Origin: a virus | Direction: 5' to 3' (one strand) | DNA length: 64,000 nucleotides | IMG/VR virus record: IMGVR_UViG_3300030333_002778 | Coordinates: 25,461 to 89,460 of that record | In this document: in pieces, positions 1-64,000 of the stretch | Layout: every line of letters begins with the position of its first letter | How positions within the stretch are numbered: the stretch's first letter is position 1 | The notes under the pieces: generated by a model | What the model saw: only the letters and a program-made list of their open reading frames with translations | What the model was told of the DNA's origin: nothing | The model's database searches: none | Translations under genes and position numbers: made by a program

Positions 1-1
1 A

Positions 2-292
2 GCAGAAGAATCTATGCAGTTGTTTCAAGAATATAAAGATTTAGTGAGGGAAAGATATGGTCCTTCAACTTACATGCTTAATCGTGACTTTGATCATAAG
101 TATGAAATTGATATATTTGAAGATGATGATGATCCATCTATAAAAACAGATGGTAAAGGTGGTGTACTTTATTATAAAACTAGAAAAGATATGTTTATGG
201 ATAATCCTTGTACAAAAGAAGAATGGGAAGAATATCATAAACATAAAGATTTTCATGATCAATATCAATTTATAATAAAGAACGATGATTGA
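2..292 (+). CDS. Hypothetical protein, probably 5'-truncated by the window edge
   Basis: ORF 14..292; the frame is open back to position 2 (AEES-MQLF); its end overlaps the next ATG. Confidence 0.6.
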   Translation, partial: AEESMQLFQEYKDLVRERYGPSTYMLNRDFDHKYEIDIFEDDDDPSIKTDGKGGVLYYKTRKDMFMDNPCTKEEWEEYHKHKDFHDQYQFIIKNDD

Positions 293-383
293 AATATTTA
301 TAATAAGCCTATTTGCAGGGATAGCGATAGGCTTATACATATCAAGTCAAATTAATCGTTGGATAGATAAAAATAGTAAATAA
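285..383 (+). CDS. Small single-TM peptide (MIEIFIISLFAGIAIGLYISSQINRWIDKNSK, 32 aa)
   Basis: Below the ORF-track cutoff; ATG overlaps the end of the upstream ORF; hydrophobic N-terminus; next ATG 2 nt after the stop. Confidence 0.6.
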   Translation: MIEIFIISLFAGIAIGLYISSQINRWIDKNSK

Positions 384-385
384 TT

Positions 386-475
386 ATGAAAAGAGATGAA
401 ATTCAAACAACAGCATTACTCATAGCAATAGTAATATTCTATGTATTAATGCTTTTAATAATGATAACACGATGA
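386..475 (+). CDS. Small single-TM peptide (MKRDEIQTTALLIAIVIFYVLMLLIMITR, 29 aa)
   Basis: ATGA overlap with the 472..657 ORF; hydrophobic stretch of about 19 aa. Confidence 0.6.
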   Translation: MKRDEIQTTALLIAIVIFYVLMLLIMITR

Positions 476-657
476 AAGAATCAGCATTTTATAATATAAA
501 TATGAAAGGTAAACGTGAACCTAATGAGTCTAGAGAAGACTATAAAGCACGTATGAGGGAGGTGAAAGAAAGAACAAAATTACATTTAAAAGGAAGAATA
601 ATATGGGACAGTAAAACTCTTGGTACATATATCAAGAAATTACATGGCCCATTATGA
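472..657 (+). CDS. Small basic hypothetical protein
   Basis: 61-aa ORF translationally coupled to the upstream peptide. Confidence 0.7.
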   Translation: MKESAFYNINMKGKREPNESREDYKARMREVKERTKLHLKGRIIWDSKTLGTYIKKLHGPL

Positions 658-661
658 TGTT

Positions 662-740
662 GTGGGATGGAGTATATCGTAAGAATACTTGAGGATTTTT
701 AGTTGATTGTAATTATTTTTTGTCCTTTCATGCATCCCAC
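662..740 (+). ncRNA. Candidate structured RNA, element 1 (~79 nt, three-way junction)
   Basis: GTGGGATG(662-669)/CATCCCAC(733-740) closing stem; inner AGTAT/ATACT and AGGAT/GTCCT hairpins. Confidence 0.5.
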
Positions 741-748
741 TTATTAAA

Positions 749-820
749 GGGGAATTTAGTATAGTGAGTGGCGCGTTGCTATACACATTTTTGCTGACAT
801 AATCTTGGATGGTTTCCCCA
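749..820 (+). ncRNA. Candidate structured RNA, element 2 (~72 nt)
   Basis: GGGGAA(749-754)/TTCCCC(814-819) closing stem; 9-bp GTATAGTGA/TTGCTATAC hairpin with two G-U pairs. Confidence 0.5.
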
Positions 821-828
821 GTATACAA

Positions 829-921
829 AGAGGAGTGCTCGATATAAGACGAGGTTATTCACGCATTCGTACATGTAGTTTTAAAAGTTCCATCTTAATT
901 CAAGCATGTGAGAGCTCCTCT
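829..921 (+). ncRNA. Candidate structured RNA, element 3 (~93 nt)
   Basis: AGAGGAGT(829-836)/GCTCCTCT(914-921) closing stem; inner CTCG/CGAG and ACATGT/GCATGT stems. Confidence 0.5.
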
Positions 922-926
922 GTGAT

Positions 927-1156
927 ATAAACAAAGAAAGACGGAAGACCGTTAGACTATTATTAATTATAATTGTAACAGGTTATAAACGTTAGTTTAA
1001 TAAAGAACGTCACTATGTAGAAAGAGGTTATCCATTTATCTTCGGATATTTCGATGAATGATCATTGTAATTGTGATCTGATAGATCTGTAGTTAATTCT
1101 ACGGGGAGAATCAGCATAGTTACCATAGACTGTCATGAAGTCTTTCACTTGTTTAT
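927..1156 (+). ncRNA. Candidate large multi-branched RNA, element 4 (~230 nt)
   Basis: ATAAACAA-A-GAAAGAC/GTCTTTC-AC-TTGTTTAT closing helix; six or more inner hairpins including TATC-TTCG-GATA. Confidence 0.6.
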
Positions 1157-1285
1157 GTATTAGCCAGTGATATGGATATAATAATAGATAAGCCGGCCAG
1201 CTTATCGCGGGAAAGTAATCCGTATTGGATGACTTAACACAATAGTGTTAAACCCATTATTATTGAAGTATCACTAGGCTGATAC
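1157..1285 (+). ncRNA. Candidate structured RNA, element 5 (~129 nt)
   Basis: GTATTAGCC-AGTGATA/TATCACT-A-GGCTGATAC 16-bp closing helix, then ATAATA/TATTAT, capped by three hairpins. Confidence 0.6.
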
Positions 1286-1407
1286 GCTTATAGCAAATAC
1301 TATTATCATTATGATAATGTATAAATATTTAGTTATGTCTATTCTCATTGAATACAATATACATATCTAATGTTACAAGAATGTTAAATTAAAATTAAAT
1401 AATTATT

Positions 1408-1647
1408 ATGTTTTGGAAAGATGCAGTAAATAATAAATATAAACATCTGATGAATTTAGTACCAGATGTTAGAAAGAAAGCTAAACTCCCTTATTCTGTC
1501 AATGTATTAGACGAGAAATTGGTAGAGTTAGAAAAAGAATACAACCGATTACAAGAACTAGACGCTAGTGACAAAGATATAACAGAAATAGAAAACCTTA
1601 TAACAGATTTAAAAAGTTCCATAACTATATTGATTATTGGAACATAA
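1408..1647 (+). CDS. Hypothetical coiled-coil protein
   Basis: 79-aa ORF with an A/T-rich translation start context. Confidence 0.7.
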   Translation: MFWKDAVNNKYKHLMNLVPDVRKKAKLPYSVNVLDEKLVELEKEYNRLQELDASDKDITEIENLITDLKSSITILIIGT

Positions 1648-1659
1648 TTATTATCTTTA
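1629..1659 (+). promoter_or_regulatory. Bacteroidota-like promoter variant (aTTG-N19-TATCTTTA)
   Basis: Near-match to the TTTG...TAnnTTTG consensus with correct spacing, 15 nt before an ATG. Confidence 0.45.
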
Positions 1660-1674
1660 TAAAAACGTTAATAT

Positions 1675-1755
1675 ATGTGGATATTAAAAGTATTAATTGC
1701 ACTAGGAATCTTATATAGTTTAGGATATTTATTCAACTCGTGGGAAGAACAATAA
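1675..1755 (+). CDS. Small single-TM peptide (MWILKVLIALGILYSLGYLFNSWEEQ, 26 aa)
   Basis: Follows the putative promoter; hydrophobic; next ATG 2 nt after its stop. Confidence 0.55.
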   Translation: MWILKVLIALGILYSLGYLFNSWEEQ

Positions 1756-1757
1756 AT

Positions 1758-1964
1758 ATGAGTTATATGAAATGGTTATCGACTCTTACCAAGGATGAGG
1801 TAGAGGAGATGAGAAATGAACTTCATAAAGCTGTAGCCAACAAACAAATCAAATTAAAATATAAGGATACAGAATATACTACTATGAAAATGAGTAGTAT
1901 AATAAACTATATGGATGATTTCTGGGAATTTAAAAATTGTGTAAAATTAGAAAAGGAGGATTAA
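1758..1964 (+). CDS. Hypothetical protein
   Basis: ORF 1740..1964; the in-frame ATG at 1758, just after the upstream peptide's stop, is the likelier start. Confidence 0.7.
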   Translation: MSYMKWLSTLTKDEVEEMRNELHKAVANKQIKLKYKDTEYTTMKMSSIINYMDDFWEFKNCVKLEKED

Positions 1965-1982
1965 TTTCCTCCTTTCTTGTTA
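1952..1982 (+). terminator. Intrinsic terminator-like hairpin upstream of polA
   Basis: AAAGGAGGA-TTAATT-TCCTCCTTT followed by T-rich CTTGTT. Confidence 0.6.
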
Positions 1983-2022
1983 ATAGCATGTATAAATATA
2001 TACAGAAGTAAAAATTTAAATT

Positions 2023-3894
2023 ATGAGTAAAATAGTATTAATTACAAATCAAAAACAAATAACGACTCCAAATTGTCCTTTTGAAATAGGAACAATGGAA
2101 GAGTGTGTAGATTATTTGAAAGGTCAACAATATATAGCTGTTGATACTGAAACTGAGGGTAAGGATTTCACCCGCAAAAAAATAGTAATGTTTCAAATAG
2201 GAACAAAAGAAATTCAATATGTTATAGATACTAGATATATATCTATAGAACCACTAAGAGATATACTTGAAGATACAGAATATCATGTAAAAATATTTCA
2301 TAATATTAAGTTTGATTATAAGTTTATTAAATCAAATTATAATATTGAAGTAGAGAATATTTATGATACTATGTTAGCTGAAGGTGTATTACATTGTGGT
2401 AAAGATAAGCACGGATACAGCCTTAACCGCCTAACACAGAGGTATTTAGGGGTGACGCTTGACAAAGAAGTTCGTAACAAATTTATAGGATTAGATGGTA
2501 AACCATTTACTGCTGAACAAATTTGTTATGGAGCTAAAGATGTACAATATTTGATTGAAATTATGGAGACTCAATTAGATCAGATATTTAAACTAGAATT
2601 ACATTATGTATTAATACTAGAAAATAAAGCAGCTTTAGCTTTTGCAGACATAGAATATAATGGTCTATGTTTTGATCAAGACTCTTGGCTTAAGAATGCT
2701 CAGGTAAATGAAACTGAAGTTACTTTACTCGAACAAGAATTGGATCAATGTATTGTTGATAATAATCTAGATGATTTTATTTCTAATCATGTTCAGCTTG
2801 ATTTCTTTACACCTGTTGAAGATCTTCGTAAAGTCAATGTTAAGTGGTCATCTCCTATGCAAGTTAAGAATGTAATGGAAAGACATTTAGATACATCACT
2901 TGAAAAAGTTAATGCATTTGAATTATCTAAATATAAAGATAGACCATTTGTAGGTAAATATCTTAAATATAAAGAAAAACAAAAGATATTAAGTACTTAT
3001 GGTAAATCTTTTCTTAAATATGTGATGAAAGATGGTAAAGTCAGAACAAGCTTTTGGCAAATATTAAATACTGGGCGTGTGTCTAGTGGATCTAAAGAGG
3101 ATCGTAAGCCTAATATGCAGAACATTCCAGCGAGGAATCAGTTTAGGAATTGCTTTCATGCAAGAGATGGACACAGTATTGTATCTGTTGATTACAGTGG
3201 GCAGGAGTTAGCTATTATTGCTTACGGTTCTCAAGATCCTGTTTGGATTAAATGTAGAAAGAATAATGAAGATCTCCATTCAGTATGTGCTGAATTAGTA
3301 TTTGGTGATAAATGGCATACAGGTGATAAAAAGAAATTAAGAAACATGATTAAGACTATTAATTTCGGATTAGCTTATGGTATGAGTAAGTTTAAATTAT
3401 CTGATACATTAAATATTGATGTAGATGAAGCTGATGAACTTATAAAGAAATACTTTAGCGCATTTCCTAATATAAAAGCATTTTTAAATAAACTTGGATG
3501 GTATGGTGTTATGAATGGTCATATTAAAACTTTTAAACCTTTTAGAAGAATTAGATGGTTTGAAAATTGGTATGCAGGTATACATAATTCATATAAAGAT
3601 TTCAAGATTAAAGGAGCGATTGAGCGTGCATCTAAAAATACTCCTATTCAAGGTACAGGAGCGGATATGATTAAACAATCTATGATTCTCATAAGAGAAG
3701 AGATTAAGAAAAATAATTATCCTTGTTACATGGTAACACAAGTACATGATGAAATAGGTGTAGAAGTTAAAGATGATTTCGCTGAAGAATGGGCTCATAT
3801 ACAATGTGAGTTAATGAAGAAAGCTGGTAAAATGATTGTTGATGGATTTGAAATGTCAGTTGATTATACAATAACTAAAAAATGGAGTAAATAA
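2023..3894 (+). CDS. polA: DNA polymerase family A with N-terminal 3'-5' exonuclease
   Basis: Exo motifs AVDTETEG, HNIKFD, YGAKD; motif A VDYSGQEL, motif B RNMIKTINFGLAYG, motif C QVHDEI; TGRVSS..PNMQNIP. Confidence 0.97.
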   Translation: MSKIVLITNQKQITTPNCPFEIGTMEECVDYLKGQQYIAVDTETEGKDFTRKKIVMFQIGTKEIQYVIDTRYISIEPLRDILEDTEYHVKIFHNIKFDYKFIKSNYNIEVENIYDTMLAEGVLHCGKDKHGYSLNRLTQRYLGVTLDKEVRNKFIGLDGKPFTAEQICYGAKDVQYLIEIMETQLDQIFKLELHYVLILENKAALAFADIEYNGLCFDQDSWLKNAQVNETEVTLLEQELDQCIVDNNLDDFISNHVQLDFFTPVEDLRKVNVKWSSPMQVKNVMERHLDTSLEKVNAFELSKYKDRPFVGKYLKYKEKQKILSTYGKSFLKYVMKDGKVRTSFWQILNTGRVSSGSKEDRKPNMQNIPARNQFRNCFHARDGHSIVSVDYSGQELAIIAYGSQDPVWIKCRKNNEDLHSVCAELVFGDKWHTGDKKKLRNMIKTINFGLAYGMSKFKLSDTLNIDVDEADELIKKYFSAFPNIKAFLNKLGWYGVMNGHIKTFKPFRRIRWFENWYAGIHNSYKDFKIKGAIERASKNTPIQGTGADMIKQSMILIREEIKKNNYPCYMVTQVHDEIGVEVKDDFAEEWAHIQCELMKKAGKMIVDGFEMSVDYTITKKWSK

Positions 3895-5090
3895 TGAATA
3901 TATCTAAAATAAAAGATAAAATTCAAAGAAAAGGTCTAAATAAATGGTTTAGTAAGCCGTGGTATGGGAGGGGTACTCTACAATATGCTACCGGTTCAGG
4001 TAAGACACGTTGTGGTGTTCTGGCCGCGGCTTATTTAGCCAAAATAACTAATATGGATGCTAGGATATTAATATTAACTCCTACTGAAACTATTAGAGAT
4101 AGATCATGGAAAGATGAATTTTATAAATGGAACGAAGGTGATGTATATGAACAATGTGTTAAATGTGTTTGTATACAAACCGCATATAAATGGATAGGTC
4201 ACAGTTTTGATCTAGTAATTGCAGATGAAATACATAATTATGTATCTCCTGAATATTTTAATTTCTTTGCTAATAACAAATTTGTTAGGATATTAGGATT
4301 ATCTGCATATATAGATCCAATTAAATTGAGATTATTAAATAGTATAGCACCTGTAGTAGAATCTATTTCTACATTAAAAGCACAGGATCTTGGATTGATT
4401 AGTCCATTCAAGATATATAATGTCCCGGTTAGATTGACCACAGATGAACAAATAGAATATGATAAAGCAGATAAATCATTTAATGGTTTATTTTCCTTTT
4501 TTAACAAAGATCTTAAAACTATGTTTGCTTGTATGAATACAAATGTATATAGTAATTTTCTTGCTAAAAAAGGCATGGTTCTTGACGCTTCTGTGGCAAG
4601 CTATCCGTTTATGTGTAATGCAGCAATGGCTAAGAGAAAGAATATAATATATAATTCTAAATCTAAAATCAAAGCTGTTAAAAAACTATCAAATATTTTT
4701 TCTGAGAAGAAGGCTATTATATTTTCTCAGACTATTGAATTTGCTGACAAAGTCACAGATGAATTAGATAATTGTGTAAGTTTTCATAGTAAAATTCCTA
4801 AAAAGAAAAGAAATGAAAACTTGAATTTGTTAAAGAGCGGGAACTCAATAACACGAATATCTACTGCTAAGGCTTTGAACGAAGGTATGAATGTACCTGA
4901 TATTTCTATGGCAATTATTGCTAGTGGAACAAGCAAGACTAAAGATATGATTCAGCGTATTGGTAGAGCAGTACGTTGGGAAGCTAATAAAGAAGCTTCA
5001 ATCTTTCGTCTCTACATTCAAGACAGTCAAGAGGAGAAATGGGTTAGCGCTTCTCAGGAAAAATATGAAGTTGAACAATTAAAATTATAA
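3894..5090 (+). CDS. Superfamily 2 (DExH) helicase
   Basis: ATGSGKT, DEIH, GLSA, EGMNVP, QRIGRAVR; TAATG overlap with polA. Confidence 0.93.
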   Translation: MNISKIKDKIQRKGLNKWFSKPWYGRGTLQYATGSGKTRCGVLAAAYLAKITNMDARILILTPTETIRDRSWKDEFYKWNEGDVYEQCVKCVCIQTAYKWIGHSFDLVIADEIHNYVSPEYFNFFANNKFVRILGLSAYIDPIKLRLLNSIAPVVESISTLKAQDLGLISPFKIYNVPVRLTTDEQIEYDKADKSFNGLFSFFNKDLKTMFACMNTNVYSNFLAKKGMVLDASVASYPFMCNAAMAKRKNIIYNSKSKIKAVKKLSNIFSEKKAIIFSQTIEFADKVTDELDNCVSFHSKIPKKKRNENLNLLKSGNSITRISTAKALNEGMNVPDISMAIIASGTSKTKDMIQRIGRAVRWEANKEASIFRLYIQDSQEEKWVSASQEKYEVEQLKL

Positions 5091-5091
5091 T

Positions 5092-5529
5092 ATGAAAACA
5101 ATTCTTGAAGCAAAAGATCATCTGCGCAAGAATTATAAGTCTGGTACTGGTTGTCCCGTTTGCGGACAACTAGTCAAGGCCTATAAGCGTAAGTTAAATT
5201 CAAATATGTGTAAAGCATTAGCAATTATATATAATAGAACTTCTGATGGATCTACTATACATGTACAAAATACTTTTTCTGATTTAGGATTAAGAGCAAC
5301 TGCTATGGATTATACTCATCTAGAGAAATGGGGATTTATAGAAACAGGAGATGTACATGGTCACTGGAAAATAACTAAAAAAGGTAAAGATTTTCTGGCT
5401 AATCAATCTGTAGCTTCTGCATACTGTTTAGTATATGCAGGTAAGGTATATGAATGGTCTAGTGAAATGATTACCATTGAAGAAGCTTTAACAAAACGAT
5501 TTAAATTAACAGATGTAATGCAATTATGA
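5092..5529 (+). CDS. Hypothetical protein with a CxxC knuckle and a probable winged-helix domain
   Basis: CPVCGQ followed by LEKWGFIE...WKITKKG, a wHTH-like pattern. Confidence 0.6.
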   Translation: MKTILEAKDHLRKNYKSGTGCPVCGQLVKAYKRKLNSNMCKALAIIYNRTSDGSTIHVQNTFSDLGLRATAMDYTHLEKWGFIETGDVHGHWKITKKGKDFLANQSVASAYCLVYAGKVYEWSSEMITIEEALTKRFKLTDVMQL

Positions 5530-5693
5530 AACACGATGAAACACGAAATGGAATACCTTGGGATGCGATAGATGATTACTATCAAACTCTCGAAAAAAAG
5601 ATTATTACAGTGACGTATGTCATTGGTAATCAGACAATTACAAGTCATAAAAAAGTAAAAAAATTCGATAAAAAACTTGTCGAAAAACTATAG
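5526..5693 (+). CDS. Small hypothetical protein (55 aa, MKHDETRNGIPWDAIDDYY...)
   Basis: Below the track cutoff; ATGA overlap with the upstream gene; fills the gap. Confidence 0.55.
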   Translation: MKHDETRNGIPWDAIDDYYQTLEKKIITVTYVIGNQTITSHKKVKKFDKKLVEKL

Positions 5694-5707
5694 TTTTATT
5701 ATATTTA
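5676..5707 (+). promoter_or_regulatory. Bacteroidota-like promoter variant (cTTG-N20-TATATTTA)
   Basis: Near-consensus motif 25 nt before the start of the helicase/primase gene cluster. Confidence 0.45.
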
Positions 5708-5732
5708 CAAACTTAAAATTTCCTATAATTAT

Positions 5733-6317
5733 ATGAATATAGAAATCAATGTTTTTGGTTTAATAAATAATAAATTAACAGCATCACAGTATGTTATGTT
5801 AAATTTATTATTTGAAAATAAGAAGGAGTTATTTGTAAATTATGTTAATCTATATGGATTTGCAAAAAGAGAACTACAAGGACTGGTGGATCAGGGTTAT
5901 ATATTAACTTGTGATCCACAACAGCCCTTAACTTGTATAACTATTGCAAGAGATAAAGTCAGAAAATTATTAGGAATAGAAGAATCTTATTTCACAGAAT
6001 TATTTGAAAAATATCCTATAAAAGTATACAATGGTAGAACAGTGCGAGTATTAAGACCTACAACGCTTTCTTCAAAGGGAGCACAAAATTGTAAAGCTAA
6101 ATATGATCGTGTTGTAAAGGGTAATTTGCAAAAACATAAATTCATTATGGATTGTTTAAATAAAGAAATAGAAACCAGAACAAGAGGTGGAAATTTACAA
6201 TATATGCATGCATTAGAAACTTATTTAAACAAAAATGCTTGGGATGCTTATGAGTCCCTATTAGATAGTAATAATAACGTATCTTCAGATACAAAATATG
6301 GTGAAGGATTAATATGA
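5733..6317 (+). CDS. Putative replication initiator or helicase-loader-like protein
   Basis: HTH-like N-terminus; FTELFEKYP...LETYLN..AW C-terminal pattern; coupled to the DnaB-like gene. Confidence 0.5.
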   Translation: MNIEINVFGLINNKLTASQYVMLNLLFENKKELFVNYVNLYGFAKRELQGLVDQGYILTCDPQQPLTCITIARDKVRKLLGIEESYFTELFEKYPIKVYNGRTVRVLRPTTLSSKGAQNCKAKYDRVVKGNLQKHKFIMDCLNKEIETRTRGGNLQYMHALETYLNKNAWDAYESLLDSNNNVSSDTKYGEGLI

Positions 6318-7306
6318 CAAAAATAAATAAACCTAGATTACAATATACAAGTATAAAGAAAGCAACATTTGATGCTACTCAGTATATTGAAAAGAGAAGA
6401 AAAGGATTAATTAAATCCTTAAGAACTCCATGGTCTAAATATAACCATGTGAGTATGGACGGAATAGAGTGGAACACTATACATACTATAGCGGGTATGT
6501 CTGGTAGTGGTAAAACTGCTATTATAAATCAGTTAGAAACAGAATTATTTAGATTAAATACAGATGAAAAATTTGCTGTATTATCATTTAATTTTGAAAT
6601 GCTAGCACGTCAACTAATAAGCAGAAAGTTTTCTAATGCTTTAAATACAACAACTAGAAAACTACATAGTGGTATAGAAGGATATTCTTTATCTGATGCT
6701 GCTTATTATAAAGTTCTTTCTACAGGAAAGGAATTATCTCAATTACCTATATGGTATGTAGAAATGCCTGGAAATGTAGAGTTAATTAAAAATACAATAG
6801 AACATTTTGTTACATCCGCAGAAAATAAAGATCGTGGTGTAGTAGTTATGTTAGATCATACAATTCTTGTAAGAGGTAAAGCCGGAGAATTAGAACGACT
6901 AATATTAGTTGAACTGATGGTTATGGCAAACTCTCTTAAAAAGAAATATAAGATTGCATTTGTATTTTTATCTCAGCTGAATAGAGAAATAGAACAAGCT
7001 GATCGAGTTGTAGAACCATCACAGCAATTTCCTAAAAAGAAAGATTTATTTGGTGGTGATTCAGTATATATGTTCTCTGATTTAGTAATGGTTTCAATGA
7101 ATCCTGAGCAATTAGGATTAGAAACTTATGGACCAAAGAGTTGGCCAACTAAAGATGCATTATTTTGGCATTTTCTAAAAGTAAGAGAGGGTAAACCTTG
7201 TATTGCTAAAATGAAAAACGAATTAATGTATAATAGAGTGGTTGATTATACGGTAGAAAATGTATATGAATTAAATACTAATAAAGATGACAAAAATATG
7301 GGATGA
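6314..7306 (+). CDS. dnaB: DnaB-like (SF4) replicative helicase, mainly the ATPase domain
   Basis: AGMSGSGKT, FNFEM, LDH, LSQLNRE, KVREG. Confidence 0.9.
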   Translation: MTKINKPRLQYTSIKKATFDATQYIEKRRKGLIKSLRTPWSKYNHVSMDGIEWNTIHTIAGMSGSGKTAIINQLETELFRLNTDEKFAVLSFNFEMLARQLISRKFSNALNTTTRKLHSGIEGYSLSDAAYYKVLSTGKELSQLPIWYVEMPGNVELIKNTIEHFVTSAENKDRGVVVMLDHTILVRGKAGELERLILVELMVMANSLKKKYKIAFVFLSQLNREIEQADRVVEPSQQFPKKKDLFGGDSVYMFSDLVMVSMNPEQLGLETYGPKSWPTKDALFWHFLKVREGKPCIAKMKNELMYNRVVDYTVENVYELNTNKDDKNMG

Positions 7307-7658
7307 TAGTAATTTTATATCAACTGGTAATGACTATGATATAGATTATAGCAACTCAGAAGATTATGAGAGTTGTGTAAAAGAACTAGAAGCATTAGCA
7401 AGAAATATAGAGGAAGCAAAACGACCTGGATATACTCAAGCTAATGGAGACGTATTGGCTAATTTCAAGAAAGCGGCAGAATTAGCTGGGACAACACCTA
7501 TGCAAGCATGGGGTGTATATTTTTATAAACATGTAGCTGCAATTTTATCTCATGCTAAAGATCCTAATATTCCTCAAGCGGAAGATTTGGATGGTAGATT
7601 TGCAGATGCGATGAATTATCTTAAATTGGGTTTTTACCTATTAAAACAGAAAAAGTAA
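7287..7658 (+). CDS. All-alpha DUF1599/nucleotide-modification-associated-like protein
   Basis: K..GY...DVLANF...KH....GRFADAMNY pattern. Confidence 0.55.
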   Translation: MTKIWDDSNFISTGNDYDIDYSNSEDYESCVKELEALARNIEEAKRPGYTQANGDVLANFKKAAELAGTTPMQAWGVYFYKHVAAILSHAKDPNIPQAEDLDGRFADAMNYLKLGFYLLKQKK

Positions 7659-7659
7659 T

Positions 7660-8331
7660 ATGGCGAATTTAGTTATTATATGTGGAAAGTCAGGATCCGG
7701 CAAGTCCACCTCTGGAAGAAATTTGGATCCTAAAACTACTTTTTGGGTAAATAGTGATCAAAAAGCATTACCATTTAAAGGATGGAAAAAGAATTATTCT
7801 AAAGAAAATAAGAATTATTCTAAAGTATCTTCTTTAGTGGAAACATGTAATATTTTGAAAGCTATACCTGAACGTGCTCCTCACATTAAAACTGTTATTG
7901 TTGATACAATTAATCGTATGATGACAGATAAAGTAATGGGAGAAAGACATGTTAAAGGATTTGAAAAGTGGACTCAATTATCTGGTGGTATATATGATAT
8001 ATTTACTATAATAAATCAAATATTACCTGATGATATTGATGTATTTGTATTAGCGCATTCTGAGGAAGGATACAATGATATGGGTGCTCAATATAAGAAA
8101 GTAATGACAGCTGGAAAACAACTTGATCGCATTGTTTTAGAGTCTATGTCAAGCGTTGTTTTATTTACTGAAGTTAAAGCCGATGGTAAAGGAAAGAACG
8201 AGTATATGTTTCAAACACAAACTGATGGTGTTTCAACTGCGAAATCACCTGAAGGAATGTTTGAAGAATATTTAATTCCTAATGATTTATTAGAAATTAA
8301 AAAAGCGATGAATAAATATTATAATGAATAA
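7660..8331 (+). CDS. AAA-family ATPase (Sak4/AAA_24-like)
   Basis: GKSGSGKS, VIVDT, LAH, TAKSPEGMF...IPND. Confidence 0.88.
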   Translation: MANLVIICGKSGSGKSTSGRNLDPKTTFWVNSDQKALPFKGWKKNYSKENKNYSKVSSLVETCNILKAIPERAPHIKTVIVDTINRMMTDKVMGERHVKGFEKWTQLSGGIYDIFTIINQILPDDIDVFVLAHSEEGYNDMGAQYKKVMTAGKQLDRIVLESMSSVVLFTEVKADGKGKNEYMFQTQTDGVSTAKSPEGMFEEYLIPNDLLEIKKAMNKYYNE

Positions 8332-8353
8332 TTAATCGATTAAAATTAAATTT

Positions 8354-8911
8354 ATGTATCAAATTAATCAGACTGTAAAGTCAGAGGGATCGTCTACCTC
8401 AGTATTCCCGTTAGGTATAACGGAAAATGCAGAAATGACGAATGTTAGTGTTGACACTGCTAGTAATGGTAATGCATTTCTTAAGTTTGAATTTACTTCA
8501 AATGAAGGATCTAAGCTAAATCATTTCGAGTGGCCAATAGACACACAAAATGAAGGTTGGGAAAAGAAATTACAATCTCAAATGAAGAGAGTAAAACATA
8601 TCCTAACTAAATTTATGGAAGAAGATAAAATAATTATTAATGCAGATTCTTTTGAAGGATTTGCTAAAGGTGTAATCACTTTACTTGGTAATACTTATGT
8701 AGGTAAGAAATTAAGAGTAAAAACTGTTTATAGCTACAATAATTATGTATCTATTCCTAAATATGTTCCTTTCGTTGAAACTATGGATATTAATCCAACT
8801 AAGTTAAATATAACAAGTTTTGATAAAATGGAAAAAGATGAAGCTGATAACCCAGCTACATTAAGTTCAACAAGTACAGAAACTAAATCAGATGGTGATT
8901 TACCATTCTAA
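8354..8911 (+). CDS. ssb: Single-stranded DNA-binding protein
   Basis: OB-like beta pattern, acidic C-terminal DGDLPF tail, position between the ATPase and the primase. Confidence 0.75.
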   Translation: MYQINQTVKSEGSSTSVFPLGITENAEMTNVSVDTASNGNAFLKFEFTSNEGSKLNHFEWPIDTQNEGWEKKLQSQMKRVKHILTKFMEEDKIIINADSFEGFAKGVITLLGNTYVGKKLRVKTVYSYNNYVSIPKYVPFVETMDINPTKLNITSFDKMEKDEADNPATLSSTSTETKSDGDLPF

Positions 8912-8947
8912 ATAAAATTTAGTTTCTTTGCGTTAATAAAATATATA

Positions 8948-9982
8948 ATGTATAAAATAAATATTTCGTTAACCAAAGAAGCTGTACTTAATAAAATAAG
9001 TTCGTACCAAATTTTTAGTTATTATTTGGGCCGTGATTTTAAATCCGGCATAGTATTGAGTAGTCCCTTTAGACAAGATGATAAACCAAGTTTTTCTTTG
9101 TTTACCGATCGTAAAGGGACTATTCGGTATAAAGATTTTGGTACTGGTGAATCGGGTGATTGTTTTAATTTTATTCAGAAGAAATTCGGAATAGGTTTTT
9201 ACGATTGCCTTATTCGCATTAATAACGACTTTAAATTGGACTTAATGTACAGTGGAATTGGCAGAACAACTGTTCCTTATGACGGTTTCAAGACTGCAAT
9301 CAAAGAACTAAATTTTAATCCTAAAAAATCTATAAATGTTAAAGTACAACCTTATACTTTTATAGATGAACATTACTGGAATCAATATGGTATTGACAAG
9401 AATTTACTTAAAGTATATAATGTATTTTCTTGTAAATGTGTTTTCATTGGAGATAAAACTGTAGCTACTTATGTAAATAATAATCCTATTTACGGCTATT
9501 TGTTTTATAAAGATGAAGAATACACATGGAAAATCTATCGTCCTTTATCTATTAACGGATACAAATGGATGAGCAATACCAATAGAACTGTATTTCAAGG
9601 ATGGGATCAATTACCTAGAAAAGGTGATTTTATTATTATTACTAAAGCATTGAAAGATGTTATGGTATTAAGAACATTAGGATTCATAAGTGTTGCATTG
9701 CAAAATGAAATCGCAGGTATAAAGGATACTGTTGCTCATGAATTATATGAGAGATTTAATGATGTATATATATTAAATGATTTTGATTATACTGGCGTAA
9801 GAGGCGCTAATAAACTAAAAAAGAAATATGGTTTCAAACCTATATTTCTTCAATGTTTTAAAACAAGATCAAATGGATTTAAAGATATATCTGATTTCAG
9901 AAAATCTCATTCATATGAAGAAAGTAAAAGTTTAATAAAAAAATTAATAGATAAATGGAAATACGAAGAGAACAACCCGTAG
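8948..9982 (+). CDS. dnaG: DnaG-like primase, crAss type
   Basis: SPFRQDDKPSF...YKDFGTGESGD, WKIYRP, TKALKDV, NDFDYTG, KDISD. Confidence 0.9.
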   Translation: MYKINISLTKEAVLNKISSYQIFSYYLGRDFKSGIVLSSPFRQDDKPSFSLFTDRKGTIRYKDFGTGESGDCFNFIQKKFGIGFYDCLIRINNDFKLDLMYSGIGRTTVPYDGFKTAIKELNFNPKKSINVKVQPYTFIDEHYWNQYGIDKNLLKVYNVFSCKCVFIGDKTVATYVNNNPIYGYLFYKDEEYTWKIYRPLSINGYKWMSNTNRTVFQGWDQLPRKGDFIIITKALKDVMVLRTLGFISVALQNEIAGIKDTVAHELYERFNDVYILNDFDYTGVRGANKLKKKYGFKPIFLQCFKTRSNGFKDISDFRKSHSYEESKSLIKKLIDKWKYEENNP

Positions 9983-12435
9983 AAGAATTTATTGGAAAAG
10001 CTAAATCTAATAAATTCAAGATTGGTGATGATTCTGTAGGAATAATCATCGACTCTTTAATTAATTTATATTCTGATCCTATTGGTTCTATTGTAAGAGA
10101 GGTAACATCTAATTGTTATGATGCTCATAGAGAAAAACGTCTTAAAAGAAAAGGAGTAATTCCTATGACTTCTGAAGACAAACTTCAATATTGGCATAAA
10201 GAAGATAAAAACCCTCAAATAGAATTTCAAGATGAGAATATATTATTAGGTATTGGTAATGCAATGATATTTAGAGATTTTGGCGTTGGATTAAGTCAAT
10301 ATAGAGTAGAAACTATCTATACTATGTTTGGTAATTCAACTAAAAGAGATAACAATCTACAAATTGGTGGATTTGGAATTGGTGCTAAATCTCCATTTGC
10401 ATATACTGATACTTTTTATATTATAGCAAATCATAATGGTATAAAATATTCATATATGTTATACAAAGGTAACGATGCATTTCATATGGATATGATAAAG
10501 AAAGTACCAACATCAGATTTAAATTCAACTGAAGTTATTATACCTATAAAAGAACATTCAGATCTCAGAACATTTAGAAAATCTATAGAACAACAACTAT
10601 TATATTTTGAAAATATTAGATATATAAATGTCGAAGAAGGTTTAGGAGCTAATATTAAATCTATAGCGTGTGATTATGAAGATGAAGATTTAGCTATTTC
10701 TTTAGATTTAAAATCTGCAAGTATAGATCAAGAACTTCATTGTATGGTAGGTAGAGTCAGATATCCTTTAGATTTTAATTCTTTAGATAATATTTGGAAA
10801 GATAATTATAATAATAAAGAAAAAGATATTCCTGCTGCAATTAAATTTGATATTGGTGAAATTGATTTGGTCCCTTCAAGGGAAAATATTCGATATACTG
10901 ATAGAACTAAAGAAGCTATTAAAGCTAAGATTGAATCTGTTAGAAAAAGTTGTATATATGATTGTAATAGAGAATTAAATAATGCTACTGATTTTATACA
11001 CTGGTTAGAAATGTCTACTTCTATTCTTAAAAGGGATACTTGGCGAAGAACTTATGATAGTGTTTTTGAAATAAGAGCTTCTTTAGCAGGATTGAAGAAA
11101 GACGATATTAAATTAAATTTAGTAGGTGAACTAAGTGTCAATCCTTTATTAGATAAATCTGAAACTAAAATGTTTTCCGGCTTTACTTGTTATACTATTT
11201 CAAAAGAACCTAGTAAAAATCATGTAGGTGGTTATAGATTACTTAAAAAAGTATCAGTTTTAAAAGATTTCTTAAATTATCCGGTTTATTATCAAGAACA
11301 AAATTATGAACCTGATGAAGAAGGGAATGTTAAGACAAAAACTTTTAGAAAAGCTAAAGATATGGCTATTTTAAATTATGTTTTAGAATCTAATAAAAAC
11401 TCTTTTATTCAATTAAGAAAGAATAGAATAGATGATAAAGTTATTGAATCTGAAAAAGAAATTGATCTTTGGAATAATAAACAAGAAGCCAGGGAACCAG
11501 AAGTAATTAAATCTGATTTTGAAATTATGTCTAAACTTATAGATGGGTGTAAACATAGATTTAGAATGTATGATGATTTTAAACAAGAAGTATCAGATGA
11601 TTTAGTTGGTGAATATGAATCCGATCAAGCAAGAAGAAAAAGATTGGGTAAAATATTTGGTAGAAAACTTTATTTAGGTCGTAATATGGACGAAGCTAAA
11701 TTTGGTAATATAGAAACTGAAGTTACTGATCTAGGAGCTTATAAGGATAAAGGTGGTATTGTAATATATGGTTTTTCAAAAGACAATGAGTTATTAAAAC
11801 AGATAGGAGGTATTTGTAGACAAAATGGAATGAATGAACATGCTCCTGAGTATGCTAATACTAACTTTAACTGGGCTCCAGCGGAAGAAAATAGGCAAAG
11901 TTATAGAGATTTTCATGAAGGAGTTGTTATTTTAAAAGTAGCAGCTAATCTTAAAGATCAATTAGCCGAATTTATAAATGTTAATGACTTGTTTAAAATG
12001 AAACACGATATAATAAAAAAATGGTATACTTCTCATCTTATTATGGAAGATACCGAAAAGATTAATTTCTTTCAATTCTTTAGAACTTTAAATGAAGATT
12101 TGTTTTATAAATGGCGTAAACTTCACAGACTCCATGATAAAAACTATCGTAGATTTAGATATCTAAATGAATATCAGTCTGATGAATTACTTGATTTATG
12201 TAAATCAAATAATTTACAAGATGATAAAGCTTTAGAAACTCTAAAAGAATTAAAACAATATGCCGAAGGTTTAGATTTACTTAAATATATAGATATAATA
12301 CAACCTACTCAAGAAGAAACGAGAATAGAAAATAAACAATTATTTCTTGAGTTACGTAAGTATCTTAAATTTAAGAATAAAGCTACTTTAAAGTATAAAA
12401 AAATTAGAAAAAATAATAAAAAATTAGTAAATTAG
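9955..12435 (+). CDS. rIIA: rIIA-like protein (GHKL/HATPase N-terminus)
   Basis: LYSDPIGSIVREVTSNCYDAH, RDFGVGLS, STKR...GGFGIGAKSPFAY, PSRENIRY. Confidence 0.9.
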   Translation: MEIRREQPVEEFIGKAKSNKFKIGDDSVGIIIDSLINLYSDPIGSIVREVTSNCYDAHREKRLKRKGVIPMTSEDKLQYWHKEDKNPQIEFQDENILLGIGNAMIFRDFGVGLSQYRVETIYTMFGNSTKRDNNLQIGGFGIGAKSPFAYTDTFYIIANHNGIKYSYMLYKGNDAFHMDMIKKVPTSDLNSTEVIIPIKEHSDLRTFRKSIEQQLLYFENIRYINVEEGLGANIKSIACDYEDEDLAISLDLKSASIDQELHCMVGRVRYPLDFNSLDNIWKDNYNNKEKDIPAAIKFDIGEIDLVPSRENIRYTDRTKEAIKAKIESVRKSCIYDCNRELNNATDFIHWLEMSTSILKRDTWRRTYDSVFEIRASLAGLKKDDIKLNLVGELSVNPLLDKSETKMFSGFTCYTISKEPSKNHVGGYRLLKKVSVLKDFLNYPVYYQEQNYEPDEEGNVKTKTFRKAKDMAILNYVLESNKNSFIQLRKNRIDDKVIESEKEIDLWNNKQEAREPEVIKSDFEIMSKLIDGCKHRFRMYDDFKQEVSDDLVGEYESDQARRKRLGKIFGRKLYLGRNMDEAKFGNIETEVTDLGAYKDKGGIVIYGFSKDNELLKQIGGICRQNGMNEHAPEYANTNFNWAPAEENRQSYRDFHEGVVILKVAANLKDQLAEFINVNDLFKMKHDIIKKWYTSHLIMEDTEKINFFQFFRTLNEDLFYKWRKLHRLHDKNYRRFRYLNEYQSDELLDLCKSNNLQDDKALETLKELKQYAEGLDLLKYIDIIQPTQEETRIENKQLFLELRKYLKFKNKATLKYKKIRKNNKKLVN

Positions 12436-12439
12436 TAAA

Positions 12440-13456
12440 ATGAAAAATACGTATTTAGTCTGTAAAGTCGATAAAGAAAATGTTCAGATCATTATCGATG
12501 GACTCCCTAAAACTCTTTCTAGAAAATATAAAGAAGCTGACTCTGTAATTCAGTTAGCTAAAAACTTTAATAAATCTAGAGATGAGAATGAACGAAAAGC
12601 CATAATGGGCAAAGTTCAGGAATTGCTAACTCCTGGATATCGAATTCAACATAAGACTGACGGTCGATTTGAATTTGACGGTGGTAGGAAAATGTATCTT
12701 AAAGGTACTACTGATCCTATACCAAATTTCTTAGCAAAAAAGTTAATGAAATGGATGGAGGAAGATATTCCTTTAACAGGTTTGATTAACTTTTGGAAGC
12801 ATCTGTTATTAAATCCGGATAAAGCTGTTAGAAAGCAATTATATAGCTTTCTAGAGCATAATGGCCATCCGATAACAGACAAAGGGTATTTTCTCGCATA
12901 TAAAGCCTGTAAAGTCAAGAAAAAGTACGATAAAAAGACTGGGGAAGAAATTGTTCAGTTTCAGTACAATGAAGACACTGGTAAAAGAGAAGAGAAATAT
13001 ACTCAATCATTAACTTTTGCACCTTATCATAGTGGCGCTCATGGAATGGTAATTAAAGTAGGTCAACCTATTGCAATGCCAAGAGAGGAGTGTGACTCTA
13101 ATCCGGATCGAACATGTTCTGCAGGTCTTCACGTGGGATCTATGGAATATGTTCATGATTTTGGATATGGTGATGGTGTAATATTAGAAGTATTAGTTAG
13201 TCCACGTAATGTTGTAGCAGTACCGTCTGATTATGACAATACTAAAATGAGATGTTGTGAATATTTTCCTATCGCTATTAGTAATGGTGAAAATGAAGAT
13301 GTTTATTTAGAATCTGATTATACTGGATTTGATCATGACTCTATGGTAAAAGACTTAGAAGCTTATGAGAAAGCTAAAAGAAAGCAAATAGCTGATCTTG
13401 AGAAAGAATTATCTCAAAGAGATCAGATTGCAGCTGAAATTACTTCTAGTAATTAA
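12440..13456 (+). CDS. rIIB: rIIB-like protein
   Basis: ITDKGYFLAYK, MPREECDSNPDRTCSAGLHVG, VVAVPSDYDNTKMRCCEY; directly follows rIIA. Confidence 0.92.
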   Translation: MKNTYLVCKVDKENVQIIIDGLPKTLSRKYKEADSVIQLAKNFNKSRDENERKAIMGKVQELLTPGYRIQHKTDGRFEFDGGRKMYLKGTTDPIPNFLAKKLMKWMEEDIPLTGLINFWKHLLLNPDKAVRKQLYSFLEHNGHPITDKGYFLAYKACKVKKKYDKKTGEEIVQFQYNEDTGKREEKYTQSLTFAPYHSGAHGMVIKVGQPIAMPREECDSNPDRTCSAGLHVGSMEYVHDFGYGDGVILEVLVSPRNVVAVPSDYDNTKMRCCEYFPIAISNGENEDVYLESDYTGFDHDSMVKDLEAYEKAKRKQIADLEKELSQRDQIAAEITSSN

Positions 13457-13462
13457 GTTAAC

Positions 13463-13496
13463 AGGGAGGGGGTCTTAACGGGCTCCCTATTTCCCT
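13463..13496 (+). terminator. GC-rich hairpin after rIIB (terminator or processing site)
   Basis: AGGGGGTCT-TAAC-GGGCTCCCT with an outer AGGGA/TCCCT pairing; weak U tail. Confidence 0.5.
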
Positions 13497-13509
13497 AAAA
13501 TTTTATAAT

Positions 13510-14001
13510 ATGGATAAAGTACAAATCGTTATTCCTAAATTTATTACACATATTGCTAAAACTAAAAATAAATATGTGAAAATAAACGGTCAAAAATTAT
13601 TTACTGGAATGAATCATCATTTACGAGCTCTTGTAGTTCGTAGAATGCACACATATATTCAACAATATATACCATCTGTTTTAGAATTAGATGAATTATT
13701 ACCTATGAAAGTAAAGTTGTATGTTTATACAGCTATTAATCATGGTGATATTAGAATGTATAAAGGTGAATTAAGATGGCGTGAACCTAAAAAAGATTAT
13801 ATACCCCGATGGGATGTAGATAATCTATGGATTTGGATTAAATGTTTTCAAGATACGTTAGTAGAAATGGGTAAAATAGAAGATGATAATGTAACTCATA
13901 TTCCAAATTCTGGTGAAATAGAGTTTATACCAGTTAAAGATTTTAAAGATCGTAAATTAATTTTCGAATTAACAAAATATAAAAAAGCAAATGAAAATTG
14001 A
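13510..14001 (+). CDS. RusA-like Holliday junction resolvase
   Basis: WDVDNL...QDTL...IEDDN catalytic pattern. Confidence 0.75.
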   Translation: MDKVQIVIPKFITHIAKTKNKYVKINGQKLFTGMNHHLRALVVRRMHTYIQQYIPSVLELDELLPMKVKLYVYTAINHGDIRMYKGELRWREPKKDYIPRWDVDNLWIWIKCFQDTLVEMGKIEDDNVTHIPNSGEIEFIPVKDFKDRKLIFELTKYKKANEN

Positions 14002-15016
14002 TATAGATCATATAAGCCACTCTTCTTTGAGTGCGCTTAATGTAAGCCCTCAATATTTTCTTAAATATAAAAGAAGAGAATTAAAGGAGGATACTAAAGC
14101 ATTAGATTTAGGATCTGCTATTCATTGCTACGTTTTAGAAAACAATCATTTTCATGAACGTTATGCAGTAATGGATGTAGAACCTGTAGGAGGAATGATG
14201 GGAACATTTATAGAAACATATGCAGAAACTTCATTAACAGTTAATGAGTCTATGCCTGTGCAACTTAAAATAGATACCCATCAAACTCTTCAAGAATTAG
14301 CTTATGATAAAGCTGGTTTTAAAATACCTTTACAAACTGTATTAAATAAATTTAATTTACCTGAAAATAAAAAGTATTTTGATTTCTTAGTACAAAATAA
14401 AGGAAAAACAGTTCTGTCTCAAAGTGATATGGATACTGTTTCAAAATGTGCGCTTTCTTTAAAAGCTCACAAACTTGCAAACTTTTTAACTACGCCTGAA
14501 AAGGCTGAGTTAGAAATTTCTTGGAAGCATGATGATATGAATGTTAAATCTATTATTGATAATTTAATATTTGATTTAGATAATAAAACTATTTATCTTG
14601 TGGACCTAAAAACAACTTCAAAGTCAGTTTATAATTTTGAGAGAAGTTATTTCTCTTATGGATATTATAGACAAATGGCAATGTACAAGCTAGCAGTACA
14701 TGCTTTTGTAAATGAATTTAAAGAAGCTATAAATGGTTCAGGTGGAGATGTCAGAGAATGGGATCTTCGCGATATGGATGTAAAAAGTTATATTGTGGTT
14801 GTACAAACAACCGGTCTAAATGAATGTGTTGTCTATGAGCCTTCTGCTTATGATATTACGTTAGGAGTAGAAGAAATCTCTAATTTAATTAGTAGATTAA
14901 AATGGCACATAGGCAATGACCAGTGGGAGTACCCAATGGAATATTATGCTAATAATGGATCAACTAAATTGAAATTATCGAATGAGTATATCTCTAGAAT
15001 TAAGGAAAATTCGTGA
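13991..15016 (+). CDS. PD-(D/E)XK exonuclease (DUF3799/RecE-like)
   Basis: SHSSL, LGSAIH, E...KSIID...VDLKTT, YYRQMAMY. Confidence 0.88.
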   Translation: MKIDIDHISHSSLSALNVSPQYFLKYKRRELKEDTKALDLGSAIHCYVLENNHFHERYAVMDVEPVGGMMGTFIETYAETSLTVNESMPVQLKIDTHQTLQELAYDKAGFKIPLQTVLNKFNLPENKKYFDFLVQNKGKTVLSQSDMDTVSKCALSLKAHKLANFLTTPEKAELEISWKHDDMNVKSIIDNLIFDLDNKTIYLVDLKTTSKSVYNFERSYFSYGYYRQMAMYKLAVHAFVNEFKEAINGSGGDVREWDLRDMDVKSYIVVVQTTGLNECVVYEPSAYDITLGVEEISNLISRLKWHIGNDQWEYPMEYYANNGSTKLKLSNEYISRIKENS

Positions 15017-15563
15017 AGAAGTAAAACCTAATAAAACTTTAGACTTCATATTTCCATTAATTGGATACAGTAAAGCGGAGTTAGCCCCATTACTTGTAAA
15101 TGCATATCTAGGTGATGTGGATTTATATGATTGGGACTTAACTTCGCCTGATGTATTTATATTAATGAGATACCGTGGAGATATGAATTGGATAAAATTA
15201 GAAAAAAGATTTGAAGAAGATAAGAACTTTAAAACTTCTTATTCTCTTTATGATGGTAAATATGTAATGTTTGTATTTACTATTGATTCTAAATTTATTA
15301 ATGATTTTAACAAAGTATTAGAAGGAAAATATTCAGAATTATCCGATCCCGCTAAAATTCTTATAATGAGACACCGTTCTCCACGTAGCTCAATGTCTAA
15401 GATCCTGGTTAAGGATGAATCGCTAAAGGAATATTGGGAAAATAAAATCCAATCCCCTTTACCGAACAATTCAGAAGTTTGGCCTATTTTGGAAAGAAAG
15501 GATGAATTATTTGATAAGCGTGATTTCAAGAAATTAATGAATGTAGTAGAGTTACCTGTGTAA
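14982..15563 (+). CDS. Hypothetical protein, last gene of the replication arm
   Basis: 193-aa ORF; converges with the late arm. Confidence 0.8.
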   Translation: MSISLELRKIREEVKPNKTLDFIFPLIGYSKAELAPLLVNAYLGDVDLYDWDLTSPDVFILMRYRGDMNWIKLEKRFEEDKNFKTSYSLYDGKYVMFVFTIDSKFINDFNKVLEGKYSELSDPAKILIMRHRSPRSSMSKILVKDESLKEYWENKIQSPLPNNSEVWPILERKDELFDKRDFKKLMNVVELPV

Positions 15564-15565
15564 CT

Positions 15566-15913
15566 CTACTCTTCATGTCCGGGATTTAATAGATATCTAA
15601 TCAATTTCCCCCTTTTTTCAGAACGCGACTTATTCGCTTTTGTAATATTATCTTTTATTTGTTTAATATCCGCGCATATTTCATACTCTTCTGTGCTTTC
15701 AAAATAATCTAATAGAACATCAAATACTGATCTATCTTCATATTCAGTTAAAAGCCAGAAAAAAGTATTAGGAAATATACTAAAGTCATAATTACTAAGT
15801 ATTAATCTATAAGTATTAATCATAGATGATCTTTTAATTATTTCTTTTTCTTTTTCACTAAATTCTTCTTCTTCTTCGAAATCATCGTTAAAATTATCAA
15901 AACTGTATTTCAT
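15566..15913 (-). CDS. Small acidic protein with a UVR-like motif
   Basis: YFESTEEYEICADIK; coupled to the RNAP gene stop. Confidence 0.7.
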   Translation of the reverse strand: MKYSFDNFNDDFEEEEEFSEKEKEIIKRSSMINTYRLILSNYDFSIFPNTFFWLLTEYEDRSVFDVLLDYFESTEEYEICADIKQIKDNITKANKSRSEKRGKLIRYLLNPGHEE

Positions 15914-18900
15914 TATTTAAGATCAAAGAATTTTATTTTATCTCCAGGATGTGTATTCCATTCCTTAAATGGTAATATTCTCTTAAAGTATTTACTTATT
16001 TTAGCATCTCCTTTATCATAACCTCTAGTCTTTCTCTTATATCTTTCAAAATCTCCACCTGTTAATACAGATGTTAAATCTGATGTACCTTGAGAGAAGA
16101 ATTTATATAATGCTTCTAGTCCAGACATACCTGCCATTGGTGTTCTTAATATATCAAAGAATGCAGTCGTAGGTAAGTAGAATAATAATTCTGATTCTAC
16201 CCTTTTGATCGTATATAAAGCCTGCCATTCTGCTCTACTAAGCTCATCATCTTCTTTATCTCCTCTTATTCTTCCAGGTAATATTAATAACAACATTAAG
16301 AAAGCTATTTCTCCTAGCGCTCTTTTTAAATTAGCTTTTTGCCATGTAGGTAATTCTTTATAACGTTTACCAAATTCAAAATTAAGTTGTCTAGCTTCTT
16401 TAAACATAGTAACTATAAATTTAGCCGCGGTTACATAGTTTCCTTCTACTTCAGACATCAATCTTTCATTATAATCTGCTTTTTTATAAGGAGATTTAGC
16501 ATCATAGATTACTTTTTCTATTCCTTCAAATCTTCTCATTGCTCCTGGTCTAAGCCATTTACGGAACTGCATAGCTGCTCTACCCATTGCATATTGTTGT
16601 AAAGCTGCTCTGTCTGATGAATTATAAATACCATGCATTCTTTGATAAACTGCTTTTACTCTTTCTATAAAATCAGTTTTATCTCTATGTGTAAATTGTT
16701 CTGCTACTTCAGGATTTAGTACTAATCTTTTATCTTTTACTTTATATGCATCCCATAGATTAATATATTTACCACTAGATAACTTAAACTGCATATTCAT
16801 CATTTGTGCAATAAATAATTGAGACTGTATTCTGTGCTCTCCAGCCGACATCATAAAATAAATAGCTCCTGGGTTTAAAGATCTAATAAAGAAATTTTTA
16901 TGGTCTATTCTTTGTCCCGCTTCATTAAAATTGGATAAAACATCAAAGTTTTCTAATAACATTCCTAATTTTGAAGTAGGTCTTCTTGATGCGACATCAT
17001 TTATTATTCCAGGTAATGATAAATTGTATTTAGCAGTACTCTTTCCATAAGTTTTTAAATTTAGATATTGTCCTGCAAAAGCTTCTACCCAGTTTAATAA
17101 CATACCAAACCCTGCATTAGATAAACCAACGTGTGGGTTTAATGCTAATACTCTTAATGCATTATAATTAATAGCAAGATCTACTAACTTAGTGTCTGTT
17201 ATCTGTCTAGTTCCTCCGCCTAATGTTTTAATAGTCGAACCTTTTTTCTTTTTCTTTTGATAAACAATCATATCTAAATAATCGTTAAATCTATCATAAG
17301 ATCTTGAAATTTCACCTGAATAAGTTATTTCTTCTCCAGTTACCTTATCTACTATAGGCATTCCTTTACCGCTCAGTTTTCTTACTTGTCTGTGTTTTAA
17401 TAATTCCTTAGTCATCTCTAACTCATTAATAATAGTTTGCATATTATTATAGTTATTAGCCATTGTAAAGAATTGTCTTAATGAGCTTCCCAAGTCGTAA
17501 GATACTTCTTCTGGAGTAAGATCAAAATTCTCACCAGTTCCTATCTTCAAAGTATAATGTGTAGGGACATAACTTAAAGGCTCTCCTGTTTTTGAAACTA
17601 TTTCACCATAAGATGTTTGATCATCCCCAACAGTAAAGTAATCTATAAGTGTTTCTTTAGCTGTTCTTTTTAGTTTTTTATCAGACTCTAATAATAACTC
17701 TGCTTTTGAAGCTCTAATAGATGGTAAGAAAAATCCTGTTTCTTCAGTCCCTCTTCTATATTGCTGTTCTAATAATGTATTAGCATATTTAAAGTTCTCT
17801 ATAAAATAATTATAGAATATTTTTCTTTGATCTCCTTCAGGTAATGCTTGTAATTTTTTATACTGCTCACTATATTCTATAGGATTATTTTTAAAGAAAT
17901 TAGACCAAGTATCTTTACTAGATAAATTTGTGCCATTTTGTATACTATCTCTAACAAATTTTCTTTTCTTTTCATACCATTCGTATGTATGCTGATTAAG
18001 AATTCTTCCAGTTAACTTTCCATCTTTAGTTTTTTCAAGCATAAAATCATAAAGCTCTCTAAAACTATTTGTTCCTACCCCTTTTGAAGTTTGAAATGCT
18101 TCTAACTTCTTAATACGTTCATACAATCCTATATCCTCTTTACCTGTCCCGTATAAAAACTTTTGTTCTTGTTCATGTGTTTTATATACTTGTTCTTTAA
18201 CTAATTTATCAACAGCTGCTAATACTGAATCTTTAGAATCCCCCATAGCATCTAGCCATCTAGCTAATAAACTAATATCTCTTCCCGCTTTTACTAATTC
18301 ATTTTGTATAAACTCTTCTTTATTTTCAATTCTAGGATCTGAAATATAATCAGATAAGAAATTTGCTAATAAAGGTCTTCCTAAAGCTTTATATAATTCA
18401 TATACTTTTTGTCTTTTATAAATAGCAGGAGCTACAATTTCATTTATTTCTTGTTCGTAGCCTTCGTTAGCTAATAGCGGAGCAGCTAATGATATTTCAT
18501 CTAACATATCATATGTCTGAACAAATTTTAATACTTTATTCAGCTCTGGTATATTAACAGAACTAGTTGTTTCAAGTTCTCTTAGTTTATTGTATGCTGC
18601 ATCAATATCTGCATTAGCTCTTCTCATAAATAGAATAAGCCCTTCTTTTTCTCCGATCTCATCTAGCTTTCCAAGTAAATCTTTTAATCCTGTTACATAT
18701 TCTTTTGCATCTTTTTGTCGTTGTAATGAAGCTATTTTCTTTTTAAGATTGTTCTTAGCTGTTTCAAATATTTGCGATATCCTATCAGTCTCTTTATTAG
18801 CTTCTGCTTGAGCTCTTTCATTATTTGGATTTAAAAAGTTAAACATGTTTTTTAATGTCTTGTTCTTTATAGGCTTAAGCTTTTTAAGTTTAGAAGCTAC

Positions 18901-21900
18901 AGGACTAGCTGGATTTAATAAATCAACACTAGTCATAATTACTTCTCCTGCTTTATTAATTGTAACATCAGCTTCTAAGCCTACTATATTCATTTCGTCT
19001 ATTTTTATTCCTTTATTCTGAATAATATATCTATATAGCGAAAGTTGTAATCTATACTGATTAAGTAAGTTATTAGGAATTGTAGCTAAAGGGCCTGTAA
19101 AAGATGGTAATTGAGACTCTAATGTTAAGAATTTACCTTTCATTTTAGTTTTAAAGTCATGTATAATTCTTTTTCCTGTAGATGTAACCTCTATAATATC
19201 TACTTGACCTCCAATAATATCACTTTTATCTGCTACTTTTGTTTCCGTGTACAATCTACTTCCAGCTGTTATTTTAGATCTAACCCAAGCTCTTAGTTTA
19301 GGTAAGTTCTTATTAATAGCAGCTTTAGAACTAGTATCTAGATTTAAAGAATCTATTATTTGTTTATCCGTTAAGTTATTTACAATACCTTCCATGGTTT
19401 TGTGTAATTGCGTACCAACACCATCTTTTAAGAATTCCCATAATTTTTCTACTTTTTCAGATGTATTAAAAGGATTACCTGCTCTTCTATTAGCAGCTGC
19501 TACTTTTTCAGCTATTTCTTTAGAAGCAAATGGTTTAGAGAAAGCTTCTATAAAAGAAGTCGTTCTATTTAATTTTATACCATCTAATTCATAGAAATTA
19601 TTTTCAGTAGTAGGATCTTGAATCCTATTACTTTCATTAATCATCTGTGAAAAGTTTTGTTTTTGATTGTTTAAAGCATAGTACTTTTCTACTCCTAAAT
19701 TATCTATATTTAAACCGGTTATATCTCCATTTAATATACGAGAAGCCATAGGTCCAAATACATTATCTAATTGTTGTCTAAGCTCATCTTTTGCTTCTTG
19801 GTTTCTAGTAAATAATGCTTTTATTTGGTCCCATATTTTTCTTAACGTTCCTATGAATCCTTTGTATTTTTCTCTAACCTGCTGTTCATTTACTATATAT
19901 TCAGCTAATATCTTACCTGCAGTTTCTTTTTGGAATTGATAGTCTTCTGTATATAATTTTTCATAATCTTTTACGACTTGGCCGTATAAATCTGTTTTAG
20001 AAGCTAGTGCTAATAGTCTTTGAACTGTAGGCTTATCTTCTAATGCTTCTATAAAGAAGTGACTTAATTCCTCTGGTACAGTATATCTATCTCTATTCTG
20101 ATCTAAATACATAATTCTATTAAGCATATCAGCTGCACCTACTGCATCTACACCTAATTTTTTCTTAAGATTATTAATAGTTACTGCTTTAACTCCAAAA
20201 TGTTTTTCAGCAAATCCTATTAAATAATTATCTAGATCTTTCAAAGCAGACTCTTTCATTTCTGGGCTTAATCTATATTCAAGTGTATTATTTCTACTTG
20301 TTATAGACCCTGAATCAAACATATTTGTTTGTGGTTGAGTATTTTGCTCTGTTTTATTGGCAGGATGGATACTTTCGTATCTTTCTTGCGCATACATTTC
20401 TACAAATCTGTATCTTTCTCCTAAAGGAGGTATTTCTTGGTATATTGCACCATTTAAATTCCCTGAATTTGTTTCGCTAGCAGCTAAAAATTTATATAAT
20501 CTCCATTTACCTGCATTATATGATCTAAAATAATGTACAAATTCATTTGAATTTGGAACAGCACCTTCAATTATAAGATTTGGGTTTTGACTTTTATGTA
20601 AATAATGTTGATTAGCCTTTAAATTATGCGCTTTAATTAATTGCGGAGTTCTATGAAGAACTTTTTTATCTGCTATTTTTAAGAATCCAGGATCTGTAAA
20701 CATATTTCTAATAATCTGATGAGTAGCATTTAAGAAATACTGATCATTCCACATTGAATTAGCCTCTGTTCTAAAGTAATTAGTCAATCCTGAAGATTTC
20801 CAATAGGATACTGGAACAAGATCTACAAAAGAATTAGGTCCTTTCATTAATCCTGAAGTAACAATAGAATACGATATTAAAGATTTAGCTAAATTTGCTA
20901 CATCTTCTCTAGGGTCTAATAATAATTCGGCCCATCTATCTGTTATCTCTGATCTTTCTGATGGGTCTAGTTTAACACTATTATTAAATGCTATTAATTG
21001 TATAAATTTATCAGAACTTAAGTTATCAGGATGTGCATATAATAAGCCTAAGAATGGGTCATTAAATAAGTCGTGTTTCTTTTTAATTTTAGCTAACCTA
21101 GAAGCTAATGATTTTTGGTATTTGAATAATACGTTTTCAAGACTTTTTGTTCTAACTTCTCCTGATTTAGTATAAAATAATCCTCTCATAGGAGAATCAG
21201 GTTTAATTACAGAGAAATATAAACCTAAACTATTAATAGTATCTATATTTTGTGGTGATAATATACCATCTTCTTGACCTGTTAATTGTGCTATATTTCT
21301 TTTTAATTCTATAAACCCATTTTTATTAAATGGAATAAAGAAACTTGTAAATTCATTAGCGGATTCTATACCATATGTTATGTAAGACTGTACTCTCTTA
21401 GGTATTTTAGTAATTTCTATAGCAGATTTACTACTTTGTATATAATCTACATTATCCATAAATTGTTCTAGGTAACTTAATCTACTAAATCGTTTTATAC
21501 CATCTGGTGATAAATATCTATTACTTTTTGAAACATCTTTTGCTACTTTTAAGTATCTCATAAAGTCACTTAAAATTTGTATTTGTTTTTTAAGATCTGC
21601 TTCATTTGAAAGATCTGCTTGTAAACCTGTATCATTTAAATAAGATGCAGTAGGAGTAAATTCTATTAGATTTTTTCTATTTATATTATTATAATAATCT
21701 AGTTGGCCTAATTGTTCTGCAGTAGTTCTAGCAATTTGAGCATGATTAGTAAAAGCAGGCGCATTTTTTACATTTTGTTCTAATTTTCTTATAATAGGCT
21801 GATTTATAAAATCTAATGCAGTTTCAACATTAAATCCAGCTCTATTTAGTATAGCAATTACTCCATGGTTAAATAGAGTTACACCTGCACGACCAATTCT

Positions 21901-24900
21901 TAAGTTTTTAGCATTATCTAAAGACTCACTCTGATGTGCAGCTATATAATTTAATATATATTCTCCATCAAAACCTTTTATTTTTGTCAGATCTACATGT
22001 GATGAAATATTATTTGCTCTTATGTTTATAGAATACTCTGGTTTTATTGTCATATCAGTAGACTGTGAAAGCGCGCTTCCTACAGAATGGTTTGAAAATG
22101 CTCCAATTAATGCAGCTGCTTGTTTATTAACCTCTTCTAAGTACATTTGACCTGAAGTACTAAATAAATTTAACCTACTCATTGTAGGAATTATACCTAA
22201 TCTTTCGTATTTATTAATTAGATTTACATAAACATCTGTATCTAGAGGATTCATAACCTCTTCTACATGATTTTTAGAAGTTAGAATAGTATAATTTATA
22301 TCATATATTAAATTATCTAAAGCTTTTGTAGATACGCCATCAAAATTTTGTTTTTCTTTATATTTTACATAATCAAAAGCTGAAATCTTTTCTCCATTAT
22401 TTGTTAGTTCGGGGAACATTAAGAACATTTTATCAATATCAAAATCAGCTCCCATTTTATTTACAACTTCAGTAGGTAATATTACTATACCACCCGCGTT
22501 CTCTGGTAAGACTTCTACTATTTCTAATGCCATCATAGAAACTTTTAATTGTGTAGGAATCCTATAACCAATAGATGTAAGTGCTTCTCTAGTTATGTTA
22601 TTTTTAGCTAGATATTCTTCTGTAACTACTCCTGCAGGTAAATTATATTTAGCTCCTAATTGATAAGGTAATTTTATTTGAGCTACAAAACCTCCGTTTT
22701 TAGTAGGCTTTATAGTAAGTTCATCTGAAAGTTTATGTCCATACTGAGCTATTTGAATAGCCCCCATTCCTTTTGTTTTCTGTCTTAAAACTCTATTTTT
22801 ATATAGATTATTTAAAATAGACTCAAATGTTTTTGCAAATGTAGGAAAAGAAAGAGGTGCTTGGAAATCATATCTAGTTTCTATATTATCAATTATTTCG
22901 TCTATATTTAATATCAAATAATAATTATCCTCTAATTCTCTTTCGTTTAAAGAATTTTCTAATATACCTCTAACCTTTAAAAGAAATTTTTTCTGATCTT
23001 CATAGTACTGATTAAATTCAGCTGCACCTTTTATTTCATCTCTATTTTCATATCGTTCCTTAAACTCTTGCCAACCCATTTCTTTTACTAATCCATCATG
23101 AGATCTTTTTATTTTTTCTGCAAATGCACTATCATATAAATCTCTTATTTGATCTCCTTTTATAGAAATACCATTTAATGTGTAATTAAAATTAGACTCT
23201 ATATTAGCAGTAATAAGTTTACCAAATTGAGTTCCATATAATTGTTTTTTAGCTTTAAAATCAACTACTTGTGGTGATCTTAGATTTCTAGTATCTAACT
23301 CAGTTACTACTATATCTTTTAATTGTTCTTGAGTTGTTGGATTTGATATACCAACAGCTCCTGTCTTAACTGCAGACTCAAAACTTACCATATCTATTTT
23401 CTTAAGACCGCTGTATTTACCTACAGCTTCCATACGTTGTCTTAAGTTATTTATCGTTACTGATTCTGAGCTATCTTTTTCATTTTCTGTCATCTCTCTT
23501 AATAATGGATAAACAGAGTGTTTAATTTGCTCCCATACTAGAGTTTTTCTACCATTATTATCTTCTACTATTCTATCTCCCCAATAAAAAGTTTTTAAAG
23601 GATCAAATAATAGTTTTTTAGATTCTTTATTTCCTAGTTTTCCTTTTGACCAATATTTCTCATAGTATACTCCATGCTTTTCAGGTATCCATTTACCCTG
23701 GGACTCTAAATAAGATTTATAAAATTCTATAGTAGAAAAACTTTGCGCATCTGTTTTATTTAGATTGGCAAATTGGTCTGCTATTTGATCAGCCTTTTTA
23801 GAACCGGCTTCTTTCAATGCTTTACGTATATTCTCAACTAATGTAGGATCTTTTTTATATACATCTTTAAATATAGAATGTGATATAGTATTACTCATAC
23901 CATACTTTCCTATTACAGGATCAAATCCAGGAGTTATACCTGCATAATTTCTTTTACCCGCATCTATAAATATATTACCTGTATTATCTGCTTTATAAAA
24001 TGCAGGATCCCCCATCATCATAGTATATATATGAGGTAAATAAACAATATCATTAATAGCAAATTCTACCAAAGCTGGCATAATATTTGTATTAATAGTC
24101 TTTCCCTGTAAACTTTTAGGAGGTAATAATATATTCTTATATGTATTATCTTTTTCGTTCTTAGAAACTATTCCTTCTTTTTCAAATTTGTTTAAAGTCT
24201 CTGTTATATTTTGTATAACATATTCTCTGAGTTTATTTTTTATCTCTTTAACGGCATTACTCATCTGCTCTTGACTAGCAGTATTTGAGTCTCTTAACAT
24301 TCCTAACTCAGTATAGAAATCTATATTATTTAAAGTAGGAAATATAATAAATCTTAATCCATTTGCATTTTTTCTATCACTCATATGATCTCCAGGCTCA
24401 TTTTTATAATGATAATTCTGTATCATACTTTCTCTGCTTATTTTATTATCTCCAAATAATTGGTCTTGAACTTTTAATATTCTACCATACTCTCTTAAAG
24501 CTAGCGGATATAATAAATCTACTGCAGTATCTACAAATTGATTAGCTTGGTTAACACTAGTGCCATTCCAAGTTATATGACTAGATCCTGGATATATTCT
24601 AGGTAATGCCATATACATAGATTGCATTTTATCAGATCTAGTTCCTATATTTATTTTAGTAAAAGGCTGACTTCTATCAGTAAAAAAAGCCCATCTAGTT
24701 AAAAGAGATTGTTGTGGATTTAAATCTTTATAAGATGTTGATCTTCCTTTATATCCTGCTTCCTTAAGAGAGTCTAATGTAACTATACTTAATTTTTCTC
24801 TAACATTATCAAATTTTTCTATAAGATCAAGGATTAAATGATCTTCATAGAATGTATCTTGTTTATATTTATTTATAGCGCTTTCATAAGTATTTTTACT

Positions 24901-27900
24901 TCTTAGTTCTAATACTCTTTTAGAATCAAATGTATTTAGATTAATAGCATATATATTTTTACCATTACTATGGAAAGAAGCTAAGGCTTTATCTACTTTA
25001 AAGTTAGATGCTAATTGAGCAAACTTATTTAAAGACCCCATTTCCATATCTCCTGCAACAAATGGGCTGATTCCTTTTCTTAATTTAGCTAGTATATGTG
25101 AATAAGAATTTGATCCTGACATATACTTATGTAAGTCTCTAACAAAAACTTCATCATTATTATATAAACTATTATAAGCTTCATTAGGAATTAATATACC
25201 AGTTCTATCTAGTATTTTTTTCATCTGCTCAATATACTTCTTCTTAACTTCTCTATGAGCATTCATCTCTTTTTGCTGATCTCCTTCTTTTACAATAAAC
25301 TTTAGATTTGACCATAAGTCAAATATTTCTTTAGCTGTAGACTCATTTATAGTATCTTGTTTACCTTCTTGTATATTAAATAGATCTGTAGTTACTTCTC
25401 TATTTCCTATCCAATCATTGATAATCATTCTATTAAAACTATTTCTATTTGCATAGACTAGTTTTATCATACCATCTTGAATAATAGGAATTTCAAAATC
25501 TATAAGTTGATCATTCATATGGGTTATAAACTTATTTTTAAAAGCCGGTGACCCATTATTTATTCTATCCAATACAACCTCCGCTATTTTATTATCCTCT
25601 GCTAATAGCTCTAATCTATTCATTACATCTCCCTGTGGAGTATTCGCTAATGCAAATTTTAAATAAGAGTAAACTTCAGAGAATGAGTAGAAACTTTTTT
25701 CTCCTAATAAACCTCCTCTAGACCCATCATTTTTTTGTATTAAAGATAGTTCTATTTTTACATCTTTAGATAATGTAGCTTTTCTAGGTCTCTCAAAGAA
25801 ATTTATCCCATGAATATGTTGCGCTGTTTCTAATTCTGCGTTTTCTAAATCAGTTTCAAACTCTTCTGATGCTGCTATATCAGATGTATTTTCTTCAGAA
25901 ATATCTATTTGTTCTTCTATTTCAGCATTTTGAGTTTCTATTAATTTTCCAGACTCTTTAAATCCGAATCTTACACCAAATACTGTTAAGTTTCTAACAA
26001 CAAGATCTCGGAATCCGGGGCTAACAACATTTATATTATTTTCATCAAATTGACTATAAAAGTTTTCTTGTAATGCTGCTTTTGACCATTCTTCTCCTTG
26101 TTCTATTCCTGCTTCTGTCATCTGCTCACCTATCCTTTCCATATTTTGTCTTGCAGCTTCTAGTTTTGCTACTAATATTTTAGGATCTGTTAATTTTTCT
26201 AGCCATAAATCACCATATTCTTTCTGATAAGCTTCTCGCATCTTATTAGTAATCACATCTACAATTTCATTCTTTTGAATATTAGTATATCCAGGCTTTT
26301 GTCTTAGTTTATACGCGACTGTTGATCGTTCTCTTAATTCTTTAGTAGTATACTTATTATAGTTTCTAGAACTTAAATCACTAAACATCTCATTAAGAGT
26401 AAGATCCATACCTAAGAATTTCTTTATGTATGTCATAATATCCTTAAAGAATTTAGCTATGGTTCCTATTAAACCTCTATTTTCTTGAGTAATTCTATAC
26501 TCCATAAAAGATTCCGCTAATTTTGTTTCAAGCTCTTGTTGATTTTGTATACCCCACTGTTGTTGAGCAGCTTTAAATAAAGAAGATTTTTCATTAGCAG
26601 TTAAATGTAAATCTATTATTCTTCGCATAGCTTCCCAATAAGCTGTACCTTTCTTAGCAAATTGTGCTAATGTTACCATACCCTGATGGTAATATCCATA
26701 AGCTTGACGACCATCTTTTAAAGTAATATACTTAACTCTTGCAGCTATTTCTAATCCCTCTTCACCAAACTTATCAATAAACCATTGTACTTCTTCTTCA
26801 GATAATAAAAGATTAGATTCTGGATTAACTTCATATTGTCTTAATTTAAAATCAGTATCTATATCATCACGAGATTTTGTAGGAGGCTTCTTTTTAGGCG
26901 CTTTTTTTATTATTTCCTTCTTTTTATTCTTTTTTTCCATCTGTTCTCTTGCAAAATTATCTAGATTTTGCATTTTACTAGGGTCAAAAGATGGACTATA
27001 CTTATTATCTATCTGAGCTTGTGGATCAAATCCAAATAAATTAGAATTTTGATTAAATTCAGGCCCTTTATTTAAGAAATCTGGGACTTTTTTTGGATTA
27101 GATTTAAATTTTTCTTCAGTAGGCTCTACATAAATATTAGAATTATAGAACTGTTGAGATCCATTAGCTGGAATATCTGTTGAAATAGGTAATATATTAG
27201 GATCTGTTAAGTATTCAAAATAAGAATTCCATGACCCTAGTTTAGATTGAAAAGGATCTTTCATCATTTCCATTCTAGCCTTCTGAATATTATATTTCTT
27301 ACTCATAAGATGTTCAACTAGTGCTTCTCTTATACTTTTTCCACTCAGATCTAGAGTTTTAGAACTTATATATTTATTTTTTCCTTGTTTTTTAACAGCT
27401 CCTGTTTCTTTATCGTATTCAACAAAGAAAAATTCAGGATTGTATGATAAATTATGTCCATTAAGAGCTGTTAGAAAATTATTTCTTTTATTTTGTCCTG
27501 CAGCACGGTATTGTAATCCAATAATTTTATCTTTATATGGAAATACTATTTCAAAATTATCAAACACAAGTCCTGGAGCATTCTTGCTATACGTTCTTAC
27601 AGTATTAACTATTTTTTTAATCTCACTTTCTATAGTAGCCGGAGTTAAACTATAGTCTAATATAATTTCAATAACTGCATCAGCTGCTTCTTGACTTAGA
27701 TTAGATGTAGATAATCTAACAGGAGTAAGTATTCCGTTTGCTCTTTTAATAGCAGCATATATAGCACCATGCTCTATAAAAGTAGAAATATCAAAATCCA
27801 TATTATTTTTTTGCCATATAATAACACCTTCATTTTTATTACCATATCCTAATATTAATGAATTAGCATCTCCGAGTACACTTATAGGCTGTTCTATAGA

Positions 27901-30900
27901 TTTACCATCCTTTTTTAATCTTAATACCCAACCGTTTCCTTTACCTGCAATCTTACCTTTTATATCTTTTAGTTCTTTTTGCTTTGCAAATATTTCTCTT
28001 ATACGGGTATTTTCTTTAGAAAAAGCGCTGATTCTAAGTTGTCCTAGATTTACAGTAGGATCAGAAGCTAAACGAATACTAATAACCATTTTAGTAGGAT
28101 CATTAGATTTATAAAACTCATTATTAGGTTCTGGTCTTAATATAATATCAGTCCCTACTCCTATATTAGGATCATTAATAGCCTGAAAATCAAATATTTC
28201 ATTATTATTTCTAACATTAGAATCTTTTCTAATAACTAATGCATTACCCTTTTTATCTGTAAGTATCTTAGGGCCCGCATTATCTTGTAATACAATTCTT
28301 TTACCTTCTCTTACTATATATCCACTGCTATTTAATCTAGGAGGATAGTAATATAATACTTGATATTTACGATCAAATTCTTTTCTGTTTTCTGTCAAAA
28401 GCTTATTCATAGCTTCTGTCATAGGAATCATTTTCAATGTAGATTTTGGTACAGGATTACCATTACTATCTACAACTGTAACAACTACAGCTTCATTGTG
28501 AGGACCTACACTTTCAAGACCATAACTCATAAATTGAGGAGTCATCGCAGTACCTTTAGTTTCTTTTAAAGTTTTTTCATCTAAAACAGTAGGATTAGAT
28601 GTGGTAGTAGGAGTAGTTTTAGTTTCATCTGTCTTAGAACTTTCTGCATTTTCTGCAGCCTTTCTCATTTTGTTCTTTTGTTTCTGCTGATTTAGTTGAT
28701 CTTTCTCTTTATTTAGTATGTCTTTCTGCTCCTTATTCATCTCCATATTCAGCTTTTCTATTCTATCTATTTCATCTTGCTTCTCTTTAGCTTCTTTTAG
28801 GGCTTGTTGTAAGGCTTCTTTATTTTTTAAAGACTGTTGTATTTGTAACCACTCGTTCTTAATCTTTGTTGCTGCTTCTTGAAATCTAGCATTGTCAGGA
28901 TGTTGTAACATCCATTGATCTATATCTTCCTCAGTTACTTTTTCTTTTACTATAAAATCTCTAAAATCTTGTATTAGTGCATCGGTTGCTGATTCAGCAG
29001 CTGCTTGCTCTATAGAAGGTTTAAGAACTTCATCGAGATCTTTTTTCTCCATAGTAGTTAACTCCTTTCCCGACTCTAGTTTATTTATATTTTGTATTTG
29101 TTTTAAAGCCATATCCCTTAGCGCTCTATATTGTGCTTGTCTATGTCTTTTTCTAAGTACATCTCCATTTTCTACCTCTTCTAAAAACTTCTCTTCTTCT
29201 TGGAATTGCTCTGGAGTTAATATCTCTGATGACTCACTCTTTAATTTATCAGAAACTACTTCTAATTCGCTTATGTAACCTTCTAACTCTTTTATTTGTT
29301 CCTGCATAGAGTTAATAAGCTTATCATTCTTTTCTCTTTCTGATTGAGGAGTATCTTTAAGATTATTATATTGCTCTAAACCTTCTTTATTTTCTATTAA
29401 TTGCTCTAAAGCTAGTTTAGAAGCTTTAATCTGCATGATCAGATTATGTCTCATTTTTGTTTGAGCTCCTAGTTGTTTGTATTTTTCTTGAGAGTAGATA
29501 TCTGATTCTAGATCTAATTCAACTTGTTCATTAATCTCATTTATCAGATTTTGATATATTTGCACAGCCATTTGTTGCTGCGCTACTCTAGCAGAAATAC
29601 CAGGACCATACTTGGCTCCAAAAGGACTTTTAAAATATTTATTATAAGCAGTACTTGCTTGCTCTATTATACTTAGCATATCTGCTTTTACATCTTTTAT
29701 TTGTTCTTGAGTAATACCAGCATCAGTAAGAATTTCTTCCATGATCGGGTCTTCCATCATTTCTTTTAAAAGATCTCCATTATTAACTAGTTCATTATTC
29801 ATAGCTAAATTAACTGCCAATAATCTTTGTAACTGCTTAACCTTATAAGTATCTCCTTTTTCTTGAGCTTCTTTCATTTGCTCAGAAACATTAGCAAGCA
29901 TTTCCATTCTTTTAGTAATAGCTTGTATCTTAGCCTGCTCTTGTTTTTTATAAGCTTTACGATTCATAAGACCTGCACCGGCTGTCATCACAGCACCTCC
30001 TGCAAATCCCATAATACTAGATGACCAAAATCCACCCTGAGTAGAATACTTTCTAAGACGACTAAGTAAACTATCATCTGTCATAGTATCTCTACCAACA
30101 TCATCAAAACCTGCTAAAAGATCTCCTTGTAGAATACCTTCTTGCATAGCTATCCAGTTAATTTGCTCTTCTATAGCTTCTGTATAAGACCATAAACCAA
30201 ACTTTGCTAAGGCTTTAGCTTTTGGCTTAATCCATTTACCTACTTTACCTAATCTTGTTTTTGGTATTACAGTTTTTGGGGCTTTTAATGTAGCATCTTG
30301 AGCCGTTCTAACAGCTGAAGAAGTAGCTCCTTTACCTCTATATTTAGCACGACCAAACATTAAACCATATTGTGCAATATCAAAAAATGCATTAGTCCAA
30401 TCCCATTTAAAAGTATGAGCTGCAGCATGAGATGAAATATATCTTGCAGCCGCATCAGCAAGAGCTGGATCATTTAAAGATATTCCAGACTCTTTTAAAA
30501 ATTGTTGGCCTCCTTCTGATTCTAAAAACTCATCTAAATTTTTTTGATTTTGGAACCAAGCAAGATTCTTTTCATAAGATAGTAATCCAGTTTCCGCAGC
30601 TTCTCTATAATTCTCCATATATCTCATAGACACACCCCCTACTACTGCTTTTGTCATCCAGTCTGTAGTTTTATTACTAAATAATTTTCTATCTAAAAAC
30701 TTACCTGTATTTGCTATTCTTGAATACTTACTTGCTCTAGCAGCATTATTAACAGCTTTTAAAGGTCCCACACCTGCAAATTTACCGGCTTTTGTTACAG
30801 CCCATGCAGGAAAAAATAACGATAGAGCAGATCCTATCGATACCATATTATTATACCACCAACCTGAGTCATTAGGTTGCCATGAAGAACCTGGATACAT

Positions 30901-31374
30901 TTCATATATAGGGGTAACTTCTTTTGTCCATTCTCTTATTCCACCCCCTAAATCTGAAATAGCATTAGTAAAACCATCATTTATATCTAAATTTATTAAA
31001 TCTAATAAAGATCCGAATCCTTCAATAGTACCCCCAACTATTTCTCCTATTACAAATTGATTTAAAAAACTAGTAAATTGGTCCCAACCAGTTTGTCTAC
31101 TAGCACGCATCATATCTATTTGAGATGGATCACTAACCCCAAAATCTACATCTGGCCAATCATAAAAATTAGTATTATATGTAACACCTTGATGCATAGA
31201 AGGATCCTGAAATCCTAAATCTACACCGTGGATATAATCCTGTAGACTTAAAGGATCTGCAGCTGCACTGGCTTTTTTAGGCCCACTTATTTTCTTCTCT
31301 GAATTTCTTTCAGGTAATTGTGTAATAGGGTCTATACCTTGAGTCTGTGTTTGTATAAAATCTTGTAATCCCAT
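15913..31374 (-). CDS. Giant virion-packaged RNA polymerase polyprotein (crAss-like cargo), 5153 aa
   Basis: Catalytic GADFDIDK (22432-22446); YRIPTQ, TDAQ, DAGKR, IDMVSFESAVKTG and LDNAK motifs; zincin-like and PD-(D/E)XK domains. Confidence 0.93.
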   Translation of the reverse strand: MGLQDFIQTQTQGIDPITQLPERNSEKKISGPKKASAAADPLSLQDYIHGVDLGFQDPSMHQGVTYNTNFYDWPDVDFGVSDPSQIDMMRASRQTGWDQFTSFLNQFVIGEIVGGTIEGFGSLLDLINLDINDGFTNAISDLGGGIREWTKEVTPIYEMYPGSSWQPNDSGWWYNNMVSIGSALSLFFPAWAVTKAGKFAGVGPLKAVNNAARASKYSRIANTGKFLDRKLFSNKTTDWMTKAVVGGVSMRYMENYREAAETGLLSYEKNLAWFQNQKNLDEFLESEGGQQFLKESGISLNDPALADAAARYISSHAAAHTFKWDWTNAFFDIAQYGLMFGRAKYRGKGATSSAVRTAQDATLKAPKTVIPKTRLGKVGKWIKPKAKALAKFGLWSYTEAIEEQINWIAMQEGILQGDLLAGFDDVGRDTMTDDSLLSRLRKYSTQGGFWSSSIMGFAGGAVMTAGAGLMNRKAYKKQEQAKIQAITKRMEMLANVSEQMKEAQEKGDTYKVKQLQRLLAVNLAMNNELVNNGDLLKEMMEDPIMEEILTDAGITQEQIKDVKADMLSIIEQASTAYNKYFKSPFGAKYGPGISARVAQQQMAVQIYQNLINEINEQVELDLESDIYSQEKYKQLGAQTKMRHNLIMQIKASKLALEQLIENKEGLEQYNNLKDTPQSEREKNDKLINSMQEQIKELEGYISELEVVSDKLKSESSEILTPEQFQEEEKFLEEVENGDVLRKRHRQAQYRALRDMALKQIQNINKLESGKELTTMEKKDLDEVLKPSIEQAAAESATDALIQDFRDFIVKEKVTEEDIDQWMLQHPDNARFQEAATKIKNEWLQIQQSLKNKEALQQALKEAKEKQDEIDRIEKLNMEMNKEQKDILNKEKDQLNQQKQKNKMRKAAENAESSKTDETKTTPTTTSNPTVLDEKTLKETKGTAMTPQFMSYGLESVGPHNEAVVVTVVDSNGNPVPKSTLKMIPMTEAMNKLLTENRKEFDRKYQVLYYYPPRLNSSGYIVREGKRIVLQDNAGPKILTDKKGNALVIRKDSNVRNNNEIFDFQAINDPNIGVGTDIILRPEPNNEFYKSNDPTKMVISIRLASDPTVNLGQLRISAFSKENTRIREIFAKQKELKDIKGKIAGKGNGWVLRLKKDGKSIEQPISVLGDANSLILGYGNKNEGVIIWQKNNMDFDISTFIEHGAIYAAIKRANGILTPVRLSTSNLSQEAADAVIEIILDYSLTPATIESEIKKIVNTVRTYSKNAPGLVFDNFEIVFPYKDKIIGLQYRAAGQNKRNNFLTALNGHNLSYNPEFFFVEYDKETGAVKKQGKNKYISSKTLDLSGKSIREALVEHLMSKKYNIQKARMEMMKDPFQSKLGSWNSYFEYLTDPNILPISTDIPANGSQQFYNSNIYVEPTEEKFKSNPKKVPDFLNKGPEFNQNSNLFGFDPQAQIDNKYSPSFDPSKMQNLDNFAREQMEKKNKKKEIIKKAPKKKPPTKSRDDIDTDFKLRQYEVNPESNLLLSEEEVQWFIDKFGEEGLEIAARVKYITLKDGRQAYGYYHQGMVTLAQFAKKGTAYWEAMRRIIDLHLTANEKSSLFKAAQQQWGIQNQQELETKLAESFMEYRITQENRGLIGTIAKFFKDIMTYIKKFLGMDLTLNEMFSDLSSRNYNKYTTKELRERSTVAYKLRQKPGYTNIQKNEIVDVITNKMREAYQKEYGDLWLEKLTDPKILVAKLEAARQNMERIGEQMTEAGIEQGEEWSKAALQENFYSQFDENNINVVSPGFRDLVVRNLTVFGVRFGFKESGKLIETQNAEIEEQIDISEENTSDIAASEEFETDLENAELETAQHIHGINFFERPRKATLSKDVKIELSLIQKNDGSRGGLLGEKSFYSFSEVYSYLKFALANTPQGDVMNRLELLAEDNKIAEVVLDRINNGSPAFKNKFITHMNDQLIDFEIPIIQDGMIKLVYANRNSFNRMIINDWIGNREVTTDLFNIQEGKQDTINESTAKEIFDLWSNLKFIVKEGDQQKEMNAHREVKKKYIEQMKKILDRTGILIPNEAYNSLYNNDEVFVRDLHKYMSGSNSYSHILAKLRKGISPFVAGDMEMGSLNKFAQLASNFKVDKALASFHSNGKNIYAINLNTFDSKRVLELRSKNTYESAINKYKQDTFYEDHLILDLIEKFDNVREKLSIVTLDSLKEAGYKGRSTSYKDLNPQQSLLTRWAFFTDRSQPFTKINIGTRSDKMQSMYMALPRIYPGSSHITWNGTSVNQANQFVDTAVDLLYPLALREYGRILKVQDQLFGDNKISRESMIQNYHYKNEPGDHMSDRKNANGLRFIIFPTLNNIDFYTELGMLRDSNTASQEQMSNAVKEIKNKLREYVIQNITETLNKFEKEGIVSKNEKDNTYKNILLPPKSLQGKTINTNIMPALVEFAINDIVYLPHIYTMMMGDPAFYKADNTGNIFIDAGKRNYAGITPGFDPVIGKYGMSNTISHSIFKDVYKKDPTLVENIRKALKEAGSKKADQIADQFANLNKTDAQSFSTIEFYKSYLESQGKWIPEKHGVYYEKYWSKGKLGNKESKKLLFDPLKTFYWGDRIVEDNNGRKTLVWEQIKHSVYPLLREMTENEKDSSESVTINNLRQRMEAVGKYSGLKKIDMVSFESAVKTGAVGISNPTTQEQLKDIVVTELDTRNLRSPQVVDFKAKKQLYGTQFGKLITANIESNFNYTLNGISIKGDQIRDLYDSAFAEKIKRSHDGLVKEMGWQEFKERYENRDEIKGAAEFNQYYEDQKKFLLKVRGILENSLNERELEDNYYLILNIDEIIDNIETRYDFQAPLSFPTFAKTFESILNNLYKNRVLRQKTKGMGAIQIAQYGHKLSDELTIKPTKNGGFVAQIKLPYQLGAKYNLPAGVVTEEYLAKNNITREALTSIGYRIPTQLKVSMMALEIVEVLPENAGGIVILPTEVVNKMGADFDIDKMFLMFPELTNNGEKISAFDYVKYKEKQNFDGVSTKALDNLIYDINYTILTSKNHVEEVMNPLDTDVYVNLINKYERLGIIPTMSRLNLFSTSGQMYLEEVNKQAAALIGAFSNHSVGSALSQSTDMTIKPEYSINIRANNISSHVDLTKIKGFDGEYILNYIAAHQSESLDNAKNLRIGRAGVTLFNHGVIAILNRAGFNVETALDFINQPIIRKLEQNVKNAPAFTNHAQIARTTAEQLGQLDYYNNINRKNLIEFTPTASYLNDTGLQADLSNEADLKKQIQILSDFMRYLKVAKDVSKSNRYLSPDGIKRFSRLSYLEQFMDNVDYIQSSKSAIEITKIPKRVQSYITYGIESANEFTSFFIPFNKNGFIELKRNIAQLTGQEDGILSPQNIDTINSLGLYFSVIKPDSPMRGLFYTKSGEVRTKSLENVLFKYQKSLASRLAKIKKKHDLFNDPFLGLLYAHPDNLSSDKFIQLIAFNNSVKLDPSERSEITDRWAELLLDPREDVANLAKSLISYSIVTSGLMKGPNSFVDLVPVSYWKSSGLTNYFRTEANSMWNDQYFLNATHQIIRNMFTDPGFLKIADKKVLHRTPQLIKAHNLKANQHYLHKSQNPNLIIEGAVPNSNEFVHYFRSYNAGKWRLYKFLAASETNSGNLNGAIYQEIPPLGERYRFVEMYAQERYESIHPANKTEQNTQPQTNMFDSGSITSRNNTLEYRLSPEMKESALKDLDNYLIGFAEKHFGVKAVTINNLKKKLGVDAVGAADMLNRIMYLDQNRDRYTVPEELSHFFIEALEDKPTVQRLLALASKTDLYGQVVKDYEKLYTEDYQFQKETAGKILAEYIVNEQQVREKYKGFIGTLRKIWDQIKALFTRNQEAKDELRQQLDNVFGPMASRILNGDITGLNIDNLGVEKYYALNNQKQNFSQMINESNRIQDPTTENNFYELDGIKLNRTTSFIEAFSKPFASKEIAEKVAAANRRAGNPFNTSEKVEKLWEFLKDGVGTQLHKTMEGIVNNLTDKQIIDSLNLDTSSKAAINKNLPKLRAWVRSKITAGSRLYTETKVADKSDIIGGQVDIIEVTSTGKRIIHDFKTKMKGKFLTLESQLPSFTGPLATIPNNLLNQYRLQLSLYRYIIQNKGIKIDEMNIVGLEADVTINKAGEVIMTSVDLLNPASPVASKLKKLKPIKNKTLKNMFNFLNPNNERAQAEANKETDRISQIFETAKNNLKKKIASLQRQKDAKEYVTGLKDLLGKLDEIGEKEGLILFMRRANADIDAAYNKLRELETTSSVNIPELNKVLKFVQTYDMLDEISLAAPLLANEGYEQEINEIVAPAIYKRQKVYELYKALGRPLLANFLSDYISDPRIENKEEFIQNELVKAGRDISLLARWLDAMGDSKDSVLAAVDKLVKEQVYKTHEQEQKFLYGTGKEDIGLYERIKKLEAFQTSKGVGTNSFRELYDFMLEKTKDGKLTGRILNQHTYEWYEKKRKFVRDSIQNGTNLSSKDTWSNFFKNNPIEYSEQYKKLQALPEGDQRKIFYNYFIENFKYANTLLEQQYRRGTEETGFFLPSIRASKAELLLESDKKLKRTAKETLIDYFTVGDDQTSYGEIVSKTGEPLSYVPTHYTLKIGTGENFDLTPEEVSYDLGSSLRQFFTMANNYNNMQTIINELEMTKELLKHRQVRKLSGKGMPIVDKVTGEEITYSGEISRSYDRFNDYLDMIVYQKKKKKGSTIKTLGGGTRQITDTKLVDLAINYNALRVLALNPHVGLSNAGFGMLLNWVEAFAGQYLNLKTYGKSTAKYNLSLPGIINDVASRRPTSKLGMLLENFDVLSNFNEAGQRIDHKNFFIRSLNPGAIYFMMSAGEHRIQSQLFIAQMMNMQFKLSSGKYINLWDAYKVKDKRLVLNPEVAEQFTHRDKTDFIERVKAVYQRMHGIYNSSDRAALQQYAMGRAAMQFRKWLRPGAMRRFEGIEKVIYDAKSPYKKADYNERLMSEVEGNYVTAAKFIVTMFKEARQLNFEFGKRYKELPTWQKANLKRALGEIAFLMLLLILPGRIRGDKEDDELSRAEWQALYTIKRVESELLFYLPTTAFFDILRTPMAGMSGLEALYKFFSQGTSDLTSVLTGGDFERYKRKTRGYDKGDAKISKYFKRILPFKEWNTHPGDKIKFFDLK

Positions 31375-31383
31375 ATTTTATTT

Positions 31384-34300
31384 CTATTTTTTGATCCAGT
31401 TTGGATGTACTATACTTGTATTAAAAAGATTATCTTTATTGTATCCGAATTCTCCTATAGAGAAATGCCACCATTCTTTTGGATTTTGTAGTAATGGTTC
31501 ATATGTATATATCTCTCCAAAAGGATTATCTTGATATCCTAAGTCTTCTTGTCTTGTTTTGAATAAAGGATCGCTAGTAGGGAACGTATCTGTACCATAC
31601 ATTCCTCCTCTAGTAGCCTCTCGAGAACCTGCTTGTGATAAAGATTTTAATACTACTCCTGCTATTATACCTTTAATATCACCTAGATTTCCAAAGTTAT
31701 TTCCTATTTCTTCAAGATCAGTAAGAGTAGATAGCATTGTACCATTTTTATCAAATATTGCCATATCATAATGACCAGGCTCTTGAGAAATATCAAATGC
31801 TTGTCCTATTACATGGAATCCTTTATTACCTTCTGCAACATAAGGACCTACTTTACCCCCATCAATCCATTCTTGATGTGCTTGTTGTTGTCCTGTATAA
31901 GATCTAGATATATCAGAAATAGGTATTCTAAATCCACCTGCTCCTCCAGATACAAAGCCTAATTGTAATTCTCCACTTTCTATTAATTCTCCTACATTTT
32001 GATTTAAATAAGTGTCACCTGATGTATAAGGTAATTTAAAACTTTTTAAGACATCAAATATACCATAAAGATTTCCATTTTTATCAGATCTATCAAAGAA
32101 ATTTACTTGCTGTCCATCTACTATTTGAGATGATCCTAAAACTCTATTAACCTCATCAAAAGATAACTTCATTATTTCAGCTAATGGTTTCTTTATATTT
32201 ACATTTGAATCTATAACATTATTTCCGCTTGCCATTCCAAACCCTATATCATATAAGTTATGAGTTTGCCAATGTTCATCACTATAAACTGTTTGTCCTT
32301 TTTTAGCAAGGAATCCAAACTCACTTCCAAATGAATCTTGTACATCAAACACCATTTCATTTGCAGTAACTGGTTTATTAGGTTGTCCCTGAGGTACAAT
32401 ATCCCAACTTTCTGCATCTATTCCTCGATTAATTGCATTCTTTTTATCTTTCTTTAACCAGTAACTAGCTTCATTTATTCTTGAAGGATCATTAAACATT
32501 AATATATTACCTAATTGAACTATTTCATCTCCATTGAACATTGTTGTTCCATCTGCATATACAGGCTGGCCATTTTCATAATCAATTATAGTACCTTTTG
32601 TAGGTACAAATATATTATTTCCTACACTTAATGCTTCTCCATCAGGTCCTTCTTTAAAGTAATATAGTCCTACTGGTACACCATCTGACCTTAAAGTATT
32701 ACTTGGTATTATATTACCTGGTATTTCTCTTGCTTTAGATTGGTCTAAATAAGCAAGGAAATTACTATTATTTACCATTTGTTGGTTTGTACTCAATTCT
32801 ATTTGCTTATTATTATCATCTTTACCATAATTTAAATGTAAATTTTGATATTGAGGAGTAGCTGCAGTGTATATTCTTAAGTTAGGTTTATCTGCATCAC
32901 CAGTAGGTAGGTTTAATTCAACTGCATATCCATCAAATGCTCCTATAGGCGTTGAAGAGTAATGTAAGATAACATTCTTTCCTATTCTATAATCATCTTC
33001 ATATGTTTTATTTGCAGCGGTTGGAGATTGACCCCATTGATAATCTTCCATTAATTCTAACACTTGTTGAGAATTTAGTGTAGTACCATCTTCTAATACC
33101 CATGGATGATCTTCTTCACCAAATAATATTTGTGTATATGTTTTAGCCTCTTCTGCATCTACATCAGCAAATCCAGTACCTTTATATTGATTATTATTAT
33201 AATTTCTACCATTAAAAGGTTTTGTATCTCCAACTATTTGTGTCATTTCACTATAAATAGGAGCAGCATTACCTGGACCTATCCATTGGAAATATCCATC
33301 CCACTGTGTTAATACTTGTTCATAATTATCAGCTGTACCTGCCATATTATATAATTTTTGCATATCTCCTACTCCCGCAATAGGATCTCCATCTTCATCA
33401 AATTGTAAGAAAGTAAATCCATTTTGCATAAACGCATCTCTATCAGCAGCATTATTATAATCATACCACACACCATTAAGACTAACCTGTGAAGCAAAAC
33501 CATTCTCATCCATACTAGCTGGGTTAGCTTCTATATCTAAATTACTAGCAGCTTGTTGGAATAAATTCATAAGAGAGAATTCATAATTCTTCATTTTACT
33601 TTCAGCCAATAATATTTGATTATCTAAAGTTTCTCTTAATTTAGAATCAAGATTACCACTTCTTTCTAGATTTGCTTTTCTATTTAAAAGATCTAAATAT
33701 TGAACTTTAAGATTTTTAACTTCTTGTGCAAAATAACTACTTTGCCATTGAGGTTCTTGTTCAGATATTACTACTCGTTCTGGTTTTGATGTAGCTTCTT
33801 CACCATTCCATGTCCATATATTTTCTAAAATAGGTTTTCCAACTGTCATGTTCACTGATCCTACAGTACTCTTTTCAAAGTTTATATCTTTAACATCTGG
33901 TCCAGTATTACCTGGAGTAGTATTTCCTCCTTTTGTAGATGTTATATCAAAAGTAAGATCTGATTCTAAGAATCTTTCAGCCATTCTTCCTAATAAACCA
34001 GCTCTAGCATATGATAAAGCAGCATTAGTAGGTTGACCATTTTGATCTAGTAATGGATTCTCTTCTAGTACTCCATCTATTAATTCTTGTGCATTTTCTT
34101 GATCTCCATAAAGATTTTTCAAATATGTCATTGCATAATCATTAACAGAGCTTATATAATCTTCTTCAGTATTATACCATTCAGGAGAAAGCATTAAATT
34201 TAATTCATTTCTAAATCCAGAATTAAGTGCAGACATATTATTCATAGTTGCTGTTCCTGCAGTATGATATAATCTAGCTCTATTAATAGAATTATTTTTA

Positions 34301-34989
34301 GTTTTTATTACTTGTCCTGAAGTTTCAGAATCAGGATCCATATCAATAACATCTGTTTCTGTAAGTTCTTTTTGTAGATCTTTAAAGATAGCATCTATTT
34401 CTGAATCTTGATCTACATTAGGATGTAAACCTGAATATACAAATGGATTAAATGTTTGTTGACCTGTAGCATCATTATACGACATATGATCCTCATAGTT
34501 TATTGAACCATCAGAACCAACTCCTTCTTGTATCCATGTATTAAAGTTACCCGGATCTAAAAAAGGATTAAATATTTCATCATAATCTCCTGCTGTTCTG
34601 GCTTCATTCTGTGCTTTAATATACTCACTAACATTTGCTGTATTAGTTTTAATTTGGTATAGATTTCCAAATTTCATATCTTTATCTACTTGTCTAGCTA
34701 TTGTTTTTAATTCTGGAATCATAGCATAGTAGTTTCCATTGTATTGATTGTACAGATCGTCTAATTGGGTAGTAACGTTTTCTCTATATTCTTTTAGATA
34801 TTTTTTTTCTGCTGGGTGATATGCTTGTATACCCATGATTGAATCTTGGGTAGCATTAAATAATAATTCTCCCTGATTATCTCTTTTCTTTTGTTGTCCC
34901 GCCATCGTTGCCAATTCTTGAAATGGTAAAGGAACGTAAGTATTTATTACGTTCTGTTTAGCCGGACTCATGTATTCATTTATAGCCAT
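31384..34989 (-). CDS. Virion cargo protein with a C-terminal M15-family peptidoglycan peptidase
   Basis: N-terminal NTYVPLPFQEL cargo-type start; SRSYTGQ, FHVIGQAFD, EWWHFS. Confidence 0.75.
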   Translation of the reverse strand: MAINEYMSPAKQNVINTYVPLPFQELATMAGQQKKRDNQGELLFNATQDSIMGIQAYHPAEKKYLKEYRENVTTQLDDLYNQYNGNYYAMIPELKTIARQVDKDMKFGNLYQIKTNTANVSEYIKAQNEARTAGDYDEIFNPFLDPGNFNTWIQEGVGSDGSINYEDHMSYNDATGQQTFNPFVYSGLHPNVDQDSEIDAIFKDLQKELTETDVIDMDPDSETSGQVIKTKNNSINRARLYHTAGTATMNNMSALNSGFRNELNLMLSPEWYNTEEDYISSVNDYAMTYLKNLYGDQENAQELIDGVLEENPLLDQNGQPTNAALSYARAGLLGRMAERFLESDLTFDITSTKGGNTTPGNTGPDVKDINFEKSTVGSVNMTVGKPILENIWTWNGEEATSKPERVVISEQEPQWQSSYFAQEVKNLKVQYLDLLNRKANLERSGNLDSKLRETLDNQILLAESKMKNYEFSLMNLFQQAASNLDIEANPASMDENGFASQVSLNGVWYDYNNAADRDAFMQNGFTFLQFDEDGDPIAGVGDMQKLYNMAGTADNYEQVLTQWDGYFQWIGPGNAAPIYSEMTQIVGDTKPFNGRNYNNNQYKGTGFADVDAEEAKTYTQILFGEEDHPWVLEDGTTLNSQQVLELMEDYQWGQSPTAANKTYEDDYRIGKNVILHYSSTPIGAFDGYAVELNLPTGDADKPNLRIYTAATPQYQNLHLNYGKDDNNKQIELSTNQQMVNNSNFLAYLDQSKAREIPGNIIPSNTLRSDGVPVGLYYFKEGPDGEALSVGNNIFVPTKGTIIDYENGQPVYADGTTMFNGDEIVQLGNILMFNDPSRINEASYWLKKDKKNAINRGIDAESWDIVPQGQPNKPVTANEMVFDVQDSFGSEFGFLAKKGQTVYSDEHWQTHNLYDIGFGMASGNNVIDSNVNIKKPLAEIMKLSFDEVNRVLGSSQIVDGQQVNFFDRSDKNGNLYGIFDVLKSFKLPYTSGDTYLNQNVGELIESGELQLGFVSGGAGGFRIPISDISRSYTGQQQAHQEWIDGGKVGPYVAEGNKGFHVIGQAFDISQEPGHYDMAIFDKNGTMLSTLTDLEEIGNNFGNLGDIKGIIAGVVLKSLSQAGSREATRGGMYGTDTFPTSDPLFKTRQEDLGYQDNPFGEIYTYEPLLQNPKEWWHFSIGEFGYNKDNLFNTSIVHPNWIKK

Positions 34990-34996
34990 ATCTTAT

Positions 34997-37900
34997 TTAT
35001 TTTGTAGTTTTAAAAAGATCAAATAAATTACTAAGGTTAAAATCATCTCCTCCAATATTTAAATCACCTTTAAATGCATCCATGTCAAAAGCTCCATCTT
35101 CACCAAAATAATTTGGAAACATTCTTTGTATTCCGCTTAGTTTTAATGCATCCATATTTTGTAAATTTTGTGTTAGCTTATTTTTCTGAGCTAAATTAGA
35201 TATACCTTCAAAGAATGATTTTTCAAAGCCTTGTTGAACTCCTTTTCTTTGATTCATAATATTTCTAATTCTTGCAGTTTCTTGTCTTTCACTTTCACCT
35301 ATTTTAAATAAAGCATCTGCATAAGAAGCAGCTCCTTTTTTATTCATTTCTTCAAATAGCGCTCTAGTTTTTTGATCTGCTCCCATCTTAGTACCAAACA
35401 ATTTAGCTAGATTACTAGCATATTCAGAAGAACTACCTCCACTAGCATCTCTTAAATAGTTAGTTGCTGTATTTAACATTTGTTCATTAGAAGCAAGAGC
35501 AGATGTAGGATCATTATACATATTACCTTCTAAAGTTCTTAAAAGTTGTTCTGTTCTTTTATTACGTATAGGCGCTTCTCTTTGAATAGGTTCTTTAGAT
35601 TTAAAAAAGTTATACCAATTAGCTGCATTTTCTGGTCCAAAAGTAGAACCTATTCTATCAAGAAATCCTTTTTCTCCAAATAGGTTTGATAGAAAATTCT
35701 TTTTATTTCCCCCTTCTCCATCTTCTCCATTACCATCACCAGTATTTCCTGTATTATTATTTTGATCAAGTTCTTGCTGAGTAACTGGAGCCATATCTTC
35801 ATCGCTAATATCAGTCTTATATATATTTCTAGCATCATCCCACCAATCTTCAAAAGTTTCTCCTGCTCCACCTTCAAAATCAGGTCCTTTATTTTCTTGC
35901 CATAATTTTCTAGCTTTATTTTTATTAAGAATACTAGCCATATCACCTTCTTCTAGTACTTCGTTTTTACTATATAAATCCAAAGCATCACTTACTCTAA
36001 TTTTAGGTCCTATATTTAAGTTTGAAAAAGGTTTTTTTAATGTTGAGAAAAAGTCTTTATAACTTTGTCTTCTTGCATCAAGATCTGCTCCTTCAGGAAA
36101 AGGTCCAAACATAGGATCTTGACCACCTTCAGCGCTCCATCTTTCTTTTGGGCCACCTTCTTTAGTACGATTAGGATTTAACCAATCTATAACACTTTGT
36201 ACTTTTCTTTTACCTTCTCCTGTTTTTATTCTTGGTATTCTTCCTCTAAAAGGTTCTATAGGAGTACTCATAAATTCATCGTATTCTTCCTCTTCTGCTG
36301 CTACATCTAGGTTTCCTGCATTCGGATCATTTTTTCTTCCAAAATTTGTAGGTAATCCTAACTCATCTGCAACTATATCCCACTGACTATTTGCTTGGTA
36401 TTGGGACAAAGGAGGTGGTTTAGAACCTTCTCCAACAGTTCTATCATCAACAGGAGTCTCCCCGCTTAATATAGCACCAAGATCATTTCCCATTAAACCT
36501 CTTTCCATTAAATTAAAACTAGGCTTACCCTCTATAGGGTCTCTTTTTTCATTTACTGCATTGAATCTACTTAGATCTACATCTCCAAACTCTAAAGGAG
36601 TGTTCATAAATTCATCATACTCTTCTTCTTCAGCTTGTGTATCAAGAGCTCCTGGATCTACTTTATCTGCAGTTAGATCTATACTCTCTAACATATTACC
36701 ACCCTGTACTACATTTCCTTCAGCATCTATCCAACTATCACTCTCAACACCACGTGGTCTGTAAGTTGAATCGAACTGCATATACTGATCTCGTAATTCA
36801 TCAGTCATTACAGGAGCTTCTGAAACGACTGTATTTCCTCCTCCTGTTATTTGTTGTATAACAAATTTACCATAAGGATCTCCATAATTTCTTGATATAT
36901 CTTCTAATTGTTGTTGTAAACTCCAATCATTCAGATCTTTTCCTGCATATGTTGTAACTAAATCTTGTATAATTTGTTCCATATTAGGAGGTTGTGCTTG
37001 TTTCGTGTCCCCTCCAGTTTCATATTTTCTCATTCCATATGCAGCCAATGGCATTCCTGGTGGTGGAGGTCCTTGTTGAGGTCCCTGTTGTTGCTGTTGA
37101 GCAAAATATTTTTGAGCTAGATCTGGAAAATCTCTCATAAGTTCCTCAGGAGTAGCGCCTCCTTTCATAGCATCTCCAAATGCTATTTGTCTAGCTTGTT
37201 CTTGTTCTTGCTCTAAATCTTGTAATTGTTTTTGTTTAGACTTCATCATTTGTTGTGCAGTCTTCTTACCTATATCGTCAATACTAGGATCGTTTAATAT
37301 CTTTTTTAGTTTTTCCATATCTTTTGCAAGCTTTTTAGAAGCGTCTGCAAATGACATATTGTGTATTTTAGATTTTAATTTTTTAGAAAATACATACTGC
37401 TCTTGACCTCCTCCATTTACTACTTCTCCTCCTTGAGAGTGACTCTTTCCTTTTAACTCATGTAATCCAGGCATTCCTGTAGATTGCATTTGTCCTGTAG
37501 TTTGTGGAGGTGTATTACTTTTAATAGTTTCTCCTCCTTCTGCTTCATATTCATTACCTTGGCCTCCATACATTCTTCGTCCTCCTTCTGAACCTAATAA
37601 CATAGGCAGTTTATTATTATACCAACTAGCCATCCAGCTCATTTCATCACCCTCACCTAAACCTTCAATTTCACTTTTAACATTTCCTAATTGACCAGCC
37701 ATACTACCCATATAATCCATCATTTCCATTCCTAGATTTGGCATATCTAAAAATGGAGTCTCAGCTTTACTTTGTAAAGCCATTAAATTATCTGTTAATC
37801 CTGCTATATTAGAAGTTTTAGTACCTCCTGTTGTTAGTTCGTCTTCTAATTGATTTGCTTTAGTTCTAGCTTCATTTCTTTCTTCTCTTATTTTTTGATT

Positions 37901-38104
37901 TTCATTAAAAATATATTTAGAGCCCATAGAATCTAATATAGGATCTGCTAAAGAAAAAGGAAAAGGTAAAGCCTGAGCTACATTTAAATCTCCTATTGTT
38001 CCTGCTAATTTTAATCCCTGACTTGCTTTAGGCATTCTCATAGGATTACCTCCGTAGGCATACCACGAAGTTGTCTTTTTTACTTTCTTTTTTCTTTTAG
38101 CCAT
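34997..38104 (-). CDS. Virion cargo (ejection) protein
   Basis: EAEGGE...GKSHSQGG...YVFS motif, YAYGG/YETGG motifs, coiled coils; lies between the muzzle and RNAP genes. Confidence 0.75.
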   Translation of the reverse strand: MAKRKKKVKKTTSWYAYGGNPMRMPKASQGLKLAGTIGDLNVAQALPFPFSLADPILDSMGSKYIFNENQKIREERNEARTKANQLEDELTTGGTKTSNIAGLTDNLMALQSKAETPFLDMPNLGMEMMDYMGSMAGQLGNVKSEIEGLGEGDEMSWMASWYNNKLPMLLGSEGGRRMYGGQGNEYEAEGGETIKSNTPPQTTGQMQSTGMPGLHELKGKSHSQGGEVVNGGGQEQYVFSKKLKSKIHNMSFADASKKLAKDMEKLKKILNDPSIDDIGKKTAQQMMKSKQKQLQDLEQEQEQARQIAFGDAMKGGATPEELMRDFPDLAQKYFAQQQQQGPQQGPPPPGMPLAAYGMRKYETGGDTKQAQPPNMEQIIQDLVTTYAGKDLNDWSLQQQLEDISRNYGDPYGKFVIQQITGGGNTVVSEAPVMTDELRDQYMQFDSTYRPRGVESDSWIDAEGNVVQGGNMLESIDLTADKVDPGALDTQAEEEEYDEFMNTPLEFGDVDLSRFNAVNEKRDPIEGKPSFNLMERGLMGNDLGAILSGETPVDDRTVGEGSKPPPLSQYQANSQWDIVADELGLPTNFGRKNDPNAGNLDVAAEEEEYDEFMSTPIEPFRGRIPRIKTGEGKRKVQSVIDWLNPNRTKEGGPKERWSAEGGQDPMFGPFPEGADLDARRQSYKDFFSTLKKPFSNLNIGPKIRVSDALDLYSKNEVLEEGDMASILNKNKARKLWQENKGPDFEGGAGETFEDWWDDARNIYKTDISDEDMAPVTQQELDQNNNTGNTGDGNGEDGEGGNKKNFLSNLFGEKGFLDRIGSTFGPENAANWYNFFKSKEPIQREAPIRNKRTEQLLRTLEGNMYNDPTSALASNEQMLNTATNYLRDASGGSSSEYASNLAKLFGTKMGADQKTRALFEEMNKKGAASYADALFKIGESERQETARIRNIMNQRKGVQQGFEKSFFEGISNLAQKNKLTQNLQNMDALKLSGIQRMFPNYFGEDGAFDMDAFKGDLNIGGDDFNLSNLFDLFKTTK

Positions 38105-38119
38105 TATATATTATTTACC

Positions 38120-38156
38120 AATTTACAAAAATAATTAAATTTATTAAACTTCCAAA
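38120..38156 (-). promoter_or_regulatory. Bacteroidota sigma-ABfr-type promoter for the cargo/RNAP genes
   Basis: TTTG-N19-TATTTTTG on the - strand, an exact consensus match. Confidence 0.8.
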
Positions 38157-38160
38157 CTTT

Positions 38161-41100
38161 TTATCTGAAAGAAGCTCTAAAATGTACCTGAAAATAGTAA
38201 AGTAAAAACTTTATATTTTTAGATACTCCAGTTACATCATCAAAATTATCATATATAAGTTCTGTCATTATATATTTATCTCTTAATCTTTCCTTAAATA
38301 ATCTACTAGGATCATATAATGATTCATTAAATACATCGGGGTTTTGAATATCTGCATTTATAACATTTCTAGGAACAATCATTTGCCAACTACCTTCTAT
38401 ATCTTTTACATTATCTCCTGGAACTAAATCTATCCATCCACTAGATTGATAGTTATTAGTATATCTAACTTCTTTAAAAGGATCTCTAACTGATACTTGA
38501 TAATTAAATACAGATTCTTCTGTTACTCTATAAGTTTCCATATAAAATACTGCATTATCAAATGTTTTAGTATATGAAGGGACTGTATTAGTTACAAATT
38601 CTACAGAAGATGGATACACAAGATCATAAAAAGTACCATAAGTACCTACATCGTGTAAATATAAATCATCTCTTCTAAATGCATTGTCATCATAATGACA
38701 ATCTAATGTGCAGTTAGGACTAAATATTCTATGTCCATCATTTATATATATAGAAGGTGTAAAAGAATAAAATGAAGTATAAGCATCTGCAAACTCATTA
38801 AATGCTACAGTAAAAGAATTTTTATAAGGACATAATCTTTGTATAATATCTCCTATCTCTGGATAAACATATTGATCTATCGCATCTAGATTAGCAAGAT
38901 ATGCTTGTTGGGCTTCACCATACTCTTCATAAGGTACACCTACTATACCATATCCAGAACCAAGTCCGTCAATTCCTCCTTCCCAAGATAATTGCATTAG
39001 TACATCACCTGGTTGTAATTGATCGTTCCCATACCCATAGTTCGTTGCTCCCCAATATGCATAATTTACTATTAGAGCTGAATATATGTTAGAATTTACT
39101 TCATCTCCTGTTATAGTAAGTCCACTTGTTAATGTATTACCATCAGGATTAAGCCAATATACATCTTCATTATTCCATATACCACTAACATCCTCGTCAG
39201 GTGTTGGACACTCGTTACATGTATTTACAGGTCTTGCTATATATGTAGTACCAAGATTAGTATAAAACCAATCTATAATTATATAATCTACAGGTATTTG
39301 AGATTGAGAATCATGGAATGTAAATAAAGCTTCATAATGTCTAGAATCAAAAGTAGCTGTTATACCCTTATTTAAAAATGGATTATCTTCTTTTAATATA
39401 TCTCCTAGTAAATTATCTTGGAAATAACCATTTAATCCTTTTACATCTGATAAAGGTTGATTACCTTGTCCACTAAACTTAAACATTTTCTTCTGTAATA
39501 TATCAAAGAAATAAATTGCACTATCACTTTTAGTCATAGCCCATTGTTGTTTAGATCCAAATTGTTCTGATATATAATCATAATGAGATATAAAAGCTCC
39601 AGCTTCTCCAGATACAGTTCCTAGCTGTATATCCATACCATTCTGAGCTTGTACAATAGCATTAGGATTAATAGTAAGAGCACCAAAAGCTTTATCTTGA
39701 AAGAAATACATATTATCTTTTAAGATCATAAGATTATTTAATGGTCCATATATACCTTCTACATCTTTATAGTTATCTGCTTTAAATACAGTCCATTGAT
39801 CTGTTCTTTCTCCATTTATTTTAGTACCAGAATAATATATTCTAGTATCAAATTCTTCATTTAGATCCATACCTATACCTAAAGCAAAGAATGTTCTTAC
39901 ATCATTCTGAGCTAAATAAGCTCTATTTAATTCATACTCATCATGAAGTTGAAGATCATCTTCTAAATCTTTATTTGCATAATGATAACCTCCTCTATAA
40001 TTAATATCTAAATGTAGTTCTAAAGGAACCATGACACCATTCCTTTTACAATAACTATTATCACCTATCCATTCTATATCAGAACTAGTATCTAGATAAT
40101 CTTCATAAGTACTTTCTGAAAGATAATCATTAGGACCTTGTCCTCTATTTTTTTCAAATTGTGTATAATCATATACGCCTACATATACATCACCTCCCCA
40201 TACGTCATGAATAAATGGTTGAGTTGTATCTGTATTTTCTGTTATAGGTACATAATGACCACAAAACATATATTGTGTAAAACTTCTTGCTGCAAAAGAT
40301 TGTCCTCCATAAGGAGATCCATATCTTTCATAACTAAATATAGGACGATACATATGTCTAATTTCAGGATCATCATTACCTCCCATATAATAATTATAAA
40401 ATGGAATATCTTCTTGTGTAGTTACTAATAAAGCTTCACTACCCATAGATCTAGGACGGCTTGCATGTCCATATGAATTTTTAACACAACACTCCTGCTC
40501 ACTACCATTACCAAAACCACTTGCTGAACTAGGACTAGTCCAAAAATTAGGCCATCCTGCTACATTTCTAAAATCAAGATCTAAAGATTGGTCTACTGTA
40601 CTTTGTATAATCTCACCATCTTTTATATGCATACCCCACTCTAATGTTGTTCTATTATTAGCAGGATTTATAGCATAAGGATAATTAATATTTAAAGCTC
40701 CTGTTCTTACTCTTAAATCACTATAAAAAGCATTATAATTTGCAGGGCTTGTTATAGGATAATAATACTTATCCCAAGATTCTGAACTATGCCAAAATTC
40801 ATCATTATTATTACCTGCTTCATCAGCCACTGTACCAAATAAAACAAGACTATTATGAGGGCTTATGTTATAACATCCACAGGTGTTATTAGAACAATTC
40901 CCACAATTATTCATTGCTTCAGCACCATTTACATCTGCATTAGAATGAGGATAAACTACAGAAGCAAGTTTTATATAATCTCCAGGCCTTACATCAGAAG
41001 GCTTTGTGTATGTATTAAGTTTATCGGGATTAGAATTAATCCAAAATAATGGGCCATATAATAAAAAAGTTCTAAGCTGGGCAGGAAATAAATAATGACT

Positions 41101-43902
41101 AACAGCAGTAGGATACCCCGGACCATAGTCTCTATGACCTTCATACATCAGATCATATGCATTTTCACTTCCTGGTATTCCAACACCTACTAATAATGGA
41201 TATGAAAAATTAGGATGAGGAAATTGTGTAAGAGGTGCTAAAAAATCTTCATCTCCATAAACATATGGAACAACACTAACATTAGAACCTGTTCCTTGAG
41301 CTATACTAGAATTTATTGCAACTTTCTGGACTGGCCATCCTAAAGCTTCTCCTAATCTAGTTTTGTCATTCTCTTCTCTTTTAGCTCTTACAATAGAAAA
41401 TCCTGTAATACCTTCTTCTTCAACATTTAAAGAACTAAGATCTACAGTAAATTCTATTCCTAATTGTCTACATATTAAGACATTATTCAGCTTCATATTC
41501 CAAACACCAAATATACTATTATTACTTCCAGTTATTTCCCAATCACCTGCGTCATCTCCATTGTCTAAATTCACAAGATAATTATTATATTCATCTGGAT
41601 TTTCTCTAGGCATAAAAAATGTAACAAAGGGTGGTACAGGATTTGCTAGATCAGCTCCATTACCTCCATCATTAGCAAGAGCATTTGGTGCTTCGTTTCC
41701 TGTATATTCAGCATAATATTCATTTTCTGCATGATCATATCTAAATGGAAATTTAATATCTCCTATCCAATTTACAAAACTAGCAGATCCTTTATTATTA
41801 TAAAATATAATACCAAATCTATATATTTCACCTCTTGCATAACCTTTATATAGACTCCATGCATATGGATTTTTTAAATTAGGATCCCCTCCATATATAT
41901 CATAAGTCTGATCTTGTACCCCTAAAGACACATTATTTTGAGGCCATAATGAATCAGGAAAATCTTGAAGTCCAAAAGGATCTAAATTATTTGTTTCTAT
42001 AGGATTAACATAACAAGCTGTTTCAGGCCAAGGATCAACCCAATATTGATTCCAGTTCATATAATTACCTTGATCCCATTCTGGATATAAAGGACTTCCA
42101 GAATAGTGGGATATACTATTACCATAAAAATATTCTGTTTCATCTTCTCCCCAACCAATTACATAATCAGGATATGTATCTTTAGTTATAAATCTATAAC
42201 TTACATTAGGTCCTTGTCCTCCTAATGTTATTCCATCTGCTTGCCATTTATATTGATCATTAGTAAACCAATCTGGATTAGAAGCTAAATTCTCATCATT
42301 ATAAGGATTTATAGCATCATGTTCGGTAGGTAAAGTAAGCCAATTTTGCCAATCATCTTGTTCATTACCTTCAGGCATTTCTCCATTAATTGTAATAGTA
42401 TCACCACCTAAACTTTCTAAATTAGCCCAAATACTAGGAAAATTTACACCGCTTCTTTTAAACCTATAGGCTCTTGCATCAAAGTCTACATTCCATGGAA
42501 CATTAACTACATTTCCCATAAATAATTTATTATCTTTAGAAGATATAGTTTTAACTTTCTCAAAAGATATTCCAGTACCTCCTATAAACTCAGAAAACGA
42601 TACTATTATTTTTTCCTCTGTTCCAAGTAAAACAATTTGTTGTGTAGGATTACTTATTAAAAATTCACCAAATATATATATATCAGAATCAATAGCATTT
42701 TCATTAGGCCTATAAATAGCAGCTACCTCTAAATATGAATACGATAAATCTATATTTGATATTTCCCATCTAATAGAATTTGTTGTTAACGTATTTGCAT
42801 TAGCTGCTGTATCCCATTCTACTCCTTCTATTTCACATGCTGATGCAGCATTAGTATCTGGATTTAAATCACTAGTAAGAGGTACTAAATTACTTAATGG
42901 AGACCAATTAGTTACAATACCTTCATCATTTTTATATCTATAAGCTATTTGATATAAACCTCCTGGTAATTGACCTCCCTGTTCTATCTTCTTCAAAAGA
43001 GGTATATCTAAAGCAATCTTTGGTGCAATATCTAAGAAAGCACAACGAAGAGCCATAGCATTTTCTTTTGCTACATTTAATTTTCTAGGAGGATTATTAA
43101 AATCTGTAAAATAAATATTCTGTGTACCTGCATTCTCATATCTTCCTATAGCTTGTATAGGATGTTCTAATCTAAAATTAATACAATTATCTCTTGCATA
43201 GACACATTCAATATTAGTTTCAAGTGTACTTTTATCATAAGTTAATCTCCATATTTGACCATCTTCTTCATGTGGAGATGTTGTAAATAAATATATATCA
43301 TCTCGAATGGTAGTATGGCCTATTACTTGTAAATCATTTGTATTAGTTGCTAATGATATAATATCTGTTTGTCCTCCTGTAATAATACTAACCAAACCCC
43401 ATATAAGTAAAGTTTCTGTATCAAAATCAAAATAATATTGAAGTTCAGAAGGAAGGGGATTGTATATAGGATTTAAATCTTCATCTACTCCTGTTTGCCA
43501 TTGTGTATCTGGATTAACTATAAGATCATATATAGCTCTAACTTTACTTCCTGTTCCAGATTCCATATATAAATAATATGATTCTTCCTGACCATCCGCA
43601 TTAAGCATAGTTATTGATACTAAAGAATTTGGAAGCTCATTTGTCCAAGTAGCTCCAGGTTCAGCATTAGTTATTTCAAATACATTAGGAGCAGGAGGAA
43701 TTTTTACACTAAATTTATTTCCTTCTATATTAACTAAAGCTGCTGATTCTTTTTCATGATGTGCAACAATCCTAACATTAGATCCATCATAATACATATT
43801 AGGTTGAGCAGAAGTCTTACTAATATCTTTATTCATACCTCCAGTAAAAGTGTTTACACCGAAAGTAGGAAATTTATTATTTGGATTATTTGGTATTGCC
43901 AT
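38161..43902 (-). CDS. Tail stabilization/muzzle protein (P22 gp10-like, crAss type), 1913 aa
   Basis: NTFTGGMNKD, N.EGN, IYFTDFNNPPRKLN, KDNKLFMGN, KGYARGEIYRFGIIFY, GGDVY, FDTRIYYS, YTSFYSFTP, RLRDKY. Confidence 0.88.
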   Translation of the reverse strand: MAIPNNPNNKFPTFGVNTFTGGMNKDISKTSAQPNMYYDGSNVRIVAHHEKESAALVNIEGNKFSVKIPPAPNVFEITNAEPGATWTNELPNSLVSITMLNADGQEESYYLYMESGTGSKVRAIYDLIVNPDTQWQTGVDEDLNPIYNPLPSELQYYFDFDTETLLIWGLVSIITGGQTDIISLATNTNDLQVIGHTTIRDDIYLFTTSPHEEDGQIWRLTYDKSTLETNIECVYARDNCINFRLEHPIQAIGRYENAGTQNIYFTDFNNPPRKLNVAKENAMALRCAFLDIAPKIALDIPLLKKIEQGGQLPGGLYQIAYRYKNDEGIVTNWSPLSNLVPLTSDLNPDTNAASACEIEGVEWDTAANANTLTTNSIRWEISNIDLSYSYLEVAAIYRPNENAIDSDIYIFGEFLISNPTQQIVLLGTEEKIIVSFSEFIGGTGISFEKVKTISSKDNKLFMGNVVNVPWNVDFDARAYRFKRSGVNFPSIWANLESLGGDTITINGEMPEGNEQDDWQNWLTLPTEHDAINPYNDENLASNPDWFTNDQYKWQADGITLGGQGPNVSYRFITKDTYPDYVIGWGEDETEYFYGNSISHYSGSPLYPEWDQGNYMNWNQYWVDPWPETACYVNPIETNNLDPFGLQDFPDSLWPQNNVSLGVQDQTYDIYGGDPNLKNPYAWSLYKGYARGEIYRFGIIFYNNKGSASFVNWIGDIKFPFRYDHAENEYYAEYTGNEAPNALANDGGNGADLANPVPPFVTFFMPRENPDEYNNYLVNLDNGDDAGDWEITGSNNSIFGVWNMKLNNVLICRQLGIEFTVDLSSLNVEEEGITGFSIVRAKREENDKTRLGEALGWPVQKVAINSSIAQGTGSNVSVVPYVYGDEDFLAPLTQFPHPNFSYPLLVGVGIPGSENAYDLMYEGHRDYGPGYPTAVSHYLFPAQLRTFLLYGPLFWINSNPDKLNTYTKPSDVRPGDYIKLASVVYPHSNADVNGAEAMNNCGNCSNNTCGCYNISPHNSLVLFGTVADEAGNNNDEFWHSSESWDKYYYPITSPANYNAFYSDLRVRTGALNINYPYAINPANNRTTLEWGMHIKDGEIIQSTVDQSLDLDFRNVAGWPNFWTSPSSASGFGNGSEQECCVKNSYGHASRPRSMGSEALLVTTQEDIPFYNYYMGGNDDPEIRHMYRPIFSYERYGSPYGGQSFAARSFTQYMFCGHYVPITENTDTTQPFIHDVWGGDVYVGVYDYTQFEKNRGQGPNDYLSESTYEDYLDTSSDIEWIGDNSYCKRNGVMVPLELHLDINYRGGYHYANKDLEDDLQLHDEYELNRAYLAQNDVRTFFALGIGMDLNEEFDTRIYYSGTKINGERTDQWTVFKADNYKDVEGIYGPLNNLMILKDNMYFFQDKAFGALTINPNAIVQAQNGMDIQLGTVSGEAGAFISHYDYISEQFGSKQQWAMTKSDSAIYFFDILQKKMFKFSGQGNQPLSDVKGLNGYFQDNLLGDILKEDNPFLNKGITATFDSRHYEALFTFHDSQSQIPVDYIIIDWFYTNLGTTYIARPVNTCNECPTPDEDVSGIWNNEDVYWLNPDGNTLTSGLTITGDEVNSNIYSALIVNYAYWGATNYGYGNDQLQPGDVLMQLSWEGGIDGLGSGYGIVGVPYEEYGEAQQAYLANLDAIDQYVYPEIGDIIQRLCPYKNSFTVAFNEFADAYTSFYSFTPSIYINDGHRIFSPNCTLDCHYDDNAFRRDDLYLHDVGTYGTFYDLVYPSSVEFVTNTVPSYTKTFDNAVFYMETYRVTEESVFNYQVSVRDPFKEVRYTNNYQSSGWIDLVPGDNVKDIEGSWQMIVPRNVINADIQNPDVFNESLYDPSRLFKERLRDKYIMTELIYDNFDDVTGVSKNIKFLLYYFQVHFRASFR

Positions 43903-44657
43903 TATCTAAGTTTCCTTTGTTCTGGGTTAGCCAGATCAGTAAAGAAAGATCCATATGAATTCATATTAGGTTTTAGTTTAACCCATTGATTCTTGATGTT
44001 TTCAGCCATATCTATATTAGGCATGTTAGCTTTACCTCTAGCTTGTGTTACATACCACTCCCAATCTCTTTGACTATCTCTGTATATAGCTTCTGGCATT
44101 TGACCTTTTCTAAACATAATTCTGTCTAGCATAGTTTGTATATAAGCTTTTATAGCTTTTTTATAACTTATCTCATCTGGTATCATAGGATAGCCTTCTT
44201 TATCTACCTTAATACCTTTGAATGAAATCAATAAACATCCTTTGTCGAAAGATGTTACTATAAAATTATCATTTATATAATAACATTCTCCCTTCTCACC
44301 TTCTTTATTTATTAAAGGAAAATTATCAACATCTACTTTTTCTCCGTCTATATAGTTTGTTGTAGATGCATTATTAGGTGTTGTGGAAATAGCTCCAAAA
44401 CTTCCTGAACAAAGTCTTAAAGGGAATCCTTTATAAGATATTTGTTCTAAAGAATGAAAATTACAGGGTAGTTTTACTTTATGATCTTTTACACATATTT
44501 CTCCAACTAGATCTACATAAGATACACCTGCGCCTATAAGCTCTAAAGCTTCTCCAGCCCACTCAATGATATCCCAGATATCTAGTTCTTCTCTTACACC
44601 AGAGTCTCTATAAACTCCTTCTATTATTTCATATACTGATACATATTTATAAATCAT
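43902..44657 (-). CDS. Tail tubular/ring protein (crAss type)
   Basis: IIEWAGEALELIG, VKLPCNF, VDKEGYPMIPD; directly upstream of the muzzle gene. Confidence 0.8.
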   Translation of the reverse strand: MIYKYVSVYEIIEGVYRDSGVREELDIWDIIEWAGEALELIGAGVSYVDLVGEICVKDHKVKLPCNFHSLEQISYKGFPLRLCSGSFGAISTTPNNASTTNYIDGEKVDVDNFPLINKEGEKGECYYINDNFIVTSFDKGCLLISFKGIKVDKEGYPMIPDEISYKKAIKAYIQTMLDRIMFRKGQMPEAIYRDSQRDWEWYVTQARGKANMPNIDMAENIKNQWVKLKPNMNSYGSFFTDLANPEQRKLR

Positions 44658-45151
44658 TCAAAGTAATCTACTTCATTATTTTTTAATAATGCAGCTAGTC
44701 TTCTTTTATTTGTACGTGTAGCTTGAAAACTATACACACTTTTATTCTTGACTACTGCTTCCCTTTTTAACCAATACCATCTATAATTAAAACCATTTGT
44801 ATGATCATTAAGATGATATATAACCTTTTTATTTTCCCGCGTTGCTTTCCAATCAATCTTCAATTTATTTTTATTCTTTTGAGAATAATTCATTTTCTTT
44901 TTCTTTATTCTCAAAGTTCCTAACCTATAAGGCATTTTAAACTCGTGGGACTTTAATAAAATATTATCCATAATAAGTTTATTAAAATCTTCACATATAC
45001 TCCTATATTTTTTATAACCTACATTATAAAAATCCTCATAGGTTTTATAAGCGTTTTTTAAGGTAGCGCTTTTATCTACCTTTTTGAGCCGCTTGTTGAG
45101 CGCCTCCTTTGATTGGTATTTCCCCATCTTGTTTCGCGTTATTAGTTTCAT
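44654..45151 (-). CDS. IHF/HU-like basic DNA-binding protein (crAss tail-region type)
   Basis: FKMPYRLGTLRI...IDWKAT...N.HT.G...R..W; start may be the later ATG at 45127. Confidence 0.75.
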   Translation of the reverse strand: MKLITRNKMGKYQSKEALNKRLKKVDKSATLKNAYKTYEDFYNVGYKKYRSICEDFNKLIMDNILLKSHEFKMPYRLGTLRIKKKKMNYSQKNKNKLKIDWKATRENKKVIYHLNDHTNGFNYRWYWLKREAVVKNKSVYSFQATRTNKRRLAALLKNNEVDYFE

Positions 45152-45794
45152 CTGATGGCATAGACAAAGTAACTCCTAACTTACTTTGTAAAGTTAGATT
45201 AGTTATTGTCTCAGCCATACTTAAAGAAAGTGGAAAAGAGGAATCCCAATCATAGTGACAACTTTTACCATCACACACATTAAATCTATAGATGTCTTCT
45301 GGATCTTCAAAAACTCCTGTAACCTTTACAGCTTCTATTAGTAAGTCGCTACTTACGTATAGATGATTATCTTTGACATACCATCTATTTTTAGAACTCG
45401 TATATTTATTATATGAATTCCATTTACGTCTAAAGTCAGTTGTTTCTGAAAATGGTCTCTGTCCATCTAAAGATTCAACAGCAAATATACTGTTTCTCTC
45501 ATTACGTTGTATAGTTCTTGGAATCTCGTTCTTCGATTTTAATACAAAAACACCTAGATCTACTTCACAAGCCTCTGAAGCATCTACGGGTTCTAGTTGT
45601 ACATATTTGAGAGTCTCGATAGCAGATTGTGGAATCCTCATCTTCTTATTCATAAACTGTGACAAAAGCATAGACCTCCCCTGCTTAACCCAATACGCAA
45701 TCTGTCTATCATTAACTTTTGCATCATCTGAAGAAACACCTCCATATGCTATATTCTTGATATCATAAACTAATTCTCTTAATGTTACCGCCAT
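45072..45794 (-). CDS. Tail ring/neck structural protein
   Basis: TLRELVYDI...SDD..DRQI, GVFEDP...FP pattern of crAss ring proteins; gene context. Confidence 0.7.
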   Translation of the reverse strand: MAVTLRELVYDIKNIAYGGVSSDDAKVNDRQIAYWVKQGRSMLLSQFMNKKMRIPQSAIETLKYVQLEPVDASEACEVDLGVFVLKSKNEIPRTIQRNERNSIFAVESLDGQRPFSETTDFRRKWNSYNKYTSSKNRWYVKDNHLYVSSDLLIEAVKVTGVFEDPEDIYRFNVCDGKSCHYDWDSSFPLSLSMAETITNLTLQSKLGVTLSMPSDETNNAKQDGEIPIKGGAQQAAQKGR

Positions 45795-45797
45795 TAA

Positions 45798-46931
45798 CTA
45801 GATATTTACTTGTAAATAACCTTCACACCCCTTTTCCTTACTCCATATATACGCCTGCGCGCATCTTAATGATTGATAGCCCATTAACTTGTGCCATGAA
45901 TCATTTGCACATATAGAAGGAATAAATCTTACTTTAATTCCTCTATATTCATTAACCATTTCTTTATGTAAATGTCCACAATGAACTTCTCTAAATTTAG
46001 TTCTTGAGAACATTAAAGGCTGCTCGGTAGCCATTATTAGTGGCATTTCAGCAGCTTTCTCTTTATCACCGTGAGTAAACATAATCATATTCACTCCGTA
46101 TTCATAGTACTTTCTACTATCTAAACCATTATCAACTGTTACATCTTGATCATTTTTAAACCAAGCAGATAAAACTTCTCCCGCATAAAACATACGTTCA
46201 AAGTCATGGTTACCTTGTACTATGACAATATCTACCGGAGCATACTCAGCTAAATAATTAGCTGCATCTATTATTAATTTAGTATACCCAATAAAAGACT
46301 TTTGCCAATCTATAGAATCACTTTGAGGTGTTCCTTTAGTTGTAGTCTTTCTCATCCCTTCAGAATTCATACCATCGTTTCCTATAGGTAATAAAAACCT
46401 ATCGATATTTAATCCTGATGCTCTTTCATGTAGTTCTATAACAGAGTTCATAAAATGTTCTTCTGCAGTTTCTACACTATCATCTGTATCTTTACCATAA
46501 TGTATATCCGGTAAAGATATTTCATATACTATAGAATTATTATCCTTCTTAGTATAAGATCTCTTCTTTTCAGGAGGAGATATTGTTTTCAGTTTTTCAA
46601 AGAACTCGTCTTTAAATTTTTGAGCAGCTTTACCACCATCTTTAGTTACTATAGAGTAACGAGTTTCACCACTCATGGTTTGCCAGATCTTAACTGACTT
46701 AACCTCATCCTCAGTTAATCCCTGAGCATGTATCGCTTCCTTAAGTTCATTAGTACTAATATTCTCATTCACATGTTCTTCTATCTTCCATATAAAACCA
46801 CCAGCTGTAGCTCTATTTCCTCTTAGTACTTTATGAATACTACCGTTATCAATATCTGTTTTCTGTGATGCTTCTGAGACATCCTGGTAACGGCCCACCA
46901 GTTGTCCCTGCATCGTATATTGTAATACCAT
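45798..46931 (-). CDS. Calcineurin-like metallophosphoesterase with an N-terminal NUMOD1-like HTH
   Basis: DIHYG, GND, GNHD, THGD, GHLH; VLQYTMQGQLVGRY...EAS...I...TAGGFIWK. Confidence 0.85.
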   Translation of the reverse strand: MVLQYTMQGQLVGRYQDVSEASQKTDIDNGSIHKVLRGNRATAGGFIWKIEEHVNENISTNELKEAIHAQGLTEDEVKSVKIWQTMSGETRYSIVTKDGGKAAQKFKDEFFEKLKTISPPEKKRSYTKKDNNSIVYEISLPDIHYGKDTDDSVETAEEHFMNSVIELHERASGLNIDRFLLPIGNDGMNSEGMRKTTTKGTPQSDSIDWQKSFIGYTKLIIDAANYLAEYAPVDIVIVQGNHDFERMFYAGEVLSAWFKNDQDVTVDNGLDSRKYYEYGVNMIMFTHGDKEKAAEMPLIMATEQPLMFSRTKFREVHCGHLHKEMVNEYRGIKVRFIPSICANDSWHKLMGYQSLRCAQAYIWSKEKGCEGYLQVNI

Positions 46932-46936
46932 ACTTA

Positions 46937-47509
46937 TTAAGATATTGGATCCATTATCCTATACCAAATCTTACTTTTCCCTATACTAAAATCTCCATTA
47001 AAAGCTCCAGTAGATTTCATTTCTATACCCAAACCTACTAAATTATTAAAATCATCAATAGCAGGCATAGATCCAGCATATAAACCCGCTGTTACAGTAC
47101 TATCATTCTCTGTAAATATTACAGATTTTGCAACACTAATCATAAATTTACTTCCTACCCACCATCCTTGTGGATCTGCAGCTACTTGGTTCCAGGTTAT
47201 CATCATAGTACTATTAGAAGTTTCAGCTGTACCTCCTTCTTTAATCATATGAAACATTAAACCTACTGGTACTATAATTTTACCAGGAATTGCAGGTATT
47301 ATAGTTTGTCTTGTTGTATTAAGTGCTTGATATTCTGCTTGAGTAAAAGGACCAAACTCATGTTCTATTACATATGTTTTATCCAATGTTCTAATAAGTT
47401 CATTCATATCTACTTCTCTCTGCATATTTCTTCCAAAGGTATTTTTACCACGTACTATTTTTTGGCCAAAAGCGCCTAAGTTTTTTACAAATTTTTCTAA
47501 TTTGCCCAT
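46937..47509 (-). CDS. Hypothetical, possibly a beta-rich virion protein
   Basis: 190-aa ORF in the late operon. Confidence 0.7.
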   Translation of the reverse strand: MGKLEKFVKNLGAFGQKIVRGKNTFGRNMQREVDMNELIRTLDKTYVIEHEFGPFTQAEYQALNTTRQTIIPAIPGKIIVPVGLMFHMIKEGGTAETSNSTMMITWNQVAADPQGWWVGSKFMISVAKSVIFTENDSTVTAGLYAGSMPAIDDFNNLVGLGIEMKSTGAFNGDFSIGKSKIWYRIMDPIS

Positions 47510-47511
47510 CG

Positions 47512-48102
47512 TTATTTTATTTTAAAATTATACATTACTCCTATATTATGAGTTTTATTTAATATCCCATATCTATATGAATACGAAATACCATTCTTAC
47601 TACTAAACCCGATCATAGGAGAAAAATTAAACTCATCTTTTTTACCTCCTACTTCTGCACCGATATTCAAACTAAACTTCGGAGCTATAGTCTGAAGTGT
47701 AGTTTGCTTTGTGTCTATTATAACTGTATCTACTTGAAAAATATATTTAGGAAATTTAGGAGTATATGTTAGTTTTTGATCTAACAATTCTCCATCTACC
47801 CTAGTCCATATTGTCCCGTCTAGAAGACTGTCTGTATAAGTATTAGTATACTCTTGAATATTTAATTCATCCCAAACATCATCTTCTATAACTACCTTTA
47901 CAGGCTCGTTTATTTTAACAGTTACAGTTCTTATAATAGTATCTATAAAAGGAATAGTATCTATATGTGTTACATGAAGTGTATCAGTATGAACTGTTGT
48001 TACTTCATCTATTACTCCTCCAACAGGTTTTGTACCACATTCTCGGAGTAATACTATCCATATTATTAACCCTATTATTATTAACCACTTAGGATCCTTC
48101 AT
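47512..48102 (-). CDS. Membrane-anchored lysis accessory (spanin-like) protein
   Basis: N-terminal TM followed by ECG, DT-rich stalk, amphipathic C-terminal beta strands; next to the holin-like gene. Confidence 0.55.
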   Translation of the reverse strand: MKDPKWLIIIGLIIWIVLLRECGTKPVGGVIDEVTTVHTDTLHVTHIDTIPFIDTIIRTVTVKINEPVKVVIEDDVWDELNIQEYTNTYTDSLLDGTIWTRVDGELLDQKLTYTPKFPKYIFQVDTVIIDTKQTTLQTIAPKFSLNIGAEVGGKKDEFNFSPMIGFSSKNGISYSYRYGILNKTHNIGVMYNFKIK

Positions 48103-48112
48103 ATATTAAACT

Positions 48113-48328
48113 TTAATTCCAAAACATCATTTTAGCCGCTAAACCTAAAATAACTACCCAAATAGACCACAACACTTTACCAGCGCTATTTCGAAAAGAC
48201 GTATTTCTATTTACTCGAGATACAATACCCGCGTCAGGATCTAGTAACTTTATTTTAAGATCTCTTACGTCATCTTTTATTTTTACTATATCCTCGTGTA
48301 ACTCCGAATTTGAAATACGTCTACTCAT
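48113..48328 (-). CDS. Holin-like small membrane protein
   Basis: Coiled coil plus C-terminal TM (VLWSIWVVILGLAA). Confidence 0.55.
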   Translation of the reverse strand: MSRRISNSELHEDIVKIKDDVRDLKIKLLDPDAGIVSRVNRNTSFRNSAGKVLWSIWVVILGLAAKMMFWN

Positions 48329-48338
48329 TCACATAAGA

Positions 48339-48740
48339 TTATTCTACTACTAATTTACCCATTAAAGGTTTCATCATATTAGCATCCAGTCCATAATCCT
48401 TTAGATCATCTAGTGGAATAGGAACTAATTCTATTGTAACTTTTTCGTCCATAATAGATTCCCATTCTTTATTTGCATTTTCTAGATTAGCACCAAAATC
48501 TATTTGGTTTTGAGAGTTTCTAATTGGAACTCCTTTGTCATCTACTCTTGCAAACTTCTTAGTAATTTCTTTATGTCTCTCATTAACAGAAGTGACTATG
48601 TCAGAAATTTGATCTAAATTTTTTGCTAAGGTATGCCATACTTTAGTTTCTTTGCTATTGATATAAGCAATACCTTGACTGATCGCTAATAGATCTCTAT
48701 TAGTAATCTCCATTTTTGAATTTTTTGTTTTTGTCGCCAT
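48339..48740 (-). CDS. DUF1617-like helical protein
   Basis: LAKNL...FARVDDKG...IMDEKVTIELVPI pattern. Confidence 0.55.
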   Translation of the reverse strand: MATKTKNSKMEITNRDLLAISQGIAYINSKETKVWHTLAKNLDQISDIVTSVNERHKEITKKFARVDDKGVPIRNSQNQIDFGANLENANKEWESIMDEKVTIELVPIPLDDLKDYGLDANMMKPLMGKLVVE

Positions 48741-48770
48741 AACGATATTTAAAAATTATTATTATTATTA

Positions 48771-49103
48771 TTATATTACAGTTTTACCTGGTCTTATAAC
48801 TAGACATACAGTCGATGCTACAGGAGTGAATGGGCATGTAGCATCCGCTACCGCTGTACCACCTTCTGAGCCACTTGCTCTAATCATAATAACAGTATCA
48901 CCTATTTTTACATTCTGAAAACACGGATCCGATGTGGATGTGGTTCCAGGACTTACTACTTCGAGTAAACCTACTTGATTACTAGTTTTATCTATCCACT
49001 TATTCATAGCTTTAGTAGAAGTATATTTACTAAAGAATGTAGCACCTAAAGATTTAACTTTTTCAATCAAAGAGGGTTTACAACTTTTTATTGAACTTGC
49101 CAT
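48771..49103 (-). CDS. Hypothetical virion protein
   Basis: 110-aa ORF in the late operon. Confidence 0.65.
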   Translation of the reverse strand: MASSIKSCKPSLIEKVKSLGATFFSKYTSTKAMNKWIDKTSNQVGLLEVVSPGTTSTSDPCFQNVKIGDTVIMIRASGSEGGTAVADATCPFTPVASTVCLVIRPGKTVI

Positions 49104-49127
49104 TTACTTTTATTTTTTTATTAAACA

Positions 49128-49490
49128 TTAAATTGCCCATTGACCGATTTCTACTACACACGCTCCACCGTATGCTTCAGCCGTAACTGCTTTATTATTA
49201 TAGATAGGTACGAACATAAATTCTCCTACCCTCATTTTAATATCAGCATTACCGGCTATTAGTACTTGTACAAAGTCACTTGCATTAGTTCCCGAAATAA
49301 CCTTTATATATATGTATGAATAAGGTGCTATTGCAGGAATTAATGATTGAGCTGACCCGGTAGCAATACTAACTCTTGAATTGTTCGTCATAGGAGCTTG
49401 TACTGTTAAACTATCTGTATTAGATATACTTAACACATCCGTCCCACAATCAGCACAACTTAATGTTTGAGTTATTGATAACGTTGCCAT
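49128..49490 (-). CDS. Small beta-sandwich virion protein
   Basis: 120-aa beta-rich ORF; first gene after a consensus promoter. Confidence 0.7.
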   Translation of the reverse strand: MATLSITQTLSCADCGTDVLSISNTDSLTVQAPMTNNSRVSIATGSAQSLIPAIAPYSYIYIKVISGTNASDFVQVLIAGNADIKMRVGEFMFVPIYNNKAVTAEAYGGACVVEIGQWAI

Positions 49491-49531
49491 TTATTATATT
49501 TTTTATTAATTAAACAAATATTTATATTCTG

Positions 49532-49568
49532 AATTTACAAAAATAAACAAATTTATTAAAACGCCAAA
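49532..49568 (-). promoter_or_regulatory. Bacteroidota sigma-ABfr-type promoter
   Basis: TTTG-N19-TATTTTTG on the - strand; near-copy of the 38120-38156 element. Confidence 0.8.
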
Positions 49569-52500
49569 TTGTTTAGCATTATTTTATAAAATTCATCTAC
49601 AGTAAATTTAGTGTAATTTTTATATCCTTCTGTAAATCTTATACCATATCTACTTAAAGAAGCTCCCGCTGATCCTGCTTTTTTAGTACCCCACATATCT
49701 AATTTAGGATCAAAAGATGTTTTTTGATTACCTCTTTTACCCATATAAGGATTAGGTACATTTGGATCTGTAACTATTTTAGCGCTATATTTATGAGCAT
49801 CATTCATTTCCATAAATGATTCACATGAGATATGTCCTCTATTAGTTATATGTCCTTGACCTACTGCACCATATAAATGATACAAGAAGTCTATAGATTC
49901 TACTGAAGGATTGGATACATTATAGTTTTCATAATTAGAAACTATTATTAAGGCTTTAAATCTAGAGTATCCAGAACTAGTTTTATTACCATTTTGATCT
50001 ACACCATATTTATGTACAGATGTAAATAATTTAAAGGACTCTTGATATAAAGGAGCTACTTCAAATCCATTTTTATTAGAAATCAAACTATTGATTCCAT
50101 ATCCTACTCCACTATATCCTCCCCATGTCCATTTTCTACTATTACTCTTACCACATACTTTTGAAGCTTCTATATCTCCTTCTCTTACTCCCTTACCTTG
50201 TTTCATAGCCTGAGGCTTAACTTCTGCAGGATAGTTAGATATTATTCTACTTGGGTTAGTAAAATGATAAGCACCTATAGAATTACTCATAAATGTTATA
50301 CATATAGGGTTAGTATCTCCACCTTCAAACTCATGATACCAATCACTAAATCCTGCATGTACAGATCTATCATTCTGAGGATTAACTTGTCCCTCAGGTA
50401 ATTCCATTAATTCTCTTAATAATGTATTATGATATTTTTTCCAATTACCTAATCCAGTATTCCAAGCTCTAGAATTTAATTCATAATCTTGAGATGGATG
50501 AGTATCAGGATTACTTCCTGGTATAACATTAGTCCATCCAAAAATACTTCTAAATTTAGCAGGTAATGTATTTGCATTAGCACCTTTATTACCTGTTAAT
50601 GGATAAGTAAACCATCTTAAGTAATCTTTATCTTGTAGACCCATTGCTGTTTTCGAACTCCAATTTCCTAATGTATCTACTTTAGTTCCTCCAGACGAAT
50701 AGTCAATCCACCAAGTAGGTGACCAATCCATAACCGATCCTGCATTTGGACCTGCTCCATCTAGACTACTATATAATCCTTTAAGATTATATACTGTAGG
50801 AATTACATATAATTTACCTGTATAGTTATCACCTCTTTCTAATTTTATTTTATTATAAGTAGGTACTATAACATTATTTTTAAACTTAATTAATTTCTTT
50901 AATACTCTTGTCCAAGTACTACTTTCTTTTACTTGAACATTGCCTACACTATTATCTCCATAATCATATATAACTTCTGAAGTTATAGGTAAGAATACAT
51001 ATATATTAGAATTTCCAAAAGACGTTTCAGGAAGTAATGCTGGCTCTGGTGGTTCTGGTTCTGTATAAACACACATACTTGGAACACTAAAACAATTCAT
51101 TGGATCAAAATTTAATGCTGCTGGATCTGTACATCCTGCAGTATAACAACAAGATGATGGTATATTAACAGTAACAAGAGGATTCCAATTATATGCATTT
51201 TGATCTGTACAACCTAAAACAGTACCACATGGATATTCTGCTCCAGTTTGAAAAGCTACTTGAGGAGGTATACCATCTGAGTCTATATAACTTGTAAATT
51301 GTGCACAATCTTCCCAAACTGTAGTTCCATAATTAGCTGTTAAAACTTCTTCTGAACCTACAATACCTTGGCCTACAAAAGTTTCAAGCGGTGCTAATTC
51401 AGCTCCTACAGCATTATTAAATAAACCATTTACTTCTGCATATGGAGATTGGATTGCAGCATTTATCCAGTTATAACCTGATGTACCTGCAGCTATATTT
51501 AAGTCTGCAACTGCTGGGTTATTTAAATAATTCCACTCTTGACATTCACACGCTAAACCTAATTCTACATCTCCAGGTCCTTCATCAAAATCTATACCTC
51601 CTGTAGGTAAAGTTACACAAACTGGATTTACATTTTCATCAGGACTTTCTGACACATTATCTCCTAAAGTATCTGATAAAGGTGGAGGTGGGAATGAAGC
51701 TGCTGTAAGACCTGGTCCTTCTGGATATTCTTCCGGTACAGTAGAAAGTGGATTAGGTATTACTGGTTCAAGTTGTAAACCTTTAGGAGGGAAACATATA
51801 TCACACATTTGAGAAGCTTTCTCAAATAAATCATCCATTACATCTAATGAAATACAAGTATTTTTACACTGTCCTTCAAAAGTAAGTACTGGTTTTTCTG
51901 GAACTATATTAGGATCTACTGGATATAAACATGACCCATCATCAAATGTAGCTGCTGGATTATAGTTAATAGCATTAGGATCCATACAATCTCCTAAAGG
52001 ATAATTACATGTTCCGTTATTTACAGTAGCACAAGGATCATAATTAAGTGCTTCTTCATCATTACATCCAAATACAGCAGACTCTTGTTCTACAGCCATT
52101 TCACAGTTTTGATAAGAATTTAAAACTGTAACAGTATTAGTAGGAACTATTTGAAGATCTTCCGAAAGACTTATAGTAAATACGCAATTAATATCAGGAC
52201 ATTGACCTCCGTTATTTGGATTAGGATATTGACCACTATCACTTATAGTAACAACTTTGTTATTTAAATAAGCATCATCTAAATCTGCATTAGGTATAAT
52301 ATAAGTTATTGGAGGACAGGTCATTCCCATACTCATATAACATGGTGTTAATGTATAACTTGGAATAGGAGGATAGTTTAAACATCCTATTGCTGATTCT
52401 ACAGGTGTATACTGATCATAGAAATCTTGTGGTAAGAAAGTTTCACATTCATTAAAGAAAGAGTCACTTGGATTCGCCTGTTCAACAGATAAAGTAGTTG

Positions 52501-55500
52501 TTATTTCTAGCATATAAGGATTTATATTAAGTATAGTAACAAATCCTTGTGGTATACAATCTCCTGTTCCACATATACCAGGTCCTATTATTGATTCTCC
52601 ATCTGCTGCTACTATTCCGGAACATATTTCAGCTGTATAACATTTTCCTGTAAATGGATAATCATCTATTCCATTTACAGTTGATGGAGCTGATGCTAAT
52701 TTAAAATTATATCCTCCTAGTACATATTCTAGAATTTCACTAGAACCAAACATAGTATCTTCAGAAATATATGCAACAAAAGTATCATCAGGATCTTGAC
52801 AATTAGTAAATGTAAAACAAGTTTCAACAGTATTACAACATGATCCACAAGATATATAAGAAGCATACATTGTAACTTCTTCTGCTACAGATGAGTTACA
52901 TGAACATTCTGAAGGTATTGCTGCAGGTGTTTCTTGGTTTTCTTCTGCCTGTACACCATATGTTTCTGGCCATCCAAACACAATAGGATTAGGATTACCG
53001 TCTGTTAATGATGCAAAATTATTTTGTATAGGAGCTAGAGTTGAACTAGCACATCCAGATGGATTTATAAATTGCATAATTTCAGTATCTACTGAAAATA
53101 TTTTTTGTGTTCTATTCCATAAATGATGATCTGTCCCTGTACCATATGCAGTTGCAATATCTTCTGCTGTTATAGCATTATCTTCAGGATCAAATTGTGA
53201 TAAGTATTCCATAAATCCATATGGAACCTGTTGAGTAAATTCATCAAACCCTAGCATAGCAAATGGATTAATTTGAGGATCACCTGACACATCAACCACA
53301 AAAGGTCCAAATACATCATTCCAATTATAACTTTGTACAGTTGCAGTTTCTTTCATCAATACATAAGCATAAGCATAACAATTATTAGCATCCATATTAC
53401 TTTGTCCTTGATCATCATATATTGCATTAGCAACAACACAATTTCTAAAGTTATTCATAGGAGCTCCCGTATATGTTTGTAACCCCTCATAATAACTAAT
53501 TGGATGATCTTGCCAAAGATGTATTAAAGGAGGATTGAATATTCCTCCCACTACTAACTGATAAATTACACCAGCAAGATCATATCCTGGCGCAGCATTC
53601 ATAAGATTATTAAACGCACCAGAACCATGAAACATCATAAATAAATCAAAATTAGTATAACCTATTACAACAGCACATCTACTTTGACTATTATTAGAAT
53701 CACCATCTTGCCATAAATAATTACCTACATCAACAGCTCCTCCATTTCTCCATGCATTCCAAATAGATTCTGGACATGATGGAGCCAGAAAAAGTGTTGA
53801 ATTATAATCAGATGATATTGTACCTTGAAGTACATTAGTATTGGCAAGAGGAAATACTTGATTATTAACACAAGGTTGATACTGAAATCCAAAAGCTACT
53901 ATATCACTATCAGGTGTATCAGACGCTTCAAAGAATTTAGACATTCTATGATAGTTAATATTAAAAGTAGAAGTTCCAAAACCTGGTGGTAATTGTATTT
54001 CCGCATCAGCTTGTGGTCCTAATTCAGACCAATCAATACCTTGATAGTTGTCTGATATTCCCCATGAATGTCTTGCTCTTGGAGGAGTTTCATTAAGAAG
54101 GAATATTGCAGGAGCTTGTAAACCTGTAGATTCAGGTTCTGGTTCTGATTCCAAACATGTTTGACATTCTACTTTATAACATACATTTGGATATTCATTT
54201 AATTGTACATAAAGATTTCCTTCATTATTTAATTCTTGAGATGCGTTAGCAGTTGTACATAATGATAATATATCTGCATTACTAGTCCATATAACTTCTG
54301 GTCCCGTTTGACCTATAGCTACAACATCTGATTCAGTACATACATCTAAATCTGTATATAATGGATTATCAAAATTTGCTCCCGTTTCAAATACATCTTC
54401 AAATACTGCATATTGAGTTTCGGTTGTATCACATCTTGTAAGTTTAACACAAGTTATATTAGCTATTGCAGGCTCACAATCTTCGCATGAATCTACATTA
54501 CCTTCTATATTAACTTGATATTCTAATCCTAATGTAAGATCAGATATATCACTTACTTCAACTGCTTCTACATACCAACAACTTGTACATGTTGGAGATG
54601 TAGCATCTGCTCCTGGATCCCATACAACTAATCCTCCATTTATAGCAGCATTATCTAAAGTAGAATTAAATGCCTGACTAACATAATATACTTGTCCTCC
54701 TATTTCTGGAACAACATTACATTGTCCATCCATATTAATAAAATTAGGATCTGCATTACCATATAAACCACATACTGCTCTTTTATCTACTTGAGACCAA
54801 TTCATTGCAGTCTCTGCAGTAATACCTGTAGCTGCTGCTGAAGGCATTCCATTTACTATATAGAAATCTCTTAGATTTAAACCTTGACCCCATCCCTGCA
54901 TTATACTTGCTGTTTCCGGAATTCTTCCAAGAGTATATATATCTCCCCAAGGAAATGCCGTTTGTCCAGTTCTTTGTCCCATAGGAAAAGAATAATCAAA
55001 TGGGTTTCCTGGCATAGCAGGAGTCCAATCATATACAAAACTAGGATCATTAGGATCTGTATATACATATGTAGTATTTAGAGAAGCGGGATTTCTATAA
55101 TATTCTTCCCAACCAAATGGAGGTCCAAATCTAGTTAAAGTATTACCTCCTTGTTCTGGCGGTCCATAGTTTCTCCACCAAGTAAAGTCAAACTGATCTG
55201 CAGTAATAGGAGGATTATATTCATTCTGTTGTGCTGTAGCTGCATTTTTTGTAAGATCATAATCAGCTTCTTGTCTTGTAAAATGTTGGAATCCCATAGC
55301 ATGCATAACTTCATGAGCTGCTGCTGCATCAATAGATACATTTAATATTTGTCCTGTTCCATCTGGATTATCTATTATAATATTAGGCTGATCAGCTTTT
55401 CTCCAATTTTCATTTACATCGAATATAATAAGATTACCACCCTTTTGCCATTTGTCTTGTAATGTATTAAATTGATGATAACCCCTTAAACAAGTTGCAT

Positions 55501-58500
55501 AGACTCCGTCTACAATTCCTGCCGGAGCAGTAGAACGTGCATCGTCAGTTAAACCCATAGCAAATCTTATTTCACCGCATTTTACATTTGTAACTGGAAC
55601 ACCTGTATCAATAGAAGTTGCACCTACTATTGCTGTATCAGTAAGATATCCTTTTGCACTATATATAGAAGGATCTGGTATACCAAGTACAGTATCAGTC
55701 CAATATAAATAATTATTTGGAGATCCTTCAACAAAAGTATTTACAGAAGTTAAATCTACTTTAGCTTGTTCTACTCTTGAATTACCCGCACTTGGAGTAG
55801 GAGGATTAGCTTCTGTAGTTAAAGGTGGATTATCACCATATGGTAAAAACTTTAAAGTTAGATTTGCTCCATATCCACAATCTGTATTAAAAGTACTATT
55901 AAAAAGACCTTCAACAGCTCTTAATGCATTGTCTACTTCTTGAACAAATTCTGGAAATGTTACTGTTTGTGATTTAGTATATCCTGCACCATATTGACCT
56001 GCAGTCTCTCCCTCACCTGTAGGTTGATAGTTATTACAACGACCTGTAGCATTAGCTGTTCCTGGTCCACTTTCAGGTAAAACAGCAATTCTAGTATCTG
56101 TTAGAGTTGGAGGTGATGTACTTGTATCTTTCCAATTCGATATTCCAAAAGGTAACAATGAACCTGGAGCTACCCAACTATAACTTATATAAACAAACTG
56201 ATCTTCTCCTGTAGAAAGATCTGCTATAGCATCAACTATTTCTTGATGTCTCATAGCTACTCCAACATCTATTATACCAGGCATAAGTCTATTTGATATA
56301 GCTCTCCAAGAATGGTTTAAACCTCTTACACCATAAGGACTACTATCAGGTATACTTGAGGTTGTTCCTGTGTAACAAGTTCCATCTGAAGATGAACAAA
56401 GTTCAGTTGCATTAGAACACTGAGTAAGTTTATAAGCCTCAAGTCCTGATGGCATACTTAATGGAGTAGCCTCGGCATAATCATATGTTTCATCAATTAC
56501 TGCATCTGCAACATTATCAGATGAATTACATGTTTTACATCTTTTTAAATATTGTGGTAATCCTATACCTATATTTTTACCATTTAACGAATAAGGATAA
56601 ACACCTATATCGTTTATATTTTCATTAGTAATATTGTTTAAAACTAATAATTTATTATTAGCTATAGTGTATCCAAATGATGTAGAAACATACATTTTAT
56701 AATCCGGTCCTATCTGCATATCATATATATTAACAGATTTACTTGATGGAGCGGACATTCCAGGTACACCATATTTAAATTCAAACTTTTGATCGCTAGT
56801 ATTAGAAGCTATTAATTTTCTATAAAGTACTGGCATAGAAGTATTATTATTACAAGCGTAATATAAATATTTAGAATCAGGGCTAAACTCTACACCGCCT
56901 ATTTCTTCTTTTTTAATTACAGTACTTACAAATGTTATAACACCTGTAGAATAGTTGAAAGTGTATAATTGTACAAAATCTCTATTCTTTTCATCTTTAC
57001 CTGATATAGATATATATTTATTATCAGGAGATACTTTTATTAATGCATTTCTTCTATACGAATCGTTAGAATTAAATTTTAAATTACCTGCTAATGTAGT
57101 AGTTACAGGCGCAGCTATACCTGTAGAGCTTACTTTATGAGCTCTAAATTTAGTACCATCTGTAGCTCCTGTTCCACATTCTAATATCCACCATACATTA
57201 GATCCATCTGCAGGAGTACTTGTAACAGCTAATCTTTCAGTCGAATTCGCTATTAATTCAGTATTTTTACCTACTAATTCTACTTCTCCTAATCCTCCTA
57301 CAGTATTCATATTTATTTTAGACCATTTTACAGGACCATCAAAACATGTATTATAAACTAAATAATACTTATTAAATACATCACTAGTAGTTCCTGAACT
57401 AGGATCTGGTACTACAATACATTGTTGTCTTGCGTATTTATTATCTCCTCCGGATCCTCCATCTAATAATTGACCAGGAAGACAGTTAGTCATTCTTTCA
57501 TGGCTAGAATTAAATACTTCTCTACCATCTGAATAAAATAATAAATCACCTCTTTTGTATTCTTTAGTAGTAATTAAACCAAAAGTAACATCTTTTTCAA
57601 CACTATGTATAGCAGTACTAGTAGGAGCATAACTTTTTGAAGATCTTGTCCATCCTTTCATATTACTTGCACCTCCATTTTTAGTTCTAGGTACACCTAA
57701 TGTTTTCCATATTAATCCTACTTGTTTACCCCAAAACCAATTAACACCATGAATAGGATTAAATTCTGCTACCTTCCATGAAACAGAAGATAATGAAGCA
57801 GGTGATGAGAATGTTATTATTTTATTTTCTATATCTTTTACAACAGACGGTGCTACTGATACTGGTGCTTGTTTAATATCTATAGGTAATAATTCTTTAC
57901 AATCTTCACAAGGATTTGTATTACAAGAATCACAATTTCCTACTACACCATCTCCATTATTAGTAGAATTATATATAGTTATATTAGAATCTTTTAATAC
58001 TCCTGTACAACTAGCTGAACTAGATACAGTCCAACATCCTGTATATGTAACTCCTGATACTAATAATTCAGCTTCTATTACTTTACCTACATCTCCTGCT
58101 ACTAATCCACAAGTATTAGATACTACTTGATCAGCTACATATGAAGTTCCACAACAAGATGATAAAGTATAACAAGCTGTAGGATTAGTACATGATGTAC
58201 AATCTGTATAATTATCAGTTAAAGTAGCAGTAGGATAAACAATATGATGAGGACCTACTATATCCGAATCTACTGTCCAACAATACTGATCTTCAGAAGA
58301 TCCTAAACTAGCTATTTTAACAGCAAATGAAGTTCCAATATATCCATGTAAAGTAGGACTAGATGTATAATCTACATCTATTTGTACATTAGAATCATCA
58401 CATCTTGTAAGAGTTATATTAAATTTACAAGCACTACAACTAGAAGCTCCATTAATTATAGTTTGAGCTGCTGCAGAAGCTAGATCAGTAGTAGTTCCTA

Positions 58501-61500
58501 AAGTATCTACCTGTCTACAGAAATTTTCTCCTTCAAGTTGTACAACTCTTCCAACATAAGCACTTATAGAAGGTGTTAATGTAGAAGTTGTATAAACAGG
58601 AGAAGTACTTAAATCTCCACATTTTAATAATCTGTAACAAGTATCTTGAACAGCATTACATAATTCACACGATCCGTAATTAGCAACGACTGTAACATCT
58701 ACTGCTCCAAGACATCCACCATCTCCCCATTTATGTACTTTATAACATGTACCAGCAGTTCCTAAATTTACATATAAATCAGCATAAGCAGCTAAATTAG
58801 TTTGTGTATATATAGAAGCTCCACTGTCACATTCTATTAATTTATAACAACAATCTACACTAGTTGTAGAAGCCTGACAACTTTCAGTACTTACATAACT
58901 AGTTACACCAGGACTAAAAGGAGTCCAGTATTGACAAGGATTATTATAAGCTAATCCTGTTGGAGCAATCTCATATTTACCCCCTAATGTTATAGCGCTT
59001 CCATCTAAAGCACCTGTAGATAATACCACAGGATATAATTTACAGGTAAGACTTATTGCATCCCAAGTTAGAACCCAACCTTTAGTACCTATAATTTCTA
59101 AACCTTTTACTAACTCATTAGCTCCTAAGCTTAATGTACTAGATAGGTCTGCATTAGTTCCTACTGTTAATGATGTAGGATCTAAAGAAAATAAATTATC
59201 AGTTGTAGATGTAGAATTTCCTGCACCATTACCAATAGCATAATAAGTACCTGTACTCATATGTACTGAGATATCTCCTACAATAGCACAGTTAGCATTA
59301 TTTAATGTACTAACTATAGATACAGTACCGTCATAATCAACAGTAGCTCTTTGTACTTGAGTTACACCACCTGTTATACCTGCAGTTATAAGCTCATCAT
59401 TATCATTAAAATCTAATGCATTGAATACATTTAAACTTGTTAATGATCTAGTAGTTGTATCAATATGAGGAACAAACCATTGTAAATCATGAGCTGTATT
59501 AGTAACATAACCATTTCCATGTTTATCAAATGCAATATCTTTTATTGTTCCGCTAGGAGTTATAGTTGATTGAATATAAGCAGTAGAACTAACTGTCCCA
59601 CCTGATGTTTCTATATATCCTAAACTACCATCTCCAAAAGATATCCATAAAGCCTCATCATTACTAACTGCTTCTACACATCTATTTAATTGATCTGAAT
59701 TTTGCTGATTAGCTGTTATTTGATATACACTTCCTACTGAAATACCTGGATCAGTTGTAGTTCCTAATATTCTTCTAGGAGTACTTCCTATAGTACAACA
59801 AGAAACTAATAATTTACACGCATAATCAGAAGTAGTATCATCTATACCAACGGATCCACAAGCTGCACAATTATCACTAGAAGTTAATAAAGTAATACTT
59901 GTAGTTCCACTAGATCCTGTAGTTGCTACTGTATAACAACCTGCATATTCTGATACAGTAATTACTTTATCTACATGAGTTCCTATACTAGAATCATTAG
60001 TAATTAAAGTTGCTCTATTAGCAATACCTGCACCATTAACTTCATAGTTCCAAGTATCTCCACTATTAGTAGTAATATCTCTAGCTAAAGTTAATTCACC
60101 CGTAGCCTGATTTACTGTATATCTTTTATCATCTACATATCCATATAAAACAGTATCATCTGTCGACAATCCTTTAATACTATCAGCTAATCCAGCATTA
60201 GTATTAGCTAATAAAGACCATGTTCCAGCTGCATTTTTATATACTCTTTTTAAATGAGTAACAAAATAATCAGTTCCTATCACAGCTAATCCAAGAGGGG
60301 TTATACCCGCTTGAGCATTACCTGCAGGAGTTGTAACCCCTGTGGCTATAACAATAGTAGCATACTTATGACCGCCTGAAGTATTAACAATAGCTATTAA
60401 ATCAGTAGCCGTACCATCCTTTCCTGCTATTAAAGTATATCCTGTTATAGTAGCTCCAGCATCTGATAAAGAAGTACCTGAGTCTACTGTAGATGTTATA
60501 GGATCTATTTTATATATTTTATATGTAGTACCTGTTCCAGCTAATAAATATATATAATGAGTTTCTTTCTGAACTGCAATATTTGCTCTATTTGGAATAT
60601 CACTTACATCTGCTACTAATGTTGCATCTAATGCACCATTCAAACTCCATATTCTACCATTTTCATCCATAGTATACTCTACTTGAGTATCACATGGAGT
60701 TAAACTATGGTATGTAGATGAACTATATTCTCCTGCTAAAGCTATATTATTAACACCTTTTTGTACTCCGGCATTAAAACTCATACCTGAAAAATCTATA
60801 TATTCTGGATCAAACTGAAAATTATGAGATCCTGAATTAGTTATTGCTGACATATATTGTCCTGAATAACTATCATTATAATTTGAACTATAACCTCCCG
60901 TATTAGATATAACATTTGGAGAAGCTACATATACAGTATCTGTATAAGGAGATCTATATAATGAAAAGAAAGCTTTATCAGAAGAAGAATTTGGTACTAC
61001 TGTACTAGAACTTAAAGTATTATCAGCAGAGTTTAATGCAACCTGACGTATTTCACACTTATTAGTAGTAGTATTAAACCATGGTACATATAATGTATTA
61101 CTTAAACCATGCTCCCATTCTAAATCATATGCTTTAGCTCTAGGAATTAAAATAGGACGTTTTGCATCTTGTTCACCTGCATCATTAATATCTACATCAA
61201 AAGATCCATAATTAGATAAAACACTTGTAGATTTATTAAAATCAAATACTTCTACTTTAGCAGTTGTAACTGGAGTTCCTGAAGTACCTATTGTAGATTG
61301 ATAGATAGTTGCTACTTTAGTAGCATCTCTATTAAATTTAATACATGCATTATTAGCTGCATCATTATCATTATAAGAGCTACCTATAGCTGTAGTAACA
61401 ACAGCTGACATATTAGGATTATTTCCTGTTACAGCTGCAGCTTTATATACATGAAATTTATTATTACCAGCTTCTTTAAGAATGATACCATATTTTGTAG

Positions 61501-61999
61501 TACCCGCATCATCATAACTAAATGCGCCTAATCTATCAGTACATTTAGCAGGTAAATTAATAGTTACAGCTTTTTGATCTACTGTACCTTTTCCACCATC
61601 TCCTGTCATAAGAACAGTAGAAACATATACTTTTAATTGGTCCGCAGATAATGCAAATATCCAAAATCTATTTGCATCATTGTAATTAGGAGTAATAACA
61701 ACACCTTGAGCAAATCTATTATCACCTCCTAAACCACCTAAAGTGGCTCCATCCATATATTGCTCATCTGTACTATTCCAAACTGTAGCACCATCAGTAC
61801 CAAATAACATAACCCCTTCATTATAAGATGTCCCAGGATTATAAGCACTATCTGCACAATAAGAAGCTACACCGGCAGGAGCATTTAACTCTTCAGTAAA
61901 TAATGCTGTACCAAAAAACACAGCCGATGGTGGTAATGCTCTTTCACTGATTTGTGCTCTTGTACCAAATATAAATTGTTTAAACTTACTTCCTGCCAT
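49556..61999 (-). CDS. Giant Cys-rich mosaic tail fibre/adhesin (4147 aa) with beta-propellers, Cys repeats and a metzincin domain
   Basis: Uninterrupted ORF downstream of the collar/hub genes; repeated YxLxxC...CxxC and GCxD...C.Y units; HEVMHAMGFQH. Confidence 0.75.
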   Translation of the reverse strand: MAGSKFKQFIFGTRAQISERALPPSAVFFGTALFTEELNAPAGVASYCADSAYNPGTSYNEGVMLFGTDGATVWNSTDEQYMDGATLGGLGGDNRFAQGVVITPNYNDANRFWIFALSADQLKVYVSTVLMTGDGGKGTVDQKAVTINLPAKCTDRLGAFSYDDAGTTKYGIILKEAGNNKFHVYKAAAVTGNNPNMSAVVTTAIGSSYNDNDAANNACIKFNRDATKVATIYQSTIGTSGTPVTTAKVEVFDFNKSTSVLSNYGSFDVDINDAGEQDAKRPILIPRAKAYDLEWEHGLSNTLYVPWFNTTTNKCEIRQVALNSADNTLSSSTVVPNSSSDKAFFSLYRSPYTDTVYVASPNVISNTGGYSSNYNDSYSGQYMSAITNSGSHNFQFDPEYIDFSGMSFNAGVQKGVNNIALAGEYSSSTYHSLTPCDTQVEYTMDENGRIWSLNGALDATLVADVSDIPNRANIAVQKETHYIYLLAGTGTTYKIYKIDPITSTVDSGTSLSDAGATITGYTLIAGKDGTATDLIAIVNTSGGHKYATIVIATGVTTPAGNAQAGITPLGLAVIGTDYFVTHLKRVYKNAAGTWSLLANTNAGLADSIKGLSTDDTVLYGYVDDKRYTVNQATGELTLARDITTNSGDTWNYEVNGAGIANRATLITNDSSIGTHVDKVITVSEYAGCYTVATTGSSGTTSITLLTSSDNCAACGSVGIDDTTSDYACKLLVSCCTIGSTPRRILGTTTDPGISVGSVYQITANQQNSDQLNRCVEAVSNDEALWISFGDGSLGYIETSGGTVSSTAYIQSTITPSGTIKDIAFDKHGNGYVTNTAHDLQWFVPHIDTTTRSLTSLNVFNALDFNDNDELITAGITGGVTQVQRATVDYDGTVSIVSTLNNANCAIVGDISVHMSTGTYYAIGNGAGNSTSTTDNLFSLDPTSLTVGTNADLSSTLSLGANELVKGLEIIGTKGWVLTWDAISLTCKLYPVVLSTGALDGSAITLGGKYEIAPTGLAYNNPCQYWTPFSPGVTSYVSTESCQASTTSVDCCYKLIECDSGASIYTQTNLAAYADLYVNLGTAGTCYKVHKWGDGGCLGAVDVTVVANYGSCELCNAVQDTCYRLLKCGDLSTSPVYTTSTLTPSISAYVGRVVQLEGENFCRQVDTLGTTTDLASAAAQTIINGASSCSACKFNITLTRCDDSNVQIDVDYTSSPTLHGYIGTSFAVKIASLGSSEDQYCWTVDSDIVGPHHIVYPTATLTDNYTDCTSCTNPTACYTLSSCCGTSYVADQVVSNTCGLVAGDVGKVIEAELLVSGVTYTGCWTVSSSASCTGVLKDSNITIYNSTNNGDGVVGNCDSCNTNPCEDCKELLPIDIKQAPVSVAPSVVKDIENKIITFSSPASLSSVSWKVAEFNPIHGVNWFWGKQVGLIWKTLGVPRTKNGGASNMKGWTRSSKSYAPTSTAIHSVEKDVTFGLITTKEYKRGDLLFYSDGREVFNSSHERMTNCLPGQLLDGGSGGDNKYARQQCIVVPDPSSGTTSDVFNKYYLVYNTCFDGPVKWSKINMNTVGGLGEVELVGKNTELIANSTERLAVTSTPADGSNVWWILECGTGATDGTKFRAHKVSSTGIAAPVTTTLAGNLKFNSNDSYRRNALIKVSPDNKYISISGKDEKNRDFVQLYTFNYSTGVITFVSTVIKKEEIGGVEFSPDSKYLYYACNNNTSMPVLYRKLIASNTSDQKFEFKYGVPGMSAPSSKSVNIYDMQIGPDYKMYVSTSFGYTIANNKLLVLNNITNENINDIGVYPYSLNGKNIGIGLPQYLKRCKTCNSSDNVADAVIDETYDYAEATPLSMPSGLEAYKLTQCSNATELCSSSDGTCYTGTTSSIPDSSPYGVRGLNHSWRAISNRLMPGIIDVGVAMRHQEIVDAIADLSTGEDQFVYISYSWVAPGSLLPFGISNWKDTSTSPPTLTDTRIAVLPESGPGTANATGRCNNYQPTGEGETAGQYGAGYTKSQTVTFPEFVQEVDNALRAVEGLFNSTFNTDCGYGANLTLKFLPYGDNPPLTTEANPPTPSAGNSRVEQAKVDLTSVNTFVEGSPNNYLYWTDTVLGIPDPSIYSAKGYLTDTAIVGATSIDTGVPVTNVKCGEIRFAMGLTDDARSTAPAGIVDGVYATCLRGYHQFNTLQDKWQKGGNLIIFDVNENWRKADQPNIIIDNPDGTGQILNVSIDAAAAHEVMHAMGFQHFTRQEADYDLTKNAATAQQNEYNPPITADQFDFTWWRNYGPPEQGGNTLTRFGPPFGWEEYYRNPASLNTTYVYTDPNDPSFVYDWTPAMPGNPFDYSFPMGQRTGQTAFPWGDIYTLGRIPETASIMQGWGQGLNLRDFYIVNGMPSAAATGITAETAMNWSQVDKRAVCGLYGNADPNFINMDGQCNVVPEIGGQVYYVSQAFNSTLDNAAINGGLVVWDPGADATSPTCTSCWYVEAVEVSDISDLTLGLEYQVNIEGNVDSCEDCEPAIANITCVKLTRCDTTETQYAVFEDVFETGANFDNPLYTDLDVCTESDVVAIGQTGPEVIWTSNADILSLCTTANASQELNNEGNLYVQLNEYPNVCYKVECQTCLESEPEPESTGLQAPAIFLLNETPPRARHSWGISDNYQGIDWSELGPQADAEIQLPPGFGTSTFNINYHRMSKFFEASDTPDSDIVAFGFQYQPCVNNQVFPLANTNVLQGTISSDYNSTLFLAPSCPESIWNAWRNGGAVDVGNYLWQDGDSNNSQSRCAVVIGYTNFDLFMMFHGSGAFNNLMNAAPGYDLAGVIYQLVVGGIFNPPLIHLWQDHPISYYEGLQTYTGAPMNNFRNCVVANAIYDDQGQSNMDANNCYAYAYVLMKETATVQSYNWNDVFGPFVVDVSGDPQINPFAMLGFDEFTQQVPYGFMEYLSQFDPEDNAITAEDIATAYGTGTDHHLWNRTQKIFSVDTEIMQFINPSGCASSTLAPIQNNFASLTDGNPNPIVFGWPETYGVQAEENQETPAAIPSECSCNSSVAEEVTMYASYISCGSCCNTVETCFTFTNCQDPDDTFVAYISEDTMFGSSEILEYVLGGYNFKLASAPSTVNGIDDYPFTGKCYTAEICSGIVAADGESIIGPGICGTGDCIPQGFVTILNINPYMLEITTTLSVEQANPSDSFFNECETFLPQDFYDQYTPVESAIGCLNYPPIPSYTLTPCYMSMGMTCPPITYIIPNADLDDAYLNNKVVTISDSGQYPNPNNGGQCPDINCVFTISLSEDLQIVPTNTVTVLNSYQNCEMAVEQESAVFGCNDEEALNYDPCATVNNGTCNYPLGDCMDPNAINYNPAATFDDGSCLYPVDPNIVPEKPVLTFEGQCKNTCISLDVMDDLFEKASQMCDICFPPKGLQLEPVIPNPLSTVPEEYPEGPGLTAASFPPPPLSDTLGDNVSESPDENVNPVCVTLPTGGIDFDEGPGDVELGLACECQEWNYLNNPAVADLNIAAGTSGYNWINAAIQSPYAEVNGLFNNAVGAELAPLETFVGQGIVGSEEVLTANYGTTVWEDCAQFTSYIDSDGIPPQVAFQTGAEYPCGTVLGCTDQNAYNWNPLVTVNIPSSCCYTAGCTDPAALNFDPMNCFSVPSMCVYTEPEPPEPALLPETSFGNSNIYVFLPITSEVIYDYGDNSVGNVQVKESSTWTRVLKKLIKFKNNVIVPTYNKIKLERGDNYTGKLYVIPTVYNLKGLYSSLDGAGPNAGSVMDWSPTWWIDYSSGGTKVDTLGNWSSKTAMGLQDKDYLRWFTYPLTGNKGANANTLPAKFRSIFGWTNVIPGSNPDTHPSQDYELNSRAWNTGLGNWKKYHNTLLRELMELPEGQVNPQNDRSVHAGFSDWYHEFEGGDTNPICITFMSNSIGAYHFTNPSRIISNYPAEVKPQAMKQGKGVREGDIEASKVCGKSNSRKWTWGGYSGVGYGINSLISNKNGFEVAPLYQESFKLFTSVHKYGVDQNGNKTSSGYSRFKALIIVSNYENYNVSNPSVESIDFLYHLYGAVGQGHITNRGHISCESFMEMNDAHKYSAKIVTDPNVPNPYMGKRGNQKTSFDPKLDMWGTKKAGSAGASLSRYGIRFTEGYKNYTKFTVDEFYKIMLNNLAF

Positions 62000-62003
62000 T
62001 TAT

Positions 62004-62705
62004 TTAATTTTGTAATATTATTTCACCATTTTCAAAGCATACTAGTCTTACCCATCTTTCAGATTCATGGAATCCTATATTTAGACCTATATTATTTTCT
62101 TTAGTATTTATATAATACCCTCCAATACCTTCTTGAATAGCTCCTCCGCCACCTCCTAAAAATTTTACTATATCGCCATATTTATAAGTAAAAGTAGGAA
62201 CCCATACTAAACTACCTCTAGCTTGCCAAGCTTCTTTAACATTTCCGCATACACTCCATCCACCAATATTTATTTGAGTATAGCAAGGACTATTAAAACT
62301 TTGATCTGGAGTTTCACAATAATTAGAATAAATAGGATATCCATTTTCATCTAATCCTCCTACTAACGGAGATTCTCCTAACCATTGAAAATATAAAAAT
62401 TCATCTGTAGTAGCATTATCTCTAGGAATAACTTTAACTATTTGTCCTGGTTGATATGTACTATCTTTATCCCATATAGCAGATCCTCCAGCAGTCCACT
62501 TATCACCACAATCACAAGGTTCTGGAACAAGACCACTCATAATATCTATATATGCTCCAAGGATTTTAGCTTCACATAACATATTATCATCTGCTTTTCC
62601 AAAAGCTCTTCTTAAAACAAATTCATAGACTTTATCAATAAAGCATATTTTAAGATCCTTTATCCTCTTTTCTATATCGTATTTTGTATATTTATTAAAT
62701 GCCAT
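62004..62705 (-). CDS. Tail-associated protein with two CBM5/12-like (W...Y..G..V) repeats
   Basis: WDKDSTYQPGQIV and WVPTFTYKYGDIV after a helical N-terminal domain. Confidence 0.6.
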   Translation of the reverse strand: MAFNKYTKYDIEKRIKDLKICFIDKVYEFVLRRAFGKADDNMLCEAKILGAYIDIMSGLVPEPCDCGDKWTAGGSAIWDKDSTYQPGQIVKVIPRDNATTDEFLYFQWLGESPLVGGLDENGYPIYSNYCETPDQSFNSPCYTQINIGGWSVCGNVKEAWQARGSLVWVPTFTYKYGDIVKFLGGGGGAIQEGIGGYYINTKENNIGLNIGFHESERWVRLVCFENGEIILQN

Positions 62706-63679
62706 TATAATTTTATAATATATGCTACTACATAATATTTAGGTAAAATACTAAATTTATTAGGACTAGATTTTAATCCTACTCCTCCTCCTGTATTACC
62801 AGATAATTGAACTATATGACTATGTTTACCATCTGAATTTGTAGCTGCAGCTTTAGCATCATTTGTATTTACATCTCTTGTCTTAACAGTTACGCTTTTT
62901 CCTGCAGATACATCAGTACTTACAGCTGCATCACCTGTGAAAAAATGTTGATGATTACCTCCTGATGCAATAGTTGGAGTTACATTTTGCATATCATGAA
63001 AATGAGATGGAATATTTTTAGGATGTAATTGTATATTATTACTACCATCTGTACCTCCCCCTCCTGTATTTCCAGGAGCAGCAAATGTACTATCATCTTT
63101 ACCTACAACAAATTTACCTCTTAGATCAGGAGTATTATTTGTACCATCACATAAAGCCCATCCTGAAGGAACACTAGAAGTGGATCCAGACCACATAGTT
63201 ATTATACCTTTTGGTATACCAAAACCAGAACTATTCATAAGGTTTAAAAGATTACCTACGAATATAGTTTTGCCACAAGGAACTGCTGCTGCTGTTGACA
63301 CCATCATGTCACCTCGTGTATTTCCATCATTTCCATCTGAAATATAAACTTGACTAATGGAACATCCGGGAGATCCTGGCATAGCTAATGCACTAGGTGT
63401 ACCAGGTGCAGTAGGCGCACTTGTATTTCCACCTGTTGTTGTTCCCGAACCTGTAGTTGTTGTTGTTGTTGTTCCTGTTGATCCTGATCCTGCTGAAACA
63501 CCTTCAGAATAAGTATTTGCATTATTATCAACACCTACTGCAGGAGGATAATATTGACTAACTACATTATCTGAAGTACTATCAGAATTTCCATAAGATA
63601 TTCTACCTGTTTTTCCTATTTGTGATTTATAATATTTTTTATTATTATCACAATCAGGACAATCTTTTTTATATGCCAT
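62705..63679 (-). CDS. Tail fibre protein with a phage tail-collar domain
   Basis: PKGIITMWSG...PSGWALCDGTNNTPDLRGKFVVG; HxH motifs; PKYYVVAYIIK. Confidence 0.85.
   Translation of the reverse strand: MAYKKDCPDCDNNKKYYKSQIGKTGRISYGNSDSTSDNVVSQYYPPAVGVDNNANTYSEGVSAGSGSTGTTTTTTTGSGTTTGGNTSAPTAPGTPSALAMPGSPGCSISQVYISDGNDGNTRGDMMVSTAAAVPCGKTIFVGNLLNLMNSSGFGIPKGIITMWSGSTSSVPSGWALCDGTNNTPDLRGKFVVGKDDSTFAAPGNTGGGGTDGSNNIQLHPKNIPSHFHDMQNVTPTIASGGNHQHFFTGDAAVSTDVSAGKSVTVKTRDVNTNDAKAAATNSDGKHSHIVQLSGNTGGGVGLKSSPNKFSILPKYYVVAYIIKL
63433..63480. repeat. (GTT)n microsatellite encoding a poly-Thr/Gly linker
   Basis: GTTGTTGTT tracts read as ACA codons on the - strand (GTTTTTTTGSGTTTG). Confidence 0.7.
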
Positions 63680-63688
63680 TAAAAAATA

Positions 63689-64000
63689 TTAGTTGCAAGA
63701 ATTACAAGGTCCTTTATAAGAACACAATCTATTTACTTGTTCAAATATTTTTTCAGCTTCTTTTGTTTTACCACACTCTGCTGCATAGGTTAAAGCTTTA
63801 TATAATGTGAATGCATCTAAAGCTTCTTTTCTTTTTTGATCTGTAGAGCAATCTTCACATGATCCTAAATCAGAAAACATTTTATTTACACAACATTTTA
63901 TTGTTCCATAAACCCACGCAAAACTACTTGCGCTTAACCATTGATCATTTACTTTTACTCTATATTGTATTTTATAAATACCTTGGGTCATCACATCACC
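63689..64000 (-). CDS. C-terminal part of a Cys-rich tail hub/ring-like protein, 5'-truncated
   Basis: Frame open to the window edge; CC...CEDC...YAAECG...LC..CNSC. Confidence 0.65.
   Translation of the reverse strand, partial: GDVMTQGIYKIQYRVKVNDQWLSASSFAWVYGTIKCCVNKMFSDLGSCEDCSTDQKRKEALDAFTLYKALTYAAECGKTKEAEKIFEQVNRLCSYKGPCNSCN

What the first reader, a model, noticed from the sequence alone, without database searches (positions are those of the whole stretch)
662..1378. Back-to-back array of 5-6 self-closed structured RNA domains: candidate polycistronic phage ncRNA cassette
Seen: the only large non-coding gap in 64 kb is tiled almost completely by units whose 5' and 3' ends pair: 662-740, 749-819, 829-921, 927-1156 and 1157-1285, plus a weaker AT-rich unit at ~1288-1378. 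Spacers are only 0-8 nt. The units differ in sequence, so this is not CRISPR or a tandem repeat, and each holds two or more internal hairpins. Non-Watson-Crick pairs are repeatedly G-U on the + strand and there is a C(UUCG)G loop, which points to RNA structure on the transcribed strand rather than DNA cruciforms. Inference: one precursor is processed, like a tRNA operon, into several stable small RNAs. Their position among small early/middle genes suggests host-takeover or anti-defence roles, such as decoys for anticodon nucleases, toxin-antitoxin or Cas proteins, or RNAP sponges. I recognise no known family.
Basis: partly seen in the sequence, partly recalled or inferred. Interest (0 to 1): 0.85.

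Follow-up and report, generated by a model that had tools for sequence, protein, structure and literature searches.

The report
Modular structured RNA array, marine crAss-like phage
The only gene-free stretch of this marine crAss-like phage window encodes a row of folded RNA modules, three of which belong to uncatalogued RNA families that related ocean phages keep through compensating mutations; what they do is still unknown.

Summary
Window 658-1407 is the only large ORF-free gap.

Three units are real, conserved RNA structures on the + strand.
- Unit 5 (1157-1285) is an 18-bp stem with a bulged A. It is found in 23 distinct marine phage contigs, 98.6% paired, with 8 of 18 pairs changed on both sides.
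- Unit 4 (922-1157) is matched end to end by a covariance model built only from distant relatives (28.7 bits, E 2e-4).
- Unit 1 (659-743) is matched by a model built from three other phages (29.7 bits, E 5e-5).

The other three units are weaker. Unit 3 has one homolog. Unit 2 and the AT-rich unit 6 fold no better than shuffles. Unit 6 looks like conserved regulatory DNA.

No tRNA, tmRNA or Rfam family matches the window. Modules are swapped between relatives, and two relatives carry a tmRNA-like tRNA mimic in the same array.

The closest precedent is the abundant, stable early long non-coding RNAs of Cellulophaga phage phi14:2. One of those regions contains a tmRNA by my scan.

Processing into separate small RNAs and any anti-defence role remain untested. 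An earlier report of this scan (e1-5869933) seems to describe the same RNA family on other DNA.

The parts
659..743 (+). Unit 1: three-way-junction RNA. It has a closing helix P1, a hairpin P2 capped by the GNRA loop GUAA, a helix P3 with U5/U5 internal loop plus apical hairpin, and a J3/1 'UCAUG'.
   Evidence: Folds at z -3.5. Model R3, built only from L005, L028 and L003, hits 659-743 at 29.7 bits, E 4.8e-5 in 236 kb. Across 7 phages 26 pairs are 89% paired and 20 pairs changed on both sides; slid controls 40-49% (the alignment was fitted to the model).
749..819 (+). Unit 2: a 71-nt unit closed by GGGGAA/UUCCCC. Unverified.
   Evidence: Appears as a domain in the MFE fold, but z is -0.8 (40 of 200 shuffles fold as well). 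No homolog in any fetched locus. ARAGORN sees no tRNA.
826..924 (+). Unit 3: a stem-closed module shared with one relative.
   Evidence: z -2.0. 75% DNA identity to L003 2899-3015, with the homology breakpoints (828, 937) at the module borders. With only two sequences there is no covariation test.
922..1157 (+). Unit 4: conserved multi-branched core domain. It has a closing helix, nested helices P2-P3, a hairpin, the junction 'UAAAG..GUCAC', a variable arm carrying C(UUCG)G at 1040-1045, and a 3' 'GACUG'.
   Evidence: Model R1, built only from 12 distant-clade phages, aligns 922-1157 end to end (28.7 bits, E 2e-4). It is the best hit in 150 kb. Over 15 sequences including W, 32 pairs are 92% paired and 24 pairs changed on both sides; slid controls 30-41%.
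1157..1285 (+). Unit 5: terminal long hairpin. The outer stem is 9 bp + bulged A + 9 bp, with a conserved G.U. The apical part is a three-hairpin junction in this clade.
   Evidence: z -7.2. In 23 distinct sequences the stem is 98.6% paired and 8 of 18 pairs changed on both sides; 0 of 500 shuffles reach this, slid controls 21-48%. Model R2 scores 54.5 bits here.
1286..1379 (+). Unit 6: AT-rich region conserved in sequence, with the perfect palindrome ATTATCAT-T-ATGATAAT at 1302-1318. Probably regulatory DNA rather than a folded RNA unit.
   Evidence: 82-89% identical in all close relatives, with changes only in loops and no compensatory pairs. Fold z -1.1. Absent from the distant clade.
1380..1394 (+). 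Motif AATGTTAAATTAAAA, 13 nt before the ATG of the next gene. A promoter- or initiation-region-like signal that closes the non-coding block.
   Evidence: Three exact + strand copies in the genome's early region (genome 25177, 25318, 26840), each 10-15 nt before an ATG. A similar AAATGTTTAAYTTAAAAT follows the terminal hairpin in the distant clade.

Best explanation
The gap is a modular non-coding RNA locus read on the + strand together with the early and replication genes of a marine crAss-like phage.

Its conserved core is a multi-branched domain of about 230 nt (unit 4). It abuts, with a 0-3 nt linker, a long bulged hairpin (unit 5). Together they form an RNA unit of about 360 nt, kept in at least 23 related phages.

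Upstream lie accessory modules that relatives add, lose and move like cassettes. Unit 1 is kept in the whole close clade, unit 3 in one relative, and unit 2 is unverified.

Inferred mechanism: each module is locked by a helix between its own 5' and 3' ends and is separated from the next by short A/U-rich linkers. The primary transcript would therefore be trimmed by host endo- and exonucleases down to nuclease-resistant folded RNAs. The 18-bp terminal hairpin would be an RNase III-type site or 3' end. These RNAs would accumulate through infection, as the early intergenic RNAs of phage phi14:2 do, and act in trans by binding a host or phage protein.

Shown here: non-coding status, + strand structure, covariation, synteny, modular exchange. 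Inferred only: transcription, processing, stability, trans action.
For: - No ORF and no tRNA, tmRNA or Rfam hit.
- Folds beat shuffles.
- A syntenic array lies upstream of the replication genes in 8 close and about 15 distant relatives from ocean metagenomes.
- Three independent covariance-model and covariation tests support units 5, 4 and 1.
- The structure is specific to the + strand.
- The unit 4 / unit 5 junction is invariant (AAUCUGUAUGAG in the distant clade, UGUUUAUGUAUGAG in the close clade).
- Homology breakpoints fall at module borders. A module that sits in L003's array (2834-2892) sits 3 kb upstream in this genome (23438-23537), with the same basal stem and a different apex.
- L067 and L002 carry a tmRNA-like tRNA mimic in the array, so these are RNA genes.
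- In phi14:2, two long early intergenic regions are transcribed above most genes, from the earliest time point, and do not decay (bioRxiv 10.1101/2020.03.07.982082).
Against:
- The models of units 1, 4 and 5 find nothing in the first 12 kb of phi14:2, so that precedent is an analogy, not homology.
- Units 2 and 6 fail the shuffle test.
- The terminal hairpin has no U-tract, and no RNase gene was looked for.
- No binding partner or target is indicated by anything in the sequence.
Confidence: 0.6

Rival explanations
1. The structures are cis-acting parts of the early polycistronic mRNA. They would be processing sites, 3'-end or terminator hairpins and stability barriers, like the RNase III sites between T7 early genes, and would have no function once released.
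For: - The arrays sit at the end of one gene block and directly before the repeated AATGTTAAATTAAAA motif that precedes the next genes.
- A unit 5-like hairpin also follows the 230-aa ORF directly, 5 nt after its stop (L098 3614-3684, 32 bits).
- The 18-bp stem is the size of an RNase III substrate.
Against: - A 230-nt multi-branched domain with conserved junction sequences, and a three-way junction with a GNRA loop, are far more elaborate than processing or terminator hairpins need to be.
- Relatives place tRNA-like and tmRNA-like genes in the same arrays.
- There is no U-tract after the hairpin.
Confidence: 0.2
2. The whole 620-nt block is one large ornate RNA that works as a single molecule, like GOLLD or ROOL, and not as an array of separable units.
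For: - Spacers are only 0-8 nt, and units 4 and 5 have an invariant junction.
- GNRA loops could dock into other modules.
Against: - Module content and order differ between close relatives. Units 1-3 are absent from the distant clade, while units 4-5 persist.
- One module occurs at a different genome position.
- There are no Rfam hits to large RNAs.
Confidence: 0.1
3. The element acts at the DNA level, as a replication origin or single-strand initiation signal at the head of the replication module. The transcript would be at most a primer.
For: - It lies directly upstream of polA, helicases and primase.
- A conserved AT-rich stretch with a perfect palindrome follows it in the close clade.
Against: - Pairing is maintained through G.U on one strand only.
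- GNRA and UUCG loops and T-loops are RNA features.
- The strand switch and the GC-skew turn lie about 3.5 kb upstream, not here.
- The AT-rich element is missing in the distant clade, which keeps the RNA core.
Confidence: 0.05
4. The block is a decaying remnant of a tRNA/tmRNA gene cluster, with no present function.
For: - Unit 2 has an acceptor-like GGGG/CCCC stem followed by A, but no T-arm.
- Sister phages have tmRNA-like modules.
Against: - Units 1, 4 and 5 are under clear purifying selection, with many compensatory changes, across phages whose polA is only 64-79% identical.
Confidence: 0.03

Closest known systems
Abundant early long non-coding RNAs of Cellulophaga crAss-like phage phi14:2 (g004-g005 and g005-g006 junctions; Drobysheva et al., bioRxiv 10.1101/2020.03.07.982082)
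   Same: A marine crAss-like phage. Long ORF-free stretches among small early genes upstream of the replication genes, on the gene strand, and tiled by folded domains.
   Different: There is no sequence or structure homology: models R1, R2 and R3 find nothing in the first 12 kb of phi14:2. One phi14:2 region contains a tmRNA, and this window has none. Expression is shown for phi14:2 and not for this phage.
Stable small RNAs in phage tRNA clusters (T4 RNA C and RNA D; from my own knowledge, not checked here)
   Same: Non-tRNA folded RNAs encoded back to back with RNA genes, made from a polycistronic precursor. Function still unknown.
   Different: Here there is no tRNA in the array. The modules are larger (up to 230 nt) and the phage lineage is different. 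Processing is not shown.
RNase III processing hairpins between T7 early genes (from my own knowledge)
   Same: Hairpins of about 20 bp with a bulge or internal loop, lying between early genes on the transcribed strand.
   Different: Unit 5 carries a conserved three-hairpin apex in this clade and is fused to a large structured domain. Cleavage is untested.
tmRNA tRNA-like domain
   Same: Relatives L067 (3048-3124) and L002 (about 2350-2432) carry, in the homologous array, a 77-nt element with a G3:U70 acceptor stem, a GGUUCGAUUCC T-loop and a ...CCUCCACAA 3' end.
   Different: No such element lies in window 658-1407. The relatives' element lacks the mRNA-like part and scores below Rfam's threshold (24.6 vs 47 bits).
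Large ornate bacterial and phage RNAs (GOLLD, ROOL)
   Same: Several hundred nucleotides of multi-branched, phage-associated RNA of unknown function.
   Different: No Rfam match even at E 10. The modular, swappable make-up is unlike a single fixed architecture.

Membership tests
tRNA | Cloverleaf with anticodon arm and T-loop, detectable by ARAGORN | tested here: not met
   ARAGORN finds 0 genes in the window. A T-arm pattern scan finds none in the gap. The genome's only tRNA is tRNA-Met at genome 21761-21833, minus strand.
tmRNA | tRNA-like domain with G3:U70 plus a tag reading frame; Rfam RF00023 or ARAGORN | tested here: not met
   No hit in the window at the gathering threshold, or at E 10 in 500-1600. 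The same tools do find one in phi14:2.
Any Rfam 15 family (including GOLLD, ROOL, group I/II introns, ribozymes, 6S, Y RNA) | Covariance-model score at or above the family's gathering score | tested here: not met
   0 hits in 64 kb. The best sub-threshold hit in 500-1600 has E 1.1. The relatives' arrays also have no hits, apart from the tmRNA-like piece.
CRISPR array / tandem repeat | Repeated units of like sequence at regular spacing | tested here: not met
   The repeat finder gives only short two-copy matches of 10-20 nt.
phi14:2-type early long non-coding RNA (crAss-like phages) | Long ORF-free stretch among early genes, on the gene strand | tested here: met
phi14:2-type early long non-coding RNA (crAss-like phages) | Transcribed at a high level from the earliest time, and stable late in infection | not testable with these tools
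phi14:2-type early long non-coding RNA (crAss-like phages) | Sequence or structure homology to the phi14:2 RNAs | tested here: not met
   R1, R2 and R3 give no hit in L099 1-12000.
Uncatalogued marine crAss-like core RNA (units 4+5; probably the family of scan report e1-5869933) | Large domain with P1-P4, a UAAAG..GUCAC junction and a 3' GACUG, matched by a model built without the query | tested here: met
   R1 hits 922-1157 at 28.7 bits, E 2e-4, full length. Pair counts.
Uncatalogued marine crAss-like core RNA (units 4+5; probably the family of scan report e1-5869933) | Terminal 9+9 bp hairpin with a bulged A, 0-3 nt after the large domain | tested here: met
RNase III processing site (T7 type) | About two turns of dsRNA between cistrons | tested here: met
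   An 18-bp conserved stem.
RNase III processing site (T7 type) | Cleavage by RNase III | not testable with these tools
   Needs an enzyme assay or RNA-end mapping.

The most novel reading that the evidence does not exclude
The conserved unit 4 + unit 5 core is a new class of phage RNA of about 360 nt with a specific molecular job. It could be, for example, a decoy or scaffold that captures a host translation-surveillance or defence protein, in the same toolkit as the tmRNA and tmRNA mimics that sister phages place in this array. It could also be a new ribozyme. The swappable upstream modules would be further independent effectors.
Probability: 0.25. Interest if true: 0.85.

Novelty: new variant of a known kind. 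Interest (0 to 1): 0.66.

Why it matters
crAss-like phages are among the most abundant viruses known. The one cultured marine member makes large amounts of early non-coding RNA that nobody has explained.

This locus shows that a whole clade of ocean relatives keeps an array of structured RNAs under strong selection, with a fixed core and exchangeable modules. That gives three defined, covariation-supported RNA families that can be synthesised, probed, pulled down and solved. It also links these arrays to tmRNA-like elements, which is a concrete lead to translation or RNA surveillance as the target.

Tried and rejected
- Alternative genetic codes (TAG or TGA as sense) do not open a reading frame across the gap.
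- DNA searches of the phage collection found nothing, in near or distant mode.
- A loose DNA pattern in bacterial genomes gave only chance hits.
- A degenerate 5'-arm pattern in viral contigs returned only contigs already known, plus chance matches.
- MAFFT alignments of unit 1 were structurally shifted, and RNAalifold saw only 6 pairs. This was solved by building a model from three well-aligned sequences.
- R1 missed L003, L064 and L067 with default filters. Their large domains carry long insertions. I did not rerun with filters off.
- The 230-aa ORF upstream is not similar to phi14:2 g004.
- Pfam and PHROGs give nothing for the small neighbouring ORFs.
- A sigma-70 / intrinsic-terminator scan found nothing above the shuffle expectation that explains the region.
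- Searches were input errors.

Full report
**Where the window lies.** The window is bases 25461-89460 of an 89,460-bp IMG/VR virus record. The genome is 31% G+C. Genes run on the minus strand from 1 to 22 kb, on the plus strand from 22.5 to 41 kb, and on the minus strand again to the end. The plus-strand block holds small early ORFs, then polA, an SNF2-type helicase, a DnaB-like helicase, an AAA_24 ATPase and a DnaG-type primase. The best named relatives of polA are crAss-like phages at about 30% identity: cr108_1, cr111_1 and IAS virus. Closer relatives are all uncultured ocean contigs from Tara and JGI marine samples.

**Checking the observation.** 658-1407 is the only stretch of 180 nt or more without an ORF of at least 50 aa on the coding strand. 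It stays closed when TAG or TGA is read as sense. G+C rises to 0.35 against about 0.26 around it. ARAGORN finds no tRNA or tmRNA in the window. Rfam finds nothing at gathering scores in 64 kb, and nothing better than E 1.1 in 500-1600.
- The whole gap folds at -192.6 kcal/mol on + (z -5.7) and -158.6 on - (z -4.7).
- A span-limited fold returns exterior domains 662-740, 749-819, 826-924, 927-1156, 1157-1285 and 1287-1379.
- Against 200 dinucleotide shuffles, unit 1 has z -3.5, unit 3 z -2.0 and unit 5 z -7.2. Unit 2 (z -0.8) and unit 6 (z -1.1) are not better than chance.
- There are no internal repeats.

**Relatives.** Eight close relatives (polA 75-79% identical) carry a non-coding gap of 380-970 nt in the same place: W, L002/L065, L003, L004, L005/L006/L066, L028, L064 and L067. 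These gaps are also tiled by stem-closed domains. About 15 more distant contigs (polA 58-66%) have a 260-690 nt array after a conserved pair of ORFs (241 aa and 77 aa).

At the DNA level W matches its close relatives only over 1110/1150-1406 (76-89%). It also matches L003 over 828-937 (75%). Elsewhere the arrays are a mosaic.

**Unit 5.** Every array in both clades ends in the same long hairpin. In an alignment of 23 distinct sequences the 18-bp outer stem (9 bp, a bulged A, 9 bp) is 98.6% paired. Eight pairs changed on both sides; 0 of 500 shuffles reach this, and slid controls give 21-48% pairing.
- One position is G.U in 17 of 23 sequences. In all, about 47 cells are G.U against at most 6 non-pairs. 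The structure is therefore selected on the + strand.
- The model R2 scores 84.7 bits on + and 29.5 on - for L021.
- In the distant clade the apex is a simple hairpin, and the unit is 67-96 nt in total. In W's clade the apex is a three-hairpin junction.

**Unit 4.** The domain before the hairpin is conserved in the distant clade: 32 predicted pairs, 20 of them with compensatory changes.
- A model built from those 12 sequences alone (R1) aligns W 922-1157 from end to end at 28.7 bits, E 2e-4. This is the best hit in 150 kb. R1 also finds the corresponding domains of L028, L002, L004 and L005.
- With W and two other close-clade sequences (L002, L028) added, the 32 pairs are 92.3% paired and 24 changed on both sides, against 30-41% for slid partners. 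That alignment is model-fitted, which favours the structure. The independent hit on W is the stronger argument.
- The linker to unit 5 is 0-3 nt and invariant within each clade.

**Unit 1.** Six close relatives begin their array with a three-way junction of the same design: a closing helix, a hairpin capped by GUAA or GCAA, a helix with a U5/U5 internal loop, and CAUUAA/CAUA before the closing strand.
- A model from L005, L028 and L003 only (R3) hits W 659-743 at 29.7 bits, E 4.8e-5. It also hits L064, L067, L002 and L004, and nothing in the distant clade or in phi14:2.
- Twenty of 26 pairs change on both sides, with 89% paired against 40-49% for slid partners.

**Units 2, 3 and 6.**
- Unit 3 is shared with L003 only. 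The homology ends at the module borders.
- Unit 2 has no homolog and no fold signal.
- Unit 6 is 82-89% identical in all close relatives, with changes confined to loops. It contains the perfect palindrome at 1302-1318 and is absent from the distant clade. I read it as regulatory DNA.
- Unit 6 is followed at 1380 by AATGTTAAATTAAAA. This 15-mer occurs three times on + in the early region, each 10-15 nt before an ATG. A related motif follows the hairpin in the distant clade.

**Modularity.**
- A module in L003's array (2834-2892) lies 3 kb upstream in W's genome (23438-23537), with the same basal stem and a different apex.
- W's genome has a second array at 24610-25200. Its first hairpin is a weaker match to R2 (32 bits).
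- L067 (3048-3124) and L002 carry a 77-nt tmRNA-like tRNA mimic in the array. It has G3:U70, the T-loop GGUUCGAUUCC and the 3' end CCUCCACAA. Rfam tmRNA scores it at 24.6 bits, below the threshold of 47.

**Literature.** For the marine crAss-like phage phi14:2, Drobysheva et al. report that two long intergenic regions (the g004-g005 and g005-g006 junctions) are transcribed above most genes, rightward, from the earliest time point, and do not decline. Their function is stated to be unknown (bioRxiv 10.1101/2020.03.07.982082).
- In the GenBank record this is the ORF-free 2905-4601.
- My scans find a tmRNA at 4031-4500: ARAGORN gives the tag GSSVQKLAMVA, and Rfam gives 46.0 bits against a gathering score of 47, E 2.6e-16.
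- My three models do not match phi14:2, so the relation is one of kind, not of family.

**Interpretation.** It is shown that this is non-coding, + strand, structure-selected RNA, with a fixed core and exchangeable accessory modules, in a conserved genomic slot. It is inferred that:
- it is transcribed with the early genes;
- the terminal helices and A/U linkers let host nucleases trim the transcript to stable modules;
- those modules act in trans.

The rivals are cis-acting processing or stability elements, one single large RNA, a DNA-level origin, and decayed RNA genes. They are weighed in their own sections.

**Earlier reports of this scan.** Report e1-5869933 describes an uncatalogued RNA of about 440 nt kept by about twenty marine crAss-like phages. 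It shares short words with 922-1285 and is probably the same family on other DNA. Its claim of presence in ocean RNA samples could not be checked here.

Noticed in passing
L099 (phi14:2, NC_021806) 4031-4500: The 'g005-g006' early intergenic region of phi14:2 is reported as an abundant stable long non-coding RNA of unknown function. It contains a tmRNA gene (ARAGORN tag GSSVQKLAMVA*; Rfam tmRNA 46.0 bits vs gathering 47, E 2.6e-16). The gene is not annotated in the record shown.
   Followed up: partly
G000 genome 7354-7442, minus strand (outside the window): A tmRNA-like tRNA-like domain (GGGGGUA... acceptor with G3:U70, T-loop GGUUCGACUCC, 3' end UACCUCCACAAA) lies inside an 855-aa open frame (6525-9092, minus strand). 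ARAGORN calls it tRNA-Ala only at a relaxed threshold.
   Followed up: partly
L067 3048-3124; L002 about 2350-2432: A 77-nt mini tmRNA-like tRNA mimic, without the mRNA-like part, lies inside the homologous arrays of two close relatives. In L002 it lies within a 112-aa ORF that is probably spurious.
   Followed up: partly
window 1380-1394; genome 25177 and 25318: The exact 15-mer AATGTTAAATTAAAA occurs three times on the + strand, each 10-15 nt before a start codon of a small early gene. It is a candidate phage-specific promoter or initiation signal.
   Followed up: partly
genome 24610-25200 (L098 3610-4200), just before the window: A second array of stem-closed domains ('array A') lies directly after a 230-aa ORF. 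Its first hairpin (24614-24684) is a weak match to the terminal-hairpin model (32 bits, E 4e-4).
   Followed up: partly
genome 23438-23537 (L098 2438-2537): This stem-closed module has the same basal stem as L003 2834-2892 but a different apical part. It is an example of a module at a different genome position in a relative.
   Followed up: partly
L021 2804-4657 and homologs in the distant clade: The distant clade has a ribonucleotide reductase gene (phrog_367; weaker Pfam hits to the RNR barrel and the B12-dependent RNR insertion domain) between the array and polA. This window has only two small ORFs there.
   Followed up: no
L067 about 4614-5000; L003 4426-4722; L005 4203-4489: Close relatives have a further gap of about 300-390 nt just upstream of polA, and this window lacks it. 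In L067 it contains a T-arm-like element at about 4748.
   Followed up: no
window 15913-31374, minus strand: A single open frame of 5153 aa. It may be the giant virion-packaged protein typical of crAss-like phages. It was not examined.
   Followed up: no

Follow-up and report, generated by a model that had tools for sequence, protein, structure and literature searches.

Few viruses of the Bacteroidota, whether in the gut or in the sea, are as abundant as the crAss-like phages. The present analysis asks what is specified by an ORF-free gap located among the early genes of one such phage, represented by an IMG/VR virus record of 89,460 bp which is rated complete, and of which a 64,000-nt stretch (bases 25461 to 89460; here referred to as the window) was analyzed. 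The genome has a G+C content of ~30% and, as in crAss-like phages, harbors giant ORFs (5153 and 4147 aa); its PolA shares only ~31% identity with the PolA of named crAss-like phages. Genes are oriented leftward up to ~22.3 kb and rightward from ~22.7 kb of the genome, and three ORF-free gaps of 486, 735, and 750 nt occur within the initial 4.5 kb of the rightward block. The third gap (window positions 657 to 1408) is located between a 61-aa ORF and a 79-aa ORF, both of which are complete and possess intact homologs in relatives, and its G+C content (0.31 to 0.41) is above that of its surroundings. PolA and further replication functions (SNF2- and DnaB-type helicases, a DnaG-type primase, and a PD-(D/E)XK nuclease) are encoded 0.9 kb downstream. 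A preliminary description had proposed that window positions 927 to 1156, within this gap, specify a 230-nt multi-branched RNA, possibly catalytic or conformationally switching, raising the question of whether such an RNA is real, how far it extends, and what function it might serve.

Homologs of the domain at 927 to 1156

Homologs of this domain, here designated U4, were identified in about 20 distinct marine crAss-like phage contigs, which fall into two clades and whose PolA is 64 to 79% identical to that of the window. Retrieval based on PolA yielded 25 related viral loci, and in the five closest of these (77 to 79% PolA identity) the homologous gap is present. The close clade comprises 11 distinct copies of the domain with 53 to 93% identity, among which the window copy is the shortest (230 nt) and the most divergent (53 to 63%); U4 of the close-clade relatives measures ~300 nt and is followed by a second domain, U5, of 130 to 140 nt.

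A covariance model (R1) built from the P3 subdomain of U4 detected weak matches in seven more distant relatives (64 to 66% PolA identity), all of which are on the + strand and in the syntenic ORF-free gap. With a second model of this subdomain, R2, in which four of these relatives were included, six further members on which the model had not been trained were recovered with E values of 1e-4 to 1e-7, and nothing convincing was detected elsewhere; the distant clade comprises about nine sequences in total. The window itself scores 60.5 to 63.6 bits against R1 and R2, both of which include its own copy (E about 1e-12 to 1e-13). The homolog-based model advocated in the preliminary description was thereby realized for the P3 domain, and the structure proved to be conserved in relatives.

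When viral and metagenome contigs were scanned for DNA motifs, L028, L058, L083, L084, L085, and L088 were obtained in addition, together with duplicates, L028 being the sole new true member obtained from exact-motif scans of viral contigs. Other motif-scan candidates (L027, L034 to L056, L095, L098, and L099) produced no nhmmer or R2 score, save for L040 and L048, each of which matched R2 at an E value of 0.18; L040 reads as coding sequence and was set aside as a chance match. Pattern scans of IMG/VR returned no additional true member, and a blastn comparison of the gap with 50,697 GenBank phage records gave no match. A core-pattern scan of 185,579 prokaryote species genomes (one genome each) produced three matches, two of which reached only 13.5 to 14.6 bits with R2 and the third of which gave no score, and no cellular or prophage copy was found among these species. 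Within the collections covered here, this group of marine phages is the only one in which the family occurs.

Secondary structure of U4

All members share an architecture composed of a closing helix, P1, of 14 to 16 bp, an internal loop, a helix P2, and a three-way junction of P2, P3, and P4. In the window, where all elements are on the + strand, P1 is formed by positions 927 to 942 and 1140 to 1156, with 935 and 1147 to 1148 unpaired, and corresponds to the 15-bp closing helix described previously, which is supported by covariation. It encloses a purine-rich internal loop (943 to 946 opposite 1135 to 1139; UGUU/UGAU in most relatives) and the covarying P2 (947 to 949 with 1132 to 1134). P3 (950 to 953 with 1006 to 1009) follows P2 directly and opens the P3 domain (950 to 1009), on which models R1 and R2 are based. 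This domain harbors a conserved 4x3 internal loop in which AGNC faces AAG, the latter inside the motif UGUAAAG, followed by a short inner helix (958 to 962 with 999 to 1002) and by hairpin P3a (967 to 973 with 982 to 988), whose loop is conserved per clade, being UUAAAUC-like in the close clade and AGGAAC in the distant clade. According to the alignments, the J3/4 linker (1010 to 1012), UCA, is near-invariant, and the J4/2 linker (1129 to 1131), ACU, follows P4 in nearly all members. Between these linkers is the P4 domain (1013 to 1128), the interior of which varies in length between relatives; it is closed by P4 (1013 to 1017 with 1124 to 1128; three of five pairs changed on both sides) and contains a hairpin tip within the length-variable region (1037 to 1048) as well as P6 (1078 to 1082 with 1110 to 1114; two of six pairs changed on both sides) and its tip (1086 to 1092 with 1099 to 1105).

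Several of the hairpins read initially from the single sequence recur in this consensus with the backing of covariation, namely, TTATAATT/GGTTATAA (P3a), the TATC-TTCG-GATA tip, CTGAT/ATCAG (P6), and TCTGTAG/CTACGGG (the P6 tip), the last of which is variable in size among relatives. Others had to be abandoned: the ACGG-AAGA-CCGT hairpin (942 to 953) occurs in no relative and clashes with the covarying P2 and P3, while P3 also takes the place of the local ACGTT/AACGT hairpin throughout the family. For the subdomain that had been drawn as closed by ACTATGT/GCATAGT, the partner of the 5′ stem strand CTATG (1013 to 1017) across the family is CATAG at 1124 to 1128 rather than GCATAGT at 1114 to 1120, the latter pairing being peculiar to the window.

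Evidence for selection on the fold

The suspicion that U4 is nonfunctional, representing either spacer DNA that folds by chance or an overlooked gene for a small protein, draws on its folding energy, which only moderately beats that of shuffled sequences on the + strand (z -2.9; 1 of 200 shuffles as good), and on the observation that the minus strand folds as well (z -2.3). Values of -4.0 were obtained for the whole ORF-free gap (650 to 1410) and of -4.7 and -3.5 for copies in relatives; by themselves, such z-scores are modest, being suggestive rather than decisive, and the real support is provided by covariation. In the close clade, 97.6% of the cells of the full fold are paired and 21 of 47 pairs are changed on both sides, an outcome reached by none of 500 shuffles and far above the slid controls, which produced at most six such pairs. 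RNAalifold, applied to the 11 close-clade copies, returned a multi-branched fold in which 19 of 41 pairs exhibit compensatory change. For the P3 domain, assessed with 21 distinct sequences of both clades, 94.5% of cells are paired and 16 of 18 pairs are changed on both sides, with none of 500 shuffles reaching these values and no more than eight such pairs in the slid controls; these statistics are favored by the fact that this alignment was fitted to the model.

Direct reading of the sequences is in agreement, as each subclade forms P1, P2, and P4 from sequences unrelated to those of the others and P3 likewise differs. Within P1, the close clade shows two-sided changes at 6 of 14 pairs, and the distant clade contains entirely different yet complementary sequences. 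P2 covaries as GAGC:GCUC or GAAC:GUUC in 11 of 11 close-clade sequences, occurs also as GAC:GUC across the subclades, and is represented in the distant clade by AGAG:CUCU, UGU:GCA, or GGAG:CUCC, while P3 takes the forms CGUG:CACG, CGUU:AACG, CCAG:CUGG, and CCUG:CAGG. In a near-identical environmental variant of the window copy, both partners of two pairs are substituted in a compensatory manner, 937A>G with 1145T>C in P1 and 947G>T with 1134C>A in P2, and three single changes preserve pairing (973T>C, U:G to C:G; 1103G>A, U:G to U:A; and 1064A>G, A:U to G:U).

The covariation of the full fold and of the P3 domain already contradicts the nonfunctional reading, as do the ability of a structure-based model to find homologs in distant relatives and the absence of a conserved ORF from U4, whose indels in the close-clade alignment are not multiples of three; we regard this reading as barely credible. 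Moreover, G:U pairs outnumber A:C mismatches about 5:1 (20:4 and 30:6), from which it follows that the selected fold is that of the + strand RNA, whose orientation matches that of the flanking genes. We conclude with high confidence that positions 927 to 1156 represent a genuine, evolutionarily conserved structured RNA. The proposal of a large structured noncoding RNA is, therefore, borne out by conservation and compensatory changes across about 20 phage lineages, and the 230-nt multi-branched element has the sequence that was described and a fold which relatives maintain.

U5 and the extent of the conserved unit

While U4 is a real domain, its 230 nt do not constitute the whole RNA, as had been assumed, because a second conserved domain, U5 (1157 to 1285, + strand), directly follows it in every member, separated from it by a linker of 0 nt or by a conserved AAUCU. 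U5 is a rod with a closing helix of ~16 bp that contains one bulge and covaries (GUAUUAGCC/GGCUGAUAC, GUAUCAACC/GGUUGAUAC, and GUAUGAGUCAGUAAU/AUUACUAGACUUAUAC), and its length is 129 nt in the window and 70 to 142 nt in relatives. Given this constant order and the covarying closing helix, U4 and U5 form one conserved unit, of which U4 is the 5′ part, spanning 927 to 1285 (about 360 nt) in the window and about 250 to 460 nt in relatives. The window copy displays every hallmark of this family, i.e., P1, P2, the junction with its UCA and ACU linkers, P3 with AGNC/AAG and UGUAAAG, and the U5 rod.

The interior of U5 is shorter in the distant clade. In the close clade, it includes an invariant 19-nt stretch that forms the hairpin GATAAGC-CGGCCA-GCTTATC, and a palindrome, GCCGGC, spans the boundary between the stem and the loop.

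Relationship to catalogued RNA families

The RNA belongs to no catalogued family. Searches of the whole window with the 4227 models of Rfam 15 at gathering thresholds produced zero matches, searches of positions 500 to 1600 with permissive filters returned only chance-level matches (E values of 1 to 8), and U4 of relatives L002 and L003 likewise matched no Rfam model. U4 contains no T-arm, and ARAGORN found no tmRNA or tRNA-like gene in the window. Resemblances noted by eye to the 11-nt tetraloop receptor, the kink-turn, the SRP Alu motif UGUAAU, the 23S GTPase-centre RNA, and 5S rRNA were dropped in view of the lack of any model match.

The catalytic activity considered possible in the preliminary description would be that of a new self-cleaving or self-processing ribozyme which releases the units of the array. 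The size and complexity of the RNA are within the ribozyme range, its junction nucleotides are strongly conserved, and its units abut exactly, which would require precise cutting. Such trimming is, however, explicable by cellular RNases, and no Rfam 15 ribozyme or intron model matches, even at E values up to 10, including those for hammerhead, twister, pistol, hatchet, HDV-like, hairpin, and VS ribozymes and for group I and group II introns. The junction linkers of 0, 3, and 3 nt (none, UCA, and ACU) are unlike those of the hammerhead or any other known catalytic core, and the intact ORFs on either side leave no flanking exons. A ribozyme of this kind is accordingly judged to be very improbable.

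Conformational switching had been suggested on the basis of a competing 3′ hairpin, and it is true that in the window AGACU (1127 to 1131) can pair with AGUCU (1139 to 1143) in place of P1 and P2, as might be expected of a riboswitch-like element that controls the downstream gene. This alternative hairpin, however, was seen in none of the relatives, and the covarying P2 strand is located within its loop, such that the switching idea loses its basis. In addition, no Rfam riboswitch model matches, even at E values up to 10, U5 and a further stretch of about 120 nt separate U4 from the next gene, a terminator is lacking downstream, and the two clades do not share the same downstream gene; a riboswitch is for these reasons regarded as extremely doubtful.

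The RNA island and its counterparts in phage phi14:2

The gap containing U4 and U5 accommodates three upstream stem-closed units on the + strand, U1 (662 to 740), U2 (749 to 819), and U3 (829 to 921), whose presence differs between relatives, indicating gain and loss. Alignment shows U1 to be common to all close relatives, whereas U3 is common only to the window and L003, and U2 is replaced by other units in relatives. The order of genes is similarly fluid: two small genes which precede the RNA island in the window (285 to 383 and 472 to 657) have homologs that, in close relatives, follow both the island and the gene for a 79- to 82-aa protein (compare L005, 3678 to 4203), so that the RNA and the 79-aa gene relocate as one block relative to these two genes. 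Based on the variable upstream units and the relocated block, the island behaves as a cluster of separate stable-RNA genes of which U4-U5 is the constant core. Neither an intrinsic terminator nor a convincing promoter was seen inside the island.

The 79-aa protein (1408 to 1647, + strand) carries a C-terminal IIIGT motif and belongs to no Pfam family; its homologs measure 82 aa in both clades, end in IIIGTI or IIIIGI, and share 23 to 32% identity between clades. It was considered, and rejected, as a strict partner of the RNA: its gene adjoins the RNA in the close clade but is one gene away in part of the distant clade, and it is absent from the group of L011, L021, L012, and L024, meaning that its link to the RNA is not strict. 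No RNA-binding or RNA-processing domain was detected by Pfam analysis of the neighboring genes.

Long early noncoding RNAs from intergenic regions have been reported for the marine crAss-like Cellulophaga phage phi14:2, in which the regions between g004 and g005 and between g005 and g006 are transcribed rightward, exceed most genes in abundance, are already abundant when first sampled, and remain late in infection while early mRNAs decay (Drobysheva et al., bioRxiv 10.1101/2020.03.07.982082). The likeness to the present locus consists of ORF-free regions of ~0.7 kb among the first rightward genes, on the early-gene strand, of a marine crAss-like phage of Bacteroidota, the window gap at 657 to 1408 being within the rightward block which starts at about 22.7 kb of the 89.5-kb genome. 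Homology is, in contrast, not apparent: nhmmer, blastn, and R2 find nothing in positions 1 to 12000 of phi14:2, no relationship between the flanking proteins was detected, phi14:2 relies on PolB in place of PolA, and its regions as wholes fold no better than shuffled sequences (z -0.3 and -1.2). The RNA described here is part of an already reported, unexplained early noncoding RNA phenomenon of crAss-like phages, without being homologous to the RNAs of phi14:2.

A further difference is that one of the phi14:2 early regions holds a tmRNA-like gene, while the window has none. This gene, in the g005-g006 intergenic region (L094, NC_021806, 4031 to 4502, + strand), is called by ARAGORN as a tmRNA with the tag GSSVQKLAMVA* and scores 46.0 bits (cutoff, 47; E value, 1.4e-16) with the Rfam tmRNA model; the RefSeq record annotates no RNA gene there. 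Within the family itself, a separate tRNA-shaped unit of 77 nt is present in the island upstream of U4 in L002 (2359 to 2435, + strand), L004, and L088, but not in the window. Its match to the Rfam tmRNA model is limited to the two ends of that model (42.3 bits; cutoff, 47; E value, 3.5e-15); it is not called by ARAGORN and exhibits an acceptor stem with G3:U70, a canonical T-arm, and about 25 nt in place of the mRNA-like body. This unit would be a mini-tmRNA in a phage, consisting of a tRNA-like domain only.

Expression and proposed function

In one marine metatranscriptome sample, the sole contigs matching window positions 300 to 2000 fall inside the RNA island, which is a weak hint of expression, as contigs of this type give no level, ends, or strand and RNA-library contigs can derive from DNA. 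One contig of 172 nt covers positions 768 to 933 at 100% identity, and another, derived from a relative, extends across the junction of U4 and U5; positions 300 to 767 and 1269 to 2000 were left uncovered by runs X19 and X20, an absence which is uninformative.

The position of the RNA on the sense strand of the early region, coupled with the near absence of spacer to the adjacent ORFs in some relatives, argues for co-transcription with later trimming. In L013, for instance, only about 8 nt separate the domain from the stop codon upstream of it, and about 30 nt lie between the end of U5 and the next start codon. Conservation, moreover, is concentrated in the unpaired nucleotides of the junction, internal loop, and hairpin loops, while the helices covary freely, a pattern which is the usual signature of a binding surface. 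The gene downstream of the RNA differs between clades, which argues against a gene-specific leader; a stable RNA gene is also favored by the gain and loss of the upstream units and by the tmRNA-like neighbors in the islands of relatives and in one of the phi14:2 regions.

We tentatively propose, as a reading to which somewhat less than an even chance is assigned, that U4-U5 is a stable, processed, trans-acting early RNA which binds a phage or host protein. The RNA would be co-transcribed with the small early genes, and trimming at its stem-closed ends would release a stable molecule that acts in trans, displaying its invariant unpaired nucleotides for a protein to bind. Such a molecule would resemble the abundant and long-lived early noncoding RNAs of phi14:2. 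The partner could be a phage protein, for which the RNA would serve as a scaffold, or a host factor, for which it would serve as a decoy during takeover.

The tight spacing in L013 fits equally well with a cis-acting intercistronic element of a polycistronic early mRNA, which could provide an RNase III or RNase E processing site and an exonuclease barrier or could tune translation of the flanking small genes. The lack of an intrinsic terminator or convincing promoter in the island is compatible with such an element, as is the abutment of the long closing helices of U4 and U5 across a linker of 0 to 5 nt. A stability or processing hairpin, however, would have no need of 180 to 320 nt with a conserved three-way junction, invariant linkers, and conserved loops; the clades differ in the genes that flank the RNA, and these have been rearranged around it; and the analogous RNAs of phi14:2 outlast the early mRNAs. 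We consider a cis-acting role to be unlikely, albeit not negligible.

Comparison with other phage RNAs

Several known phage RNAs invite comparison with the processed, trans-acting RNA favored here. The species 1 and species 2 RNAs of T4 are stem-closed, stable RNAs other than tRNAs which are encoded beside tRNA-type genes, in phage tRNA clusters, and cut from a polycistronic precursor. The present RNA resembles them in being stem-closed and, for the island of some relatives, in its proximity to tRNA-type genes, its processing being proposed; the T4 RNAs, by contrast, are smaller (about 120 to 140 nt), belong to another phage group, and have no sequence relation to it. GOLLD and ROOL RNAs are similarly long and intricately folded, and often occur in phages or prophages near tRNA-type genes, but neither the window nor its relatives match the Rfam model of either, and the present RNA is smaller and consists of two separately closed domains. 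The pRNA of phi29, which forms part of a protein machine, shares with it the features of a phage-encoded early RNA with a three-way junction and paired 5′ and 3′ ends. It differs in that the present RNA has no Rfam match, originates from another phage lineage, and displays no link to packaging genes; conserved complementary loop pairs for ring formation were not seen.

A bolder interpretation is that U4-U5 represents a new functional class with an activity of its own, be it a novel ribozyme or an RNA that would take over the host by assembling with other copies of itself or with the machinery of translation or RNA decay, within a wider, unrecognized repertoire of early-expressed crAss-like “stable RNA islands” which also hold tmRNA- and tRNA-like genes. 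We view such a class as distinctly unlikely. The occurrence of orphan folded RNAs and tmRNA-like units in one island hints at a stable-RNA tool kit for host takeover.

Long noncoding RNAs figure among the very first transcripts of crAss-like phages, and the present finding adds a well-defined family, about 20 members strong, whose secondary structure is supported by covariation, together with a short list of invariant unpaired nucleotides, which may be mutated or used as bait. An unexplained intergenic transcript is in this way converted into an RNA open to probing, pull-down, and structure solution.

Sequences surrounding the RNA island

The region between U5 and the next gene (1286 to 1407) is very A+T-rich (GC 16 to 17%), contains an inverted repeat around 1300 to 1325, and is nearly invariant between the window and close relatives, even though U4 is 53 to 63% and the next protein ~50% identical in the same comparison. 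It may serve as a promoter or leader, or as a signal for replication or packaging.

The same A+T-rich stretch, together with the location of the RNA about 0.9 kb upstream of the PolA, helicase, and primase genes, might be taken to indicate that U4-U5 is a replication element, i.e., a structured primer, an R-loop-forming transcript, or an origin region. An origin had also been sought through GC skew and was rejected, as the skew tracks the direction of transcription and does not point to an origin at this site. Phages of the distant clade have a ribonucleotide reductase gene and several small genes between the RNA and PolA, and the preference for G:U pairs reflects selection on RNA folding rather than on DNA. 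A role in replication is, as a result, considered highly improbable.

The ribonucleotide reductase-like genes of the distant relatives (L007 to L025) are ORFs of 617 to 619 aa just upstream of PolA (L011, 3682 to 5541) resembling the class II, B12-dependent enzyme, and are absent from the window and its close relatives.

Two short repeated sequences were observed in the early region. The first, AATGTTAAATTAAAA, occurs three times, at window positions 1380 to 1394 and at 3378 to 3392 and 3519 to 3533 of L093 (genome positions 25177 and 25318), each copy being located ~25 nt ahead of the start codon of a small early gene, and is a candidate promoter or translation-initiation element; a similar sequence, AAATGTTTAATTAAAA, follows U5 in the distant clade. 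The second, TTTTATGACCTAnnACCnTTAC, is present upstream of the window in three co-oriented copies (L093, 918 to 939, 1410 to 1431, and 1822 to 1843; genome positions 22717, 23209, and 23621) at the head of the rightward block, each preceded by a T-rich run, and these copies are candidate early promoters. Finally, the two ends of the genome (1 to 120 and 89341 to 89460) share a stretch of ~75 nt (about 77 bases with two mismatches), which is either a terminal direct repeat or an overlap resulting from circular assembly.
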